Origin: a virus
Virus record (IMG/VR): IMGVR_UViG_3300036398_003294
Coordinates: 1-64,000 of that record
Direction: 5' to 3' (one strand)
Length of the DNA stretch: 64,000 nucleotides
Position numbers and translations under genes: made by a program. A model generated the notes under the pieces. It was not told where the DNA came from and made no database searches. It worked only from the letters and a program-made list of their open reading frames with translations. Positions 1-64,000 of the stretch are shown one piece after another. Each line of letters opens with the position of its first letter. Positions within the stretch are counted from its first letter, which is position 1.

Positions 1-2
1 TA

Positions 3-911
3 AGTGGTGCAATGGTAGGTAGAATTACTTTGCACCATGCTAAAATGATTTCAAATAAAGGTTTAACTCTCAATGCAGATGTCTTGGCAATTAGAAGAGG
101 TGGTGTTATTCCCCACCTTGAAAAAGTTATTAAAGCTGGTGATCAAGCTATTGAAATTCCTGCTTGCTGTCCATTCTGTTCATCTGCTACTGAGATGAGA
201 GAAGATTTTCTATACTGCACTGCAAATTGTAGTTTATCTACAAAGGTATCTCACTTTATGGATAAGGTAGGTATTGAAGGTATAGGTAATGTATGGATTG
301 AAAAGTTAATAGAAGAAGGTTTAGTTAATAACTTTGCTGATCTTTATAGACTTAAAAGAGAAGATTTATTAAAGATTGAGAGTGTTGGTGAAACAAGAGC
401 AGATAATTGGTTATCTAGCATCACTAAAAGCACTAGATTGTCTTTAGATAAGTTTTTAGTAGGTTTAGGTATTGATAGCTTAGGTAGAAAGGCAAGTGAA
501 GTCTTAGCAAGTCAATTTAAGACTTTAGATGTGGTCTTAGGTTTAAAGACATCTGATATTGAAAAACTAGATGGCTTTGGCTCAATCACTGCTCAAGATA
601 TTGTCAATGGATTGAAAGCAAATGAAGGTCTTATTAATGATCTCTTGCAGTATATTCAAATTGATAATGGTAGTGAAAAGACAGGTATCTTTAAAGACAA
701 GTCATTCCTATTCACAGGTACATTGACTACCTTAAAGAGAAATGATGCAGAGGCAAAGGTTTTAGAGTTAGGTGGCAATGTTGCATCATCAGTAAGCAAG
801 AATTTGAGTTACCTAGTAGCTGGTGAAAAGGCAGGCAGTAAATTAGATAAGGCAAATGCACTTGGGATTAAAGTGATTTCAGAAGAGCAATTTTTAGAGA
901 TGTGTAAATAA
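3..911 (+). CDS. ligA: NAD-dependent DNA ligase, C-terminal part (5' end outside window)
   Basis: End of OB fold (RITLHH...RRGGVIP, cf. RATLHN...RAGDVIP), Zn finger CPFC..C..C, HhH repeats (IEGIG, LGIDSLG, LDGFG) and BRCT (FLFTGTL...LGG...SVSKNLSYLVAGEKAGSKLDKA). Frame is open to the window edge. Confidence 0.95.
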   Translation, partial: SGAMVGRITLHHAKMISNKGLTLNADVLAIRRGGVIPHLEKVIKAGDQAIEIPACCPFCSSATEMREDFLYCTANCSLSTKVSHFMDKVGIEGIGNVWIEKLIEEGLVNNFADLYRLKREDLLKIESVGETRADNWLSSITKSTRLSLDKFLVGLGIDSLGRKASEVLASQFKTLDVVLGLKTSDIEKLDGFGSITAQDIVNGLKANEGLINDLLQYIQIDNGSEKTGIFKDKSFLFTGTLTTLKRNDAEAKVLELGGNVASSVSKNLSYLVAGEKAGSKLDKANALGIKVISEEQFLEMCK

Positions 912-922
912 TTTTAAAAAAG

Positions 923-951
923 TTGCAATGAAAGCATTATGGTAAGTGTTT
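923..951 (+). promoter_or_regulatory. Conserved cassette motif, copy 1 (putative early promoter)
   Basis: TTGCAAT-gaaa-GC-attatgg-TAAGTGTTT with an upstream A-tract; 11 copies in window. Confidence 0.8.
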
Positions 952-980
952 TAGGTATGTAGCCAATGAAAGGAAACATT

Positions 981-1817
981 ATGGCAAGCAAAAAAGAAAT
1001 TTTAGAGTATTATCTCAATCAAGGAAACACTTGGATTGAAATCAATCCTTCTGTTAAAGGTCTTATCATTCCTAAATCATTTATTAAAAAAGGTCGTACT
1101 CGTATGACTTTAAATCCAAATGAAACCATTTTAAATGATGCAGGACTAGAAACTAAGTTGGTCTTTAAAGAAGAAACACATGAAGTCAAAATTCCATATT
1201 CATCAATTTATCTAGCAACCTTAGAAGATGATGATTCTTATGAATTTGCAATATCATTTATGGATTGTTTTCCACAAGTGATTAGAGATTTTTTCTCTGA
1301 GGAAGATTATGAAACTTTACATACTCATTATGAGTATATCCTACACAAGATTTTAAACAACATTCCACTAAAGGAAAATTCCACTATGGATAGAAAACAA
1401 ATCCTATTAGATCATTTAGCAATTGCAAAAACCATGATTGCTCTTGATCCAACAGTAAAAGGTGTTAAGTTGCCAAAGCATTTAATGGATGCAGATACTG
1501 TGAAATTAAATCTCTCAAATACAAGTGCATATCCAATGCAATTTAAAGAAGATAAAGTAGTCACTACCTTGACTTTTGGTGGTGTTCCTTTTGAATGTCA
1601 TATTCCATATATGTCAATCTTTGCAGTAATGATTGCAGGCACTTCACCTGATGAAGCAGTTGTTTTTGATGATTCAGTTCCACCAACAATGGAAAAAATA
1701 TCTCATTTTGAAAACAATAATCATGATGCAATGAAATTTATGGCTGAATTAGAAAAACAATTTGATAGAGATGATATTGTGATTGGAAATATTGAAGGAA
1801 CTAATAAACCTCAATGA
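981..1817 (+). CDS. Protein with two tandem SspB-like (ClpXP adaptor) domains
   Basis: Two copies of the pattern I.[IL][ND]P.VKG...PK...[LF]...[VC].IPY.SI; RBS AAGGA before ATG 981 and a second AAGGA before in-frame ATG 1386. Confidence 0.7.
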   Translation: MASKKEILEYYLNQGNTWIEINPSVKGLIIPKSFIKKGRTRMTLNPNETILNDAGLETKLVFKEETHEVKIPYSSIYLATLEDDDSYEFAISFMDCFPQVIRDFFSEEDYETLHTHYEYILHKILNNIPLKENSTMDRKQILLDHLAIAKTMIALDPTVKGVKLPKHLMDADTVKLNLSNTSAYPMQFKEDKVVTTLTFGGVPFECHIPYMSIFAVMIAGTSPDEAVVFDDSVPPTMEKISHFENNNHDAMKFMAELEKQFDRDDIVIGNIEGTNKPQ

Positions 1818-1818
1818 C

Positions 1819-2580
1819 TTATTTTAAATTTTCCAACTTTTCTTTATATTCCATATAGAGATCGGTAAGATACATAGATAAATCATTTTCAGTGGGGGCA
1901 ATATTTTTTAAAAATATTGAATTATTGTCTTCTCTATATCTTAAATCATCTAAAGCTACAATTAAAGAAGATATGAGATGTTGGATTTCAATGGTTGGAA
2001 GTCTTTTTTGTGTAAGCAAATATAAAATCTGTACTAACACATCTTTCAATCGTAAAGCCACTCTTCTATCTGCCTTGTTCCTATCTGAATCTAAAAGAAC
2101 TTGTAAATCTGTTGAAAAGAAAGACATCAATTTTAAATCTCCCCATTCAAAAGCACTCCCACCCATATAACTTACTTTTTCTCTCATTTCGAGATACTTT
2201 TTAACCCAAATAGGTTTTTCTAAATCAAGAGAGCTGAATGCTAAATCATGATTTTTAACGACTTCCCTCATTTCTTTCACAGCCTCATCAAATCCGTAGT
2301 GATATTTTCCTAAATTTTTATCTAAAGTTAATACAGGCAAAATTGTGGGTCCACTATTAATACTAGATTCTGAAGAAAAGACAGGCATTAATCCTTCCTT
2401 TACGGCAATATCATCTATAATTTCTTTTTGTCTATCACTTAATTTTCTACCTGCTAGAAATTGCTGATATACACTCTGAACAAAGGATGTCTTGTTCTTA
2501 GATGCTAATAATTGAAAAATTGCAGATGGATTTGCTTTTTTTAAATATAAAGAGGCTACTTTTCTGGGTGTAGTTTTCAT
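1819..2580 (-). CDS. Hypothetical protein, possible internal virion protein
   Basis: 253-aa ORF with RBS AAGG; N-terminal RKVASLYLKKA; F..S..QQ..AGRKLSDRQ motif shared with the 21838 and 22257 genes. Confidence 0.7.
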   Translation of the reverse strand: MKTTPRKVASLYLKKANPSAIFQLLASKNKTSFVQSVYQQFLAGRKLSDRQKEIIDDIAVKEGLMPVFSSESSINSGPTILPVLTLDKNLGKYHYGFDEAVKEMREVVKNHDLAFSSLDLEKPIWVKKYLEMREKVSYMGGSAFEWGDLKLMSFFSTDLQVLLDSDRNKADRRVALRLKDVLVQILYLLTQKRLPTIEIQHLISSLIVALDDLRYREDNNSIFLKNIAPTENDLSMYLTDLYMEYKEKLENLK

Positions 2581-2648
2581 AATAAGGCTTTCCTTTCTTA
2601 TTGTTTTTTTAATATTAATAAGACTTATAATAAAATCATTATTATAAA

Positions 2649-5600
2649 TTAAACTTGATATGGTGCTGGACTAATCGTTAAATTAGGTTTCTGAATTTTA
2701 TTCTTAATGACAGGTCTTCCTTTAATATTAAATCTATCTGCACTTGCATAACCTTCACCATATCCACTTGGTGAAATACTGCCTTGTAAAGTAATAGGCT
2801 GATTCACATCTGATCTGTAAATCGCTTGTGTAATGATAACTAATTGCAATTCACTTCCATAAGATACTTCATCATCTGTAGTAAAAGCATTTTCATCAAA
2901 GTTCTGAACGAGCATAGCTTTACAAGCTAAAACACCACCTTTAAGAACAGGTTGAACACTTATAGGAAAGCTATTAACAACATAAGAAACAGCACCACCT
3001 TTAACTTTACCTGATGCACCAAATAAAACAGCACCACGATGAGTTCTATATGTTTTAGTGCCTGATGGACTAAGATCAGTGAAAGCAATATATGTATCAT
3101 TTACTGCTTCACTCATAATAAGTGCATCACCTGCTACACCATTTACTTTTGAATAAACAAGACCATTGCTACTGATAGGCAAGGAAATGTTAGCAGTCTT
3201 TAAGCTACTTAAGGATGCTTGTAGATAACTTGATCCATCATTAAGAATATCTTCACCTAAGAAGTCATAATCATTCACAAGTAAACCTAAAGGCAGTCTT
3301 GAAGTAAGACCAATTAAAGATGGATCAAGACTACCATTACCAGCATTATTTTGAATACCTGTACCACCTTTTAAGAAAATCTTAGTATTAGCTTGTCCCC
3401 ATTGACTAAAATAGATTTCGGAATATTTGATGTCTAATAAAGTGTAGTAAAAAAAGTTATCTGTAGTAGCACCTGTAACATAATTGAAAGTGATTGAAAC
3501 TGAACATCTATTGCCAATAGTTCCTTTTTCAGTATAGATAATTTGAAGTATATTAAAATTATCATTTGATTCATCTACTGAAGAAACATGGTAGTTGGTC
3601 AAGCTACCAATTGCACTAATAATACTTACTTTCAAACCACCATCTGTTGTATCACTTGTAATTGGGATTGTACGAGAAACAGTATCATCTAAAATAGGAT
3701 CATAAATAGAGATTGTGCATAAATTCACATTTAAAATGCCACTATTCACAATTTTATTTTTTGAGAAAACTAAATAACCATTTGCATTTGTCAATCCTAT
3801 TTCACTTTCATTAAATGCTTTAGCTTTTACATGAATCAATTCTTGGTTTAATGCAGTAGGTGGTGTATGTGTAGATTCATATCCAACATCTGTTACTGTA
3901 TTTTCATAAAGAGTTCCACCTATATTGCCTGTACCTAATGTCAAATAAAAATCCATAGATGCAAGCACAGCAAATGCTCTTGGATTAGTAATTGTAATAG
4001 CTGATGAACCATCTGTATTAAATTGTTTTCTTGTAAGTCCACCATAATAATGATCGTTTGGATTAAGTTGTCCATGTCTAATAACTTCATCATTATAATT
4101 TGCAACTGATCCACCTCTTGTATGATACACATCACCTTGATATGCAGTTCTTGAATATTCTACAAAGAGTTCATCTGCTGATCCAAAAGGTGAAGGGATG
4201 ACAACATCTACATTTTGTAATTCAGTTGGTAAAGTAGTGAGATTTACATTCTCAACACCAGCACCATCATATTTACGAATGAGAATAAATCCATTCTTAT
4301 TAATAAATCCATTAGCAAAGCCAAAGACACTGCATTCTACTACATAATCAAAATCTGCAAATTCATCACCTGCAACATAAGTAGGAATTTTACGAATATC
4401 AATAGAATGTTCTGTTAGGATATAAGTATGACTGCCTGTTGTATCTGCTACATCTCTTGCACCATCTTGTCTAATGAACATAGTGTATTTAGTAGCATCT
4501 GTTCTTAATAAGTTAATAGGAGGATTAGCAATAGGAGTAACACGATCAGATTCATGTCCACCTGCTACTGAAGATCCTACTTTGGCAAGATAATCTGTTT
4601 TTTCATAGACACCATAAACACGAGCAAAGCCATGATAAGGAGGCAATTCAATACCATTTAAAATATTACCAAAGTCTGTACTTGGTACTTCAAGAGAAAC
4701 CTTTCTAGCACCTAAAGATGGATGACCTGTAGTAATATCATCACTTGTACCATAATTAATAGCAGTGTAGAAAAGCATAGGCTCAACACCTGCACTACCT
4801 TCATTGCTATCACCACCAATGATATTATAGACATCATCTGTATTTGTATTAGTGTCAATAAAGAGATGATGCAAACCATTTAAGAAAGGATCACCTAATC
4901 CTGTATTTGTATGGAAAGGGATGTCTTGTCTACCAAATTTAGGTAGGTGCATAGGTGGAAATTCAAAATAATCTTGAGGCAAACCTGTACCCGTGAAAAT
5001 GCCTGCACCATCTTTAGCTGTGATACCGTCTTGATAGAATTGACTTAAAAGCAAGTCAGTGTTTGCATTTGCACGGAAGGATTGTAATAAAAGATTATGT
5101 TGTTTAAAAGGTCTAAGGACAAGAGTTTTAGAATTTGGATCAGTAAAGATTTCATTATTGCGATCAATATCTGCACCACCAATGATTTTGCCACCGAAGT
5201 CATTTAGGTTGCCTGTTGGACTTGGGTCAGCATTTTTAGATCTTAAAGCATTCCATAATTGAATATGAGTATTAGCATCATATTTAACAAGGTCTGTTTC
5301 AAAAATAGTTTGAGCAGGATCAAGATCACTGATAGCATTTCTAAGATAAGCTGTGTTTTTATTTCTTAAAGAAACATTAAAGATTTGATCAGGTGTGCGA
5401 GCAAGACCACTGTGACCGGGTGCATATTGTAGAGTAGCATTAATTAAAAGTTTAGATGTAGAGTATGGAAAACCATTATCATCCAAATCCTCAAAAGTAT
5501 ATGTAGAGTCACTTGAAAGGGAATTGAGAACAATACATAAAGAAGGATCTGTGGAAGTAGTACCATCAAAAGCTAAAGTTCTTTTAGTTCGGATTTCAAG

Positions 5601-7841
5601 AGTTAAAGTGTTTCCATTAGGATCATTTAAAAAGAAGTCACCACCTGAAGTAGCACTTTCTAAAGGACGAATACGAATGGAATTGTTATTAGTTGCTGGA
5701 TTTTTAGTCAAAGAAGAATTACCAAAGCCAACAATTTGAAAAACAGCATTATTTCCCAATCGATTAGGATTGCCATAAATAATAGCATATAGTTCAGAAC
5801 TATATCCTGTAGCATCTTTTCCATTTGCAGTGATAAGATTTTCAATAGTTTCTGTTTGTAAAACTTTGGTTGAACCTAAAATGAAACTAGATAAGTCATA
5901 TCCTAAATTTACATTATAGTGGTTTTTAAGAATATCAATATCTAATCTAGTATCGGACATTTCTATTTTGCCAAGTAAAATAGAATTTGGTGTAATCCCT
6001 GTGAATTTCAAATTTGGATGTATAAGACCACCAAAAACATTCATAGGATAAAAAATACCTGTTGCACCAATTTTTTGATCCTTTAGAAGTTTAACTGGTG
6101 TAGTATATCCTAGATCATTAATAAAATATAACTTTAAACAATCAACATCATCAGTTTCCCATGGGGATAAGAAACGAACGGCTTTTTGATCATTCTTAAA
6201 ACCTTTCCTAGCACCACTCACACCATCAAGACCACCTAAGTTTAAGAAAATGACTGCACCACTACACCATGCTTGTTGTGGACTTCCACTTACTGTAACA
6301 TTTGGCATAAAACCTGTTGGTTTTAAATCTGCACTGATAGTCCAATTGTCTGTTAAGCCACTATCAAAATAACCAACAGTAGTACCATCTGTATTTAAAG
6401 CTGTTGTAGGATCAATAATAATATTTACATTTTTCTCAACGACTGCACTATCTGACCATACTGTTCTAATACCATTTGGTGCATCTAAAATTTCAGTATA
6501 TGGTCTTGAAGTATTAGGATCACCAATGACATCTACTTGAGCCAAAGTGATACCTTTACTGTCACTGCCTGTTGCACTTGATTTCCAAGCTGTTCTTAAA
6601 TTATTTGTGATCAAGTCATTTACTGCATTTTGAAGTAATTGGGAATAGTCAAATCCTGTTAAAGAAATGCTATTCATCAAATCTAAAATATCTTCTTCAT
6701 GAATTTGATCTGCATATAAACCATCAGGTCTTGGATTATATAAACTTACTTGTGTTGTGGATAGATGAGATTTAGCCTCTGTGCCTAATTGACCACGAAC
6801 AATAACGACTGCACCTGTACCTACATTCACATTAGAAATAAGAACGATTTCTTTATTAATACCTGTGTTTAAGACTAGATAATCACCAACAGAAGTACCT
6901 TCATCTAAACCACTGCCTACGATAGAACTACCTAAATTTAAAGTAGTAGCAGATGAAGTTAAGTTTGCACTTAAAACAGCTTGAGTTAAAGTTTTAGGTG
7001 TAGATGATGATCTTAAAGATGCACCATTATGTGTAGGTGATGCACCATTAAGAACAGCAACATAAGAAGAAGTATTTCTTCTAAAAACTGCACAAATAGG
7101 AATAGCATAAGAATAATTATCTACAGATTCAAAATCAACAGATGTGGCTTTCCAACAGGATGGATCACCTTCACTTGCCATATTAGTATATACAGCACTT
7201 GTTACAGGATTAATAGAATTGCCTTGACCAAAAACAGAAGGATCACCTAAACCTTGTGGATAAGTGTCAATATCAATATTAGTTTCTACTCTTAAACGAT
7301 ATTGGATTTGAACTCGTTTAGTGGTTTCAAATCCTATGTCATTATCAATAAGATCATCCGTGATATTAGTACCACCGAATTGAGTATTGCCATATTTATA
7401 GAAAGTGACAGCACTTGGTTTATAATCTGTAGATGGATTTGGACTAACTAAAGACCTCCAAACTTCTAAGAAAACAAGATCAACACGATTGCCTGTGGCT
7501 GGTGGTGCAGACAGTTTAATAATGTTAGAGGTTTCGCTATTAGTATTACATCCACGAATGCGAATAGGCATACCATTAACAATAGCATCGATAGCATTAA
7601 GTCTAAACTGATTGCTATCTAAAGGATTACATTCAAAATCAATCGCACTAATAGGATCAGCAAGAAAACCACTTGGTGTGGTTTGTTTAATAGCATCGAT
7701 TAAAGAATCATTGGCAAGTTGACCAACAAAGTTTAATTCGGAATCCAAAGGTGGTTTGCCTGATTGCCAAATGAGATGTGTGAATTTAGTGTTTTGGTTG
7801 TTAAGAACCCTACTGACTTCAGTTCCAAAATTATCAGCCAT
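2649..7841 (-). CDS. Large tail/baseplate-associated structural protein (1730 aa)
   Basis: N-terminal WQSGKPPLDSELN resembles DUF4815/DUF6519-type starts; paralogous blocks with 10958..13852; lies in baseplate operon. Confidence 0.7.
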   Translation of the reverse strand: MADNFGTEVSRVLNNQNTKFTHLIWQSGKPPLDSELNFVGQLANDSLIDAIKQTTPSGFLADPISAIDFECNPLDSNQFRLNAIDAIVNGMPIRIRGCNTNSETSNIIKLSAPPATGNRVDLVFLEVWRSLVSPNPSTDYKPSAVTFYKYGNTQFGGTNITDDLIDNDIGFETTKRVQIQYRLRVETNIDIDTYPQGLGDPSVFGQGNSINPVTSAVYTNMASEGDPSCWKATSVDFESVDNYSYAIPICAVFRRNTSSYVAVLNGASPTHNGASLRSSSTPKTLTQAVLSANLTSSATTLNLGSSIVGSGLDEGTSVGDYLVLNTGINKEIVLISNVNVGTGAVVIVRGQLGTEAKSHLSTTQVSLYNPRPDGLYADQIHEEDILDLMNSISLTGFDYSQLLQNAVNDLITNNLRTAWKSSATGSDSKGITLAQVDVIGDPNTSRPYTEILDAPNGIRTVWSDSAVVEKNVNIIIDPTTALNTDGTTVGYFDSGLTDNWTISADLKPTGFMPNVTVSGSPQQAWCSGAVIFLNLGGLDGVSGARKGFKNDQKAVRFLSPWETDDVDCLKLYFINDLGYTTPVKLLKDQKIGATGIFYPMNVFGGLIHPNLKFTGITPNSILLGKIEMSDTRLDIDILKNHYNVNLGYDLSSFILGSTKVLQTETIENLITANGKDATGYSSELYAIIYGNPNRLGNNAVFQIVGFGNSSLTKNPATNNNSIRIRPLESATSGGDFFLNDPNGNTLTLEIRTKRTLAFDGTTSTDPSLCIVLNSLSSDSTYTFEDLDDNGFPYSTSKLLINATLQYAPGHSGLARTPDQIFNVSLRNKNTAYLRNAISDLDPAQTIFETDLVKYDANTHIQLWNALRSKNADPSPTGNLNDFGGKIIGGADIDRNNEIFTDPNSKTLVLRPFKQHNLLLQSFRANANTDLLLSQFYQDGITAKDGAGIFTGTGLPQDYFEFPPMHLPKFGRQDIPFHTNTGLGDPFLNGLHHLFIDTNTNTDDVYNIIGGDSNEGSAGVEPMLFYTAINYGTSDDITTGHPSLGARKVSLEVPSTDFGNILNGIELPPYHGFARVYGVYEKTDYLAKVGSSVAGGHESDRVTPIANPPINLLRTDATKYTMFIRQDGARDVADTTGSHTYILTEHSIDIRKIPTYVAGDEFADFDYVVECSVFGFANGFINKNGFILIRKYDGAGVENVNLTTLPTELQNVDVVIPSPFGSADELFVEYSRTAYQGDVYHTRGGSVANYNDEVIRHGQLNPNDHYYGGLTRKQFNTDGSSAITITNPRAFAVLASMDFYLTLGTGNIGGTLYENTVTDVGYESTHTPPTALNQELIHVKAKAFNESEIGLTNANGYLVFSKNKIVNSGILNVNLCTISIYDPILDDTVSRTIPITSDTTDGGLKVSIISAIGSLTNYHVSSVDESNDNFNILQIIYTEKGTIGNRCSVSITFNYVTGATTDNFFYYTLLDIKYSEIYFSQWGQANTKIFLKGGTGIQNNAGNGSLDPSLIGLTSRLPLGLLVNDYDFLGEDILNDGSSYLQASLSSLKTANISLPISSNGLVYSKVNGVAGDALIMSEAVNDTYIAFTDLSPSGTKTYRTHRGAVLFGASGKVKGGAVSYVVNSFPISVQPVLKGGVLACKAMLVQNFDENAFTTDDEVSYGSELQLVIITQAIYRSDVNQPITLQGSISPSGYGEGYASADRFNIKGRPVIKNKIQKPNLTISPAPYQV

Positions 7842-7853
7842 GTTAATAATCTC

Positions 7854-8492
7854 CTAGTATAGTATAGCATATCCTAATAAGTGTATTTTATTTAATGAAT
7901 TATTGACAAAAGCTAGTCTTAGAGTTGTGGATGCACTCGGAAAACTCACAGGTGTCAAATAATTTGCCTCTGTATAAGATACACCATCATCATTAGAAAT
8001 ATACACTTGAATCTCACTTGGATCTAAAATTTGATATGTCATTGTACTTGGTACATTTGCATTTATAGACTGCTCTTGACCATAACTGACAGTAGCTACT
8101 TTCCAATAGACAAGGAATTTATCTTTACTTGTAGTAGTGATTGTATCTGTGATTAAGACACCATAGGCATTTGTGTTTTCATTTTTAGGTAGGATTGCAC
8201 AATGGTTGGGATTACTGCCTAATTGGCATCTTGAGATAGAAGAGATAAAGACTGCACTACCATCAAAATCAGATTGGACAGGTAAAGTTTTAAAAGTGAT
8301 GCCTGTGTAATCAGGATAAAGAGCAAGAAAGCTGTCTTGAATATCAGATTGGATAGTACCAATATCATTAGGTGATAAAGAAACCTTAGTAGTTTCAGGT
8401 TCATCTAAAAGATATTTACCATTCATGTCTGTGATAGTAAGTTCGCTTGATCTTTGAATGACAGAGTTATTTTTTCTGTTTACGATTATCAT
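7854..8492 (-). CDS. Putative tail structural protein
   Basis: 212-aa ORF in tail operon; VYISNDDGVSY Asp-box-like motif and beta-rich C-terminus. Confidence 0.55.
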   Translation of the reverse strand: MIIVNRKNNSVIQRSSELTITDMNGKYLLDEPETTKVSLSPNDIGTIQSDIQDSFLALYPDYTGITFKTLPVQSDFDGSAVFISSISRCQLGSNPNHCAILPKNENTNAYGVLITDTITTTSKDKFLVYWKVATVSYGQEQSINANVPSTMTYQILDPSEIQVYISNDDGVSYTEANYLTPVSFPSASTTLRLAFVNNSLNKIHLLGYAILY

Positions 8493-8512
8493 TTTATTTA
8501 AATCCTTATTTC

Positions 8513-10951
8513 TTAGTTAATTTGAACAGCACCATAAATACTAGACACCCACCAACCTGTAGAATACCAATAAAGAGTGATGGCTTCATTTTGATCTAAT
8601 TTTATTGTGTGTGTATTATCACCATCGATATAAATAGGATCGACTATTTTTTGAGTATTGCCTACATTTTTAATGTGTACAGTAGTACCATTAATAGTAG
8701 CATTAGGCAAAGTAACAGTATATCCTACACCATTACCTTCTAAATGGAAAATTGCACCTGATGCTAAATTTAATGTGCCTGCTGTAGTAACGACTACAAC
8801 TTTTTGAATAAAAGTAGAATTAAAGGTAGCGATACCTTCAAAAGTAGCAATAGAATTTACTACAGTCACATCACTAGTAGCATTATTGCCTATATACACA
8901 TCAGATAATAAAGAAACAGAATTTTGAAAATCCGTATTACCAATGACATTAAGACCTGAAGAGATTTCCCATCTATTATTAGATTCATCCCACTTGATAT
9001 AGCTATTAGTATCAGTACCTCTTTCTACTTCAATAGCTATAACATCAGCTTCTTGACCTACTCCTGTTCTATCTGCATTTAATAAAATAGCTGGTGTTGT
9101 AGATGGGGTGGATGGCTTTTCAATCTTTAATTGACTATCCGTGTTTAGATATAGACCATAATTAAAATCCCATCTATCATTAGTTTCATCCCATTTAATG
9201 TTAGATGAGATTTCTTCTCCTCGATTTACCGATAAAGCAATCACACTTGATTCTTCCCCGGGTCCACTTCGATCAGCATTTAATAGGATAGCTGGTGTTG
9301 TAGATAGAGAAGGCATATTAGTGCTGATTTGACCATTTGCAAAAACATCTCCTCCACCTGTAATTGTGAAAGAATTGTTAAGTGATGTGTTTTTTACATA
9401 TAAAACAATATCTTCATTTTCATATCCACCAGAATAATTAAAAGTTCCTACCTCAGCTTGAATATCAGAAGTTTTTAATTGTTCTGTAGATACTGTGTTT
9501 GATAAGAACCACCAATTATAAGTTTCATCCCATTTAATTTGAGCATTAGTTAAAGTACCTCGTTCTACTTCAAGGCAAATAATATCAGCTTCTTGACTAG
9601 CACCTGTTCTATCACTATTAAATAAGATGGCAGAAGTAGTAGCAGTATTTGTAGGCTTTTTAAATTTAATTTGCTGATCTGTGTCTATTGTCAAATGACC
9701 TGAAATATTTGTGGTGTAGAAATTACTTGTACCATAAGTAGCATCTATATTTGCCAAAAATTGAGCAGTTGCACCCGTACCACCCAACATTAAATTTCCA
9801 CTATTATTAACATAAAAATAAGGATAAGCTAAACCTGTTTTTTGGATTTGGAAAGTTCTAGTAGTACCACTTGCCCAATTGATCTGAACATTATTACCTA
9901 ATGTTGTAGCACCTGTAACACCTAATGTGGAAGAAAAAGAACCTGTGGTGGCAGTCAATGCTCCCATATTTAATGCTGTTGGTGTTTGAGATAAAGAATG
10001 AAGATTTGTTGAAGTGGCAGTTGCACCTGTAACAAGAGCAAGATCAAAACGATTATTATAAAGACTATTCCAATAAAAAACAGGTTTTGGATCTACTGAC
10101 TTTGAGAATAAAAATCCCATATCTACAGATAAAGTACCATTTCTATTTAATTCAATGATCGTATCTTCTACACTTAAATTTGTTGTGTTGATTGTAGTAG
10201 TAGTACCATTGACTGTTAAATCACCTGCAATTATAACATCACCATCTATAGAAGTTGAACCATCACTTGAATCAATAGAAAAAACTACTGAAGGGGTTTC
10301 ACTATCTGCTTTATTAGAAATAGATGATCCTGCTAAAAGTGTTTCTCTAGTCCATGCACTACTATCTAAAACAATTTTCCATGTAACATCATTACCTTCA
10401 TCATTCGTGTTTGGCAATAAATTAATATAACTAAATCCTTCAGCACTATCACTTGCTGAGATATATGCTTGAAAATCTAAATTTAAAGTATCATTTGCTG
10501 TGAATATACAGATATAATATGTATACAAGGGATCAAAAACTAAAGAAGCATTATATGTAGGTGGTGTTGTATTTGCATAAGGATTTCCTAAACCAAGACC
10601 TGATCTATATCTTGAATAAGAAACATTAGGAATCCCATCCCCCGGCGATCCCACAAATAAAGATAATGTGTTTCCTATCAAAGTTAATGGGATTACTTCT
10701 CTAGTAGCACCACCATCATTCGTTCTGAAAACATAAATATATTCAAAATCTTGAAAAGAATCACTATCAAATTTGACATACAAGTATGCTAAAGGTGCAT
10801 CTTTTTTTTGATTATACACTTGAACATCACCATAAATATTTGCATATCCTGTGATGTCTTTATTGCCTTTGTCTTGAACATAAATGACATTATTTACATT
10901 TTTATTAATGCCACTACCTGCACTGCCACCTGTAAATGAACTTGTAGGCAT
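8513..10951 (-). CDS. Tail fibre-like protein with three internal repeats
   Basis: GDLTVNGTTTTINTTNLSVEDTIIELN fibre motif; three copies of AIL.N.DR.G..E..I...V.RG.....IKWDE...W. Confidence 0.7.
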   Translation of the reverse strand: MPTSSFTGGSAGSGINKNVNNVIYVQDKGNKDITGYANIYGDVQVYNQKKDAPLAYLYVKFDSDSFQDFEYIYVFRTNDGGATREVIPLTLIGNTLSLFVGSPGDGIPNVSYSRYRSGLGLGNPYANTTPPTYNASLVFDPLYTYYICIFTANDTLNLDFQAYISASDSAEGFSYINLLPNTNDEGNDVTWKIVLDSSAWTRETLLAGSSISNKADSETPSVVFSIDSSDGSTSIDGDVIIAGDLTVNGTTTTINTTNLSVEDTIIELNRNGTLSVDMGFLFSKSVDPKPVFYWNSLYNNRFDLALVTGATATSTNLHSLSQTPTALNMGALTATTGSFSSTLGVTGATTLGNNVQINWASGTTRTFQIQKTGLAYPYFYVNNSGNLMLGGTGATAQFLANIDATYGTSNFYTTNISGHLTIDTDQQIKFKKPTNTATTSAILFNSDRTGASQEADIICLEVERGTLTNAQIKWDETYNWWFLSNTVSTEQLKTSDIQAEVGTFNYSGGYENEDIVLYVKNTSLNNSFTITGGGDVFANGQISTNMPSLSTTPAILLNADRSGPGEESSVIALSVNRGEEISSNIKWDETNDRWDFNYGLYLNTDSQLKIEKPSTPSTTPAILLNADRTGVGQEADVIAIEVERGTDTNSYIKWDESNNRWEISSGLNVIGNTDFQNSVSLLSDVYIGNNATSDVTVVNSIATFEGIATFNSTFIQKVVVVTTAGTLNLASGAIFHLEGNGVGYTVTLPNATINGTTVHIKNVGNTQKIVDPIYIDGDNTHTIKLDQNEAITLYWYSTGWWVSSIYGAVQIN
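8965..9670 (-). repeat. Three ~50-aa coding repeats in the tail fibre
   Basis: TTSAILFNSDRTG..., TTPAILLNADRSG..., TTPAILLNADRTG..., each ending IKWDE..N.W; boundaries approximate. Confidence 0.85.
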
Positions 10952-10957
10952 TTTTCT

Positions 10958-13852
10958 TTACTCCATCATCAATCTGTTTTTAGTGTTGTAGATACTTGCA
11001 ATTGTGTAATTACTACCTAAAGTAATCTTATTCTCACTATCCAATTCTGCATACCTACTGATCAAAACTAAAAGCATTTCACCTTTTCTAAAATAAGATG
11101 TGTTCGCTTTCGCTTTGCATAATAAAGGCAATACATTTTTATGACTTACTTCACTTGAAAATGGTGATGTATAAGTGACAGGTAAATATCCTGTTGCACC
11201 TTGATAAATCGTATTGCCTTGTGAATCTGTTGTCTTGCTAGTAAAAGTCAAATCTGTATTAATATCTATAGGCATGAAGTTATTAAGATTTAACATACCT
11301 GCATTAATATTAAAGTCACTGATAGAAACCTGTGCATTTGCTCTTAAATCCCATTCGTCTATGTCAAAATCACTATGGATACCTACCATGTCACTTGCAC
11401 TTGAATATGGATAAGATATACTTAAACTGCCTTTGCTCGTTTGGATAGCATACATAGATTTAGAAATATAAATAGGCTCAACTTCAATTGTTAAACCTGA
11501 TGGAATTGTGGTTTGAGATGCTAGGTATCTATAATAGACCATCGTTCTAGCTTTGTTTGCTAGTAAAGGATAATATTTTAAGCTAACTAAGGTTTGACCT
11601 GCATTTGTTAAAGCATTGACCAAAACACTAGCATCTGATTTATTGTAATCAGATGTATTAAGCACATTTGAAAAACCTGCACCAACCTCTTGATCTTCAT
11701 ACTGCACAAAATAAGTAATGCCATCACCATAAAATTTAAAAGGTGTTTGGATTTCAGTAGGTGATTTACTAACAAGATCTATGGTCTGTTCTTTTTTAAC
11801 ATATTCTAAAGCAATTTCTCTATTCGTATCATTAAACGATGCTAAGACACCTGCCTCAAATTCTGAAAAGAAAAGACTTGATTCGTTAATAACACTACCA
11901 TGTGGATAAATGCTTGTATCAGGATTTAACAAAATAGGTGTTGCTCTTAATCCATTGCCTTCTGGATAACATAAAGCAAGTTCAATAAAGATATTTCTAG
12001 GACTGCCTACATCACCATCAGTAGTATTGCCAACCATTTGATAATTACTTGTAGCAGATAGACCACCATTTACAGTGAAGTCATTTTTATCTAAGATAAG
12101 AGAAACCTTTGTAGCAGAAATGAACTCAATTTTCTTAAATTGGATATTTTGACTAACTGCTGTAGTAGTATGTCCATCATCATGCCATGCTCTTAAAACA
12201 TCAATGATCTTTGTACCTGCAGGGAATGAATCGGTAACAGGATTTGGAAAGCCTACATTATAATAATTAGCGAAGTCTAAAATAATCTCATCATTTTCAT
12301 ACCATTTAAATGTACCTACAACTTTATCTACATAAGCGAAAGCTGTTGGATCATCATCTGAAATGGTTATTGTTGCGATTACTTTTTCTACATTTGGATA
12401 ACTTGTAAATCTTCTTCTAAGACCATCTACATATCCGATCAAATTGCCATAGGTATTTGGTTGAGTAAAACCATAATATTCAATCGCATCACAAACCAAA
12501 GGCTGTGTACTGCGATCACCATCTGTACTTTGATTGCCTATATAAAATCTATTTCTACCATCTTTTTGAACAGTCTTAATGTTATTGTCTAAAAGATATT
12601 GTGTTTGCTCTGTTAATAGCTTTTCACTATCTAAGATCTCAATTACTTTCTTTCTTAGATCTGTAACATCTACATCAGCTATTAAATCAGCAAATAAACC
12701 ATCAGGTCTATCACTTATGCCTGCAGGAATAACAATAGGGTCAAGATCTAACCAAGTAGCAGTAGAGCCTGTATGTGTAGATAATAAAGCACCATTAGGA
12801 TTAATGGGATTGAAACCACCACTATTTCTACGATTGACAAAACAAATAGGCAAACCATAAACATAGCCATCTACAGTACCTAAAGCAGTAGCAGATGCTT
12901 GGTTACCTGTGCCTGCAATCCATAAACCATTATCTGTTGAACTTGCACTAAAAGAATAAGAAGTAGGTGATCCATTAGTGCCTTGTGCTTTAACATTAGT
13001 AGTATCAGAAAAGCCATCTTGATAGGTATCTACTGCAAAGTTATTTACTGTTCGGAAACGATATTGATATTGGATTCTTTTAGTAGACTCTGCATTTAAA
13101 GTAGTATCGTAAATATCATCATTTAACCATGAGCCTGTTAAAGATTGCACATTACCATAAATGTAAATCTTATTATTCGCAGGGATATTTAAACCACTTG
13201 ATTCACCTGTAGCTGGTGTGACAGTAATAGCAAGAGATGTAGTACTAATAGAAACAGTAGTGTCTAAAGTTAAGAAAATAAAATCTGTACCTTTGCTATC
13301 TGAACTGATTACATTAGATAAGCCACTTAAAGCAGTAGCAATATTTAAAGCAGTGACATATTTATCAGCACCTAAAACAAAATCCACACCACAAGTGATT
13401 GTATCTGTACCAATGGTAATCGTATCACCATTAATAACATTATCACCTATTCTTAATCTAGCATTAGGTAAAGTAGCTGGACTAACCAATGCTTTCCAAA
13501 TCTCTAAGAAGACAAAGGTGGTGGATTTTTGAGTAGCTGGTGGACTAGATAAAGAGATTTGATTTGAGCCTGAATTGTCATTCGCATAAGCAATTCGGAT
13601 AACTTTATTATTAACACGGACATCAAAAGCATTTAAAGTTAAGGTGTTTGGTGTAGTGTCAAAAACATAGTCATCAAAAATATCTTTTTTATTTGAGATG
13701 ATGCCACTAGGTTTGGAATTGACTAGACTAATATCTTGAACTAAGTTTAATTCACTATCAAGTAAAGGTTTGCCTGTTTGAAAGACAACACTTTCATAAT
13801 TCGTTAAACTCGGATCAAGATTTCTTGATGTAGTAGTAATATATTTTGTCAT
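10958..13852 (-). CDS. Tail/baseplate-associated structural protein, paralogue of 2649..7841
   Basis: Shared blocks: FQTGKPLLDSELN, VFLEIWKALV, ESTKRIQYQYR, VDGYVYGLPICFVNRRN, RPDGLFADLI. Confidence 0.7.
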   Translation of the reverse strand: MTKYITTTSRNLDPSLTNYESVVFQTGKPLLDSELNLVQDISLVNSKPSGIISNKKDIFDDYVFDTTPNTLTLNAFDVRVNNKVIRIAYANDNSGSNQISLSSPPATQKSTTFVFLEIWKALVSPATLPNARLRIGDNVINGDTITIGTDTITCGVDFVLGADKYVTALNIATALSGLSNVISSDSKGTDFIFLTLDTTVSISTTSLAITVTPATGESSGLNIPANNKIYIYGNVQSLTGSWLNDDIYDTTLNAESTKRIQYQYRFRTVNNFAVDTYQDGFSDTTNVKAQGTNGSPTSYSFSASSTDNGLWIAGTGNQASATALGTVDGYVYGLPICFVNRRNSGGFNPINPNGALLSTHTGSTATWLDLDPIVIPAGISDRPDGLFADLIADVDVTDLRKKVIEILDSEKLLTEQTQYLLDNNIKTVQKDGRNRFYIGNQSTDGDRSTQPLVCDAIEYYGFTQPNTYGNLIGYVDGLRRRFTSYPNVEKVIATITISDDDPTAFAYVDKVVGTFKWYENDEIILDFANYYNVGFPNPVTDSFPAGTKIIDVLRAWHDDGHTTTAVSQNIQFKKIEFISATKVSLILDKNDFTVNGGLSATSNYQMVGNTTDGDVGSPRNIFIELALCYPEGNGLRATPILLNPDTSIYPHGSVINESSLFFSEFEAGVLASFNDTNREIALEYVKKEQTIDLVSKSPTEIQTPFKFYGDGITYFVQYEDQEVGAGFSNVLNTSDYNKSDASVLVNALTNAGQTLVSLKYYPLLANKARTMVYYRYLASQTTIPSGLTIEVEPIYISKSMYAIQTSKGSLSISYPYSSASDMVGIHSDFDIDEWDLRANAQVSISDFNINAGMLNLNNFMPIDINTDLTFTSKTTDSQGNTIYQGATGYLPVTYTSPFSSEVSHKNVLPLLCKAKANTSYFRKGEMLLVLISRYAELDSENKITLGSNYTIASIYNTKNRLMME

Positions 13853-13868
13853 TTTACTTATCTACCTT

Positions 13869-14492
13869 TTAAAAAGTCAATCGCCAAGTGATTGCCAAAA
13901 CAGAATTTGAAGGTTTATTGATCACAGGGAATGTTAGATAATTAATGAGAATGTCATAATTGGTAACATTCAAAGTAGTATCATAATCAGGAAAACTAAC
14001 AGGATCACCACTACCATCTAATAAAGGTGTTGTTACTAAAGGATCTGCATCATAAGGACTAACCAATCCCATTTCATTTAAAGCACCTACTGCTTCACCT
14101 TCATTATAAACTGTTGTAAAGTCCACAACATTTGTAGGTATTGTACTGACTGCAAATGTTGTAGGATTTCGAAATAAAACAGATGCAAATTCTTTACGAG
14201 CAATTTCCGTGTTTAATCTTCTTTGTCTTTGATCTGCAACACTTGGTACTAAACTTGTGCCTGTTGCACCTGTGCCTACTGCTAACATAGTAATAGGTGA
14301 TCGAGTTGGATATAAGCCTGAAAAGAGAATAGATGCGAGTAAGCTACCATCTAAAGTATAAACATTATCTACTTTAATCTCTTTATCATCTAGCTTAATA
14401 AACACTTCACCTTTTACACGATATGTATTCTCATTAAATCCAAATCCAAAAGCTACAGAACTTTGTGGTCTTTTAATATTTTCACTAATCAT
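13869..14492 (-). CDS. Baseplate/tail-fibre attachment protein
   Basis: AVGTG...LNTEIARK...EAVGALNEMGL...TFPVINK...ITWRLTF, typical of myophage tail-collar/fibre N-terminal domains; follows wedge genes. Confidence 0.7.
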   Translation of the reverse strand: MISENIKRPQSSVAFGFGFNENTYRVKGEVFIKLDDKEIKVDNVYTLDGSLLASILFSGLYPTRSPITMLAVGTGATGTSLVPSVADQRQRRLNTEIARKEFASVLFRNPTTFAVSTIPTNVVDFTTVYNEGEAVGALNEMGLVSPYDADPLVTTPLLDGSGDPVSFPDYDTTLNVTNYDILINYLTFPVINKPSNSVLAITWRLTF

Positions 14493-14509
14493 TTTTTCTT
14501 ATCCATCCT

Positions 14510-16891
14510 TTAAAGTGATATGAGTATTATTTCAACACTTGCAGTTCCATCATATATAACTTGAGTGTTATTATTTAATACATATTGCTCAAGATTTAAG
14601 ATGCCATTATTTAACAGAAATGGTGCATTATTTACTCCACTGCCTTTAAATACAGGACAAACATCTTCAAAAACAAAGGTTTGCTCCAAGCCTATCCATT
14701 CATCTTTAAAAAAACTAAACTCACTAGCTAAACCATTATTATCTGTTATCGTATCTTTAATTTTAGTTTGTCTTGGTTTTTCAGGTGAACTTGCATTGCC
14801 TAATGGATTTGCCATAAATTCATCTACATTAAAGGCAACTTGCTTAACAATATTCTTAAATGGTATCATGCCTTCATTTAAGTCATCAGGTCTAAACCAA
14901 TCACCACTTTGACTTACTGAACGATTTGTTAAGCATACAACATCGATCATCGTACCATTTGCTATGCCTGTAAAGATTAAACTATTGCCATTTACTTTAT
15001 ATGAAGTGACATTTGTTAATCCTTGCTTAACAGATATGATTTGTTTCACATGAAAAGGTAAAGTAATTTTGTTATCTAAAACTGCAACACTTGCAGTAGC
15101 AGGTGAAAGCACTCTATGCACAGCATTAATGACATTATATCTGTTTAGCTTACTCTTAGAATTTAAAAGCAGAGAGGTGTTATTAAGAGCATCTGTATTA
15201 CTATGTGCATAAAAAGATCTCATCCATTCTTTTACTAAAGGATATTTAGTCTTATGGTGGAATAAAACCTGTCCATTTCTTTTCTCAATTCTATTCGCAG
15301 GCAAAAGATTTGTTGTTGGTCTTTGGTTTCTAGGTCTATAGGAATTAAGCACAAAGCTAGTATCATTTAAAGCAGTAAAACACACTTGATCTGTTTCATC
15401 ATAAGGATAAGTGATTTCAATTTCAGTAACAGAAGTTATTAAAGAAACGACACGAGTAAATGGATTATACTCTTGGATCTCAACACTGCTAATAAAATCA
15501 CTAGGTAAAATAGGCATACCATAAATCGTATATGGTGTAGAAAAAGGCAAAGTGAATTGACTTGTCAAATATGGAAAGGTTTGAGAATATGTTTTATATC
15601 TTAAAGGTCTAGTCTTAAAAGAGGATTGAGTATTTTCTATCAGATATAAATTAGCTGTGGTTGCAGTCAAAGGTCTATCTAAAGTAAAAACCTGTGCAGA
15701 TAATTTATAGGTATATGGATTTACCTTTAAGATGAAATAAGCTGATGCACCTATTAAGACTAATTCACCTTCTTGCATTTCATATGTAGTAGATACAGGC
15801 ACAGGTACAATTAAACAATGATTTACAATATCACCTGTGCCTGTAAGTTGAAGTCTTGGTACAGAATAAGTAACATTTGAAATATCATCAGCTAAGACAG
15901 TATTAATAGCAACAATCTTTCTCTCTTGATTATTGACACGGATACGATCATTTATTTTAAAACCACTGTCATAAACTCTTAAAAATTTAGAGTTTGCTGT
16001 TGTGTATCCATAAACACTAGATAAATAAATGCCTTGATCTGTCTTTCTCAAATCCTCTTGAAACATAAGACCAGCTGTCAATGAGAAATCAAATGTAGGT
16101 TTATTGACAAGTTCTTTAAATAAAGTGCTTGGTCTGTTGCCTATATTGACATGAGCAGGTTTAGTTTTTAAGAGTAGCTTATATAGGTTGTCTTGCAGTG
16201 TAATAACATCCTGTTGAAAACCATAAAAGACTTCGTGGATATGTCCACTAGCAGTTTGGACGATGCCATCTAAAACATCATGTTGGTGTAGATCATCACC
16301 CCATTTATATCCTATTGGTGCAGATGTTTTACCTAAACCTAAAATAGGTGCATATACATAATGTTTATGTCCATTGACTTCTGTTGTCAAAGCATAAGAT
16401 GAGATAAGACAGTCAATAAGGAAAGCACCAATTTCATTAATCTCAACAAGACTATTTGGTTGAATTTTATTAAGAAGATCAATAATAGCTTTACCTGTAC
16501 TGCCTTGTAATAATGCTTGGATGAGATTTAAGATAGTATTTCTTAATTCAGTTTCATTATTAAAAGAAGGTCTATCTACTGCTTTGGGAAAAAGTAGTCC
16601 ATAAAGTCTATCATTAAAAAATTCAGGTCTTATTTGGGAATAATCTACTTCATTCACAAGGTCTAAGCAATCAAGTAAAAGACTAGAAAGAGTTCTACCA
16701 ACACCTTCATATAAAATTCTGTTATTGCTACCATATTCAGAAAGATAATTAGATGCTAAAGAACCTGAAAGAGCATTAGCATAAGCGACTACAAGTGAAT
16801 CCTGCAATGATTTTTTTTCTTCACTTTTACTGCCTATAGGATCAGTATTAGCAATTGGGAAATCAGGATAAAAAGGAATTTTATCACTCAT
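14510..16891 (-). CDS. Baseplate wedge protein (P2 gpI / T4 gp7-like N-terminus)
   Basis: LLQGST...LLKTKPAH signature; directly after the baseplate J-like gene. Confidence 0.65.
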   Translation of the reverse strand: MSDKIPFYPDFPIANTDPIGSKSEEKKSLQDSLVVAYANALSGSLASNYLSEYGSNNRILYEGVGRTLSSLLLDCLDLVNEVDYSQIRPEFFNDRLYGLLFPKAVDRPSFNNETELRNTILNLIQALLQGSTGKAIIDLLNKIQPNSLVEINEIGAFLIDCLISSYALTTEVNGHKHYVYAPILGLGKTSAPIGYKWGDDLHQHDVLDGIVQTASGHIHEVFYGFQQDVITLQDNLYKLLLKTKPAHVNIGNRPSTLFKELVNKPTFDFSLTAGLMFQEDLRKTDQGIYLSSVYGYTTANSKFLRVYDSGFKINDRIRVNNQERKIVAINTVLADDISNVTYSVPRLQLTGTGDIVNHCLIVPVPVSTTYEMQEGELVLIGASAYFILKVNPYTYKLSAQVFTLDRPLTATTANLYLIENTQSSFKTRPLRYKTYSQTFPYLTSQFTLPFSTPYTIYGMPILPSDFISSVEIQEYNPFTRVVSLITSVTEIEITYPYDETDQVCFTALNDTSFVLNSYRPRNQRPTTNLLPANRIEKRNGQVLFHHKTKYPLVKEWMRSFYAHSNTDALNNTSLLLNSKSKLNRYNVINAVHRVLSPATASVAVLDNKITLPFHVKQIISVKQGLTNVTSYKVNGNSLIFTGIANGTMIDVVCLTNRSVSQSGDWFRPDDLNEGMIPFKNIVKQVAFNVDEFMANPLGNASSPEKPRQTKIKDTITDNNGLASEFSFFKDEWIGLEQTFVFEDVCPVFKGSGVNNAPFLLNNGILNLEQYVLNNNTQVIYDGTASVEIILISL

Positions 16892-16896
16892 GTTTT

Positions 16897-19800
16897 TTAC
16901 TCTGCTCTGTAAGTGAAGTTTAAGTTGCCAACAGTGAAATAAGAAAATGGATTTAAAGATAAGTTATTAACAAATCCTAAACCATCTGCTGTTTGGTAGT
17001 TTACATGAAATGTATATTCACTTGGTGATTTACCTACAGGCAAAGCAACAAGGATTTTATTTTTACTATTTGCAATAGGATTGCCACCTATGACAAGATC
17101 TGCATTACCTATAATGCACACACTATTTGGAGTATTTCCTAAAGTAGTGACAAGCGATTGGGAAACAAGATTAAATTCTAAACCATTGCCATAGACACGA
17201 CCAAGTTCACCACCATTGGTAGATACAGGTTGTGATAGATTTACATCTATAAGCCATGCGATTGCAACACCTGTGGTTAAAGCTACGATTTGAGTATATG
17301 AGTTATTAGGTATAATTTCTTCTCGAATGACAGGTGTATTTACTGAAAAAGATAATTGAGTTAAAGGCAAGTCTATAAAAGCAACACCATCTGCATTATC
17401 CAGCACTCTTACTACATCACTCACTCTTAGATTAGATCCTAGATTGAGATAAGAAATATAATTTTGTAGATTGTTTCTAATAGCAAGATCAATTTGGCTG
17501 ACTTGATATCCTTTACGAACAACAATATTTGCTTTTACATCTACAGGACAGGGGATACATTCTTTAACAAGAATATCAGCAGTAAGGTGCTTAGCTATAT
17601 TGATTTGAGATTGGACATTTTGTAGTACTTGATTATAGGTATATGTGACTTCAAGATTTAAGAGATAGCTATAATTGACTTTGACTGCTACATTTTCAGG
17701 GATGGTGGAATTAGAAGTTCTAGTTAAAGTAGTATATCCATCATCAGTAGTTTCAATAATGAAATCAGGATTTTCTTCAAAAGAAGAATTATAGAAAGTA
17801 AAACCTGTTTCACCATCACCACTAGAATCAAGTCTAAGTTGGATGCTTAAAGCATCCACACCTTTTTTAGTCAATTGGTATGGATAAAAACCTATAAAGC
17901 TAAACACTTCTGAAGTGGAATAAAAATCAGAAGTGATCACACCATTATTGATTAAAATATTATCTTTAGCTTTAGTGGAATAACCTTCAAGTAAAGGATC
18001 TTGTGTTTTCTTAAACAAGTAATCAGTGCCTTGTGCATATTCTACATTATTTTCATCTATTAAAGAAGTGATGCTTTCAACAGGCTGTCTAGTAAGATAA
18101 ATGATTTCACTAATATTTTCTTGCCAATCACCAATGATAACATCCGTGATATTGTAATCAGGTTGGGATAAGCTAGTGTCTAAGATAACAATATTATCAT
18201 CTGTGATGGAATGGTTAGTGAGATCAAACCATTGACCTGTAGTGGCATTTTTTAAGCCATAACCTAGTGTTTGGTTATCAATCATTTTATAAAGAGTAGC
18301 AGAGAGATCACCTAATTTAAATTGGTAGATGCCTTCAGCAATGGGAATGAAAAGACTATCTTTATGAGTTTGGAAATTTGGAGCATATAAATCAGTAGCA
18401 GTAGCTAAAGATACACCACGAATCCATACATCGACTTTACCATCACCTCTAAATTGATAAGGTGATTCAGCACCTGCGATAAAAACTTCAGTAACACCAG
18501 CTGTAGCACTAGCTAATCTTTCAATACCTGATTTAGTGCCTGTATCTACACTAGCAAGAGTATTAATAGATCTTGAACTTAAATCTAAATTTGATTCTAC
18601 TTCTGAGCCACCAAAGGTAGGATTTTCATTATTAACAGAAAGACCATTAATAGAAGAGTTTCTAATTTGATTACTAGTGACATTACCTGCAATACCTATA
18701 TTTAATGCTTGGACAGGTACATAAACTGCATATCTATCTTTAACAGGATCATAATAAGAAGACAAAGTATCTGTGGAAATTCTAGCAAATTGAGTAGTTT
18801 GAAAAGGAATACTACCAGCATAGATTGTTGTATATGCAGGAATATTAATTGTTCTAGTAGGAGCAGTCTTAACAAAAAAGACAACTTCACCAATTGCACG
18901 AGTACCTAATCTTCTTTTAATGCCAAAATTATATGCAAGTTTATCAAAGGCTGAATCAATAACAGCTTGAACTCTATTTTGTTCACTAAAGAAAAGTGCT
19001 TGACCAAGAGCAGTTTTATAATTTGAGTTATTGACTGCGATACTTTTACCTGTATTTCTAGGATCATCAATAGCAAGTAAAGTAGTAAAAGACATAGCAC
19101 GGTAAGTGAAGTCTAATAAGAATCTTGCTCTTTCCATTTCATTGACAAAAGGATCAATAATGACATCTCTTGTAACTGAGCCCGGGTTGACTAAAGCATC
19201 AGGTTGTAATTTATGGATAGTGGTGATCATATCTGTGGTTAAGGTTTGACGACTAACCACAGGCAAAGAAACATTAGATTGGTTAATATTGACAGGCTTG
19301 CCTACAACTTCTAAAGAGTATGCACTTTCAATTTCAGTACCATCCACAACTTTAACAGCAGTGGCAACATAGTAAAGCACATTTTCATTAGATAGAGATG
19401 CGAAAGCACCTATTTGGATAGTAGGTGGAGTAGAATTTTGAGTAGCTTGTCTATTATGTTTAAAGACGATTTCAGTTTGGATATCAATGGAAGATAGGTT
19501 AGCAGTAAGTCTTAATCGTTTAACAGATTCAGTGACTTCACTATTAAAAATAACATCACTAGCAAGGTTGGTTGAGCCATCAGTTTGGATAAAGTTTAAT
19601 TTAGCATATAGTGGATCAGCAGTTTCTGTATTTGCATTAAAGGTTTCATCTGCAATGGTAGTAAGAACTTCTTTGCCTATGCCATAGCTAATAGGATCTA
19701 AAGGTTCAAAGTTAATTTTTTGATAACCATTGATGCCACCACCACTAGAAACACTAGCATACAAGTTATAATATTTGATTTCATTATCTGTATGTTGGAA

Positions 19801-20181
19801 TTTAATAAGAACATCTTGAGCAAGTCTTTCGATATAGATGCCTTGAGGTTGAGCAGGTGGTTGGTAGAGGTTAACGATAGGTTGGATAACATTAAGATAA
19901 AAGGTTTCACTAATAGAAAGACTAAGAATGAGATTGTTATTACCATTATAAAGGATAAGACCATCAGGACTAAGAGCAGGATTAGGAAAGGTAAAGTAAT
20001 CACCATCAAAGAAAATATCTGCACCTGTGTAGGTTTGGTTTTCGATAGTGATGGAAAGATTACTAGGATCATCAGTAATGCCTTTAATAAAGATAGCTTT
20101 TTGAGTGGTGGAATAGGTAGCAGGACTATCTAATAAAGAACCACTAGGTGAAATAATTTGGATCATTTTTTTATCTTTCAA
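16897..20181 (-). CDS. Baseplate J-like wedge protein (extended)
   Basis: PGSVTRD, FGIKR...AIGEVVF, GIAGNV...I, GGSEVES..L..R, G.VDVWI, YI..LNLG..L..SDVV. Confidence 0.85.
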   Translation of the reverse strand: MKDKKMIQIISPSGSLLDSPATYSTTQKAIFIKGITDDPSNLSITIENQTYTGADIFFDGDYFTFPNPALSPDGLILYNGNNNLILSLSISETFYLNVIQPIVNLYQPPAQPQGIYIERLAQDVLIKFQHTDNEIKYYNLYASVSSGGGINGYQKINFEPLDPISYGIGKEVLTTIADETFNANTETADPLYAKLNFIQTDGSTNLASDVIFNSEVTESVKRLRLTANLSSIDIQTEIVFKHNRQATQNSTPPTIQIGAFASLSNENVLYYVATAVKVVDGTEIESAYSLEVVGKPVNINQSNVSLPVVSRQTLTTDMITTIHKLQPDALVNPGSVTRDVIIDPFVNEMERARFLLDFTYRAMSFTTLLAIDDPRNTGKSIAVNNSNYKTALGQALFFSEQNRVQAVIDSAFDKLAYNFGIKRRLGTRAIGEVVFFVKTAPTRTINIPAYTTIYAGSIPFQTTQFARISTDTLSSYYDPVKDRYAVYVPVQALNIGIAGNVTSNQIRNSSINGLSVNNENPTFGGSEVESNLDLSSRSINTLASVDTGTKSGIERLASATAGVTEVFIAGAESPYQFRGDGKVDVWIRGVSLATATDLYAPNFQTHKDSLFIPIAEGIYQFKLGDLSATLYKMIDNQTLGYGLKNATTGQWFDLTNHSITDDNIVILDTSLSQPDYNITDVIIGDWQENISEIIYLTRQPVESITSLIDENNVEYAQGTDYLFKKTQDPLLEGYSTKAKDNILINNGVITSDFYSTSEVFSFIGFYPYQLTKKGVDALSIQLRLDSSGDGETGFTFYNSSFEENPDFIIETTDDGYTTLTRTSNSTIPENVAVKVNYSYLLNLEVTYTYNQVLQNVQSQINIAKHLTADILVKECIPCPVDVKANIVVRKGYQVSQIDLAIRNNLQNYISYLNLGSNLRVSDVVRVLDNADGVAFIDLPLTQLSFSVNTPVIREEIIPNNSYTQIVALTTGVAIAWLIDVNLSQPVSTNGGELGRVYGNGLEFNLVSQSLVTTLGNTPNSVCIIGNADLVIGGNPIANSKNKILVALPVGKSPSEYTFHVNYQTADGLGFVNNLSLNPFSYFTVGNLNFTYRAE

Positions 20182-21206
20182 TTGGTTAAGTCAATAGAAC
20201 CGGGGACTGCAAACACAATGTTAATTTCAACAGGTGTATTTGCTCTGCTAACAAGACTAATATCAACAAGGTAGGCATTATTAGTATTGGCAACTTGTTG
20301 CACATCAATTTTCCGAACAGATGCGATTTGTTCTTCTAAAGATAGCTTTTGTATTTTACCAACTTGATTTTGAATATTGATATGTTGATTAAGAGCCTGT
20401 CTAACAGATTCTTGTATGCTAAGTTTAGCAAGGTTATCTTGTTTAGCACCTACAAAATCAAAAGCATTAGTACCATACCAAGAGTGTTGAGGATTAGAAT
20501 TAATTTTAGTAAGGCAAACTTTAGCAACTTGCTGGTAAAGAAGATCATGTTTCTCTACTTGTTTAATTTCACCATACTCATTAAATCTAAGATCATTTTC
20601 GATACCTGTGCTACTGCATCGATTACAATAATTCTTTTCTGTTGTATATGAAACAAGGTAATTGCCTTTAACATTTTCATTAAAGCGAATGAAATATCCT
20701 AAGCCATCATCTCTTTTAAATAATTTCCAACCTGTATGTAATAACTTTCCTTGTGCTTTAAATTTCTCATAAGTAAATCCGAACTTATTTAAATCACCTT
20801 GTAATTCTAATCTCGAAGATAAACCTGTGGACTTATCTTTTATTTGAATAGATTGGTTTACTAGATTGACTTCTACCTTATTCATAGGCAGTGATGCAGT
20901 AAGTGTCTTTTGAATTTGTGTTGCAGACAAAAGACCTGTATCAAATTTAATAGGATAAGATACATTTTGATAAACAAAATTGTAGTTTGGATTGAGGATT
21001 TTATATGGAGCATTAGCAGGGAAGATAATTTCAGCAGATGAATAAAGACCTTCTTGATTTATGGTTATATTATTTTTAGTGATGGTGAAAAGACTAGAAC
21101 CATTGATAGGTGATCTAGTGACAACATCAGTAATATTATCTAAAGTGTAGGATTCAAACCTAATATAGTGTGGACATAGGTGTGAAACATGAATGTCTTT
21201 ACTCAT
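20178..21206 (-). CDS. Baseplate protein with C-terminal gp25/GpW-like domain
   Basis: LLYQQVAKVCLT...NPQHSWYGT gp25-like motif preceded by CNRCSSTG; first gene of baseplate operon. Confidence 0.7.
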   Translation of the reverse strand: MSKDIHVSHLCPHYIRFESYTLDNITDVVTRSPINGSSLFTITKNNITINQEGLYSSAEIIFPANAPYKILNPNYNFVYQNVSYPIKFDTGLLSATQIQKTLTASLPMNKVEVNLVNQSIQIKDKSTGLSSRLELQGDLNKFGFTYEKFKAQGKLLHTGWKLFKRDDGLGYFIRFNENVKGNYLVSYTTEKNYCNRCSSTGIENDLRFNEYGEIKQVEKHDLLYQQVAKVCLTKINSNPQHSWYGTNAFDFVGAKQDNLAKLSIQESVRQALNQHINIQNQVGKIQKLSLEEQIASVRKIDVQQVANTNNAYLVDISLVSRANTPVEINIVFAVPGSIDLTN

Positions 21207-21272
21207 TTCTATATATGCCTTTCTTGTCTATCATATAAAGAGTATATATATTTAAAAAAAACTTTTAAAAAG

Positions 21273-21301
21273 TTGCAATCAAAGCTAATCGGTAAGTGTT
21301 T
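21273..21301 (+). promoter_or_regulatory. Conserved cassette motif, copy 2
   Basis: TTGCAAT-caaa-GC-taatcgg-TAAGTGTTT. Confidence 0.8.
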
Positions 21302-21357
21302 TATTACCATAGGTATGTAGGTAATGAACAAAAAACTCAAACAAAGGATGTCATCAA

Positions 21358-21600
21358 ATGATGAATGAACTTGTAAATCTCTGTAATACAAATGAAAATC
21401 TTGGCACTAGATACCATTGGTATCAAGAAAATGGTGTTATGTACTTTCTAGGTTTTGGTCTTAAAGGCTCTTTTACTTTCAATGAAAAAACTTTTGAGTA
21501 TGAACTTGTGCTTGATAACAAAGTACTTGCTAAAGATCAAATTGAAGAAAGTGATGACATTGCATATAGTTGTATGAGAGCAATTAGAAAAGAAATCTAA
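21358..21600 (+). CDS. Small hypothetical protein (motif-headed cassette)
   Basis: 80 aa, RBS AAGGA, downstream of motif copy 2. Confidence 0.75.
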   Translation: MMNELVNLCNTNENLGTRYHWYQENGVMYFLGFGLKGSFTFNEKTFEYELVLDNKVLAKDQIEESDDIAYSCMRAIRKEI

Positions 21601-21603
21601 GTC

Positions 21604-21753
21604 ATGCAGTCAATATTAAATGATGTATATGCTTTGCTATATACTTGTAAAAGTTATCAAATAAGAACAGAAGTAGAATCTGTTCTTGTTAAAAACAAAC
21701 TCAACATAAAAATCCTAACTGCCTTAAAGACAAAACTCTTAAAGCATCAATAA
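21604..21753 (+). CDS. Possible 49-aa hypothetical protein (not in ORF track)
   Basis: ATG 21604 to TAA 21753 (MQSILNDVYALL...LLKHQ) fills the gap between 21600 and motif copy 3; weak RBS. Confidence 0.4.
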   Translation: MQSILNDVYALLYTCKSYQIRTEVESVLVKNKLNIKILTALKTKLLKHQ

Positions 21754-21769
21754 AAGTTTTTTTTGAGAG

Positions 21770-21798
21770 TTGCAATAGAAGCTAATCCACAAGTGTTT
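21770..21798 (+). promoter_or_regulatory. Conserved cassette motif, copy 3
   Basis: TTGCAAT-agaa-GC-taatcca-CAAGTGTTT. Confidence 0.8.
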
Positions 21799-21837
21799 TA
21801 TTACTGTAGGAAACTTAACAAAACATGGAGTAAAAAA

Positions 21838-22257
21838 ATGGATACACAAGCCTTTATCAATAATGCCAAAGCTATTCTTATGGTAAGCAATGATGAGTGG
21901 ACAAAGAAATTTGCACAGTCATTATTAGACCAAGTCAATACAGGTAAAGCATTATCAGAAAAACAAATAAATCTTTTCAATGCTAAGTTGGATTTGATTT
22001 TCAATCCACCTGCACCTATTGAGATAGATCAAGAGTTTGTCAATCAAGTAAATGCTTTAAAGACTAAGACCAAATCTGAATGGCTTTTGACTTTCTGTGA
22101 TTCAATTCTCACTCAAATGAGAGCAGGTAGAGCATTAACAGAAAAACAAAAAGCAGTCTTTAAAGCTAAATATGACAAGTTAGTCTTAAAGATTAAACCT
22201 GTGAAATCTGAAGTTGATCCTGAATGGAATGACTATATGGATCAAGACAATAATTAA
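21838..22257 (+). CDS. Hypothetical protein with two W..F..S..Q...G.L[ST]EKQ repeats
   Basis: Likely start is ATG 21838 after GGAG; internal duplication. Confidence 0.8.
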   Translation: MDTQAFINNAKAILMVSNDEWTKKFAQSLLDQVNTGKALSEKQINLFNAKLDLIFNPPAPIEIDQEFVNQVNALKTKTKSEWLLTFCDSILTQMRAGRALTEKQKAVFKAKYDKLVLKIKPVKSEVDPEWNDYMDQDNN

Positions 22258-22676
22258 TGGATACACAAGCCTTTATTAATAATGCAAAATCTATTCTGAT
22301 TTGCAGTAATTCTATATGGACTAAAAACAAAGTTCAAGTTTTATTAGATCGAGTTCTTGCAGGCAAGTCTTTAGATACAGATCAAATTCATTTATTTGAA
22401 TATCTTTTAAATCGTGTCTTTCATCCAACACAGATCACAATAGAACTTAACTTTTACACAGTCACAGACCTTGCTACAGAACTTATTCGTATTTATTTTA
22501 CATCATGGCAGTTAATTTTTGTAGCAGAATTGAGAAAAAGCCTGCTAGAAAAGCAAGACATTTCTTATAACAAGCATTACATCTTTGATGTTTTATATAG
22601 GCAACTTGTCTTAAAACAAAAAACCTTAGAGGATGGACTAGATAATCAAATCTTATTTGAGATGGCTAACGAATAA
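22257..22676 (+). CDS. Diverged tandem paralogue of 21838..22257
   Basis: Both start MDTQAFINNAK with near-identical DNA; TAATG overlap. Confidence 0.75.
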   Translation: MDTQAFINNAKSILICSNSIWTKNKVQVLLDRVLAGKSLDTDQIHLFEYLLNRVFHPTQITIELNFYTVTDLATELIRIYFTSWQLIFVAELRKSLLEKQDISYNKHYIFDVLYRQLVLKQKTLEDGLDNQILFEMANE

Positions 22677-22728
22677 AATATTTATACTTATTATCTTTTA
22701 TATATGCTTTAAATAAAGGATAAAGATT

Positions 22729-24096
22729 ATGCCTGCAGGTTGGGAATTTTCAAGATCACCTTATCCAATGCCACCTAGAAATACATCAGCTAATTCACCT
22801 TTTCTTAAAGGTGCAATAGATTTAAGATGGGATAGTCCTTCTTTTATTCATGAAAATGAAGGTTGGATTATTCGTGGTGTCAATATCTATAGATCAAATA
22901 CATCAGATCGGGGTCCTTACCAAAGGATTAACCAACAGCCTATATCTGCTACTTTTTATAGAGATACTAATATTACTGAAATGATTTATGATGAAGTCAT
23001 TACAAATTGGATTAGTAAAGGCAGTAATGCAGATGGTTCTTATCGTTTCAGAACAGCAAGACCAATAGCTAGAATAGGTAGTGCAATTGAGCCATCTACA
23101 TCATATAGAGATGTCATTGTTAAAATAGATGGTCAAGTAGCTTATCCTGCTAGTGTCTTTGGTCAAACAGGTGATATTGTATTAAGACAAGGTGCAACAA
23201 CATCTGTAATCACTTTAATGAATGACATACAGCTTGCATTTGATCCAAATACAAGTGTAGTTACTTGTACATACCTGTCATATTTACCTGAAGGCAAAAT
23301 CAGTGCTATTATAGATAAAAAGACATATTATAGAGTAACAACAGTGGCAGAAGATCCTACTACAGGTGCTTTACATGAAAGTCCATTAGATTATACTCAA
23401 CCATTTAGTGATATTGAAATTGAGAAAGTAGATTGGATGTGGAGGGAAGGTGTAAGAAGAAATCAATGGGCATTAGAGCAAGGTGGTGAACGAGTTCGCT
23501 TATTCTTAAAGAAAGTAGTTGGTCAACCATGCGAGTGTGGAGCATTTAATAGATTTACATTAGAATATGGCAAGCAACCTGATTCAAGGTGTATTAGGTG
23601 TTTTGGTACAGGTTTAATAGGTGGATATGATGGACCCTATGATATTATAGTTGCACCTGATGATGCAGAAAGAAGAATAAGTCAAGCAACACAAGGTAGA
23701 AGGAAAGAACATAGCTATGAAGTGTATATAGGACCCTCACCTATAGTATCTCAAAGAGATTTTATAGTTAAGCAAAATAATGATCGGTATAGCATAGGGC
23801 CTGTAAGAAGACCAAATGCTAGAGGCAATGTATTGCAACAGCATTTTAATTTAGGATATTTTGAGCCTGCTGATATAAGATATTCTGTACCAATGGATGG
23901 AGTACCTGTATTATGGCATAAGACAAAATACACATATCAAACAATAAGAGATACATATTCAGCTAGGAATGATGCACCATATTCAACACAGCCTGATTCA
24001 GCGATACCAATGATGACAGAGAAAGATAGTGTATCTGCAAATCATGAATTAAGAGGCAGAACAGCAGTATGGGAAAACCATAATCATGGTGGATAA
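22729..24096 (+). CDS. Putative neck/head-closure protein
   Basis: GERVRLF...CEC...CIRCFGTG..GGY followed by a head-closure-like beta region (DFIV...RYSI); upstream of the sheath. Confidence 0.55.
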   Translation: MPAGWEFSRSPYPMPPRNTSANSPFLKGAIDLRWDSPSFIHENEGWIIRGVNIYRSNTSDRGPYQRINQQPISATFYRDTNITEMIYDEVITNWISKGSNADGSYRFRTARPIARIGSAIEPSTSYRDVIVKIDGQVAYPASVFGQTGDIVLRQGATTSVITLMNDIQLAFDPNTSVVTCTYLSYLPEGKISAIIDKKTYYRVTTVAEDPTTGALHESPLDYTQPFSDIEIEKVDWMWREGVRRNQWALEQGGERVRLFLKKVVGQPCECGAFNRFTLEYGKQPDSRCIRCFGTGLIGGYDGPYDIIVAPDDAERRISQATQGRRKEHSYEVYIGPSPIVSQRDFIVKQNNDRYSIGPVRRPNARGNVLQQHFNLGYFEPADIRYSVPMDGVPVLWHKTKYTYQTIRDTYSARNDAPYSTQPDSAIPMMTEKDSVSANHELRGRTAVWENHNHGG

Positions 24097-24113
24097 GATT
24101 TATTTTAAATAAG

Positions 24114-24142
24114 TTGCAATGAAAGCCTTTCGATAAGTGTTT
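24114..24142 (+). promoter_or_regulatory. Conserved cassette motif, copy 4
   Basis: TTGCAAT-gaaa-GC-ctttcga-TAAGTGTTT. Confidence 0.8.
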
Positions 24143-24199
24143 ATATATTGTTAGTAAAAAACGAAATGAAAAACACTTTCAAAAAAAAGGACAAAGCAA

Positions 24200-24496
24200 A
24201 TGAGTGACGAACTTATTAAAGCAATGGAATGGTTAATGTGGCAACTTGGCATGATGTACACTGTTGATGAACACAGTTCAAGATACATTGAAGTATGTGG
24301 CAGTGAAAGTCATGCAGTGATTGAATACAGATGGCAAGGATTTGTTCAAGTTGTCATTTCTTCTGATTCAGATGATGAAGAAGAAAAAAGAGAAGATTTG
24401 ATACAAAGATGGGAAATTAAAGAAGATGAAGAGAATGAAGATTTACTTCAGATTGAAATGGAAAGCATCTTAAATTATGTAAGAAACAATATGTAA
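24200..24496 (+). CDS. Small acidic hypothetical protein (motif-headed cassette)
   Basis: 98 aa, RBS AAGGA, very D/E-rich. Confidence 0.75.
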   Translation: MSDELIKAMEWLMWQLGMMYTVDEHSSRYIEVCGSESHAVIEYRWQGFVQVVISSDSDDEEEKREDLIQRWEIKEDEENEDLLQIEMESILNYVRNNM

Positions 24497-24548
24497 TAAA
24501 CTTTAATCCTTTTATAAATGTTATCTTATATAAAAGGAATATTGAAAA

Positions 24549-25130
24549 ATGGATAGATTAAAAAAGCAATTTGTCTTTAAACAGCCTTTAAAAGATAAGA
24601 CAAAAAAAGAAATAAAGTTCATTGCAGAAATGATCTTAAATGAAGTAAGAGAAGAGGCAAAAAGAGCAGGTCAATTATTTAGTGCAGTACCTAAAACACA
24701 AGAATTTATTTATTCGTTTGGTGTGCAAATCAAAGACAATGGTGATGTGGTCTTATATTCTACATGGCAACATATCAAATACCATTTAAAAAATAAGCCT
24801 GCATATCCAATGTATTGGTTAAAGACAGATAGAAATAAACCAAGACAAGCAATCCCTGTTAAAAATAAACAAGGTGAAATAGAATTTAGAACATTACCTT
24901 TAGTAACAGAAAAGTCATGGATTCATCCAGCTATTGTAAAATACTCATGGATAGAAAAAGCAATAGATAGAGCAGTGATGCAAGCTACTGCCATTTTAGC
25001 TTATGAGAAATTGACAGGACAAGAAATGCTTGATAGAAAAAAGCTAATGCTACAAGCTAAAAGAAAGCAAACTAGATTTAATGCTTTAACAACACGGAGT
25101 AAAAAAGATGGTGGACAAAATAATCGATGA
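24549..25130 (+). CDS. Basic hypothetical protein, possible neck/tail-assembly protein
   Basis: 193 aa, RBS AAGGA; WIHPA...WIEKAI; between neck and tail-completion genes. Confidence 0.55.
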   Translation: MDRLKKQFVFKQPLKDKTKKEIKFIAEMILNEVREEAKRAGQLFSAVPKTQEFIYSFGVQIKDNGDVVLYSTWQHIKYHLKNKPAYPMYWLKTDRNKPRQAIPVKNKQGEIEFRTLPLVTEKSWIHPAIVKYSWIEKAIDRAVMQATAILAYEKLTGQEMLDRKKLMLQAKRKQTRFNALTTRSKKDGGQNNR

Positions 25131-25167
25131 AGTTCTTAAAAGCATCTTCAAAAGGAGCAAATAAAAA

Positions 25168-26277
25168 ATGTTTCATTACTTAACATTAGAGGTTCGTAAT
25201 CTGATGATTGAAGAACTTAGGAAGTATTGGTCAGATCATCCAAGATATCCTGAATTAGCAAATAATATTCAAGGCAAATACAGCTTTGACCAAAGACCAC
25301 AATTTGGGATGGTGATTAAGACAGGTGGTGCAAATAATGTAGTGATGAGTGCAGATAACTATTTATCCACAGTAAGAGGATATGTTTATCTAGCTAAGAC
25401 AAAAAAACTACAATATGGATCTATTGAATGGGTAAAAGAAAATCCACAATTTAGAGCAGAAGAAGGCATCTATATTTTAGATATTACTCAAATGGAAGAT
25501 CAATATGAAACCTATCGTATAGATATTACTAAATATAAAAGAGTAAAAGAAACTGAGCCTGTCTTTATTAGTCCAACAGAAATTCAATTGTTAGGTACAC
25601 CTATTGAGAATAGTTTAAGAATTATTGAGAAACCATCATATATGCGATATGTGGAAGGTGTAGACTATACTTTAAATGGTGATGTGATTGAATTAGCAGA
25701 AGAATTATTAAATGGTTTAAATATAGAGATCACATATACAGAATTGCAGGTAGATGTGATTGAGCCTAAATATGTAAGACCTGATCAAGTTTATCATAAG
25801 ATCATCCCCGGGGTTTTAATTTATTTTGGTCGCAGGTTAAGAGGTGGTGATCAACAAGCAATCGTGGTTTTGGATGAACCTGATGATATTTATAGAGAGT
25901 ATGGTGGCAGATGGGATGTATCAGTAGAAATAGAAATTATAGCAAGAGATGTGCATTCACAAGCAGATTTAGCAGATAGGACAACAGTGTGGCTGTGGGC
26001 AGTATTAAAAGACCAGCTTGCATCAAGAGGCATTAATATGAATGAAGTGAGTTTAGGTGGTGAATCAGAAGAAGTGTATGATGAGAATGGTGATGATTAT
26101 TTTTACACAGCGAGTGTATCTACAACCTTGCAAGTGGATTGGTTTATGCACATCCCATTGATAGCACCATTAATGTCTTATGGGAAATCTTTAAGTTTAG
26201 AAAAAGAATTACCTGATGCTGAAAATCAAGTAGGATATACGGGTTTAGTGAAATATAAAATCCAAGATCTTAAATAA
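25168..26277 (+). CDS. Putative tail completion/terminator protein
   Basis: Acidic 369 aa with RWDVSVEIEIIARD...DLAD; upstream of tail sheath. Confidence 0.5.
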   Translation: MFHYLTLEVRNLMIEELRKYWSDHPRYPELANNIQGKYSFDQRPQFGMVIKTGGANNVVMSADNYLSTVRGYVYLAKTKKLQYGSIEWVKENPQFRAEEGIYILDITQMEDQYETYRIDITKYKRVKETEPVFISPTEIQLLGTPIENSLRIIEKPSYMRYVEGVDYTLNGDVIELAEELLNGLNIEITYTELQVDVIEPKYVRPDQVYHKIIPGVLIYFGRRLRGGDQQAIVVLDEPDDIYREYGGRWDVSVEIEIIARDVHSQADLADRTTVWLWAVLKDQLASRGINMNEVSLGGESEEVYDENGDDYFYTASVSTTLQVDWFMHIPLIAPLMSYGKSLSLEKELPDAENQVGYTGLVKYKIQDLK

Positions 26278-26322
26278 TTTATTTATTATATCAATGTTAT
26301 TAAACAAAGAGGAGTAATCTTA

Positions 26323-26748
26323 ATGCCTATCTTAAAATTCCAATGTAGATCATGTGGTTTATCTTTTAGTAAAAGAGTTGCTACTGATATCAATTCTCAA
26401 TCCTGTAATTCATGTGGAAAAGAAGCCTTTTCTTCACTACAAGGTACAAAGAGTGTTGGATATAATGCAATTCAAGTAGCAGAAGTGAAACCACAGTCAA
26501 CAGGTATTGAAAGTTTAGATACTAACTTTGAACGAGTATTAATGCAAGATTCTATAAGAAAATGGGAAATTGCAAAGATGAGATATAAAGACAAAGTTAA
26601 GCTACTAGAAGAAACCAAAGGTAATCCATTAGATATAATCGTTGGATATGACAACGAGTATGTTATGGATAAGCATTACCATGAAACTCAAAGAGATATT
26701 AAAAACCAAGTCAGAAAAGAAATTGGATGTAACTTCCAACAAAAATAG
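26323..26748 (+). CDS. FmdB-like zinc-ribbon protein
   Basis: MPILKFQCRSCG..F...CNSCG; RBS GAGGAG. Confidence 0.75.
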   Translation: MPILKFQCRSCGLSFSKRVATDINSQSCNSCGKEAFSSLQGTKSVGYNAIQVAEVKPQSTGIESLDTNFERVLMQDSIRKWEIAKMRYKDKVKLLEETKGNPLDIIVGYDNEYVMDKHYHETQRDIKNQVRKEIGCNFQQK

Positions 26749-26760
26749 GAGCAAAAGATT

Positions 26761-29700
26761 ATGGCTATTCAAGGTGGCTATGCACCGCCCGGTGTCTATA
26801 CTCAAACAGTTTTTGATTCACCTTTACCATCTAGCAATTTCACAGGACAAATTCCTTTATTGCTAGGTGCTGGTAAAGAAACCATTCAATCTGTTGGTGT
26901 TCAAATGATTCGTGGATCTTCTTCATCTGTAGATCAACGAATAGTGAATGAAAACATGAGTGGTCGTGCAGTATTAGGATTTAATCCTGATGGCACACCC
27001 ATTCTTGGTGATTTCAATGGAACTGCAACTAAAGTGCAAGTTCAAAAATTTCCTATGGTAGATGGCACAGGTGGTGGTGTTGTTGCTACTGATAGTTCTA
27101 GTGTTACAGCTTATGTCAATGGTCAAGTCACTGTTGTTTTAAGTGTAGATGGTGCTAAAGGCATTGTAGATACTGTTTTGGTTTCTTATTTTTTTAAGAG
27201 AACAGATACCTTAGTTGAAGATGAAAATATTTCATCTCAAATCACTACTACACAAGCTGAAATCATTGGCTCAAATGGTAGCTTTGATTTCGATGCTTTA
27301 AGTAATGTTTTTGTTTTCTTAGTAGATGGTGTTCAATATTCTATTTCTTTGCCAACAGTTTCTACAGGCACAAGAGAAGATGATCTTAATAGAGTAGTTG
27401 CTATTATTAATTCAGGTTCTTATGGATCTTTAGAGGCATCTTCATACACAGATAATTTCAATCAAGAGAACTTACAATTAAATGCTAATGGTTCTATTGT
27501 TATTGGCAATGGTTCAGCTAATGCTAAACTTGGTCTTGTGGTTAATCAATCTACATCAAGAAACAAAACTTTCTTTACAAGTCATTATCCTATCGTTGAT
27601 GGTACTAATGGTGGTATCACTACTACTGATATTACTGATGTTGTAGTTAAACTTAATGGTGCTGTTATTAGTCCAGCTAGTGTAGATGGTTCTAATGGTA
27701 GTATTACTCTTAAAGATGCTCCTGCAACAGATGCTACTTTAACAGTAACCTATTACTTTAATAACTTTAGAGATCAATTTGACTACATCCCAAGCACAGG
27801 TGTTGTTAGTGTTGAATCTATTTCTCTTGTTTCTGATGGATCAGGTGGTGCATCTTCTAATTTTATTGAAGGTGTTTCATGGGTTCTTAAAGATGATAAG
27901 ATTGTTTGGGGTACTTCTGTTCTTGTTGGTGCAGGTGAAACTTCTTTAGGTGCTACTGCATTTAATGACAGCCAAATCACTGCATCTTTAAAAGATGATA
28001 AAGTTTATCTTGTTGAATGTGAAAGAGTGATTGATACAAGTGTAGTACCACCTAGAGCATTGCCAAGTACCTTTAAATTACCTTACCAACCTGTTGATGG
28101 TACAGGCTCAGGTACACCAACATCAAGAGCAGATTTAGTTGAAGTCAAGGTAGGCTATAATTTTACTGATGCGATTGAAAAAGCTAATTCAGTAGTCGTT
28201 CGTGTTAATCCTTCTGATTCTACAATCGTTTTGGCTGAAGAAGTAGAAGAAGGCAAACAAGTATATGCTACTTTCTATTATAACACTTTGACTGATTCTA
28301 CCATTGGTGGAAATAATCAATATCAATTTGTTTGTTTATCTGATGGTGCTAGTGGTTCAGGTAAATATCAAGTCTTAAAGCAAGGTAGTGCTTTGCATGA
28401 TGTTACTTTAGGTACAAAAGGTTCATCTTTAAATGGTGTAGATTTATCTTTCCCAAGTGGCAGTGAATTATTGCCTGATGCTCGTATCACTACAGGCACA
28501 CCTGTAAATGAAACAGTAACAGTAACATTTACATCAAGCAAGCCAGCAAGTGCTTTATTTATTAGTGGTGGTGCTAGTCCATATTTCACCATTAAAGATA
28601 CAAGTGATCAAATCAATTTATCTATTGATGAGGCAGTTGTTACAGGTGGTGTAAGTTTATCTGCTCCAACAGGTACAGGTAGATTTGGTGCGATTGCACA
28701 TATCGTAGGTGATGTATTGCCATATACAGTAGAAAGTGGCTTGCAAGATTTAGGTACAATTAGTGCAGGTAATGACAGTCTTCAATTAAAGCTAGATAAT
28801 GATGATGTAGTCGTCAATATTGGTACTGTTGCAAATTGTACTGCTGATGATATTGCAAATGCTATTAATATTGCTTGTAATAGTGTTTCTGCTAAATACC
28901 AAGCGATGACTACCATGAATGGTGGTGTTGAGATTATTGCAAACAGTCATGATACTTTATCTTTCCAATTTGTAGGTAATACACATGGTACAGTAGGTGA
29001 AATTGCAATCACTTTGACAGATGCTGTTTATTCCACTGCAAATGCTTTGGCAACAGAACTTGAAACACAAATTAATAGTGCATTAGTAGATGCTTTACTT
29101 CAATATGAAGTAAATGGTGTTACTCAAGGTATTATTATTTCTGTTAGTGCAAATTCACAAGGTCGATTAATTTTTAGCTTAGATCAAATTGGTAAGAAAT
29201 TTGAAATCTTAGATGCAGTAGATATCATTCCGGGCGAAGTTTATGTTATTAAAACAGTAGGTGGTACAGACTTTACAGCAGTTGGTAGTGCAGATAATAA
29301 TATAGGTACAACCTTTACTGCTGATGAGTTCGGTATCATTTTAGGTGGTGTAGGTACAGTCGTTCATGCGATTACAGAACTTGTAGAAGAAACAGCAGGT
29401 TCTTTTGTTGTTGGTGAAACATATACAATTACAGTAGCAGGTACAACAGACTTTACTTTGATTGGCGCCGCTAATAACTTAGTAGGTACAACCTTTATTG
29501 CTTTAGGTGCTGGTGCTTTAGGTACAACAGGTAAAGCTGAACGAAATGTAGACCTTGAAGATACTTATGGTTACCTTGAATTTATTAGTCAAGCTGATCC
29601 TGAAGATGATTTTGCTATTATTGCAGGTATTGACACAGATGATGCAGATGGTACACAAACTAAGTTTGGTCTTTTACCTGTTGCTCAAGTTGCATCTACT

Positions 29701-31959
29701 TCTTTAGGTGGTGGTGCATTAAAAGAAAGATTGATCTTAAGAAATCGTTTCTTTCAAGGCAACACTTATTTCTTACCAAGTGGTGAATTAGGTATCCGTG
29801 TAGTAGCAGGTAGCTTATTAACAAAAGCAGGTTTGAAATCAAGTTTTGCATCTGCAATTAAAGGTGCAGTCGTTCAACAACCTACATTAAAGTTATTAAC
29901 AGGTTGGACAGAACAAAAGACTGCTGATAGTCAACCTGCTGTGAAGTTCTATAATGGTACTAACAATTCATATCCTGCCAATAATACTTTATTGTTAGAT
30001 GTGAATGGTACTATTGTTAGTGTAGAATTTACATCTAGTGCCACAGGTACTTTAACTTGTGTAGGTGAAAGCATTGTAGATGGTTTGATTTTGATTTCAA
30101 ATTCTATTGTAGATCAAATCAATAATGCTTTTGCTGATGCAGGTGTAGATGCGATTGTAGAGGCAAGTCAAGAAGGTGCAGGCATTCGTATTGTAGGTGG
30201 TGGATCTTTTGTAAATAGTTATCTTAAAGTTTTAAATGGTAGTGCAAATGAAACTTTAGGTTTAACTGCAAACCAAACTTCTACTTCTACAAATGTAAGT
30301 GCAAGTCAAATTGTAAGTGCATTAATGAGCCATCAATCAAATACTTTAACAGATTTGCTTTTTGGTGAAACTCTTGCAAATGACTACTTTAAATCTAAGG
30401 CTGTTGCTTTTGTACATATTTCAGCTACCAATAAGCAATATTTGGCAATTGAAAGTTTAAGCACAGGTGTTGGATCTATTGTAGATTTCACAGGTGGTAA
30501 TGCAATCACAACCAAAGGCACAGGCTTAAAGATTACTACTACAGATGGTGCAGTTGGTGAAGATGCTAAACAAGGTTTCTATGTAAAATCAAGTATCTCT
30601 AATGGATCAGGTTCAGCAAACACTTCTATTTTTAATAGTGGTGTTGGTCAAGATGGTTTCATTGGTCAAACTTATGTAGATGCAGTAACAGGATTGACAT
30701 TTACCATTTTGCCAAGAGATGGTGGTGTAGATTATCCTCAAGATGCAAATGCTTTCTTTAAATGGAATGTAAGTCAAAACATCACTTGTAATGCAAATAT
30801 TCCTAAGAACTTTGTTAATGGTGTATCTGTAATCGTATCAAATACAACAGGTGTAGCAGTAGGTGATACAGCAAACCTTGAAACATTTGATAAAGGTGGC
30901 AGTGAACCTGATATTGGTCAAGTATATTATATCTCTTATACACAAGAGAAAGTAGACTACACAACAAAGGTCTTTAATAGCATTGCAGATGTAGTCGCTG
31001 AATATGGTGATATATCAACACAAAATCCATTATCTTTAGGTGCATACTTAACGATTTTGAATGGTGCAGGTACAATTGCTTGTAAGCAAATTAAGAGATT
31101 AGCAAATACAGCTGAAATCACAGAAACACAAATGATCGAGGCAATCGATTCAATTGAAGGTGGCATCACAGCAACCTTAACACCATCTGTAATTTTGCCA
31201 TTAATCCCTGCAAGTGAAAGTTTGTTAAGTCATATTAGCAAGCATTGTGATTTACAAAGTTCATTAAGATTTAGATCTGAAAGAACAGCGATTTTAGGTT
31301 TTGCTAGTGGTACTATTCCTAAAGAGGCAGGTCGTTTGGCAAACCTTACAGGATCAAGTCGTGTTCGTGTAGTATATCCTGATATTGCAAGTTTAACTTT
31401 GACAAACACTTTGGGAAATCCTGTTACTTATATTGTAGATGGTCGTTATCTTGCTTGTGCAGTAGCTGGTACAACAACATCTCTTAATATTGATGTTGCT
31501 ACCCCATGGGAATCAAGACAAGTAAATGGTTTCAATGGTGTATTGAGAAACCTTACACCTGTTGAGGCAAATGCTACAGCAGTTAAAGGTGTATCTATCC
31601 TTGAAAATGCAGGCACTACCATTAAGATTAGACATGGTTTAACAACCAATATGTCTTCTGTATTGACTAAGACACCTACAATCATTCAAATTGCAGATCA
31701 AGTTCAAAGAACGATGAGAGGTGTTTTGGATGGATTTATTGGTGTTAAGAATTTACCTGTGATTCAATCACAAGTATTGTTAGCAGTCAATAATGAATTT
31801 CAAAGACTTGTATCTAGTGGCATCATTGAATCATATACAGGTTTAGCAGTCGTTCAAGATCCTGAAGATGCAACAGGGTTATTGATTAATGCTTTCTACA
31901 AGCCTGTATTCCCATTATTGTATATTCAATTTACATTCAATGTTCGCTCTAATGGATAG
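26761..31959 (+). CDS. Tail sheath protein with large insertions (1732 aa)
   Basis: N-terminal PPGVY; C-terminal sheath core (VVAEYG...NPLSLGA..NGA; RHGLTT; YKPVFPLLYIQFTFNV). Confidence 0.9.
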   Translation: MAIQGGYAPPGVYTQTVFDSPLPSSNFTGQIPLLLGAGKETIQSVGVQMIRGSSSSVDQRIVNENMSGRAVLGFNPDGTPILGDFNGTATKVQVQKFPMVDGTGGGVVATDSSSVTAYVNGQVTVVLSVDGAKGIVDTVLVSYFFKRTDTLVEDENISSQITTTQAEIIGSNGSFDFDALSNVFVFLVDGVQYSISLPTVSTGTREDDLNRVVAIINSGSYGSLEASSYTDNFNQENLQLNANGSIVIGNGSANAKLGLVVNQSTSRNKTFFTSHYPIVDGTNGGITTTDITDVVVKLNGAVISPASVDGSNGSITLKDAPATDATLTVTYYFNNFRDQFDYIPSTGVVSVESISLVSDGSGGASSNFIEGVSWVLKDDKIVWGTSVLVGAGETSLGATAFNDSQITASLKDDKVYLVECERVIDTSVVPPRALPSTFKLPYQPVDGTGSGTPTSRADLVEVKVGYNFTDAIEKANSVVVRVNPSDSTIVLAEEVEEGKQVYATFYYNTLTDSTIGGNNQYQFVCLSDGASGSGKYQVLKQGSALHDVTLGTKGSSLNGVDLSFPSGSELLPDARITTGTPVNETVTVTFTSSKPASALFISGGASPYFTIKDTSDQINLSIDEAVVTGGVSLSAPTGTGRFGAIAHIVGDVLPYTVESGLQDLGTISAGNDSLQLKLDNDDVVVNIGTVANCTADDIANAINIACNSVSAKYQAMTTMNGGVEIIANSHDTLSFQFVGNTHGTVGEIAITLTDAVYSTANALATELETQINSALVDALLQYEVNGVTQGIIISVSANSQGRLIFSLDQIGKKFEILDAVDIIPGEVYVIKTVGGTDFTAVGSADNNIGTTFTADEFGIILGGVGTVVHAITELVEETAGSFVVGETYTITVAGTTDFTLIGAANNLVGTTFIALGAGALGTTGKAERNVDLEDTYGYLEFISQADPEDDFAIIAGIDTDDADGTQTKFGLLPVAQVASTSLGGGALKERLILRNRFFQGNTYFLPSGELGIRVVAGSLLTKAGLKSSFASAIKGAVVQQPTLKLLTGWTEQKTADSQPAVKFYNGTNNSYPANNTLLLDVNGTIVSVEFTSSATGTLTCVGESIVDGLILISNSIVDQINNAFADAGVDAIVEASQEGAGIRIVGGGSFVNSYLKVLNGSANETLGLTANQTSTSTNVSASQIVSALMSHQSNTLTDLLFGETLANDYFKSKAVAFVHISATNKQYLAIESLSTGVGSIVDFTGGNAITTKGTGLKITTTDGAVGEDAKQGFYVKSSISNGSGSANTSIFNSGVGQDGFIGQTYVDAVTGLTFTILPRDGGVDYPQDANAFFKWNVSQNITCNANIPKNFVNGVSVIVSNTTGVAVGDTANLETFDKGGSEPDIGQVYYISYTQEKVDYTTKVFNSIADVVAEYGDISTQNPLSLGAYLTILNGAGTIACKQIKRLANTAEITETQMIEAIDSIEGGITATLTPSVILPLIPASESLLSHISKHCDLQSSLRFRSERTAILGFASGTIPKEAGRLANLTGSSRVRVVYPDIASLTLTNTLGNPVTYIVDGRYLACAVAGTTTSLNIDVATPWESRQVNGFNGVLRNLTPVEANATAVKGVSILENAGTTIKIRHGLTTNMSSVLTKTPTIIQIADQVQRTMRGVLDGFIGVKNLPVIQSQVLLAVNNEFQRLVSSGIIESYTGLAVVQDPEDATGLLINAFYKPVFPLLYIQFTFNVRSNG

Positions 31960-31978
31960 TAGAAAAATTTAATAAAAG

Positions 31979-32007
31979 TTGCAATGAAAGCCTTTGTGTA
32001 AGTGTTT
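31979..32007 (+). promoter_or_regulatory. Conserved cassette motif, copy 5
   Basis: TTGCAAT-gaaa-GC-ctttgtg-TAAGTGTTT. Confidence 0.8.
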
Positions 32008-32039
32008 TATATATGTAAAGAAAAACACTTACACAAAGG
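31991..32039. repeat. Perfect 18-bp inverted repeat overlapping motif copy 5 and the next RBS
   Basis: CCTTTGTGTAAGTGTTTT (31991-32008) / AAAACACTTACACAAAGG (32022-32039), 13-nt loop. Confidence 0.9.
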
Positions 32040-32048
32040 AAAAACAAA

Positions 32049-32399
32049 ATGGAAAACTTAGATCAAGTTATTCAAAATCTTAATGACAAAAATTGGAATG
32101 AAGAAGAATGTTGCATTGATGGTGCAGAAGTTCTTTGCAATATGTTAAATAGTTTTGATGATCTTCAAGTAAAATTTAAACTCAAAGCAAAGAGTTTTAC
32201 TAGAGAAGAAAATAGAATTTATTTTGGTAGAAACTTGAAATTTCAAATTGTCATCCTTGAAGACAAAATGGCATATGTTGCAAGAAATGATGGTTGGTTT
32301 GGACATGATTCTGAATCAGGACATCCATACTCATGGCATAAACTAGTGACTAAACCTGAATGGTTGAAGAAAGTGATTTTACATTATATCAATCAATAA
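32049..32399 (+). CDS. Small hypothetical protein (motif-headed cassette)
   Basis: 116 aa, RBS AAGGA. Confidence 0.75.
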   Translation: MENLDQVIQNLNDKNWNEEECCIDGAEVLCNMLNSFDDLQVKFKLKAKSFTREENRIYFGRNLKFQIVILEDKMAYVARNDGWFGHDSESGHPYSWHKLVTKPEWLKKVILHYINQ

Positions 32400-32449
32400 T
32401 TATTTAATTGACTGATCCTTTGTATATCTCAACATAAAGGATCATTTAA

Positions 32450-33184
32450 ATGAAGTATTCATATATTAGTAAATATGCTAGTCCAACTTCGATTGTGAAA
32501 TTAGCTTTTGGCAATCTCTTTAATTTAATTCCTATCGATAAAGAAAAGATTGTAGCAGATGCTTTGATAACAGCTTTAGCAGATGCCATTTTGAATTTAA
32601 AAGTGTATGCTACTAAATCACTCACACCATTAGAAAAGATTTTAGGTGAAGCGATTTTGACTAAACCAAGTTTTGCAAATTCTAAAGAAATCAAAGTGGA
32701 TGATGTAATTGTAGGATTTAGAATGTTCTTTCAAGGTAATATCTTACATACCGACATGGCTAAAAAGTTATTAAAGGCAGTCAAGAATTATGGCAACCAA
32801 ACGGATCTTTTAAATGCTATTAAATCTGACTTGTCTACTGATGCTGGTAAAACACAATTGATGAAAGAAATTCAAAGTCAAATTAAAGGCTTTGAAGATG
32901 GTGAAGAGGATGACAGTTGGGATGATAGTGAGGAAGGATTTTTTGAAGATGAACAAATCGAAGATTTTATTGATAAGGTATTTCAAGAAAATATTAATTT
33001 GGCAAAAGAGAATGTTGGACAAATTCCGGGCATTGGTGTGATTGTGATTGACGAACAAAATCTAGCTGAAACAGAATTAGAAAAGATTGTGATGTCTTTT
33101 GAAGTGAATCGCTTAAATGTAGGCATTGAGATGAGTTGCGAATATAAAATCAAAGCACATAGATATATTGACGAAGAAATGTAG
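32450..33184 (+). CDS. Acidic hypothetical protein
   Basis: 244 aa, RBS AAGGA inside a hairpin; D/E-rich centre. Confidence 0.7.
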   Translation: MKYSYISKYASPTSIVKLAFGNLFNLIPIDKEKIVADALITALADAILNLKVYATKSLTPLEKILGEAILTKPSFANSKEIKVDDVIVGFRMFFQGNILHTDMAKKLLKAVKNYGNQTDLLNAIKSDLSTDAGKTQLMKEIQSQIKGFEDGEEDDSWDDSEEGFFEDEQIEDFIDKVFQENINLAKENVGQIPGIGVIVIDEQNLAETELEKIVMSFEVNRLNVGIEMSCEYKIKAHRYIDEEM

Positions 33185-33230
33185 CAAAATAATATAATAT
33201 GATTGAACTCTTTTTATTAAAAGGACAATC

Positions 33231-35831
33231 ATGTTTTCAGATTTCTTTGAATCACTACAAAGACCAGATGTTAAACCTAAAAAATGGATGAGAGAAGTAG
33301 ATCTCATTTTAGGTACAAAAGATAATATTAAACAAGCTATTGATGAGTGTTTAGCATCTAGTCATTATGGCATAGACTTAGAAACAACAGGTTTAGATAA
33401 TCGTGTTTTTCATGGTAGAACAAGAGCATCTATTGTAGGTATTTCTATTGCACCTAATGAAAAGAAAGCATATTATTTTCCTATTAGACATAGTGCAGGT
33501 ACAGAACATAATGTTTCATGGTCAATTATAGATAGAGAATTTAGTCGCTTGCTCAGTGTAAATGCTACAGCTATTCCTGTGTTTCATAATGGTGCTTTCG
33601 ATCAAGAGTTTTTAGAATATAATGGAGAAACTCTTTTAGGTAAAGAACGATTTGAAAATCCAAAGTTATGGGAAGATAACTATATTATGGCTTGTCTTAT
33701 GAATAGTCGTGATAAAGGTGGTCGTGGTCTTAAAGATATGTCTAAAGATAAATTAGGTTGGGAAATGATCGAACTTGATGAACTCATTCCTAAATCTAAA
33801 ATTAAAGATTATTCTACTCTTGATCCATCTTGGGAAGCCTGTGTTTGGTATGCAGGTGCAGATGCTTTATGTACTCTTAAACTCTATAATATCTTAAAAG
33901 ACTTGTTTCCTAAAGAAATGATTAGTCTTTATATGATCGAAAAGAAATGCAATACTTCAGTTAGGTGGATGCACAGAAACAGAGTTTATATTGATCAAAA
34001 GAAAACACAAGAGTTTATTAAGATTGGTCAAAAGGAATGGATGGATAGTCTTATTGAAGTGTATGAAGGTGCAAAGGAATTACTTGGTAGAGATGTCATG
34101 CCTGCATACATTAAAATTATGAAAGGTGATCTAAAAGGTGTCAATAAGTTTAACACGGATAATACAGACAGCTTTAAAGATTGCATAGACGAGGCAAGAA
34201 AAGAAGCTGATCGTATGTATCCACATTTAGATATGGCAGGTGAAGATTTTGTAGCTAGAAAAATGGTAGCATCTTTGACTAATCCAAAACAAAAAGAAGA
34301 AGTAGTCTTTGAATATAAATATGATATTTTATCATCTCAACAATTAGGCATGATGTTTAGAGAATTAGAAGTACCTAATTTACAAACTACAGCAAGTGGA
34401 CAAGTCGCAACAGGTGCAGATGTTTTAGATGAAGTGATTGAAGAGGCATCGGATACTTTTCCATTTGTAAGAAAGATTAAAAGATTAAGAGAACTAGCTA
34501 AAGCACTTGGTCAATATCTTATACCTATGAAAGAGGATGTTGCAGATGATGGTACATTAAAACCAAAATTTAATCAGTTTGGAGCAGATACAGGTCGTTT
34601 TAGTTGTGGTACAACAAGTAAGCCATGGGAGACAAAAGATGGTGGTTGTAGAGTACCTTTTCAAGGCATACCATCAGGATATGATCCAAAAAGACCAATG
34701 ATTACTTCAAGGTTAAGAGAATGTATAGCAGTAAGAAATCCTGATCATTATTTAGTGGCAATTGACTATGCAGGTGTTGAATTAAGAATTGTAACAAATA
34801 TTAGTCAAGAGCCTTTATGGATTGAAGAATTTTTTAGATGTTCATCATGCAATCGTAAATACACTAAAGAAAGAGGTGAAGATGGATTTCCTATCGTACC
34901 ACCAGCTATTTGTATTTGTGGATCAGATAAGATAGGTGATTTGCATACATTGACAGCAGTTGCTTTTTATGGCGAAGAGGCAAAGAAAAGACCTGATTGG
35001 AAAGCATTAAGAGGCAATGCAAAAGGTGTAAACTTTGCATTATGTTATGGTGGTACAGGTAAAGCAGTGGTTAGAACGATTAACTGTACACAAGAAGAAG
35101 GTGATGAGAAATACCAAACCTTTACAAAGACATATAAAGGTTTAACAAAGTGGTGGAAAAAGGAAGTGGATTTTGCCAAAGAGAATGGATATGTATTAAC
35201 AGCATTTGGTCGAAGAATGTTGATGCCTGATATTAAATCTAAAGAGTTTTCTTTGAGATCAAAGGATGAACGAAAGGCAGTAAATTCACCTGTGCAAGGT
35301 ACAAGTGCAGATATTACTAAGATTGCAATGAGTTTAATTTATGAGAATGTTAAAAAGAGAAATTGGTTTGACAAGCTAATGATGATTTTAACAGTGCATG
35401 ATGAAATTGTATTTGAAATCCATAAAGATATCATAGGCGAGGCAATACCATTGTTATGTGATATTATGGTAAGGAATAAAGCATTGCAAAATAAGAATTG
35501 GATTGTGCCTTTAACAGTGGATGTAGAAATAGGTAAAGATTGGTCTGTGCCTTATGATTTGAAAGAGTTAAGAGAAGGCAAAGGAGAAGATGAATTTTTA
35601 GTGAATGCTTTTAAAGTGGATCATAGTGGACAGCCAAAGCCAAAGGTATTAAATGAAACTACCTTAAGCACAGAGCAAGAAGAAAAAACAAAGCATTATG
35701 AGATTTACGAATTGAATGAGTTATCGTATAGTGAGGCAGATCGATTATCTGAATGGATTAAGTTAAATACAGGTAAAGACATTAAGATTATGTATCAAGG
35801 TAGAGATGTATCTATCTTATTAAAGGATTAA
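33231..35831 (+). CDS. polA: Family A DNA polymerase with 3'-5' exonuclease, no 5'-3' exonuclease
   Basis: ExoI DLETTG, ExoII HNGAFD, ExoIII YAGAD; TGRFS; motif A DYAGVELR; motif B RGNAKGVNFALCYG; NSPVQGTSAD; motif C VHDE. Confidence 0.95.
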   Translation: MFSDFFESLQRPDVKPKKWMREVDLILGTKDNIKQAIDECLASSHYGIDLETTGLDNRVFHGRTRASIVGISIAPNEKKAYYFPIRHSAGTEHNVSWSIIDREFSRLLSVNATAIPVFHNGAFDQEFLEYNGETLLGKERFENPKLWEDNYIMACLMNSRDKGGRGLKDMSKDKLGWEMIELDELIPKSKIKDYSTLDPSWEACVWYAGADALCTLKLYNILKDLFPKEMISLYMIEKKCNTSVRWMHRNRVYIDQKKTQEFIKIGQKEWMDSLIEVYEGAKELLGRDVMPAYIKIMKGDLKGVNKFNTDNTDSFKDCIDEARKEADRMYPHLDMAGEDFVARKMVASLTNPKQKEEVVFEYKYDILSSQQLGMMFRELEVPNLQTTASGQVATGADVLDEVIEEASDTFPFVRKIKRLRELAKALGQYLIPMKEDVADDGTLKPKFNQFGADTGRFSCGTTSKPWETKDGGCRVPFQGIPSGYDPKRPMITSRLRECIAVRNPDHYLVAIDYAGVELRIVTNISQEPLWIEEFFRCSSCNRKYTKERGEDGFPIVPPAICICGSDKIGDLHTLTAVAFYGEEAKKRPDWKALRGNAKGVNFALCYGGTGKAVVRTINCTQEEGDEKYQTFTKTYKGLTKWWKKEVDFAKENGYVLTAFGRRMLMPDIKSKEFSLRSKDERKAVNSPVQGTSADITKIAMSLIYENVKKRNWFDKLMMILTVHDEIVFEIHKDIIGEAIPLLCDIMVRNKALQNKNWIVPLTVDVEIGKDWSVPYDLKELREGKGEDEFLVNAFKVDHSGQPKPKVLNETTLSTEQEEKTKHYEIYELNELSYSEADRLSEWIKLNTGKDIKIMYQGRDVSILLKD

Positions 35832-35838
35832 ATTAAAA

Positions 35839-36063
35839 ATGATCTGTTGGTTTGAAAATCATAGCAATACCATACAATACAATCCCACTCATGTATTTTT
35901 GTCGTCTTCAATATCTAATAACAAGCATGGTTTTCCTATATTAAATAAAGAGAGTTTTAGAAATTCAGTATCTCTTTTTTTAAGTAGGTCAAATACAAAT
36001 AGCAATTGGATAATCCAGCCTAATGTGTACTTAAAACCAAGTAAAGGAAATAAGTTAAAATGA
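35839..36063 (+). CDS. Array member 1, methyltransferase TRD-like module
   Basis: MICWFENHSN...SFRNSVSLFLSR...NWI...YLKP. Confidence 0.85.
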   Translation: MICWFENHSNTIQYNPTHVFLSSSISNNKHGFPILNKESFRNSVSLFLSRSNTNSNWIIQPNVYLKPSKGNKLK

Positions 36064-36287
36064 TTTTTAGTTTTGAGATGTCGGCAAATGAAGTGAAAAG
36101 AAATACAAGATTTGTGTTAATCACATCAAGTTCTTTTGGTAATACAGGAGTTCCTATTCAAGAAAACAATTTTAGAGATGCCTTAGCTTTCTATATTGTT
36201 AGGACAGGTGGTCTTATGGATTCAAGAAAATATGAGAATTGGCATCGTGCTAATGATATGTATTTTAAACCTAATGGGGATAAATAA
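36060..36287 (+). CDS. Array member 2 (divergent)
   Basis: MIFSFE...NNFRDALAFYIVR...NW...DMYFKP; ATGA overlap. Confidence 0.85.
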   Translation: MIFSFEMSANEVKRNTRFVLITSSSFGNTGVPIQENNFRDALAFYIVRTGGLMDSRKYENWHRANDMYFKPNGDK

Positions 36288-36290
36288 AAA

Positions 36291-36518
36291 ATGATCTGTT
36301 GGTTTGAAAATTCAAATAATGACATCACTTCTATTGATTCTCATGTTTTCTTTTTATCTTGTGTATCAAGTAGGCATTCAGGATATTATATAGATGAGAA
36401 AAACTTTAGGCAGAATATATCTATATATATAGCAAGAGGAAGGGATGTTATAAATAGAACATGGGTGAATAATTGTGATCGGTATTATGCACCACATCTT
36501 AATAAGGAGGGTAAGTAA
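36291..36518 (+). CDS. Array member 3
   Basis: MICWFENSNN...NFRQNISIYIAR...TW...DRYYAP. Confidence 0.85.
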   Translation: MICWFENSNNDITSIDSHVFFLSCVSSRHSGYYIDEKNFRQNISIYIARGRDVINRTWVNNCDRYYAPHLNKEGK

Positions 36519-36520
36519 AA

Positions 36521-36739
36521 ATGATCTGTTGGTTTCACTCACATGGCAATTTAGTTCGATATAATAAAGAGATCGTGTTTCTGATAAACAATTATCAAGG
36601 AGCAGGTTTCCATATACATAAGGGAGATTCATTTAGAAGATCAATCGCTTTATTTAACACAAGAGCCTTAGTACAGCCTAACGGAAAAAATTGGTATATG
36701 GATTGTGATGTTCATTTAGCACCAAATGGAGATAAGTAA
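36521..36739 (+). CDS. Array member 4
   Basis: MICWFHSHGN...SFRRSIALFNTR...NW...DVHLAP. Confidence 0.85.
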   Translation: MICWFHSHGNLVRYNKEIVFLINNYQGAGFHIHKGDSFRRSIALFNTRALVQPNGKNWYMDCDVHLAPNGDK

Positions 36740-36741
36740 AA

Positions 36742-36966
36742 ATGATATGTTGGTTTGAAAATGATAGTAATAATGTAATGTCAAATACAAATTTTGTATT
36801 TCTAATGAGTTCGATCTCAAGTCGTCATTCAGGTATGTATTTACAAGAAGAAAATTTTAGATTAGGAATAGCTTTATACATAGCTAGAGATAGAAAACTC
36901 ATTAAACCAAATTGGAAGTATGATATTGATCCGTATTTTAAGCCAAATGGAGATAAGTTAAAATGA
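36742..36966 (+). CDS. Array member 5
   Basis: MICWFENDSN...NFRLGIALYIAR...NW...DPYFKP. Confidence 0.85.
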   Translation: MICWFENDSNNVMSNTNFVFLMSSISSRHSGMYLQEENFRLGIALYIARDRKLIKPNWKYDIDPYFKPNGDKLK

Positions 36967-37181
36967 TTTGTTGGTTTGAGAATGATAGTAATGATGTTCG
37001 CTCAATAGATAACTATGTTTTTCTATTAGGTTCTATATCTAGTCGTAAAACAGGATTCCATTTACACAACCAAAATTTTCGTTTAGGTATGGCATTATAC
37101 CTAGCAAGAGGAAGGGATGTTATAAATAAGACATGGATAAATCAATCTGATGCCTATTTAGCACCAAAGGATAAAAAATGA
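36963..37181 (+). CDS. Array member 6
   Basis: MICWFENDSN...NFRLGMALYLAR...TWINQSDAYLAP. Confidence 0.85.
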   Translation: MICWFENDSNDVRSIDNYVFLLGSISSRKTGFHLHNQNFRLGMALYLARGRDVINKTWINQSDAYLAPKDKK

Positions 37182-37402
37182 TTTGTTGGTTTGTCAATAA
37201 AGGTAATGCACCTGAAGCTAATGAACATAATGTTTTTTTATTGTCTAGTGTATCGCCCAAAAGAGTAGGTGAGATGGTAGATGAAAGAAACTTTAGAAGG
37301 TTTGTAGCTTTATCTACAGCAAAGGGTAGAGAAGTCGTAGGTCGAGGTGAGTGGATTTTAAACCATAATTTATATTTAGCACCTAAGAAAGGATTAAGAT
37401 AA
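37178..37402 (+). CDS. Array member 7
   Basis: MICWFVNKGN...NFRRFVALSTAK...EWI...LYLAP. Confidence 0.85.
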   Translation: MICWFVNKGNAPEANEHNVFLLSSVSPKRVGEMVDERNFRRFVALSTAKGREVVGRGEWILNHNLYLAPKKGLR

Positions 37403-37403
37403 A

Positions 37404-37622
37404 ATGCTATATTGGTTTCATCATGGTGGAAATAGATTTCAATATAATGAAAAGCTATGTCACTATATCAACAATTATGAGGGAGCTGGTCTTGTGATCA
37501 CAAAAGAAAACTTCAGAAGATGTATGGCATTGTCGATTGCAAGAGCAAGAGAAATCGTAGGCAGGAATAATTGGATAGTGGACTCTGATTTATATATTTC
37601 ACCAAAGGATAAGATAAAATGA
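37404..37622 (+). CDS. Array member 8
   Basis: MLYWFHHGGN...NFRRCMALSIAR...NWIVDSDLYISP. Confidence 0.85.
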   Translation: MLYWFHHGGNRFQYNEKLCHYINNYEGAGLVITKENFRRCMALSIARAREIVGRNNWIVDSDLYISPKDKIK

Positions 37623-37849
37623 TCTGTTGGTTTGAGAATGTAGGCAGTTGCACTACAACAAATAGAGTAGTTTGTTATATGGTATCTTATCCGTCACCTA
37701 GTGGAAATGGTATTTGTATCTATGCAGGCTCAAACTTTAGAGAATTTATTTCTTTTTCTGTTTGTAAAAGTGATTATCTCATTCCACAATCAAATTGGCT
37801 TACACATAGTAATAGATACCTAGCACCTAAGAAAGATAAGTTAAAATGA
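37619..37849 (+). CDS. Array member 9
   Basis: MICWFENVGS...NFREFISFSVCK...NWL...RYLAP. Confidence 0.85.
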   Translation: MICWFENVGSCTTTNRVVCYMVSYPSPSGNGICIYAGSNFREFISFSVCKSDYLIPQSNWLTHSNRYLAPKKDKLK

Positions 37850-38058
37850 TCTGTTGGCTTAATAATAATAGTAATGATGTTTTTCAGAATACAATGACTG
37901 TGTTTTTAATATCCTCATTTGCAAGTAAGGCACATGGACTTTATGTACATAAAGAAAATTTTAGAAATTCGATATCTCTTTTTTTAAGTAGATCTAATAC
38001 AAATAGCAATTGGATAAATCAATCAGATGCCTATCTAGCACCTAAGAAAGATAAATAA
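37846..38058 (+). CDS. Array member 10
   Basis: MICWLNNNSN...NFRNSISLFLSR...NWINQSDAYLAP. Confidence 0.85.
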   Translation: MICWLNNNSNDVFQNTMTVFLISSFASKAHGLYVHKENFRNSISLFLSRSNTNSNWINQSDAYLAPKKDK

Positions 38059-38060
38059 AA

Positions 38061-38276
38061 ATGATCTGTTGGTTTGAAAACCTAAACAACACTGTGCAAA
38101 CGATTCAATTTCAAGTTTATTTTATGTCTTCTAAATCATCACAAGCACATGGATATTATTTGGATGAAAAAAGTTTTAGACAAAATATATCTATCTATAT
38201 AGCAAGAGGAAGAGATGTTATATTTACTACATGGATAAACCAATCAGATGTGTATTTAGCACCTAAGAAAGGATAA
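38061..38276 (+). CDS. Array member 11
   Basis: MICWFENLNN...SFRQNISIYIAR...TWINQSDVYLAP. Confidence 0.85.
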   Translation: MICWFENLNNTVQTIQFQVYFMSSKSSQAHGYYLDEKSFRQNISIYIARGRDVIFTTWINQSDVYLAPKKG

Positions 38277-38283
38277 AGTTAAA

Positions 38284-38787
38284 ATGAAAGATTTATTATT
38301 TGAATGCAATGATCAAGGCATGACAGAAAAAGAATTTACTGAAATGTTTTGTAAGGTATGCAAAAATAGAAAATGTGCAAGAGCAAGTTGGGCATTTTCT
38401 TCATGGGATGAAAGAATTAATACTCAATATGATAGATTTTTTCATACACCTACTATAAAGCAATCTGAAGCCTCTCAATATAAAGGCATCAGTGATTTTG
38501 AAGAATACCATATCAATCCTGTAGTCGATATATGGACACCTGCAAGTTTAGATTTTAGTAAATCACAACCTAAACATTATAAGATAGAACAAGATATTTC
38601 TCAATCATCCATTGAGAAACCTATCTTATCACAGCATGATGAAATAAACACACCTGTGCAAAACCTATATTTTATAGGTGACAGTAAACAACAAGTACAA
38701 CCACAACAACAAACCATTCAACAAGACGAATGGTCTTTGCCACCTAAAACTTTAAAAGTTGGTGGCAAGTTTCAAATGGGAAAATAA
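38284..38787 (+). CDS. Hypothetical protein with N-terminal Cys cluster
   Basis: EC...FCKVCKNRKC; RBS AAGGA; same operon as polA and the array. Confidence 0.75.
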   Translation: MKDLLFECNDQGMTEKEFTEMFCKVCKNRKCARASWAFSSWDERINTQYDRFFHTPTIKQSEASQYKGISDFEEYHINPVVDIWTPASLDFSKSQPKHYKIEQDISQSSIEKPILSQHDEINTPVQNLYFIGDSKQQVQPQQQTIQQDEWSLPPKTLKVGGKFQMGK

Positions 38788-38789
38788 AA

Positions 38790-39002
38790 ATGTTAAACTC
38801 AACAATCATTCAAGCTATTAATGATGGCTATCAAGTCGTTTTACCAGCTACAGTAAAAAGAGATTTAAAGATCGAGTTAAAGTATTATAACTTGGTTATC
38901 TGTACAAAAGAAGAAGTGAAAAACAAAGAAAAGTTAATTTTCTTGAAATGGGAAGATGCTAATGAACTTGAAAGATTATCTTGGAAACAATTTTTACTTT
39001 AA
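38790..39002 (+). CDS. Hypothetical protein
   Basis: 70 aa, tightly packed in operon. Confidence 0.6.
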   Translation: MLNSTIIQAINDGYQVVLPATVKRDLKIELKYYNLVICTKEEVKNKEKLIFLKWEDANELERLSWKQFLL

Positions 39003-39330
39003 GCGATGGATTGATCCTGTGTTGGTCTTGCCACCTGATCTCATACCTAAAGTAAATAAGAAACAAAAAAGAGCAATGAAAGAGGCAGAGGCATGGGTCT
39101 TAAAATATGGCAGTACAATTTTATATCTTAAAGGACTAATCCGAAAAGATGAATTTGTATATATGGAAGAAAATCATGTTTTTGTGAACACGATTATTAA
39201 ACCTACAATGCAAGAATTGATAGACATAGCTAAGATCTGTGGTGAAGAACAATTTCAGACAGTGATAAAAATGACATCACATAAAAAAATTGTTGAGTAC
39301 CTGCGACAATATTATTGTATAATTAAATAA
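38956..39330 (+). CDS. Hypothetical protein
   Basis: 124 aa; start may be a few codons downstream. Confidence 0.6.
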   Translation: MLMNLKDYLGNNFYFKRWIDPVLVLPPDLIPKVNKKQKRAMKEAEAWVLKYGSTILYLKGLIRKDEFVYMEENHVFVNTIIKPTMQELIDIAKICGEEQFQTVIKMTSHKKIVEYLRQYYCIIK

Positions 39331-39354
39331 ACTCAAACCAAAGGATATGTTCAA

Positions 39355-39618
39355 ATGACAGTATCAGAAAAATTAGCACAAGCGATTGCACAATTACAAG
39401 CAGTAGTTTCCGATGTTGAATCTGCTGAAAAAGGTAAGCTCAAACCAAGTGTACGAGCAAGAAAAGAACTTTTAACAGTTTCTAAATCTTTAAATGGTTT
39501 AAGAAAAGAATTGTTGGAAGTAGCTAAAGCAGAAAAAGAAAAGAGAAAAGCTGAAAAGGAAGCCAATCCTAAAAAGAAATATGCAACAGGCTTTGCGATT
39601 AAGAAAGCTAAAGCCTAA
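39355..39618 (+). CDS. Histone H1-like (Hc1 family) DNA-binding protein
   Basis: D.E.AEKG....VRARKELL.V.K.L..LRK core plus Lys/Ala-rich tail. Confidence 0.7.
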   Translation: MTVSEKLAQAIAQLQAVVSDVESAEKGKLKPSVRARKELLTVSKSLNGLRKELLEVAKAEKEKRKAEKEANPKKKYATGFAIKKAKA

Positions 39619-39667
39619 TCATTAAATATCTTTATCTTAAGTATCTCTTAAGATAAGGATATACATA

Positions 39668-39892
39668 ATGTTAATAGTATGGATAGCTTTATGCACTCTC
39701 CCTATGTATGTAGGGATTACTCTTAAAGTAAGCATCATACTATTAGACAGCGAGTTGGCAATACAGGATAAGGTAGTTTGGTATGTAAAAATATTAGGCT
39801 ACCTTTTTTTATTTTGGTATGTAGAGATACTAGATTATATGATTGATAAAGATTTATGGACGATCAAATGGTATTTAAAATTTAAGACTTAG
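39668..39892 (+). CDS. Small membrane protein
   Basis: 74 aa, two hydrophobic stretches, RBS AAGGA inside a hairpin. Confidence 0.55.
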   Translation: MLIVWIALCTLPMYVGITLKVSIILLDSELAIQDKVVWYVKILGYLFLFWYVEILDYMIDKDLWTIKWYLKFKT

Positions 39893-40886
39893 GACTATAG
39901 AACATATAACTAGCAACATCCATAATATTTTGATGTGCATGAGCAAGTTTACTTTCAACCCAATCTTCTAAAGGTGTATCATGCTTAATAATATCTGCAA
40001 GAGAAGAAAGTTGAGTAAGCATTTGATTGATGTTAGAAACAGACATATAAGAACCATCAGAATCAGCTTGAAGATCCATAATAGCATTAGCTTTTTTACC
40101 TAGCTTTCTAGCTTCTTTTCTTTTAGTCTTAGCAGTCGTTTTAAGATCTTTAACAGCTTTCTTAACAAGTTCTTCTGCACTCTTAATAATATCAAAAGAC
40201 GAAGCTAGTTTGTCATGCAAATCAGCTGGAATAACATTAGATTTTTTAAGGTATGGTAGATCTTGTTTAGACCATGCAGTTTTATATTCTTTAGCTTTTT
40301 CATCAGCTTTATCTGCTTCAGCTAAAAGTTCATTCATTTCGGATTCAATAGATGCGATTAACATTCTAGCAGTTCTATTAAGAAACTTATTTTGACCAGC
40401 TTGTTTATTAATAAACTTATTAGCTACTCTTGATGCAAGTTTAACATTAAGTTCTTTTTCACAAGACTCTTGAGATTTAGGTGCTTGACCTGTAATTGTA
40501 CCACCATACATACAGGTATTTACTTTCCATTCATCTTCAAAGTCTTGTTCTTTAATCCATTTTTGCCATTCTTTCTTACCTTTGGGTCCTTCATGAAATC
40601 TTGATTCTCTTTGAAGATCTGCTTTCTTAAATTGATCTTTATATTTCTCAGTGTTTTCTTCCCATTCATCTTGAAAATCTTTAGGTTGGTCTTCAAACCA
40701 TTCTTTAAATTCTTTCTTACCTTTGGGGCCTTCATGAAATCTTGATTCTTTATCAAAATCAGCAAACATATCATTTGCCTCAATGCTACCATAATCTCTT
40801 CTCATCATTAGAGGTTGAGATAAGCCTTGATCAGTATCACTACAGCCACAGGCTGTAAAACGATTAAATTTATTTCTTCTTAACAT
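39882..40886 (-). CDS. Hypothetical, probable head-associated protein
   Basis: Two ESRFHEGPKGKKE..W repeats; C-terminal DGSYMS...LEDWVESKLAHA...V..YM motif recalled from large-phage head-region proteins. Confidence 0.65.
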   Translation of the reverse strand: MLRRNKFNRFTACGCSDTDQGLSQPLMMRRDYGSIEANDMFADFDKESRFHEGPKGKKEFKEWFEDQPKDFQDEWEENTEKYKDQFKKADLQRESRFHEGPKGKKEWQKWIKEQDFEDEWKVNTCMYGGTITGQAPKSQESCEKELNVKLASRVANKFINKQAGQNKFLNRTARMLIASIESEMNELLAEADKADEKAKEYKTAWSKQDLPYLKKSNVIPADLHDKLASSFDIIKSAEELVKKAVKDLKTTAKTKRKEARKLGKKANAIMDLQADSDGSYMSVSNINQMLTQLSSLADIIKHDTPLEDWVESKLAHAHQNIMDVASYMFYSPKS

Positions 40887-40890
40887 TTTA

Positions 40891-41451
40891 TTAAAATCCT
40901 TTTCTTTTTCTTAGAGATGCCATCACTTGACGACCTTCTGTGTTAATTTCACGATCTACCATAAGAGCAGGTCTACGAACCATGTAGTTGGGCCATTTTT
41001 CTGACCACTTGGAATAAAAGGTACTTGAATCCACAATGCGAACAGTTTGATCAGGATCAGGGATATTTGGATCAGCTACATAAACATCCATATTACCATC
41101 AGGTTTTTCAACTACATCAAAGACTAAACTAGCATGACTCCATTCTCTACCTTCAGGATTCCAAGAGATAAGAACAGGTTTACCTAGATCAGTCCAGCCT
41201 TTAACTTGCTTTAATGTGGAAGGTACAACTAAAGTGCCTCTACATCCATAATGTTGAAGGCAAGCTAAAACTTCTTCCCATCTAGCACCTTGCATAGGTT
41301 TAGCACCAATTACTTTTTGAACTTCATCTTCTGATGTATCAAAACCTAAAGCATTTAATGCCATAGCTGTAGATGCAGATACACAAGAGTATTGTGTTCT
41401 TTGCCTTACAGGATTGACATTAGCTTTGGCAATACGATTATTAAAAAACAT
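40891..41451 (-). CDS. C39-like cysteine peptidase
   Basis: QRTQYSCVSAS..MAL (oxyanion Gln and catalytic Cys), WSHASLV (His), VADPN (Asp); likely start ATG 41451 after AAAGG. Confidence 0.8.
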   Translation of the reverse strand: MFFNNRIAKANVNPVRQRTQYSCVSASTAMALNALGFDTSEDEVQKVIGAKPMQGARWEEVLACLQHYGCRGTLVVPSTLKQVKGWTDLGKPVLISWNPEGREWSHASLVFDVVEKPDGNMDVYVADPNIPDPDQTVRIVDSSTFYSKWSEKWPNYMVRRPALMVDREINTEGRQVMASLRKRKGF

Positions 41452-41529
41452 AGGAATAGAACCTTTCATCTTTATATGTATGCAAGATAGATTGAATATA
41501 AAAAGAATATGAAAAAAAGTTTTAAAAAG

Positions 41530-41558
41530 TTGCAATAGATGCTTATCCATAAGTGTTT
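41530..41558 (+). promoter_or_regulatory. Conserved cassette motif, copy 6
   Basis: TTGCAAT-agat-GC-ttatcca-TAAGTGTTT. Confidence 0.8.
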
Positions 41559-41595
41559 TAGGTATGTAAGAAACGAAATGAAAGGAAAGGAAAAA

Positions 41596-41907
41596 ATGAT
41601 GAAGTCAATTCTTAATACTCTTGCTCTTAATGGTTTCACTCTCAATATTGAAGTTGAGAATGATCTTAGTATCTCTGGTGACATCTCTATGAATGACATA
41701 AAGAGAGATTTCTATCTCACAAACAAAGACTTTACTTTGATTGAGTTTGTGTATGACTATTCAACAGGTACTTATAATGACAATGTGTTATTAGAAGTCT
41801 TAACAGATGATCTTGGTCTTATTACTACTATGACTAAAGAAATCTTTGATAACATAGACAATGAGATCAAAGGTGAAGAACTCTACTTAGAATACATGAA
41901 AGGATAA
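41596..41907 (+). CDS. Small acidic hypothetical protein (motif-headed cassette)
   Basis: Likely start ATG 41596 after AAGG. Confidence 0.75.
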   Translation: MMKSILNTLALNGFTLNIEVENDLSISGDISMNDIKRDFYLTNKDFTLIEFVYDYSTGTYNDNVLLEVLTDDLGLITTMTKEIFDNIDNEIKGEELYLEYMKG

Positions 41908-41911
41908 AAAA

Positions 41912-42187
41912 ATGAACAACAGTCAACCAACAAAGGAGTTATCCAAAATGGAAGAACTAGAAAATTTAATTGCCAAGAATGGCAAAGTAGAAGGCAACCT
42001 TGTAGGCATAGATGGTAATGCTATTGCTTTGATAGGATATACATCACAATGCTTAAGAAGAGCAAAGTGGTCTAGAAAAGATATTGAAACATTTCAAAAG
42101 ATTGCTTTAAGTGGTGATTACAACAATGTGATTTGTTGCTGTGTATTGGTCTTAACCTTTGAAGATGAAAGTGGAGACTTATGCTAG
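41912..42187 (+). CDS. Conserved phage hypothetical protein
   Basis: LVGIDGNAIALIG...LRRA.W...I.....ALSGDY motif recalled as widespread in phages. Confidence 0.75.
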   Translation: MNNSQPTKELSKMEELENLIAKNGKVEGNLVGIDGNAIALIGYTSQCLRRAKWSRKDIETFQKIALSGDYNNVICCCVLVLTFEDESGDLC

Positions 42188-42411
42188 TAGGAGTTGCACT
42201 TGATTTTGAAAATCTCTGTAAAAAGCATGGTTGGGAAAAGAAAAACAATTACTTGTATGTTGATTCAGAAACAGGATTGGTTTTGAAAATCAAAAGTGAT
42301 TGTGTAATTCTTTCACATGAAGATGGTCTTGATGATGAAATCCCTTTAATAGGATCAGCCATAGAAACAATGGCAGTGGTCAAAAGTCTAAGAAAAGAAT
42401 ATTTATATTAA
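42181..42411 (+). CDS. Hypothetical protein
   Basis: 76 aa, RBS GGAG, overlaps previous stop. Confidence 0.7.
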   Translation: MLVGVALDFENLCKKHGWEKKNNYLYVDSETGLVLKIKSDCVILSHEDGLDDEIPLIGSAIETMAVVKSLRKEYLY

Positions 42412-42487
42412 GATTGTAAAAATCTGTGAATATACTCTAAGCAATAACACACACACTTATCAATCTATCAAAAAAGGATTTAAAAAG

Positions 42488-43765
42488 ATGAGTACCTTAC
42501 TTACATTAACATCTAATACAGATGTGAAAAATATCAAAGCACTATTTGATAATCCAAATAGCTTTCAAATCACTAATGACAACCTTAATTTTCCATTTCA
42601 ATGCTACTTTGTAGGTGGCAGGTTGGAAAACATTAAAGAAGTGATTTTACCTGCATTAAGAAAAGAATTAGGAATGCACCTTGTCTTTGGTGGACATAAA
42701 GATCCAACTAAAAAATCTTTTCCTGTTATTCCATTTACAACAATGGTTGTGTTTCATTTAAAAGATATGTCAGGACATCCCATAAGAGAATGGGCAAAAA
42801 AAGAAGCTGATGATATTGGTGTGCCTTTCATTGAGATTGTGCAAAAAATCAAGCCTACTATTGATACCATACAAAAGCATTATCCAAACTTTTGGGAAAT
42901 ATCACAAAGGTTTAAAATGTTAAGGTCTTTACTACCTGCAGAAGACTGCAAGCAAGAAAGTGAGTTTTTTGTGTTTACCATTGAGAATTTCATTAAAACT
43001 CTTACTGAAAAAGAAGATTGGTTAGTGATTGAAAAGAACTGTATGGCAAAACCATATAGACTACTGCCTGTAAATGTGCATAATGAAAACACTACTGCTT
43101 TTTATAGGAAGTGTGCAAAAGAAAACATCAATAAATTTTTAGATGGTGTTGAAAATCCTATGGATAAAAAGACAGACAATATCCCACCTAGAATGCAGTC
43201 TTGGTATGAAGAAGGTGCTGATTTATTATCAGCACATATCTTATCTATTCTACAAGGCAAATCAGATAGGTATAGCAAAGAGCAATACCTTGAGATCAAA
43301 AGACAGTGGCTTATTGATATGATCACAGATCCTACTCTTGATAAAGAATGGACTAAAAACTTTCACAAAATAGATTTAGCTTTTAAAGGCATCTTTGGTT
43401 GTGGCATTCCATCTGTATTAAAAACAGAAGTAAAAGACATGATGGAAATGAAATACCAAGATGATTTTAAACATATTTTACCAGCTGTTAAGCAAGAACA
43501 ACCTATTGTTGTTGAGCAACCTATTGTTGAGCAACCTATTGAAAAGGATATACCTGTTATGAAACAAACAGATACTATTATTAAAACTGAAACCAAACTC
43601 TTAAAGAGTGCAGGTATTAATGGCATGAGATTCCAAATGACAGAAGGTGCTACCTTGATCATTGAGAATATCCAAATCACTGATTTGGACTTAAAGGAAT
43701 GCACTCAAGTGGTTATTAAAAATGTAAATGGTAATCAAGTTGGTGAATTAAAGATTACTTTCTAA
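42488..43765 (+). CDS. Hypothetical protein
   Basis: 425 aa, RBS AAGGA; EQPIV linker repeat. Confidence 0.75.
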   Translation: MSTLLTLTSNTDVKNIKALFDNPNSFQITNDNLNFPFQCYFVGGRLENIKEVILPALRKELGMHLVFGGHKDPTKKSFPVIPFTTMVVFHLKDMSGHPIREWAKKEADDIGVPFIEIVQKIKPTIDTIQKHYPNFWEISQRFKMLRSLLPAEDCKQESEFFVFTIENFIKTLTEKEDWLVIEKNCMAKPYRLLPVNVHNENTTAFYRKCAKENINKFLDGVENPMDKKTDNIPPRMQSWYEEGADLLSAHILSILQGKSDRYSKEQYLEIKRQWLIDMITDPTLDKEWTKNFHKIDLAFKGIFGCGIPSVLKTEVKDMMEMKYQDDFKHILPAVKQEQPIVVEQPIVEQPIEKDIPVMKQTDTIIKTETKLLKSAGINGMRFQMTEGATLIIENIQITDLDLKECTQVVIKNVNGNQVGELKITF

Positions 43766-44256
43766 AATAGAATTTTTTTAGCATCATTTTGAATTTTCTT
43801 AATATACTTATTTATAATGGTTGAACTCACACCTTTTGAATGTAATAATTTCTCAAGCACTGCTTCTGAATGAGAACTAAAATTTTCCATAATATATTCT
43901 TGAGTATATTCAAAAATCTCACCATCATCATCATCAATATGACTAAAGTTTTCTAAGTATTTAATACCATCAAAAACAATATCCATAATCATATCTTTTA
44001 CAGCACCAGCACTTTTGAAACTAGCTTTCTTACCTGTAAAGTATTCGCTTGGATCTTTTTTACAATGGACTTTATCGCCCGGGTTCTTATATTTACAGTA
44101 AATGCTCCAAGCTGTACTAAAAGCATATCCTGTATCATATCCTTTTTCTTTTTCAAAAAACTCTGCCTTGTCTTGAACATATTTTGGAATATCTCTATCT
44201 TCAGCAGATAATCTTTGTAACATAGCTTTTCTAATAGCATTGTGCTTGAAATTCAT
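43762..44256 (-). CDS. Hypothetical, possible internal virion protein
   Basis: Likely start ATG 44256 after AAGGAAG; PKYVQD...AFSTAWSIYC motif. Confidence 0.65.
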   Translation of the reverse strand: MNFKHNAIRKAMLQRLSAEDRDIPKYVQDKAEFFEKEKGYDTGYAFSTAWSIYCKYKNPGDKVHCKKDPSEYFTGKKASFKSAGAVKDMIMDIVFDGIKYLENFSHIDDDDGEIFEYTQEYIMENFSSHSEAVLEKLLHSKGVSSTIINKYIKKIQNDAKKILF

Positions 44257-44378
44257 GGCTTCACACTTCCTTTTCTTTATTTTCAATAAGACAAACAAAA
44301 TAAATACATTATTAAAAGTAAAACACAATCCCAATCATATATGTGAATATATCCATACCATCACTGAAGGTAAACCTT

Positions 44379-45119
44379 ATGTCAAACCTACTCTTTCAAA
44401 AATTTGAACAAATCGTTCGCAAACGAATTGAAGAAAATGATCAAGATATTAAAGATTTTCTACAATCTCTTGATCCAGAGTTCTACTCTCAATCTGAATT
44501 TTGGTTAAATGTTTTCCAACACCATACAGCCTTTGAACTTAATACAGATAAATATAAATCTCTTTATGCTTTTATGCTTTACCAATTAGATGCCACTACT
44601 TTAACAGATACTCGCAAAGCAGGTATAGATACTGCTACTATCTTAGGTAAAGAAATCGGATCTATACCTTTACAGGAAGAAATGGTCTTTTCATTTAAAG
44701 ATGAACATGGTCTTTTATGTCCAACTACACTGCATACTCGCATTAAAGATAAAAAACAATTTTCTGTTCTTGATTACTGCATTTCTAAATACCTTGAATC
44801 AAATGATCCATATTACTTCACTTTCTATTACCTTACTCTTGGTGATGTTCTTTTAAACACACTACAAAATGTTTTATTAGACCATTCAGCACAGCAATGG
44901 ATTTTTAAACAATTATCTATTGCACTACAGGTAGAGGCTGATTTATGTTCTTTAAAACACCTACCTACTTTAGAAGATTTACATGATCTCATGGTCAATA
45001 ATTATGGTTCAAATCTTAAAGATTTGAATAAAATGGAAGCATTTCAAGAACAGTATGGTTTATATTATCAATATAGAAGAAAGCCATTAGATTATTTTTT
45101 TAAAAAGTTTTTTTTCTAA
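44379..45119 (+). CDS. Hypothetical protein
   Basis: Likely start ATG 44379 after GAAGG. Confidence 0.7.
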   Translation: MSNLLFQKFEQIVRKRIEENDQDIKDFLQSLDPEFYSQSEFWLNVFQHHTAFELNTDKYKSLYAFMLYQLDATTLTDTRKAGIDTATILGKEIGSIPLQEEMVFSFKDEHGLLCPTTLHTRIKDKKQFSVLDYCISKYLESNDPYYFTFYYLTLGDVLLNTLQNVLLDHSAQQWIFKQLSIALQVEADLCSLKHLPTLEDLHDLMVNNYGSNLKDLNKMEAFQEQYGLYYQYRRKPLDYFFKKFFF

Positions 45120-45121
45120 AG

Positions 45122-45150
45122 TTGCAATGAAAGCCTTTTGGTAAGTGTTT
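45122..45150 (+). promoter_or_regulatory. Conserved cassette motif, copy 7
   Basis: TTGCAAT-gaaa-GC-cttttgg-TAAGTGTTT. Confidence 0.8.
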
Positions 45151-45173
45151 TATATATGTAGGAAACGAACACT

Positions 45174-45425
45174 ATGGAGCAAAAAATGACAAACTCTACA
45201 AAAGGTAATGAAACTATGACAAATCAAAAAACATGGTCTACCAACCAACCAGCTTACAATTGGTCTAACATTTCTGAACATCCAGCATCACCTACTTGGG
45301 GTCAAATGGATACTTTGCCTAAATCAACAGATGAATGGCATCTTTCTGATATTGATCCAAGTGAATGGATGTCTAGTGAAGATGAATTTATGGAAGAAAA
45401 TGAAACTGAAGCCAAAGGGAAATAA
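45174..45425 (+). CDS. Small acidic, Trp-spaced hypothetical protein
   Basis: 83 aa, several possible starts, directly after motif copy 7. Confidence 0.6.
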   Translation: MEQKMTNSTKGNETMTNQKTWSTNQPAYNWSNISEHPASPTWGQMDTLPKSTDEWHLSDIDPSEWMSSEDEFMEENETEAKGK

Positions 45426-45427
45426 AA

Positions 45428-45628
45428 ATGACTACTGAAGAAAAACTTTTAGAAATCATTGCTAAAATAGCAACAGATAAAGCACTACAAACAAAAGTGA
45501 TTGCTCTTTATGAAGAACATAAAATTGAACCACTAAAAAAATATGCTTGGTTTAATGAATCACAAAAGAAAGATGAGTTTAAAAATCCACTCTTTGATTC
45601 CTTGTTTGGACACCAATTTAAAAGATAA
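45428..45628 (+). CDS. Hypothetical protein
   Basis: 66 aa, RBS AAGGGA. Confidence 0.65.
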   Translation: MTTEEKLLEIIAKIATDKALQTKVIALYEEHKIEPLKKYAWFNESQKKDEFKNPLFDSLFGHQFKR

Positions 45629-45646
45629 TTTAAGAAAGAAAACAGA

Positions 45647-48640
45647 ATGCTTACTGCATACCTAAACCAACTCAAAGATATTAAATCTCGTAACGGTTCT
45701 GAATACTCTTACAGACCTGCACTTAAATCCATTCTTAAAGGTCTTGTCTTTACTGATGAACCAACAGGCAAAGGTAAAAATAAAATCGATATGGAAGTCT
45801 ATACTCAAAATTCTTTGGTAGCTTTCTATATCGAAACTAAAAACCTTAATGAAGACTTATCCCATCCAAAACACCAAGACCAATTCAATAGATATAAGCA
45901 GGCATTTCCTAAATTGCTTATCACTAACTTTATTGACTTTGAATTTTACCAAGATGGCAACTTGCTGGATAAATGCACATTATCTGATGCTCTTAGCTTT
46001 GATAAGTTTAACACCTTGCTAGATAATTTCATGGCAAGCACTATCCAATTTAATAGTCCTTTGGCATTAGCTAAAAAACTTGCAGATAAAACCAAATCCT
46101 TAAAATCTGAAATCCTGTCTACTTTAAATACAGATGATCTTGAAATTGAGCAGAAGATTAAAACTAAAAAGAAGTACAAGCTAGTAGCATATAGGAATGA
46201 ATTTAAGAAAATGCTTATTGAGGATATTGATAACAATCAATTTGCAGACCTGTATGCACAAACTTTAACTTATGGTTTATTTGCATCAAGATACTATGCT
46301 TATCAAAAAGATCCTAATGCTATCTTTACTAGATCAGATGCCTCGAATCTTATCCCAAATACCAATCCTTTATTAAAGCAATTCTTTGATACCATCAGTA
46401 ATGATAAAAATGAATTATCCCAAAGCATTAACAATTTAATTGATGCCATCACTGTCATTTTAGCTAATACAGATATGTCTAAAATCATCTCTTCTTTAAA
46501 GCTGGCTAACAATGATATTGTCATTCACTTTTATGAAAACTTCCTTGAGCAATATGATCCAGAATTAAGAAAGCAAATGGGTGTTTGGTATACACCTGTA
46601 GAAGTAGTGAACTATATTGTCAAAGGTGTAGATGAATTATTAAAAACTAAGTTTGCTATTAAAGATGGTATTTCATCTAGTGAAAAGCAATCATATACCT
46701 ATACTAAAAAAGTAAAGGTAGGCAAAGATTCATATAAAACAGAAACCTGCATTAAAGATAATGTGCATAAAGTACAGATTTTAGATCCTGCTACAGGCAC
46801 AGGTAATTTTTTAAATTCAGTAGTGGAATACATTAAGACAAATTACAAGTACTCATCCTTATGGAATGACTATGTAAATAAAGACTTGATACCTAGATTA
46901 AATGGATTTGAATTGATGATGCCTTCTTATGTGATGGCTCACATGAAGATGTATGAATTATTAAAAGACAGTTTAACAGAAGATACAGACAGGTTTAACA
47001 TTTACTTAACAAACACCTTAAATGGTGCAGTGGATGTAGAAGAGCATTTATTAAGTGTAAGTGATTTGGTATATCAATTAAATGAAGAGGCAATAGGTGC
47101 AAATAGAGTAAGACAAGAACAGCCTGTGATGGTAGTCTTAGGTAATCCTCCTTATAATGGTAATAGTAAGAATAATGGTACTTTTATCACTGAACTTATG
47201 AGTGAATATGCACAGAAAGGTAAAAATATTGGCAAAGGTCTTAATGATGATTACATTAAGTTTATTAGATATGGACAATCTCTTATTGATCAAAACCAAT
47301 CAGGTATTCTAGCTTATATCTCAAATAATAGTTTTATCAAAAGCCTTGCCTGCTCCAAAATGAGAGAGTCTTTATTAGGAAGTTTTGATGAGATTTATAT
47401 TCTCAATTTACATGGTGATAAAGATGAGAATATTTTTAGTATCACCACACCTGTCTGCATATCATTCTTTGTTAAGACTAATAAGAAAGCAGTAGGTAAA
47501 TTAGGTAAAGTCTTTTATCATGAGATTAAAGGTTTAAAATCAGATAAAATCTCTTATTGTACTAATCAAGTCTTGAATGAAGATTTTAAAGAGATTGAGA
47601 TTATAGGTGATGAGAAGTATTTTTATTCTCAAGATGTTACAATTTTCAATCAGTATAATCAAAACTCTTTTGCTTTGTGTGATTTATTCTTAGAAAAACA
47701 GCAAGGGGTTTTAACAGCTTGTGATGATTTAGTCGTGGATACTAATAAAGAAAGATTAGAACTAAAAATAAAATTATACCAAGATGTAGGTCAACTACCC
47801 ATTTCTATTGAAAAAAGCAAAGAAACAAAAAGAAGTGCTAAATATCATTTAAAAAACTTAAAAAATAAAAAAGGGAAGATTAAATTGTTTCCTTATAGAC
47901 CTTTTGATATTAGAGTGCTTTATGATTCAGATATGGTTCTTTTTAAGAAAAAAGAACTAACACAGCATGAACAAGTACATGAAAATATCTATTTTAATTT
48001 CACTCCTAATTGTTGGGATAAAAACAATTACTCTCATATCTTAATATCCAAAAATACACCTTGTAATCATCTTTTTGCACATGGGACTACATACACAGCA
48101 CCTTTATATCTCCACTCACCTAATGTTATTGATCCATCTGCTCCTCAATTCACATCTAACCTAAACACTACCATCACAGCTAAATTCACTTCCCTTGAAT
48201 CCACCATCACAGATTTAGATATTGTAGACTATATTTATGGTGTGCTTAATGATAAAGCATACACTACTAAATACAATCAGTTTCTTAAATCTAATTATCC
48301 AAAAGTACCTTATCCAAAAGATATTGATACTTTCAATACTTATAAAGATGCAGGCAGTAAACTTAGACAAGTTCATCTCGATGATAACACTCAAGATGCA
48401 CAATCCACTTATAATGCCACTACCAATAATAAGATTGAAAAAGTTTCTTTTGATGCAGATAAAGTATATTTCAATAAGTCCAGCTACTTCGATAACATTT
48501 CTCAAGAGATGTGGGATTTTAAAATAGGAGCAAGCCAACCTTTAAAGAATTGGTTAGAAAGTAGAAAAGAAGATACCTTTGACCAAACCATGATTGAGCA
48601 ATATTTAAATGTTGTATATAAAGTAAGAAACTCTCTATAA
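45647..48640 (+). CDS. Type IIG/ISP-like restriction-modification enzyme (nuclease-like domain, N6-adenine MTase, TRD)
   Basis: SEYSYRPAL...EP...D...IETK nuclease-like N-terminus; FADLYAQTLTYGLF; GVWYTP; ILDPATGTG (motif I); GNPPY (motif IV); YRPFD; DYIYGVL...Y...L...YPKVP. Confidence 0.9.
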   Translation: MLTAYLNQLKDIKSRNGSEYSYRPALKSILKGLVFTDEPTGKGKNKIDMEVYTQNSLVAFYIETKNLNEDLSHPKHQDQFNRYKQAFPKLLITNFIDFEFYQDGNLLDKCTLSDALSFDKFNTLLDNFMASTIQFNSPLALAKKLADKTKSLKSEILSTLNTDDLEIEQKIKTKKKYKLVAYRNEFKKMLIEDIDNNQFADLYAQTLTYGLFASRYYAYQKDPNAIFTRSDASNLIPNTNPLLKQFFDTISNDKNELSQSINNLIDAITVILANTDMSKIISSLKLANNDIVIHFYENFLEQYDPELRKQMGVWYTPVEVVNYIVKGVDELLKTKFAIKDGISSSEKQSYTYTKKVKVGKDSYKTETCIKDNVHKVQILDPATGTGNFLNSVVEYIKTNYKYSSLWNDYVNKDLIPRLNGFELMMPSYVMAHMKMYELLKDSLTEDTDRFNIYLTNTLNGAVDVEEHLLSVSDLVYQLNEEAIGANRVRQEQPVMVVLGNPPYNGNSKNNGTFITELMSEYAQKGKNIGKGLNDDYIKFIRYGQSLIDQNQSGILAYISNNSFIKSLACSKMRESLLGSFDEIYILNLHGDKDENIFSITTPVCISFFVKTNKKAVGKLGKVFYHEIKGLKSDKISYCTNQVLNEDFKEIEIIGDEKYFYSQDVTIFNQYNQNSFALCDLFLEKQQGVLTACDDLVVDTNKERLELKIKLYQDVGQLPISIEKSKETKRSAKYHLKNLKNKKGKIKLFPYRPFDIRVLYDSDMVLFKKKELTQHEQVHENIYFNFTPNCWDKNNYSHILISKNTPCNHLFAHGTTYTAPLYLHSPNVIDPSAPQFTSNLNTTITAKFTSLESTITDLDIVDYIYGVLNDKAYTTKYNQFLKSNYPKVPYPKDIDTFNTYKDAGSKLRQVHLDDNTQDAQSTYNATTNNKIEKVSFDADKVYFNKSSYFDNISQEMWDFKIGASQPLKNWLESRKEDTFDQTMIEQYLNVVYKVRNSL

Positions 48641-48661
48641 TTGATTGTAGGATAATACACA

Positions 48662-50686
48662 ATGACTTATGAAAATACACTTCCTATAGAAGTTAGAAAA
48701 AAATTAGGTGTTTGGTACACACCAACCGAAATAGTAGAATATATGGTTAAAGGGATTGAGAACTTATTAAATTCTAAATTCAATCTTCCTTTAGATAGTC
48801 AAGATATTCAAATCCTTGATCCTGCTACAGGCACAGGAACTTTTATTGACTGTCTAGTCAATAAAGTTTCTTTAGCAGAAATACATGGGATTGAAATTGA
48901 TCCTGATGCTTATGAGATAGCATCAGAGAAGTTTAAAGATTTAGATAATGTGAAGGTATATAATTTAAATACTTTGGAAGGTGCATTAAAACTAAAATCA
49001 TCTAAAGTGAGAGTAGTCTTAGGCAATCCACCTTATAATGGCAACAGTAAGAATAATGGTGATTTTATCACTGAACTTATGAACTCTTATAAGGTTAGTA
49101 ATAAAAATATAGGCAAGGGACTTAATGATGATTACATTAAGTTTATTAGATATGGACAATCTCTTATTGATCAAAACCAATCAGGTATTCTAGCTTATAT
49201 CTCAAATAATAGCTTTATCCAAAGCCTTGCTTGTTCTAAAATGAGAGATTCGTTATTAAATAGCTTTGATGAGATTTATATCTTAAATTTACATGGGGAT
49301 AAAGATGAGAATGTTTTTAGTATCACTACTCCTGTTTGTATCTCATTCTTTGTTAAGACTAATAAGAAAGTAGCTGGTAAAGTCTTTTATCATGAGATTA
49401 AAGGTTTAAAATCAGATAAAATCTCTTATTGCCTTAACAGCACTCTAAATTTAGATTTTAAAGAGATTGAGATTATAGGTAGTGAGAAATATTTTATTCC
49501 ACAAGATGTGGATGCTATAAAGGATTATAACAAAAACTCTTTTAGTTTAGATGATTTGTTCTTAACTAAGGGACAAGCTATATTAACAGCTTGTGATGAT
49601 CTTGTAATCGACACTAATAAAACCAATCTCTTAAATAAGATCAATGACTTTCAAACAAAAGGATGGCTACCTGAGAAAATAGAAAATGGTGCAGACTCGG
49701 AACATACAGGTAAGATTAAATTAAGATCATTAAAAAATAAAGATGGTGAAGTTAAACCATTTGCATATAGACCATTTGACAATCGCTTTATTTATGATTC
49801 GGATATGGTGCATAGAAGAAAAACTGAACTAACACAACATGATCAAGTACAAGGCAACATTTATTTGAATAATGCTAGAACAGGTAAGATTAAATTAAGA
49901 TCATTAAAAAATAAAGATGGTGAAGTTAAACCATTTCCATATAGACCTTTTGATACTAGATTTATTTATGATTCGGATATGGTTTTGTATAGAAAAGAAA
50001 CACTGACAGAACATGATCAAGTCATAGGAAATATCTATATTAACTTTAAACATAATTGTTGGGATAAAAACGACTTTACACATATCTGTATCTCAAAAAA
50101 CACACCATCAAATGAATTTTTTGCACATGGTGCAACATACACAGCACCTCTATACCTACACTCTCCATATCATTTAAATCCTACTGCTCCTCAATTCACA
50201 TCTAACTTAAACCATATCATTAAATCTAAATTCACTTCCCTTGATCCTTCTATCACAGACTTGGATATTATTGACTATATTTATGGTGTCCTCAACGATA
50301 AGAACTACACCACTAAATATAACCAATTCCTTAAATCTAATTATCCAAGAGTACCTTATCCTAAAGACACTATTGAATTTAATGTCTATAAGGATAAAGG
50401 CACTACTCTTAGACTTGTTCATCTTGATGATAAAACAGAAGATGAACAGTCTACCTTTAATGCCACCACTAATAATAAGATTGAAAAAGTTTCTTTTGAT
50501 GCAGATAAAGTGTATTTCAACAAGACTAGCTACTTCGATCAAATCACACAAGAGATGTGGGATTTTAAAATAGGTGCAAGTCAACCTTTAAAGAATTGGT
50601 TGGAAAGCAGGAAAGAAGATACTTTTGACCAAGCTATGATTGAGCAATATTTAAATGTCATTTATAAAGTAAGACATTCTATCTAA
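48662..50686 (+). CDS. N6-adenine DNA methyltransferase, nuclease-less paralogue of 45647..48640
   Basis: GVWYTP, ILDPATGTG, GIEID, GNPPY; long near-identical DNA blocks shared with the upstream gene. Confidence 0.9.
   Translation: MTYENTLPIEVRKKLGVWYTPTEIVEYMVKGIENLLNSKFNLPLDSQDIQILDPATGTGTFIDCLVNKVSLAEIHGIEIDPDAYEIASEKFKDLDNVKVYNLNTLEGALKLKSSKVRVVLGNPPYNGNSKNNGDFITELMNSYKVSNKNIGKGLNDDYIKFIRYGQSLIDQNQSGILAYISNNSFIQSLACSKMRDSLLNSFDEIYILNLHGDKDENVFSITTPVCISFFVKTNKKVAGKVFYHEIKGLKSDKISYCLNSTLNLDFKEIEIIGSEKYFIPQDVDAIKDYNKNSFSLDDLFLTKGQAILTACDDLVIDTNKTNLLNKINDFQTKGWLPEKIENGADSEHTGKIKLRSLKNKDGEVKPFAYRPFDNRFIYDSDMVHRRKTELTQHDQVQGNIYLNNARTGKIKLRSLKNKDGEVKPFPYRPFDTRFIYDSDMVLYRKETLTEHDQVIGNIYINFKHNCWDKNDFTHICISKNTPSNEFFAHGATYTAPLYLHSPYHLNPTAPQFTSNLNHIIKSKFTSLDPSITDLDIIDYIYGVLNDKNYTTKYNQFLKSNYPRVPYPKDTIEFNVYKDKGTTLRLVHLDDKTEDEQSTFNATTNNKIEKVSFDADKVYFNKTSYFDQITQEMWDFKIGASQPLKNWLESRKEDTFDQAMIEQYLNVIYKVRHSI
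49706..50053 (+). repeat. 174-bp in-frame tandem duplication inside the MTase TRD
   Basis: 57 identical nt at 49706-49762 and 49880-49936 (TGKIKLRSLKNKDGEVKPF), followed by diverged YRPFD...DSDMV segments. Confidence 0.9.
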
Positions 50687-50740
50687 AACATTTATTTCTT
50701 ATCTAAAACATTTATAAATTAAGCATACCTATCTAAAACA
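50680..50740. repeat. Three copies of TATCTAAAACA between convergent genes
   Basis: Copies start at 50680, 50700 and 50730. Confidence 0.75.
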
Positions 50741-50741
50741 A

Positions 50742-52007
50742 TTATTCTTCACCATCGCCAAAGAAATCATCATCATCCATATCTTCACTAATGCCATCAT
50801 CATATTCTTCTTCTGATGCTTGCTCTACATCATCATCACTTGGCTCAGTACTCCAAAGATTTTCTAATTCTTCATCTTCAGATGATGTTCTTAATGGACT
50901 TGAGTTATTAGCAAAACCTTTATTATCAGGAATGACTTTAGCTGATCCACCACTTTGCACAACTTCTGTAATGTTATTTAAAGCAGTAGCAGGTGTTCTA
51001 CCATGACTATCTGATCTATCTAAATTCAAAGTCTTATTGACAGGTGAATCAGGTGCAGTACTGCCTATATCATCTGAATAACCTTTAGGTAAACTTTCTT
51101 TGCCTTTAAAATTATCTACACCACGATTTGTTTGCACACCTGTTGAAAAGCTATCTCTATTTGGTGGAATAACATCTCTTTGAAAATCAGCACTCTTAGT
51201 ATTTAAAAATCCTGATGCTTGGATCATTTCACTAACAAAAGCATTTCGTTCTGTTTGACCACCTAAAGTAGTTTTAATATTTTGCCATGTAGCTGATTTT
51301 TGCAATGCTACATTAATGGTATTCATATTGCCTGCTTTTACAAATGGTTTCATTTCTTTAATAATAGATGCCATCACCATATTCTTTTGTGATTTAGCTA
51401 ACTTTTGCTTTCTAGCTTCGACCATTTCTAATTGCTTTTGCTCTTCAGCTTGCTTTAATAATGCTTGCTTTTGCATTAACAGTGCTTGCTTTTTTCTTAA
51501 TTGAGCCTGCTCTTGTTCTTGTGCATACTTTTGATCTAACCTATCTTGAATAAGTTCATTTACAGATGATACGATGGATTTAATAGAATTGTTATCTACT
51601 GCATCTTTAATCTCATTCCAAGTATTTGATTGCTTAAACAATACTCTCAAATCATATTCTTCATCTTTTACTTTTGGTAAAATCTCATTACCTATCCTTA
51701 CTGCAAATGACTTAATCTTATCATCTGTTAAACTTGCTTTTTTTATCTGATTGACAACCATAGGTTTTGGTGCAGTAGTTTGCTTTGGTCTTTCACTTCT
51801 TAAAGATGCAATTCTCTCTGCCATTGATAATGTTTTTTGTGATGGATTAATAGGCATTACTTCTACCTTTTTTGCTACTCGTGGCTGTTGTTCTTCTTCT
51901 TCATTCAAATCTTCTTCATTTAATTTCATCAATGCCATTGATGCTGTCTTTACAACTTCCCATAATGCTTTTTGGATTTGTGCTTTTTCATCAGATGCAA
52001 ATTTCAT
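50742..52007 (-). CDS. Coiled-coil hypothetical protein with acidic tail, possible internal head protein
   Basis: Likely start ATG 52007 after AAAGGTGG; two similar ..KP.VK......QS.TW..IK repeats. Confidence 0.7.
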   Translation of the reverse strand: MKFASDEKAQIQKALWEVVKTASMALMKLNEEDLNEEEEQQPRVAKKVEVMPINPSQKTLSMAERIASLRSERPKQTTAPKPMVVNQIKKASLTDDKIKSFAVRIGNEILPKVKDEEYDLRVLFKQSNTWNEIKDAVDNNSIKSIVSSVNELIQDRLDQKYAQEQEQAQLRKKQALLMQKQALLKQAEEQKQLEMVEARKQKLAKSQKNMVMASIIKEMKPFVKAGNMNTINVALQKSATWQNIKTTLGGQTERNAFVSEMIQASGFLNTKSADFQRDVIPPNRDSFSTGVQTNRGVDNFKGKESLPKGYSDDIGSTAPDSPVNKTLNLDRSDSHGRTPATALNNITEVVQSGGSAKVIPDNKGFANNSSPLRTSSEDEELENLWSTEPSDDDVEQASEEEYDDGISEDMDDDDFFGDGEE

Positions 52008-52084
52008 TTTTTCCACCTTTGTTTGTGTATGATTTATATACAATACATATTATGTATAAATAGAATACAAAGGATTTTTCACAC

Positions 52085-52645
52085 ATGGCAATTTCACCAC
52101 CTTTAATTGCATCCACCCTACTCGCAAGTAATCCTGCTCTTAAAGGTCAAAGCTGGATTTTATCCACTAATGCTCTTGGTTTAGGTATCTTTAATTGGAT
52201 TAATTCTTCCGTGATTGCTAATGTTACTTGCACAGGCACTCTTGGTCTTGGTAATGCTAATGGTAAAGTTATTATCATCCCAAACACACCTTTAGCTTTA
52301 GCTGGTTTTACTGCTAATGGTCTTGTTAGTTCTAATGCTACTGCTATGGCATCTGCAATTGCCACTTGCTTAAGCACCCTGCCTATGCAATTCACAGGCA
52401 TTAGTCCTCTTGTTGGTACAGGTGCTTGTGCAATCGTTAATATCATTGCTCCTTATCCTACTCTACTTGCTAGTCTACAATCTGCTTTCCCTGCTAGTGG
52501 AATACCTAATCCAAATCCTTTACTTTTAAATTCTTTTGCTCTAAGCATAAGCAACTTGTTTCTCACAGGCACAGGTGCAGGTCTTGTTATTGGCTCTGCT
52601 AGTGTAGTTCCTTCTGCATCACCTATCATCTGTAAAATAGGATAA
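52085..52645 (+). CDS. Ala/Gly/Pro-rich hypothetical protein, probably structural
   Basis: 186 aa, RBS AAGGA, two similar halves; upstream of giant protein. Confidence 0.65.
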   Translation: MAISPPLIASTLLASNPALKGQSWILSTNALGLGIFNWINSSVIANVTCTGTLGLGNANGKVIIIPNTPLALAGFTANGLVSSNATAMASAIATCLSTLPMQFTGISPLVGTGACAIVNIIAPYPTLLASLQSAFPASGIPNPNPLLLNSFALSISNLFLTGTGAGLVIGSASVVPSASPIICKIG

Positions 52646-52651
52646 TAAAAT

Positions 52652-55600
52652 ATGTCTAGTAAAATCATCTTAGATACAAAAAATGCTAACACTAACCAAT
52701 CCACTACAAGCCTTGCTACTAGGTTCATTGGTAATCGTGATGCCTATCGTCAAGGCACTTTATGCTTTGATCAAGGTCAAGTTGAATATCTTCTCATCTC
52801 TATGAATAACTCTAAAATCGCTTGGTCTTTAAATCCTGTTCGCAATTTTACTCTTAATCCAACAGGCAATATGGATGGCAATTACTACGAATATAAAATC
52901 CAAACCTATGATGCTATTAAAAGTCCTGTACCTACTTCCACCAAATTCCTTAAGCCTAACCTTTTCTACTCTCTTGTTAATAACCTTACTGATGCTGATT
53001 TCTATCTTGAAGAACCTTTATTCCATTGGACTAGAAATGATTCATCTAAACAAAGATTTGATTGGGATGGTCAAAATTGGAAACTCTTAAAAGGTGGATC
53101 ACCTGTCAGTTTAGGTATCTTAACTACTTCAGAATACTCTTTGCCTAAAGGTCTTATTGATGAAGATAATGTTTTTGTTAATCTTATCTACATTGGTCAA
53201 GATCTTATCCCTGCCACCACTAAAAAGTTTTCTGTTAAACCTGATCCTTTTACCTTTGATGGTACTTTTGATGTTGCTATCTTTGTAGATCAAAATAAAG
53301 TTCAATTTAAAGATGCTTTTATCCAAGCAAATGCAGGTAAAGAAATTTGGTTTTTTAATGAATCACTAGATACTTCAGACGGTATCGTTCATCCTATCTA
53401 TGATTCTTATTACCTATCACCTAAACCACAAGGCTTTGAAACACCTTTATTAAGATTAGGCAACAGAGAATACCTGTCTGTTCAATATTATGATGATGAA
53501 AGTCTTTTTCCTTTATCCTTAGAAAAAGGTATTGCATATATTAGTAAACAAACAAGCAAGGTTTCTTTACTCAATCCTGATAACTACACTTTATATTATG
53601 ATGGTCTTGTCTTATCATCTAAACCTGTTTCTTTTGTTGAGCCTGTCTTAATTGAGAATGGTAAAATTAATCCTAAAACTAACTTCACTGCTGGATTTGA
53701 TGTTATTGCTGATGGCACAGGTATCTTACCTACAGGTGATAATCCTACAAGTTCAAGACCTGATGGCAGTGGTTTAAAAATCGCTGTCTTAAATAAATAT
53801 AATTATGTGATCAATGATGTAGGTGATATGATTGATGTCAATATTTATCCTACCTATGAAGATTTACCTAATGATCTCAAATGGTCTAAAGCATATTTGA
53901 CACTTGTTAAAAATCCAAGCGACTTCACTATTAATATTGAGTTCAAATCTACATTCCTATCTTTTCAACAAGATAAAGGTAGATCTCTTTACTTTACTCA
54001 AAGTGCAATCCCTCTTAAATCCTACACTAAATACAATGACACAGATTTTAGAATTTATTCAGCTAAACAAGACAAATACACAATTACAGGTGGTGTTCTT
54101 AGATTAGTCATTAATGGCATCACTAGAAATCTTGATTTTAATAGCTTAACAGGTAATAAACAAGCATGGGAAATTCAAGATCACTTTGACACTTTACTTG
54201 GATCTTCTAATAATCCTATTAAATCTGAAAACAGATACCTTGTGATTAAAGCTAGTTCTTCTGTTCAAATCTTAGATACTTCTGATTTAGAAATCCTGCA
54301 GGCTTTAGGTTTTGTCACTCATCAAAATATTACAGATTGGTATTTAACCACAGGTCTTTATTTTGATCTGCAAAAAAGAAATGATAATAATGCAGACTAT
54401 GACTTCACTAGCACCATTCTTTATAATGATATTCAAGTCACTAAAGAAATCATCCAATCCACTTATGCTTTCTTAGATTTTATCCCAAGAGAAGATTTTG
54501 ATGGTTATAGTGAAAACACCTTTTTTAAAGTAGGTAAAAACACTTTAACTGCTGATGTAGAAATTCAACACCTTTTCAATGAAAGCAAATTTGCTTGGAT
54601 TAGAAATATTACTCGAACTAGAAAAATTGACACTCCTACTGCTATTTTAGATCTTGAGCCCGGTGTCGTTGACCAATCCACTTCCATCACTCTAACAAAA
54701 GATAAGTTCACTGCGAATCTTGTAGAAAATGAAACCTTTGATACAAATATTGCAGGCTTTGCTAGATACTTCACTAGATACTCTAAACAAATTGAACAAG
54801 GATTTAATGCAGTTATCAATGATGAAGAATATACTTTAGATGCCACCTATGACATCAATCCTAATGATTGGATTCAAACTTCTACTCATTTCTTTAAAGT
54901 CTTAGATGTTAATGCGAATGTCTTAAGTTTATCTTCTATCCCTTCAGATACTTCGTGGAAAGCATTTAAAGGATATTCCGAACCTGATCCAAGTCTTTTG
55001 ACTTCTGAATGTTTCATTTCTCTTAATAATGTGAGATCTTTCTTAAAAGTTAAGAAAGTTCATGCAACAGGCTCAAATACTCTTAAACAAACCATTACTG
55101 CTAAATGCTCCATAGAAGAAAATCTTATTGCTAGATTTAATGATAATACCGAACAAGCTGTCACTATCCTTAAAGATGTTGCTTTAGGTTTATCCACTGA
55201 TCAATGCTTTGTTGATATTACTGATCCAAGAGTTTTAGATTTACAATTTAAAATCCGTGTAGGCAGTGATGCTACTTTATATACTCCTGTCTTTGATACA
55301 CCATCAGCAGATGTTTCTATTAATAGCTCTACAGGTGAAATCACTTTATCTACTGCCTTAACTTCTTTGACAGGTGATGTTGTTTTTATTCCTTTAGCTT
55401 ATCAAAATATTGAAGTGCTTATCTCATCTGAAACAACAAGTGAATTTTATGGTGTAAATAAACCTGCATACATTATTGAAGAAGTATCTCATGATGACTA
55501 TGTTGTAGAAACCACAGGTGGAAACATTTCTTTCTTAAGTCCTTTGGATGCTGGTGTGAGTATTGAAGTTGAATACTACACGGATGAAAACACTCAAATT

Positions 55601-58600
55601 GTTGAGCCTATTCTTTTCACTATTCAAAATGAAACGACTACTAAAATCACTTCAACCAAATATAGCTTTAATCCAAATGACTACACAATAGAGCAAACAG
55701 TAACTCCTCAAGTTTATGTAGGTGCTGAAATTGTAGGTATCTTTGATGATACTCAAATTCCTACTTTTGACTACACAACAAATATCTTAACTTTACCTAA
55801 TGCGAACACAGAAGATTACACAGTCAAAATCTCTTATTCTATTAAACAAGCTATTGGTGGTGAATACACTATTAAAGTTGTTAATCCTATTTGGTTGCCT
55901 TTAATGCAAATTCCCAAAGGCAGTACAGGTTTTGATATTTATGGCGACTACACTAGCATCGTTAAAGCAAACTCTGTTATTAAATCCACTACTGAATTTT
56001 TTGTTGTAGATACTGCTACCTATGCAAATGGTAAAACTACTATAACCTTTGATGGCAATCCAGCTAAATTTGATAGTGGTGCTAGATCACCAAGTGATGA
56101 TCCCAAAATCTTTGTCTTATCTAATGAAAATATCTTTATTGCTTTAAGCACACTCACAGGCAATAATAACCATGTCATCAATGCCAAACCTTTATCTAGT
56201 AGTATAACCATCAGTGAAGATGTTACTGCATTTATCCAAGTAAATACCTTGATGTTCTTAGATACAGATTGCTATCAAGTAAAGTCCATCCAATTATCCG
56301 ATGATCAAACAAGAACTATCATTACATTTACAAGTGTTTTAAGCATAGATGTAAGCAGTGAACCTATAATTACTGTTAGTGCAAGACCTGTCTATAATCA
56401 AAATGATACTAAGATCTATGGCAAACCTTTCTTAGCTGATCAAGACTATAAACTTATTAAATACGATACAGAATTTGGCATAGGCAGTGAATTAGTACCT
56501 AACTTTGATTATTCTATTAATGATACTACAGGTGAAATCCAATTAAATCTTAACCATTCCGTGCAACCTAATATCTCTTATTATTTCTTCCACACTAGAC
56601 CACAAAGCCTTAGTCCTTTTCTTTCTAATGGCAGATTGATTTATCCTACCTTTAAAGCAAACTTCAATCAATATATCGAATCACCATATATAGGTAAAAA
56701 ACTTTTTGCCAAATGTGTGATCAATGCACAAGACCAATTTTATTTAAGAGTAGTAGAACAAGATGATTATGAAAGCGAAGTCAATTTTACTACTTCTTCA
56801 ACTAATGGCAGATCTAAGTCTTTTGGTGATACTCCTAAAGGTGTAGGCTTAGGTATTTATGATGATCTAGCTAAAGATGTCATTGCTCGTAAAAACTTAT
56901 CTGATTATAATCAAGTAATCACAAACCTAGAAAACCTTGACCTTGATCGTTCTGTTGGTGATCAAGATGGTGCTTTTAAATTTGAAATCATTCAAGCCAC
57001 TTCAGATTATTTTGGCACAGGTTTAGAAGATCCACTCACTAGAGAATTAAATCCTAGATATGTTGCTTTAGAAATTCTTAATGTAGAAAATCCTAGTACC
57101 TATCTTTTACCTACTGATCCTATTAAAATCAGTGCATCTTATAATCCTGTTACAGGTGGTTTAACAGTAGGATCTAATCCTACTGCTAGTCAAATCGATA
57201 CCATTATCAATAAACAAAAATCTCTCATCTATAATGATATTGACGATCTTGTTTTAACAGACACTAAATCTGTATCCACCTTTTATTTCTTAGGTATCAA
57301 TTCTACTTTGTATTTCATTTGGAAATCCATGTCCAAAGATAGTGTCTTTTCAAGACTTTATCCTGAAAAAATGCAATCAGCTTATTTCCTAGCAGATGGT
57401 GATTTTAATTTTCTAGATACCTATGGCAAACGAATTGGATCTGTTTCTAATCCACTGCTCAATCCTATTACTAATATCTCTTCTCTTACCATGAGAAAAA
57501 GAGCAGGTGCTTATTTCGTCTATGACTACTCAAGCACAGGTTATGCAGGTATATCCACTAATCCTACTCTTATCTTATCTTCTGTACCTTTAAGCGAATT
57601 TCCTATCGATCAAGATACAGGCTTGCCTAATACCAATGAACTTATCCATTCCTCTAATCCTACAGGCTCAACATATTCTGTTGCATCAGGTAATCCTACT
57701 CTTGTTATTCCTCCACTCTCTATTGGTAATCTTATTGCTATCAGTAATGATAATAATACTTTCACTTCTATTAAAGATAGAAATAGTCCTGTCATTAGCT
57801 TAACTTCTTTTGACTATCGCAATGCTCAAATCCAAGATATTATTCAAGGTTGCTATGTTGTCTTAAATACTACAGCTCCTATCGTAGATAATATTTCCTT
57901 AAATGCTACCTTTGGTCAAACCATCCTCCAAAATCTATCAGGTGGTGATATCGATAACCAAACACCTTCTCTCTTTGAATATCGTATTGGTTTTGATGTT
58001 AAAGTAAATTATAAATCAGGTAGCATCATAGATAATAGCTACCCATCTTTAAATGATCCCAACTTGCCTATTAAAGAATTTGTTGAACAAAATCCTCCTA
58101 GTCCTAATGAATGCCTTGAAGGTGATGTTTTCTTTAATTACACAGCTACAGAACCTTTTGAACAACTGCCTGCTCTTAATGGTCTTAACCAAAATGATTC
58201 AGGTCTTTTGTCTATCCCTTATGCTAACCTCAATGGCAAAGAAAGAGAACTCCTAAACAGACTTACTAGAGATATTAAAGCTATCCTATATAAACAATAT
58301 GCAGGCAACCTTGTTTATCCTGATGAACTTCGTTTCGATTTAAATATTGACACTTCAACAGGCACGATTATCAATCCTAATATTGACCCTACTGATAAAA
58401 ATGATCTTGTTATCATTAAAGGTCATGGTTTCTACCAATCATCCAGCGATTCCGAACTCATTATCCCAAGAATGAATATCTCCTCTAATAACAATATTGT
58501 AGAATATAAACTCTCTAACTTTATCACAGGCAACGAATTTATTGTTTATCCACCCTCTCTTATTTCTGTATTCCCAACTACTGTCTACCAATACAGATTA

Positions 58601-61213
58601 AAATTTATTCCTCCTAATACAAATTATGATTTCACTTCTCTTTTTAATACTCAACAAACTCCTATCCTATTTAAATTTATACAAGCAGGTGCTTATACTG
58701 ATACTTGTGTTCAATTTACTTTCAATGGTTCACAATGGTCTGTCACCACTAGCATCTTATCCCCCACAAGCTATAATATTTCTAACCTTGACCTTTCTAC
58801 TATTAATGAAATCAAATTTCAAACTGTTGGTGTTCTTTCCTCTATCTATGGTCTAACTCCTGATATTCCTTTTAATACTATGATCCCTTTCACCTGCTCT
58901 CTTAATGATTCCCATAATGATAATAACCTCACTATTAATGAAGATAGATGCTCCATTACTCACCAATATATAGACTTCTCTTATTTTGCTCCTACTAATA
59001 CGACTATCGATAATGTAAATGTCCAAACTGAACTTATTATAGGTATCACTAATGTTGCTTATTATGACTTAAATTTATCTACACCATCTATTCAACCTAT
59101 CGCAACTAATTCTTCTTTCTCTTCTAATGCTCTACAACCATATACCTTCTACTCTTCTTCAAATCCAAACACTTTACTTATCCCTTCTTTCTTTGGCAAA
59201 GGTAACATACCTCTATCCTACAATAATATCACAGGCAATTTATTTACTTCTGCTAAAGTTGACACTGACTCAACACTCCCCACTAACTACACTGCATACT
59301 TCCACCACTCTTCTAATTCTAATTATTTTCTCACTCTCTTTAATATCTCAGCACCAATAGATAATGTCTTGCCTAATGATCTTGTCTTCTTTAATGGCAT
59401 TTCTCTTTTAGGTATCGTTAAAGAAACTGCATTAACTCCTACCATAACCATCAATCTCAATCCTGCTTTTCCTACATTCTCTTCTGCTAATAATACAGAA
59501 ATCCAAATGATTGATGCTTTCGATACTTCTACCTTCACTAACACTACCATTTACATCCAAATCGATGCAGATCAATCTATGTATAAATGCACAGGTATCT
59601 CATATAATCCTGCCACTAAAATTATCTCTATTGGTACGATCGTTCAATATGACTATAATACAAACTCCACTACTCCTATCCTAACTCCTATCTCTTTATC
59701 TTCAGGTTATGTTACAGGTCAAACTATCGTACCCTTTGACAACTTTTCTTCATCCTTCCCTTTTAATTCCAATGCCACTGTTAATAACCATACCAAGACT
59801 TTTAACACAAACACCACTGCTAATAATAAAATCACTTTCTCCACTGAAACTATTTTTCTTAGAGCATATATAACCACTGCCACACTTACATACTCTATTA
59901 CTACACCTGCCATTAAACTTAATTCTACTGCTCCTAGTCTTCTTAATGCTAACCTTGCTACTCTTAATACTTCTACTCTTTTCACTGACTACCTTACTAA
60001 CATCAACACATACCTTTTCCCATCTCCACCACCCGTACCACCTAACGACAACCTTACTCTTCCTGTCACTTTCTCTATTAGACGAACTAGACGATTTGAT
60101 CAAAAATTCTCTTCTTTCCAAGCTGACTACATTAAAAATTTCTACCTAAGAATCCAAACCTCTTCACCTTCCATCTCATACTCTAATCCTTATCTTATCA
60201 CCTTTAATAATCCTACTAATATCGATGCACTCTCTATCGGTGATATCCTTGCACAAGCTAATACTCCTTTTGCTCGTATCACTAATATAGACAATAATAA
60301 CTTCACTGCTCTTATCTTTGACCAATCTGTTACACCTACTGCAAACACTTATTATTATGCCTACAAACAAAACAGTAAACCTATAGAACAATCTCTTATC
60401 CAGCTTATTAATAATAATCTCATCACTAAAAATAATATACTAGCATCACAATCACCTATCTCTATCACTAACCTAAATGAATTTACTTTTCCTTTAACAG
60501 AAGACATCACACCTATTAAAACAGGTCAATATCTTTTCATCTATCCTAATCCACTTGGTGAAGCTAGATCTAGCACTACTCATCCTTCTCTTGATGATAA
60601 TCGTGGTCTTTATCTTATTACTAATATAGATACAAACACTAGAATTTTATCTCTTGATCCTATTATAGGCACTGACTATCTTACTTATGATAATGCTTAT
60701 CCTACTAATTACTCTTTTGATCTTATTCCTACTGTAGATATTCCTATCTCACAATGGTCTATTATAGATCTTGCTCAATCAAATGATCTACCTATCATTG
60801 CTTATCTTCTTTATGAGAGATTATTATCTTATGTCTATAATCTTTCTTCTTTATATGCCTCTCAACCTTATCTACCTACTTGGCAAGATTTCTTTTATGC
60901 AGGTTATGCCTCTTCTACTGATCCTGATATTTTAGGTATTGATGATACTACTACTATTACTAATCCTCAATTCTTAGATGTTATAGGTAATGTAGATACA
61001 TATCCTTATCAACCTACAGACCAAAGACTTTCTATTTTAGATAGACGATATTATATTGAAGATCCTTTCTTAATTTTAGATGGTTATCTTAATAGCTTAC
61101 CTAGTGCTTTAAAGTCTTTTCTTGAAGACACTATTGATGGTTTTGATTTGCGATCTAGTAGATATTATTGGTTAAACATCCGTGCAAATAAAGTTTATGG
61201 CACTAAAAAGTAG
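52652..61213 (+). CDS. Giant putative virion structural protein (2853 aa)
   Basis: Uninterrupted 8.5-kb ORF with beta-rich modules (DY.I...TGEI, G.I.F..PL..G..I.V.Y); no catalytic motif recognised. Confidence 0.75.
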   Translation: MSSKIILDTKNANTNQSTTSLATRFIGNRDAYRQGTLCFDQGQVEYLLISMNNSKIAWSLNPVRNFTLNPTGNMDGNYYEYKIQTYDAIKSPVPTSTKFLKPNLFYSLVNNLTDADFYLEEPLFHWTRNDSSKQRFDWDGQNWKLLKGGSPVSLGILTTSEYSLPKGLIDEDNVFVNLIYIGQDLIPATTKKFSVKPDPFTFDGTFDVAIFVDQNKVQFKDAFIQANAGKEIWFFNESLDTSDGIVHPIYDSYYLSPKPQGFETPLLRLGNREYLSVQYYDDESLFPLSLEKGIAYISKQTSKVSLLNPDNYTLYYDGLVLSSKPVSFVEPVLIENGKINPKTNFTAGFDVIADGTGILPTGDNPTSSRPDGSGLKIAVLNKYNYVINDVGDMIDVNIYPTYEDLPNDLKWSKAYLTLVKNPSDFTINIEFKSTFLSFQQDKGRSLYFTQSAIPLKSYTKYNDTDFRIYSAKQDKYTITGGVLRLVINGITRNLDFNSLTGNKQAWEIQDHFDTLLGSSNNPIKSENRYLVIKASSSVQILDTSDLEILQALGFVTHQNITDWYLTTGLYFDLQKRNDNNADYDFTSTILYNDIQVTKEIIQSTYAFLDFIPREDFDGYSENTFFKVGKNTLTADVEIQHLFNESKFAWIRNITRTRKIDTPTAILDLEPGVVDQSTSITLTKDKFTANLVENETFDTNIAGFARYFTRYSKQIEQGFNAVINDEEYTLDATYDINPNDWIQTSTHFFKVLDVNANVLSLSSIPSDTSWKAFKGYSEPDPSLLTSECFISLNNVRSFLKVKKVHATGSNTLKQTITAKCSIEENLIARFNDNTEQAVTILKDVALGLSTDQCFVDITDPRVLDLQFKIRVGSDATLYTPVFDTPSADVSINSSTGEITLSTALTSLTGDVVFIPLAYQNIEVLISSETTSEFYGVNKPAYIIEEVSHDDYVVETTGGNISFLSPLDAGVSIEVEYYTDENTQIVEPILFTIQNETTTKITSTKYSFNPNDYTIEQTVTPQVYVGAEIVGIFDDTQIPTFDYTTNILTLPNANTEDYTVKISYSIKQAIGGEYTIKVVNPIWLPLMQIPKGSTGFDIYGDYTSIVKANSVIKSTTEFFVVDTATYANGKTTITFDGNPAKFDSGARSPSDDPKIFVLSNENIFIALSTLTGNNNHVINAKPLSSSITISEDVTAFIQVNTLMFLDTDCYQVKSIQLSDDQTRTIITFTSVLSIDVSSEPIITVSARPVYNQNDTKIYGKPFLADQDYKLIKYDTEFGIGSELVPNFDYSINDTTGEIQLNLNHSVQPNISYYFFHTRPQSLSPFLSNGRLIYPTFKANFNQYIESPYIGKKLFAKCVINAQDQFYLRVVEQDDYESEVNFTTSSTNGRSKSFGDTPKGVGLGIYDDLAKDVIARKNLSDYNQVITNLENLDLDRSVGDQDGAFKFEIIQATSDYFGTGLEDPLTRELNPRYVALEILNVENPSTYLLPTDPIKISASYNPVTGGLTVGSNPTASQIDTIINKQKSLIYNDIDDLVLTDTKSVSTFYFLGINSTLYFIWKSMSKDSVFSRLYPEKMQSAYFLADGDFNFLDTYGKRIGSVSNPLLNPITNISSLTMRKRAGAYFVYDYSSTGYAGISTNPTLILSSVPLSEFPIDQDTGLPNTNELIHSSNPTGSTYSVASGNPTLVIPPLSIGNLIAISNDNNTFTSIKDRNSPVISLTSFDYRNAQIQDIIQGCYVVLNTTAPIVDNISLNATFGQTILQNLSGGDIDNQTPSLFEYRIGFDVKVNYKSGSIIDNSYPSLNDPNLPIKEFVEQNPPSPNECLEGDVFFNYTATEPFEQLPALNGLNQNDSGLLSIPYANLNGKERELLNRLTRDIKAILYKQYAGNLVYPDELRFDLNIDTSTGTIINPNIDPTDKNDLVIIKGHGFYQSSSDSELIIPRMNISSNNNIVEYKLSNFITGNEFIVYPPSLISVFPTTVYQYRLKFIPPNTNYDFTSLFNTQQTPILFKFIQAGAYTDTCVQFTFNGSQWSVTTSILSPTSYNISNLDLSTINEIKFQTVGVLSSIYGLTPDIPFNTMIPFTCSLNDSHNDNNLTINEDRCSITHQYIDFSYFAPTNTTIDNVNVQTELIIGITNVAYYDLNLSTPSIQPIATNSSFSSNALQPYTFYSSSNPNTLLIPSFFGKGNIPLSYNNITGNLFTSAKVDTDSTLPTNYTAYFHHSSNSNYFLTLFNISAPIDNVLPNDLVFFNGISLLGIVKETALTPTITINLNPAFPTFSSANNTEIQMIDAFDTSTFTNTTIYIQIDADQSMYKCTGISYNPATKIISIGTIVQYDYNTNSTTPILTPISLSSGYVTGQTIVPFDNFSSSFPFNSNATVNNHTKTFNTNTTANNKITFSTETIFLRAYITTATLTYSITTPAIKLNSTAPSLLNANLATLNTSTLFTDYLTNINTYLFPSPPPVPPNDNLTLPVTFSIRRTRRFDQKFSSFQADYIKNFYLRIQTSSPSISYSNPYLITFNNPTNIDALSIGDILAQANTPFARITNIDNNNFTALIFDQSVTPTANTYYYAYKQNSKPIEQSLIQLINNNLITKNNILASQSPISITNLNEFTFPLTEDITPIKTGQYLFIYPNPLGEARSSTTHPSLDDNRGLYLITNIDTNTRILSLDPIIGTDYLTYDNAYPTNYSFDLIPTVDIPISQWSIIDLAQSNDLPIIAYLLYERLLSYVYNLSSLYASQPYLPTWQDFFYAGYASSTDPDILGIDDTTTITNPQFLDVIGNVDTYPYQPTDQRLSILDRRYYIEDPFLILDGYLNSLPSALKSFLEDTIDGFDLRSSRYYWLNIRANKVYGTKK

Positions 61214-61499
61214 TCGGTATTCGTCTTTATATTATATGAAACATTAGTTTATTTGTACATAACCTCGTTTTGAAAAAACATGGTTATGTGTGTGCAGGTC
61301 TTGTATGTGCAGAAAAGACTAAACCCATATTGAAAATGGAAAAGAAAAAATTGAAAATGAAATAGTTTTTGGAAAATAAATTATATAAGCAGTTTATCCG
61401 ATTTTTGAAAAGTATATCTATATGGGAAAAAGTTTATCTAAGTTATTGAAAAGATTGAAATCGAAAAAATTGAAATAAATAAAGTAAATAAAAAGGGAA

Positions 61500-61961
61500 T
61501 CAGATTTTATAGAGTCTAACAAAAGGTAGATAGAGCTGGATATTGGGAAGGATGTGAACAAAAAGGGAATTGATGTTAGACATTTTATGTAAAAGACCAT
61601 CATAGGATTGTAGTTGTTCATTAGAGATAAGACCAAGAACATAAAGATTTTGATCATTATCAGAGAAATGGGAAAGGGAATGAGTAGGTAGTAAAGAGTT
61701 GGTAGTGGATAGGTAGTACTGGTATTTAAGATGAAGGGACTGTTGGAGAGCAAGTACAGCTTTTTCAGCATCCTCAAAGGAAAAGTTTTCATCATGAAAG
61801 AAAGGATAGAGAAGTGCTTTAGCAGGAGTATGTAAAAATTCTGAGAGAATGGAAAGGTCTTGCTGGTAAAGTTGAGTAAGAGTATCAACAGAGATAGGTA
61901 GGATTTCAATCTTTGCATAAGATTGATTAATAGGAAAAGATTTATGAAGGATTTTAAGCAT
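61500..61961 (-). CDS. Hypothetical protein
   Basis: 153 aa, starts 6 bp after the previous stop; preferred over overlapping 61418..61918. Confidence 0.6.
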   Translation of the reverse strand: MLKILHKSFPINQSYAKIEILPISVDTLTQLYQQDLSILSEFLHTPAKALLYPFFHDENFSFEDAEKAVLALQQSLHLKYQYYLSTTNSLLPTHSLSHFSDNDQNLYVLGLISNEQLQSYDGLLHKMSNINSLFVHILPNIQLYLPFVRLYKI

Positions 61962-61966
61962 AGTGG

Positions 61967-62209
61967 TTAATCCATATAAGGAAGGTTGTTAAATTGTTTG
62001 GGATTGACAACAAGAACATTGCCTGTAAGAAAAGGAAAGAAAGGATTAGCAGGAAGATCTAAGACCAAACCTTCTTCATTAAAAAGAAGAGTATTAGAAC
62101 CTTTATTAAGGATTTGAACAAGACCACCTACAAGAGATTGAGCATGAGAAAAAGAAGTGATTTCAATTTCTGATTGAACACCATTAGAAGAGAAAAGAGT
62201 AGCTTTCAT
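61967..62209 (-). CDS. DUF3846-like protein
   Basis: Q.LVGG.VQ....L.FNEEG...LP.N.....G.VLV; RBS AAGGA. Confidence 0.8.
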   Translation of the reverse strand: MKATLFSSNGVQSEIEITSFSHAQSLVGGLVQILNKGSNTLLFNEEGLVLDLPANPFFPFLTGNVLVVNPKQFNNLPYMD

Positions 62210-62241
62210 AGCTGTAAGTCCTTTGTTGAGTTACTGTAATA

Positions 62242-62270
62242 AAACACTTGTGTGTAAGCAATCATTGCAA
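62242..62270 (-). promoter_or_regulatory. Conserved cassette motif, copy 8
   Basis: Minus strand TTGCAAT-gatt-GC-ttacaca-CAAGTGTTT. Confidence 0.8.
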
Positions 62271-62273
62271 CTT

Positions 62274-62561
62274 TTAAAAAGTTTTTTTACTAAGTAGGAA
62301 TTTGAGTTTAGGTTTGATTGAAGCAGGATTTGTTTCTTCAATATAGAAACTTCTTGACTTGCCTAAGTCATTGCCTAAATCTTTTCTGACTTGGACAAAG
62401 AAATAGACCTTACCTTTTTGTATGTGTTGCATACCATGTATGTGTATGCAGGTAGTATCATCAAGTTGATGATAGATGCAACCAGATGCTTGTGCATCAG
62501 TAGTCATATTTGGATAAGCAACAGAAAGAGCAGAGATGATATGTTGAGATAAAGTGTTCAT
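62274..62561 (-). CDS. Small hypothetical protein
   Basis: 95 aa, RBS AAGGAG. Confidence 0.75.
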   Translation of the reverse strand: MNTLSQHIISALSVAYPNMTTDAQASGCIYHQLDDTTCIHIHGMQHIQKGKVYFFVQVRKDLGNDLGKSRSFYIEETNPASIKPKLKFLLSKKTF

Positions 62562-62570
62562 AGTGACTCC

Positions 62571-62864
62571 TTATTTGATGTTTTTGGGAAAAAAGGTTTT
62601 GAGTATTTTTATGCAGTCATCTGCTTTACAGGATTCATACCTGTCTTCAATATGGACTTCATGTTTGTCCATGATAGACATAGAGAAGGTGCAGATTGCT
62701 CTACATATAGGTGTTTTGTAGACAAGAGTAAATCTTGTTGTGTCTTGGTGCTTACCTGTATAAACACAAGTAAATACATAGCCATCAAAATCACATTCAG
62801 AAGTGATTTCTAGGTTGCTGTACTTTGCTCTAAGAGAGTTTAACAAATCATTAAAGTGGATCAT
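62571..62864 (-). CDS. Small hypothetical protein (motif-headed cassette)
   Basis: 97 aa, RBS AAGGA, after motif copy 9. Confidence 0.7.
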   Translation of the reverse strand: MIHFNDLLNSLRAKYSNLEITSECDFDGYVFTCVYTGKHQDTTRFTLVYKTPICRAICTFSMSIMDKHEVHIEDRYESCKADDCIKILKTFFPKNIK

Positions 62865-62902
62865 TTTTCATTTCCTTTCGTTTTACATTACCTACATATA
62901 TA

Positions 62903-62931
62903 AAACACTTGTGGATTAGCTTTGATTGCAA
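62903..62931 (-). promoter_or_regulatory. Conserved cassette motif, copy 9
   Basis: Minus strand TTGCAAT-caaa-GC-taatcca-CAAGTGTTT; back-to-back with copy 10. Confidence 0.8.
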
Positions 62932-62972
62932 TTTTGAGAAAGTTTTTTTATGGGAAAAATATTTTTATAAAG

Positions 62973-63001
62973 TTGCAATGGATGCTTATCCATAAGTGTT
63001 T
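62973..63001 (+). promoter_or_regulatory. Conserved cassette motif, copy 10
   Basis: TTGCAAT-ggat-GC-ttatcca-TAAGTGTTT. Confidence 0.8.
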
Positions 63002-63052
63002 TATTACCATAGGTATGTAGGTTGTGATTAAACAAAACACGGAGTAAAAGCT

Positions 63053-63355
63053 ATGTCAAAGCTAAAAATGTTAAATGATCTTAAGCTCAAATTAGAAAAT
63101 TCAAAAATTGAGTTTAGTCATGTAGTGGCAAACAAGATGATTGAGATCAAACACCAAGCACTTGCAAATAGCAAGATTGAGATCAAGGTTTCTTGTGAAA
63201 AAGATGAGTATGGTGCATATCTCAAAGTCCATGTGAATGATGATTGTCTTGGGATGTTTGCAGAAAACACAGACACAGAATTTACAAGTGTAGTGAAACT
63301 AACCAACAGTATTAAATCAGTGATTAAATATGAAAGTGAGTATTGGGGATGTTAG
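63053..63355 (+). CDS. Small hypothetical protein (motif-headed cassette)
   Basis: 100 aa, RBS GGAG; short internal repeat NSKIEF/NKMIEIK/NSKIEIK. Confidence 0.75.
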   Translation: MSKLKMLNDLKLKLENSKIEFSHVVANKMIEIKHQALANSKIEIKVSCEKDEYGAYLKVHVNDDCLGMFAENTDTEFTSVVKLTNSIKSVIKYESEYWGC

Positions 63356-63603
63356 AAGTCAGTAAAGAAAAGTTGAAGTCAGCAAATGACTACCTAGTGC
63401 AAGCAAATGGTAGTTTGTCATACAAGACAATCCTACTAGAAATCCTACCAGATATTTTGGATTTAGATATTCACAAAGTGAGTGCAACTGAGTTGGTAGG
63501 AAAAAACTACTTTTTATATGATCATATAAAAAGAGAACATAAAGATGAATATCCAGCTTTATTGAGTGCATTGGCATTATCAGTGCCTAATGAAAAGCAG
63601 TAA
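63343..63603 (+). CDS. Hypothetical protein
   Basis: 86 aa; probable start ATG 63349 overlapping the previous stop. Confidence 0.6.
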   Translation: MGMLEVSKEKLKSANDYLVQANGSLSYKTILLEILPDILDLDIHKVSATELVGKNYFLYDHIKREHKDEYPALLSALALSVPNEKQ

Positions 63604-63619
63604 AGTTTTTTTCATAAAG

Positions 63620-63648
63620 TTGCAATAGATGCTTATCCATAAGTGTTT
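63620..63648 (+). promoter_or_regulatory. Conserved cassette motif, copy 11
   Basis: TTGCAAT-agat-GC-ttatcca-TAAGTGTTT. Confidence 0.8.
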
Positions 63649-63698
63649 TATTACCGTAGGTATGTAGGTTGTGATTAAACAAACAAAGGAAAAAACAA

Positions 63699-64000
63699 AT
63701 GATTAAGTCAATTGTAAAAAAAGTTGCTCTTGCTCTTGCTAACCACTCAATTTCATTAAAAGTGGAAACACTAGATAATGAAGAGGCTTTTGTCACAGTG
63801 GAAAAAGAAGGTGTGTATTATTCACTAATTTTGCTTAGTGATTATGCAGAATTTTCTGAAACATATTTCAATGATGACATTGGATGTGAAGATCAGAGAA
63901 TTCTTCTTGAAGAAAAAGACTATGAGATTGAAACTTTAGTAGGCAAGATTGCAGGCATTATGGATGCACAGATTGAATCTTTTAGAAAAGAATTAGAGTT
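63699..64000 (+). CDS. Acidic hypothetical protein, runs off the window (motif-headed cassette)
   Basis: RBS AAGGA, ATG 63699, MIKSIVKKVALALANHSISLKVE..., no stop before the edge. Confidence 0.75.
   Translation, partial: MIKSIVKKVALALANHSISLKVETLDNEEAFVTVEKEGVYYSLILLSDYAEFSETYFNDDIGCEDQRILLEEKDYEIETLVGKIAGIMDAQIESFRKELE

Follow-up and report, generated by a model that had tools for sequence, protein, structure and literature searches.

Tandem arrays of ~70-aa proteins as putative trans-acting recognition modules of a split adenine methyltransferase in a jumbo-phage lineage

Background

What might eleven diverged copies of a protein of about 70 residues do directly behind a replicative DNA polymerase gene? 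This question is raised by the viral DNA analyzed here, a stretch of 64,000 nucleotides (the window; positions 1 to 64,000 of IMG/VR record IMGVR_UViG_3300036398_003294, 72.4 kb). The initial annotation, made from the sequence alone, pointed to a similar segment behind the catalytic domain of type IIG-like N6-adenine methyltransferases (MTases). It proposed interchangeable specificity subunits of a split methylase, with donor cassettes for gene conversion or decoys as alternatives.

Results

Eleven intact ORFs behind polA

The polymerase is a family A enzyme of 866 aa with a 3'-5' exonuclease (33231..35831, + strand; Pfam DNA_pol_A 6.4e-70, DNA_pol_A_exo1 6.6e-10), and the first ATG of the array lies 7 nt past its stop at 35831. 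From there 11 paralogous ORFs of 70-76 aa occupy 35839-38276 on the same (+) strand, all intact, with lengths in order of 74, 75, 75, 72, 74, 72, 74, 72, 76, 70 and 71 aa. Neighbours overlap by ATGA at five junctions (1/2, 5/6, 6/7, 8/9 and 9/10) and are separated by gaps of 1-3 nt at the other five. Run against the 72.4 kb record, a profile built from the 11 copies gave 11 matches (E 3.7e-35 to 4.4e-27); all are free of internal stops, and no further copies were detected elsewhere in that record. The ORF list and the profile agree with the initial annotation on the number, size, start, spacing and intactness of the ORFs. Its claim that every copy has its own ribosome-binding site held for 9 of the 11, in which GGA/GGAG-type purine runs lie 6-13 nt upstream of the ATG; copies 10 and 11 have only AAGAAAGA upstream and no such run.

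A 33-nt junction repeat occurs 11 times, 215-231 nt apart. The array is not an assembly artefact, since contigs from other lake-water runs span 35792-37444 and 37561-38787 with 0 differences. Judged from codon-level selection, the modules are real genes, because purifying selection acts on the orthologous pairs formed with related phages (dN/dS 0.06-0.14). Orthologues in locus L013 were found for module 2, the 'MIFSFEMS' variant (36060..36287, E 4.4e-27; L013:8447-8674, 89% aa identity, dN/dS 0.14), module 3 (36291..36518, E 1.1e-34; L013:8680-8907, 85%, 0.11), module 4 (36521..36739, E 6.1e-30; L013:8224-8445, 83%, 0.08) and module 8, the 'MLYWFHHGG' variant (37404..37622, E 1.0e-30; L013:9142-9360, 94%, 0.06). 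The orthologue of module 9 (37619..37849, E 1.2e-31) is in phage G003 (L017:8224-8445, 74%, 0.10). Module 7 (37178..37402, E 4.5e-32) has its nearest relative, 55% identical in amino acids, in an MTase-linked array of phage G001 (L031:3998-4222). Module 1 (35839..36063, E 3.1e-30) is close to module 10 (37846..38058, E 1.5e-32) in its C-terminal half, with a nucleotide identity of 0.77 there vs 0.61 in the N-part. Module 6 (36963..37181, E 3.7e-35) is nearest to the family consensus and forms the first row of our alignment (A5); modules 5 (36742..36966, E 4.0e-35) and 11 (38061..38276, E 3.6e-34) complete the array.

In the alignment of the 11 copies, M1, G31, F40, R41, W57 and P67 are invariant and I2, W4, F5, N10 and Y64 nearly so. 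Mean column identity is 50%, paralogues within the array share only ~53-56% of their nucleotides, and column entropy places the variable columns in clusters, which matches the conserved scaffold with hypervariable segments described initially. The modules are basic, with a pI of at least 8.8 in 10/11 (range 7.7-10.0). Lysine plus arginine equal or exceed aspartate plus glutamate in all 11, so that the strongly acidic surface of Ocr/ArdA-type DNA mimics is absent from them.

Searches of Pfam (E<=10, 10 of the 11 modules submitted, module 11 left out), PHROGs and PADLOC gave chance-level matches only, and a protein-atlas search with one module returned scores below 0.9, a lead at most. By sequence, no known target-recognition domain (TRD) in Pfam, PHROGs, PADLOC or the PDB resembled the module, which at ~70 aa is much smaller than classical TRDs of ~150-200 aa. 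Deposited phage genomes yielded no match by blastn with polA plus array, nor by tblastn with the module-less MTase described below or with the module. Full-text searches of the open literature, PMC12707154, PMC7824862 and PMC3404938 among it, gave no account of free-standing arrays of MTase modules.

The module is a domain of a viral MTase family

When the 11-copy profile was run against 1.84 billion proteins, 275 matched at E<=1e-3 and 66 at E<=1e-10. The best 150 of the 275 matches included 80 proteins of at most 100 aa and 62 of at least 255 aa, and NPP[YF] was present in 40 of these 62 long proteins. The module is thus a ~70-aa domain lying ~190-200 residues past NPPY in a mostly viral family of gamma-type N6-adenine MTases; its position relative to NPP[YF] is 384 to 579 in P0107, 109 to 305 in P0114, 140 to 332 in P0081 and 724 to 918 in P0071. 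The cis form is about 535 or 815 aa long. Conversely, the full-length family profile matched all 11 window ORFs at profile positions ~316-387. The homology proposed in the initial annotation was therefore borne out by the profile matches, and the family consensus is nearly as given there.

The family alignment has the gamma order of motifs, motif X (FYTP), motif I (D..xGTG) and motif IV (NPPY). By a PDB profile search the catalytic part resembles HsdM (3ufb, 1.4e-4) and M.BseCI (7qw5, 6e-3). On these catalytic motifs the members are predicted to be adenine-N6 DNA methyltransferases. The core, with NPPY and N6_Mtase-type motifs, is not of the C5-cytosine kind, and a motif scan of the window ORFs from 100 aa upward found no C5 PC-motif. 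Only 3 of 48 family members scored even weakly with Pfam N6_Mtase or Eco57I; the values for P0001 are 3.7e-8 and 2.6e-6, respectively. The ~290 aa behind the catalytic domain, module included, matched no known domain, and when the 48 members were scanned permissively against Pfam, no recognition-domain family recurred. PDB sequence and profile searches gave no match for the module, P0107 or P0114, and NCBIfam on the long relatives gave chance matches only, among them one toxin-subunit match of 24 bits vs a 457-bit cut-off. No Pfam, NCBIfam or PADLOC model exists for the module-bearing family, the source names are 'hypothetical protein', and no nuclease domain was detected in it.

Several cis enzymes carry 5, 4, 3 or 2 modules with inter-module gaps down to 3-6 aa (P0001, P0002, P0004, P0016, P0031, P0054 and P0061). 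Module copies group within each of these proteins, which indicates independent duplications.

Related phages encode an MTase lacking exactly this module

The initial annotation had suggested searching for an MTase that lacks exactly this segment, and such an enzyme is present in the closest relatives, G001 and G003. Relatives whose PolA is 98% and 91% identical have a family MTase of 519-520 aa without exactly the module, followed by 7-8 free modules. G001 and G003 (the latter a 316 kb record, CheckV 100%) encode one family MTase each, matching the family profile at positions 5-311 and 370-551 with the module skipped. In the alignment both keep the flanking conserved blocks, and an unrelated linker of ~42 aa replaces the module; motifs X (FYTP), I (D..xGTG) and IV (NPPY) are retained. 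Arrays of 7-8 free modules stand directly 3' of the MTase in both phages. Among metagenome loci, the first module begins -3 to +35 nt past the MTase on the same strand in 7/7 full-length module-less MTases.

Module distribution is complementary, cis or trans. Among the 119 listed homologues of the G001 MTase, the module is absent from 12, which are exactly those 67-91% identical to it and form one tight clade with a conserved linker; each of the other 107 has one module. In each of 12 large viral records that encode a cis-type MTase, 5 being at least 90% complete, a single module match lies in the MTase ORF and free copies number 0. Free copies amount to 19 in G001 and 13 in G003. Together, 62 metagenome loci contain 319 modules, the longest array having 21 cassettes, and the free-standing family comprises more than 80 clusters at 50% identity. 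The arrays stand behind the MTase, behind polA and, in some genomes, at one more site elsewhere. Modules of the 'MICWFE' subtype are present both beside polA and within MTase-linked arrays.

The window phage and its presumed partner

The adjacency of array to polA is conserved in related phages. The window PolA is 98% identical to the G002 copy and 91% identical to the G003 copy, and the arrays behind those genes have 7 and 2 modules, respectively. Downstream, the array is bounded in all three phages by a conserved gene of 167 aa in the window (38284..38787, + strand; no family, no Pfam match), which is 85% identical in amino acids to the G002 copy; the syntenic ORFs of 161 aa (L013) and 164 aa (L017) also lie directly past the arrays. 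An Hc1-like histone gene is located 1 kb downstream of the window array.

A profile search of the 72.4 kb record found no MTase of the module-bearing family on the window's own contig. The contig ends ~11 kb before the MTase position expected by synteny with G001, where the polA-linked array is ~41 kb from the MTase, and on this synteny we assume that the window phage also has a module-less MTase just off the contig. The two NPPY MTases of the window were considered as the partner and ruled out. They are Type IIG/Type ISP-like enzymes (45647-48640 and 48662-50686), each with its own Type_ISP_C domain (2e-52 and 2e-55) and no module similarity; their catalytic domains are related to the module-bearing family (hhalign probability 95-96%), and an 84-member module profile reached an hhalign probability of 0.3% against the window Type_ISP_C enzyme. 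The earlier expectation that a partner would lie outside the window is in accord with both the G001 synteny and the assignment of these two MTases to another family.

Divergence and cassette turnover

Among close cis relatives the module is the fastest-diverging part of the enzyme. In 138 cis enzymes, pairs with a flank identity of 0.6-0.7 had an identity of 0.45 in the module, 0.58 in the upstream flank and 0.72 in the downstream flank. The module was at least 0.2 below the flanks in 374 of 755 pairs with a flank identity of at least 0.6. Distant cis pairs showed a module identity floor of ~0.37, which points to a conserved scaffold. Over the whole cis family, the module showed no higher column entropy than the remaining protein.

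Phages with 98% identical PolA carry 11 vs 7 cassettes, 4 of them in common. Contigs of other runs have joints at cassette borders (37175 to 37609 with 429 other letters between, 37173 to 38052, 36319 to 38044 and 37639 to 37592); with sides of only 21-33 nt, these are at most a weak hint of cassette turnover. G003 has a chimeric cassette of 98 aa in which the NFR segment is duplicated. Internal mosaics among the 11 copies were considered and rejected. Max-chi-square gave p<=0.002 in 12 of 55 pairs with breakpoints only in the first 15-31 nt or the last ~21 nt of the cassettes, which are identical in nucleotides, so the signal reflects the conserved cassette ends.

Discussion

Probable trans-acting recognition modules of a split MTase

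The free modules are probably trans-acting, interchangeable recognition modules of a split adenine MTase. In the ancestral enzyme the module sits between the catalytic domain and a conserved C-terminal region. In this jumbo-phage lineage the MTase gene has lost it, the conserved ~42-aa linker taking its place, and the domain would be supplied in trans by arrays of diversified cassettes. Each module may dock non-covalently on the single catalytic core and restore the missing domain, while its variable polar loops would set the methylated DNA sequence. One enzyme could then gain many specificities, and the phage DNA would be shielded from many host restriction systems. The repeated duplication of the module in cis enzymes and the free arrays of up to 21 suggest that multiplicity is selected, and the faster divergence of the module relative to its flanks among close cis relatives suggests TRD-like evolution. 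The conserved C-terminal region of ~170 aa could instead be the real recognition domain, and the module-less core might work without any module, since its linker is itself conserved.

A stronger version is plausible, although we stop short of calling it probable: a specificity library in which one core would be served by 13 to >20 separately encoded modules of ~70 aa, each programming a different target. One library would be translationally linked to the MTase and a second co-transcribed with the replicative polymerase, possibly marking nascent DNA at many motifs.

We consider it unlikely that the modules, while acting in trans as subunits of the split MTase, have no part in setting DNA sequence specificity. 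They would then complete the fold or activate catalysis, and their diversity would be useful for timing, with early or replisome-linked vs late isoforms, for evading host proteins by which the enzyme is bound or inhibited, or for steering the enzyme toward further substrates or partners, the replisome among them. This reading accommodates the split and the cis-or-trans complementarity equally well. The different transcriptional contexts of the arrays (behind polA, behind the MTase, elsewhere) agree with it, as do a module no more variable family-wide than the rest of the protein and unlike any known TRD. However, one copy would be enough for folding, yet 11-21 old, diverged paralogues are kept under purifying selection. 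Cis enzymes have moreover multiplied the module repeatedly and independently, and its fastest divergence among close relatives is typical of specificity or arms-race surfaces.

It seems improbable to us that the free modules have been recruited to a function independent of the MTase, such as that of small regulators that bind DNA or of nucleoid proteins expressed together with replication genes. The window array adjoins polA and not an MTase, the proteins are basic and a gene for an Hc1-like histone is nearby, all of which would suit such a role. It leaves unexplained the exact domain loss from the MTase with arrays directly behind it, and the polA-type subfamily is found in MTase-linked arrays as well.

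It is quite improbable that the modules are decoys, dominant-negative inhibitors of host or competitor MTases or mimics of substrate surfaces, used against restriction or other phages. Small, numerous, diversified phage proteins with a rapid turnover of array content, for which the joint evidence is weak, would be expected of such weapons. But the family they would target belongs for the most part to viruses and has no PADLOC defence model, and the modules are basic, whereas DNA mimics are acidic. Free modules also occur only in phages whose own MTase is without the module, an enzyme to which they are translationally linked.

Silent donor cassettes recombining into an expressed MTase in the manner of shufflons or antigenic variation, a reading that the nearly nt-identical cassette ends (the 33-nt junction repeat), the chimeric G003 cassette and the weak contig joints would allow, are highly improbable, since each cassette begins and ends with a start and a stop codon of its own and most are preceded by an RBS-like run, dN/dS shows the cassettes to be translated, the MTase has no resident module to replace, and the ORF lists, read without a family scan, show no recombinase next to the arrays. 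Of the readings in the initial annotation, split-methylase modules are favoured over donors and decoys by the purifying selection, a separate start and stop for each copy, the complementary cis-or-trans distribution and the basic pI.

If the modules do set specificity, they represent a new phage solution to surviving many host restriction systems at once, in which one enzyme is combined with evolvable, shuffleable, tiny trans subunits. This would then account for a large family of small phage ORFs that lacks annotation, the idea of the multispecific MTase would be widened from C5 in cis to N6A in trans, and a compact module for reprogramming an adenine methylase would be at hand. Should the specificity library be true, it would be the first multispecific MTase working in trans, with an autonomous sequence-reading cassette smaller than any other known for an MTase, which could be reused as a plug-in specificity part. 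If specificity is not the role, the data still describe an enzyme that is split cleanly and whose domain occurs strictly either in cis or in trans, an example of natural domain excision and subunit multiplication. Whichever role the modules have, an MTase family missed by current databases is flagged.

Comparison with known systems

In Type I systems, HsdS is a specificity protein separate from the gamma-type N6A catalytic subunit, and alternative S genes give alternative specificities. The catalytic domain found here is distantly similar to HsdM. HsdS, however, has ~400 aa with two TRDs and coiled-coil spacers, whereas the present modules have 70-76 aa and no Pfam match (10/11 submitted). All modules also appear to be expressed in parallel, in contrast to the inversion switching of multi-hsdS loci. 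M.TaqI, M.BseCI and Eco57I-like enzymes share the motif order X, I, IV = NPPY and a recognition region C-terminal to the catalytic domain, but the ~290 post-catalytic residues of the present family match no known domain. The two Type IIG/Type ISP-like MTases of the window are N6A enzymes of the same phage with a related catalytic domain, and differ by their complete Type_ISP_C domain.

M.AquI and M.EcoHK31I are active MTases made of two polypeptides from adjacent or overlapping genes (PMC3404938). They differ from the present system in being C5 enzymes that have just one small subunit and one specificity each, with no arrays of alternative subunits.

The C5 MTases of Bacillus temperate phages (SPR, phi3T and rho11s) combine one core with several tandem interchangeable recognition domains and so evade many restriction systems (PMC12707154, citing Trautner et al. 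1996). Their layout is mirrored by the cis relatives with 2-5 tandem modules. Those enzymes are C5-cytosine specific with all TRDs in one polypeptide, whereas here the core is of the N6-adenine (NPPY) type and the modules, with putative specificity, are encoded as individual 70-aa proteins, up to 21 per array, at several loci. Several such domains in one polypeptide occur only in the cis relatives, the window copies being separate ORFs with stop codons. By this analogy, the system would do in trans, for adenine methylation, what the multi-TRD cytosine methylases of Bacillus phages do within one polypeptide.

Array of module genes downstream of polA

The window, with a GC content of about 32%, covers the first 64 kb of a 72.4-kb viral record. 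Since CheckV completeness was 23%, the record is taken to be a piece of a jumbo phage genome of roughly 300 kb. The product of polA, 866 aa long, is a DNA polymerase of family A (Pfam DNA_pol_A, 6.4e-70), and the gene's stop is separated by 7 nt from the ATG of the first of 11 ORFs of 70-76 aa, all on the plus strand at 35839-38276. At the ten junctions between these modules, ATGA overlaps were found in five cases and gaps of 1-3 nt in the other five. A profile of the 11 copies gave exactly 11 matches in the whole record (E 4e-35 to 4e-27) with no internal stops, in agreement with the initial annotation, which had described an unbroken paralogous series at this place. The ribosome binding site that it had assigned to each ORF was found for most copies and was weaker for copies 10 and 11. 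Positions 35792-37444 and 37561-38787 were recovered with 0 differences in contigs of other lake-water runs, and the array is real. A 33-nt junction element occurs 11 times across it at a spacing of 215-231 nt.

When the 11 modules were aligned over their full length, M1, G31, F40, R41, W57 and P67 were invariant and the variable columns fell in clusters. The modules were basic (pI of at least 8.8 in 10 of 11). Mean nucleotide identity among the paralogues was 0.53-0.56 with a maximum of 0.77, and sequence comparison indicates that they are old. No plus-strand terminator-like site was found between the polA stop (35831) and 39699 in a consensus scan of 31900-40000; this result and the short spacer suggest that polA and the array are probably transcribed together.

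The window PolA showed 98% amino acid identity to that of the related jumbo-phage record G002 (G001 phage type) and 91% to that of G003. Gene order at polA was common to the three, with 11, 7 and 2 modules, respectively. An 87-aa lysine-rich protein at 39355-39618 (+), with a weak histone H1-like Hc1 match (7.9e-5, just under the Pfam cut-off), keeps its position at the polA loci of G002 (L013) and G003 (L017). Also syntenic there is a 1732-aa protein at 26761-31959 (+), unusually large for a sheath-like protein, whose last 90 or so residues gave a match (2.1e-5) to the C-terminal domain of phage tail sheath. Other genes in the window include one for an NAD-dependent DNA ligase, truncated at the window start to its C-terminal part (OB, HhH and BRCT domains; 3-911, +), an adjoining 283-aa protein with an SspB-like domain (966-1817, +; 3.7e-6), a Baseplate_J protein (16897-20181) and a 219-aa protein with a C39-like peptidase domain (40891-41550, -; 3.7e-8). 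Two giant ORFs, of 2853 aa at 52652-61213 (+) and 1730 aa at 2649-7841 (-), had no Pfam match at 1e-3.

The module is a domain of a mostly phage-borne methyltransferase family

No entry matching the module was found in Pfam, PHROGs, PADLOC or PDB. An exhaustive search of 1.84 billion representative proteins with the module profile returned 275 matches at E<=1e-3, and the best 150 of these comprised 80 free-standing proteins of up to 100 aa, 8 of 116-183 aa and 62 of at least 255 aa. NPP[YF] was present in 40 of these 62 long matches, about 190-200 residues ahead of the module in single-module proteins. Among the 22 without it, 19 were 255-398-aa proteins whose start shortly precedes the module, one (532 aa) had a divergent N-terminus and two were very long proteins with partial matches. 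In an alignment of twelve members of about 535 aa, the motifs X (FYTP), I (D..xGTG) and IV (NPPY) stood in the gamma order, and the module came next, ahead of a conserved C-terminal region of about 170 aa; the module consensus was the pattern that the initial annotation had given for the segment behind the catalytic domain of a family of N6-adenine methyltransferases (MTases). The catalytic part has distant kinship to HsdM and M.BseCI. Pfam N6_Mtase was passed by only 1 of 10 long members tested, and 3 of 48 members reached weak N6_Mtase/Eco57I scores. The members carry the source name 'hypothetical' and the atlas clusters are mostly viral. Taken together, the profile matches, NPP[YF] spacing, motif order and mostly viral clusters indicate that the module belongs, as a domain, to a family of N6-adenine MTases that is largely phage-borne and lacks annotation.

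Related phages encode a module-less MTase followed by free modules

A full-length MTase profile was run against five related phage records. One MTase of 519-520 aa was present in each of G001 (L031:5852-7411, -) and G003 (316 kb, completeness 100%); it matched profile positions 5-311 and 370-551 and left the module stretch unmatched. In the alignment the conserved flanking blocks were intact, and an unrelated linker of about 42 residues stood where some 75 module residues would be. Directly 3' on the same strand lay 7 (G003) or 8 (G001) free modules, the stop of one gene often overlapping the start of the next; translation of this array is probably coupled to that of the MTase core. An enzyme without exactly this segment, as expected for the split MTase proposed at first, is thus present in both genomes with free modules directly behind it. 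Further arrays were found elsewhere, giving 19 profile matches in three arrays in G001 and 13 in three in G003. Proteins of 382-399 aa adjoining module arrays (L031:2019-3218, +, in G001; L030:171-1319, +, in G003) appeared, by eye, to consist of repeated helix-turn-helix-like units.

A profile search of the window's 72.4-kb record found no MTase of the module-bearing family. The record end corresponds to about 37 kb in G001, where the MTase occupies 24.9-26.4 kb; from this synteny, the locus is expected roughly 11 kb past the contig end, in keeping with the earlier suggestion that a partner lies elsewhere.

The window has two NPPY enzymes of its own, Type IIG/ISP-like proteins of 997 aa (45647-48640, +) and 674 aa (48662-50686, +). 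Both carry N6_Mtase and a full Type_ISP_C (2e-52 and 2e-55, respectively), and the best PADLOC model for both was REase_MTase_IIG PDLC03610 (8e-168 and 3e-91), of which the 997-aa ORF covers positions 1-502. They were rejected as module partners, having their own Type_ISP_C and being related to the module family in the catalytic domain only, and the modules had indeed shown no clear alignment to them. The adjacent pair may represent phage-borne restriction-modification enzymes or a duplicated orphan MTase.

Modules occur either within the enzyme or as separate genes

Among the 119 homologues of the G001 MTase listed, 107 had one module each in cis, that is, inside the MTase ORF, and 12 had none; the latter were exactly those 67-91% identical to the G001 MTase. 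Twelve large viral records of 131-673 kb that encode a cis-type MTase were also searched, five of them with completeness of at least 90%. In every one the profile matched a single module, which lay inside an ORF of 303-925 aa, and there were 0 free copies. From these two samples, in-enzyme modules and separate module genes are mutually exclusive. Open frames of 303-337 aa were found in five of the 12 records, and the class of profile matches of about 310 aa arises because the cis-type MTase can be encoded as two overlapping ORFs. In the phage record G010 (321 kb, terminal repeats), for instance, L074:2938-4455 and 4406-5392 encode 505 aa (N-extension and catalytic domain) and 328 aa (pre-module segment, module and C-terminal region), with the break just past the catalytic domain; several jumbo phages are alike. 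This arrangement may reflect a frameshift site or two true subunits.

A metagenome scan identified 319 free-standing modules in 62 loci, with a longest run of 21. The module-less type of MTase was present in ten loci and polA in two, and no module lay in any ORF above 110 aa. Nucleotide and translated searches of deposited phage genomes found neither the MTase nor the module.

Duplication, maintenance and divergence of modules

Cis enzymes with 2, 3, 4 and 5 modules were also found, some with the copies as beads on a string, 3-6 aa apart. The metagenomic single-polypeptide MTases P0001, P0004, P0002 and P0016 have 5, 4, 3 and 2 tandem modules, respectively. The repeat unit of P0001 is larger (about 111 aa) and the protein, which may be cut by its contig end, stops right past the fifth copy. 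In the tree the copies of each multi-module protein grouped together, so the duplications occurred independently in at least seven proteins.

Five orthologous pairs of free module genes (cassettes) between phages had dN/dS of 0.06-0.14, comparable to neighbouring genes (0.04-0.24), and the sequences indicate maintenance of every free cassette. Between phages whose PolA is 98% identical, only 4 orthologous cassettes were common, in a different order; array content turns over. In a 98-aa chimeric cassette (L030:2545-2841, -, in G003; also P0012), the N-terminal half comes from one module type and the C-terminal part from the 'MIFSFEMS' type, and the conserved NFR segment is duplicated; this looks like the product of an unequal crossover between cassettes. 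A recombination test among the window copies detected only the conserved cassette ends, and the signal from contig joints at cassette borders in other runs was weak.

Divergence was compared in 138 single-module cis enzymes, with pairs binned by flank identity. At flank identity 0.6-0.7 the module was 0.45 identical, against 0.58 for the upstream and 0.72 for the downstream flank, and at 0.7-0.8 the values were 0.56, 0.65 and 0.82. Among pairs with flank identity of at least 0.6, the module was lower by at least 0.2 in 374 of 755; in distant cis pairs its identity stayed at about 0.37. Among close cis relatives no other segment diverges as fast as the module, and a conserved scaffold with quickly changing loops would be the expectation for a specificity element. 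Across the whole cis family, however, module column entropy did not exceed that of the remaining protein sequence. Also counting against a role in specificity, the module resembled no known recognition domain in sequence and profile comparisons (Pfam, PDB, Type_ISP_C, 48 family members), and it is small, classical target recognition domains (TRDs) being larger than about 70 aa. Recognition may instead rest mainly with a surface in the conserved C-terminal region, which the module would only modulate.

The linker is conserved among the 12 module-less homologues, and the core may act alone through it with no module needed; in G001 the polA-linked array lies about 41 kb from the MTase, a further point against the reading proposed below. 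The polA-side subtype ('MICWFE...YLAPK') also occurs inside MTase-linked arrays, and for 7 of 7 full-length MTases in the metagenome loci the next module was at -3 to +35 nt downstream.

Proposed mechanism and comparison with known systems

It is quite probable that the modules are trans subunits of a split MTase. That they are interchangeable recognition parts, which dock on the core, set the methylation targets and serve against restriction, we consider somewhat more likely than not. The ancestor would have had the module in cis, and one jumbo-phage clade would have acquired a core without it and a separately translated module family. Each module would bind the core at the vacated position with its variable loops toward DNA (we infer both the docking and the DNA contact) and would confer a distinct methylation target. 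Together, the modules would provide multi-site adenine methylation shielding replicating phage DNA from diverse host restriction. The interpretation in the initial annotation was supported in every part testable by sequence.

The architecture is surprising, common in freshwater phage metagenomes, missing from annotation resources and open to direct testing. No description of free-standing MTase module arrays was found in the full-text literature, supplements and subscription journals being outside the scope of the search. Their closest functional analogue is the multispecific C5 MTases of Bacillus phages, described as having several TRDs per polypeptide (PMC12707154); these MTases differ in catalytic chemistry, and in the present case the modules are in trans. 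A separate specificity subunit is also the principle of Type I systems, although HsdS is unrelated to the modules in size and sequence. M.AquI and M.EcoHK31I are described as MTases divided over two genes (PMC3404938) but, unlike the module arrays, have one partner each. The architecture represents a new form of the principle of one catalytic core with many recognition parts.
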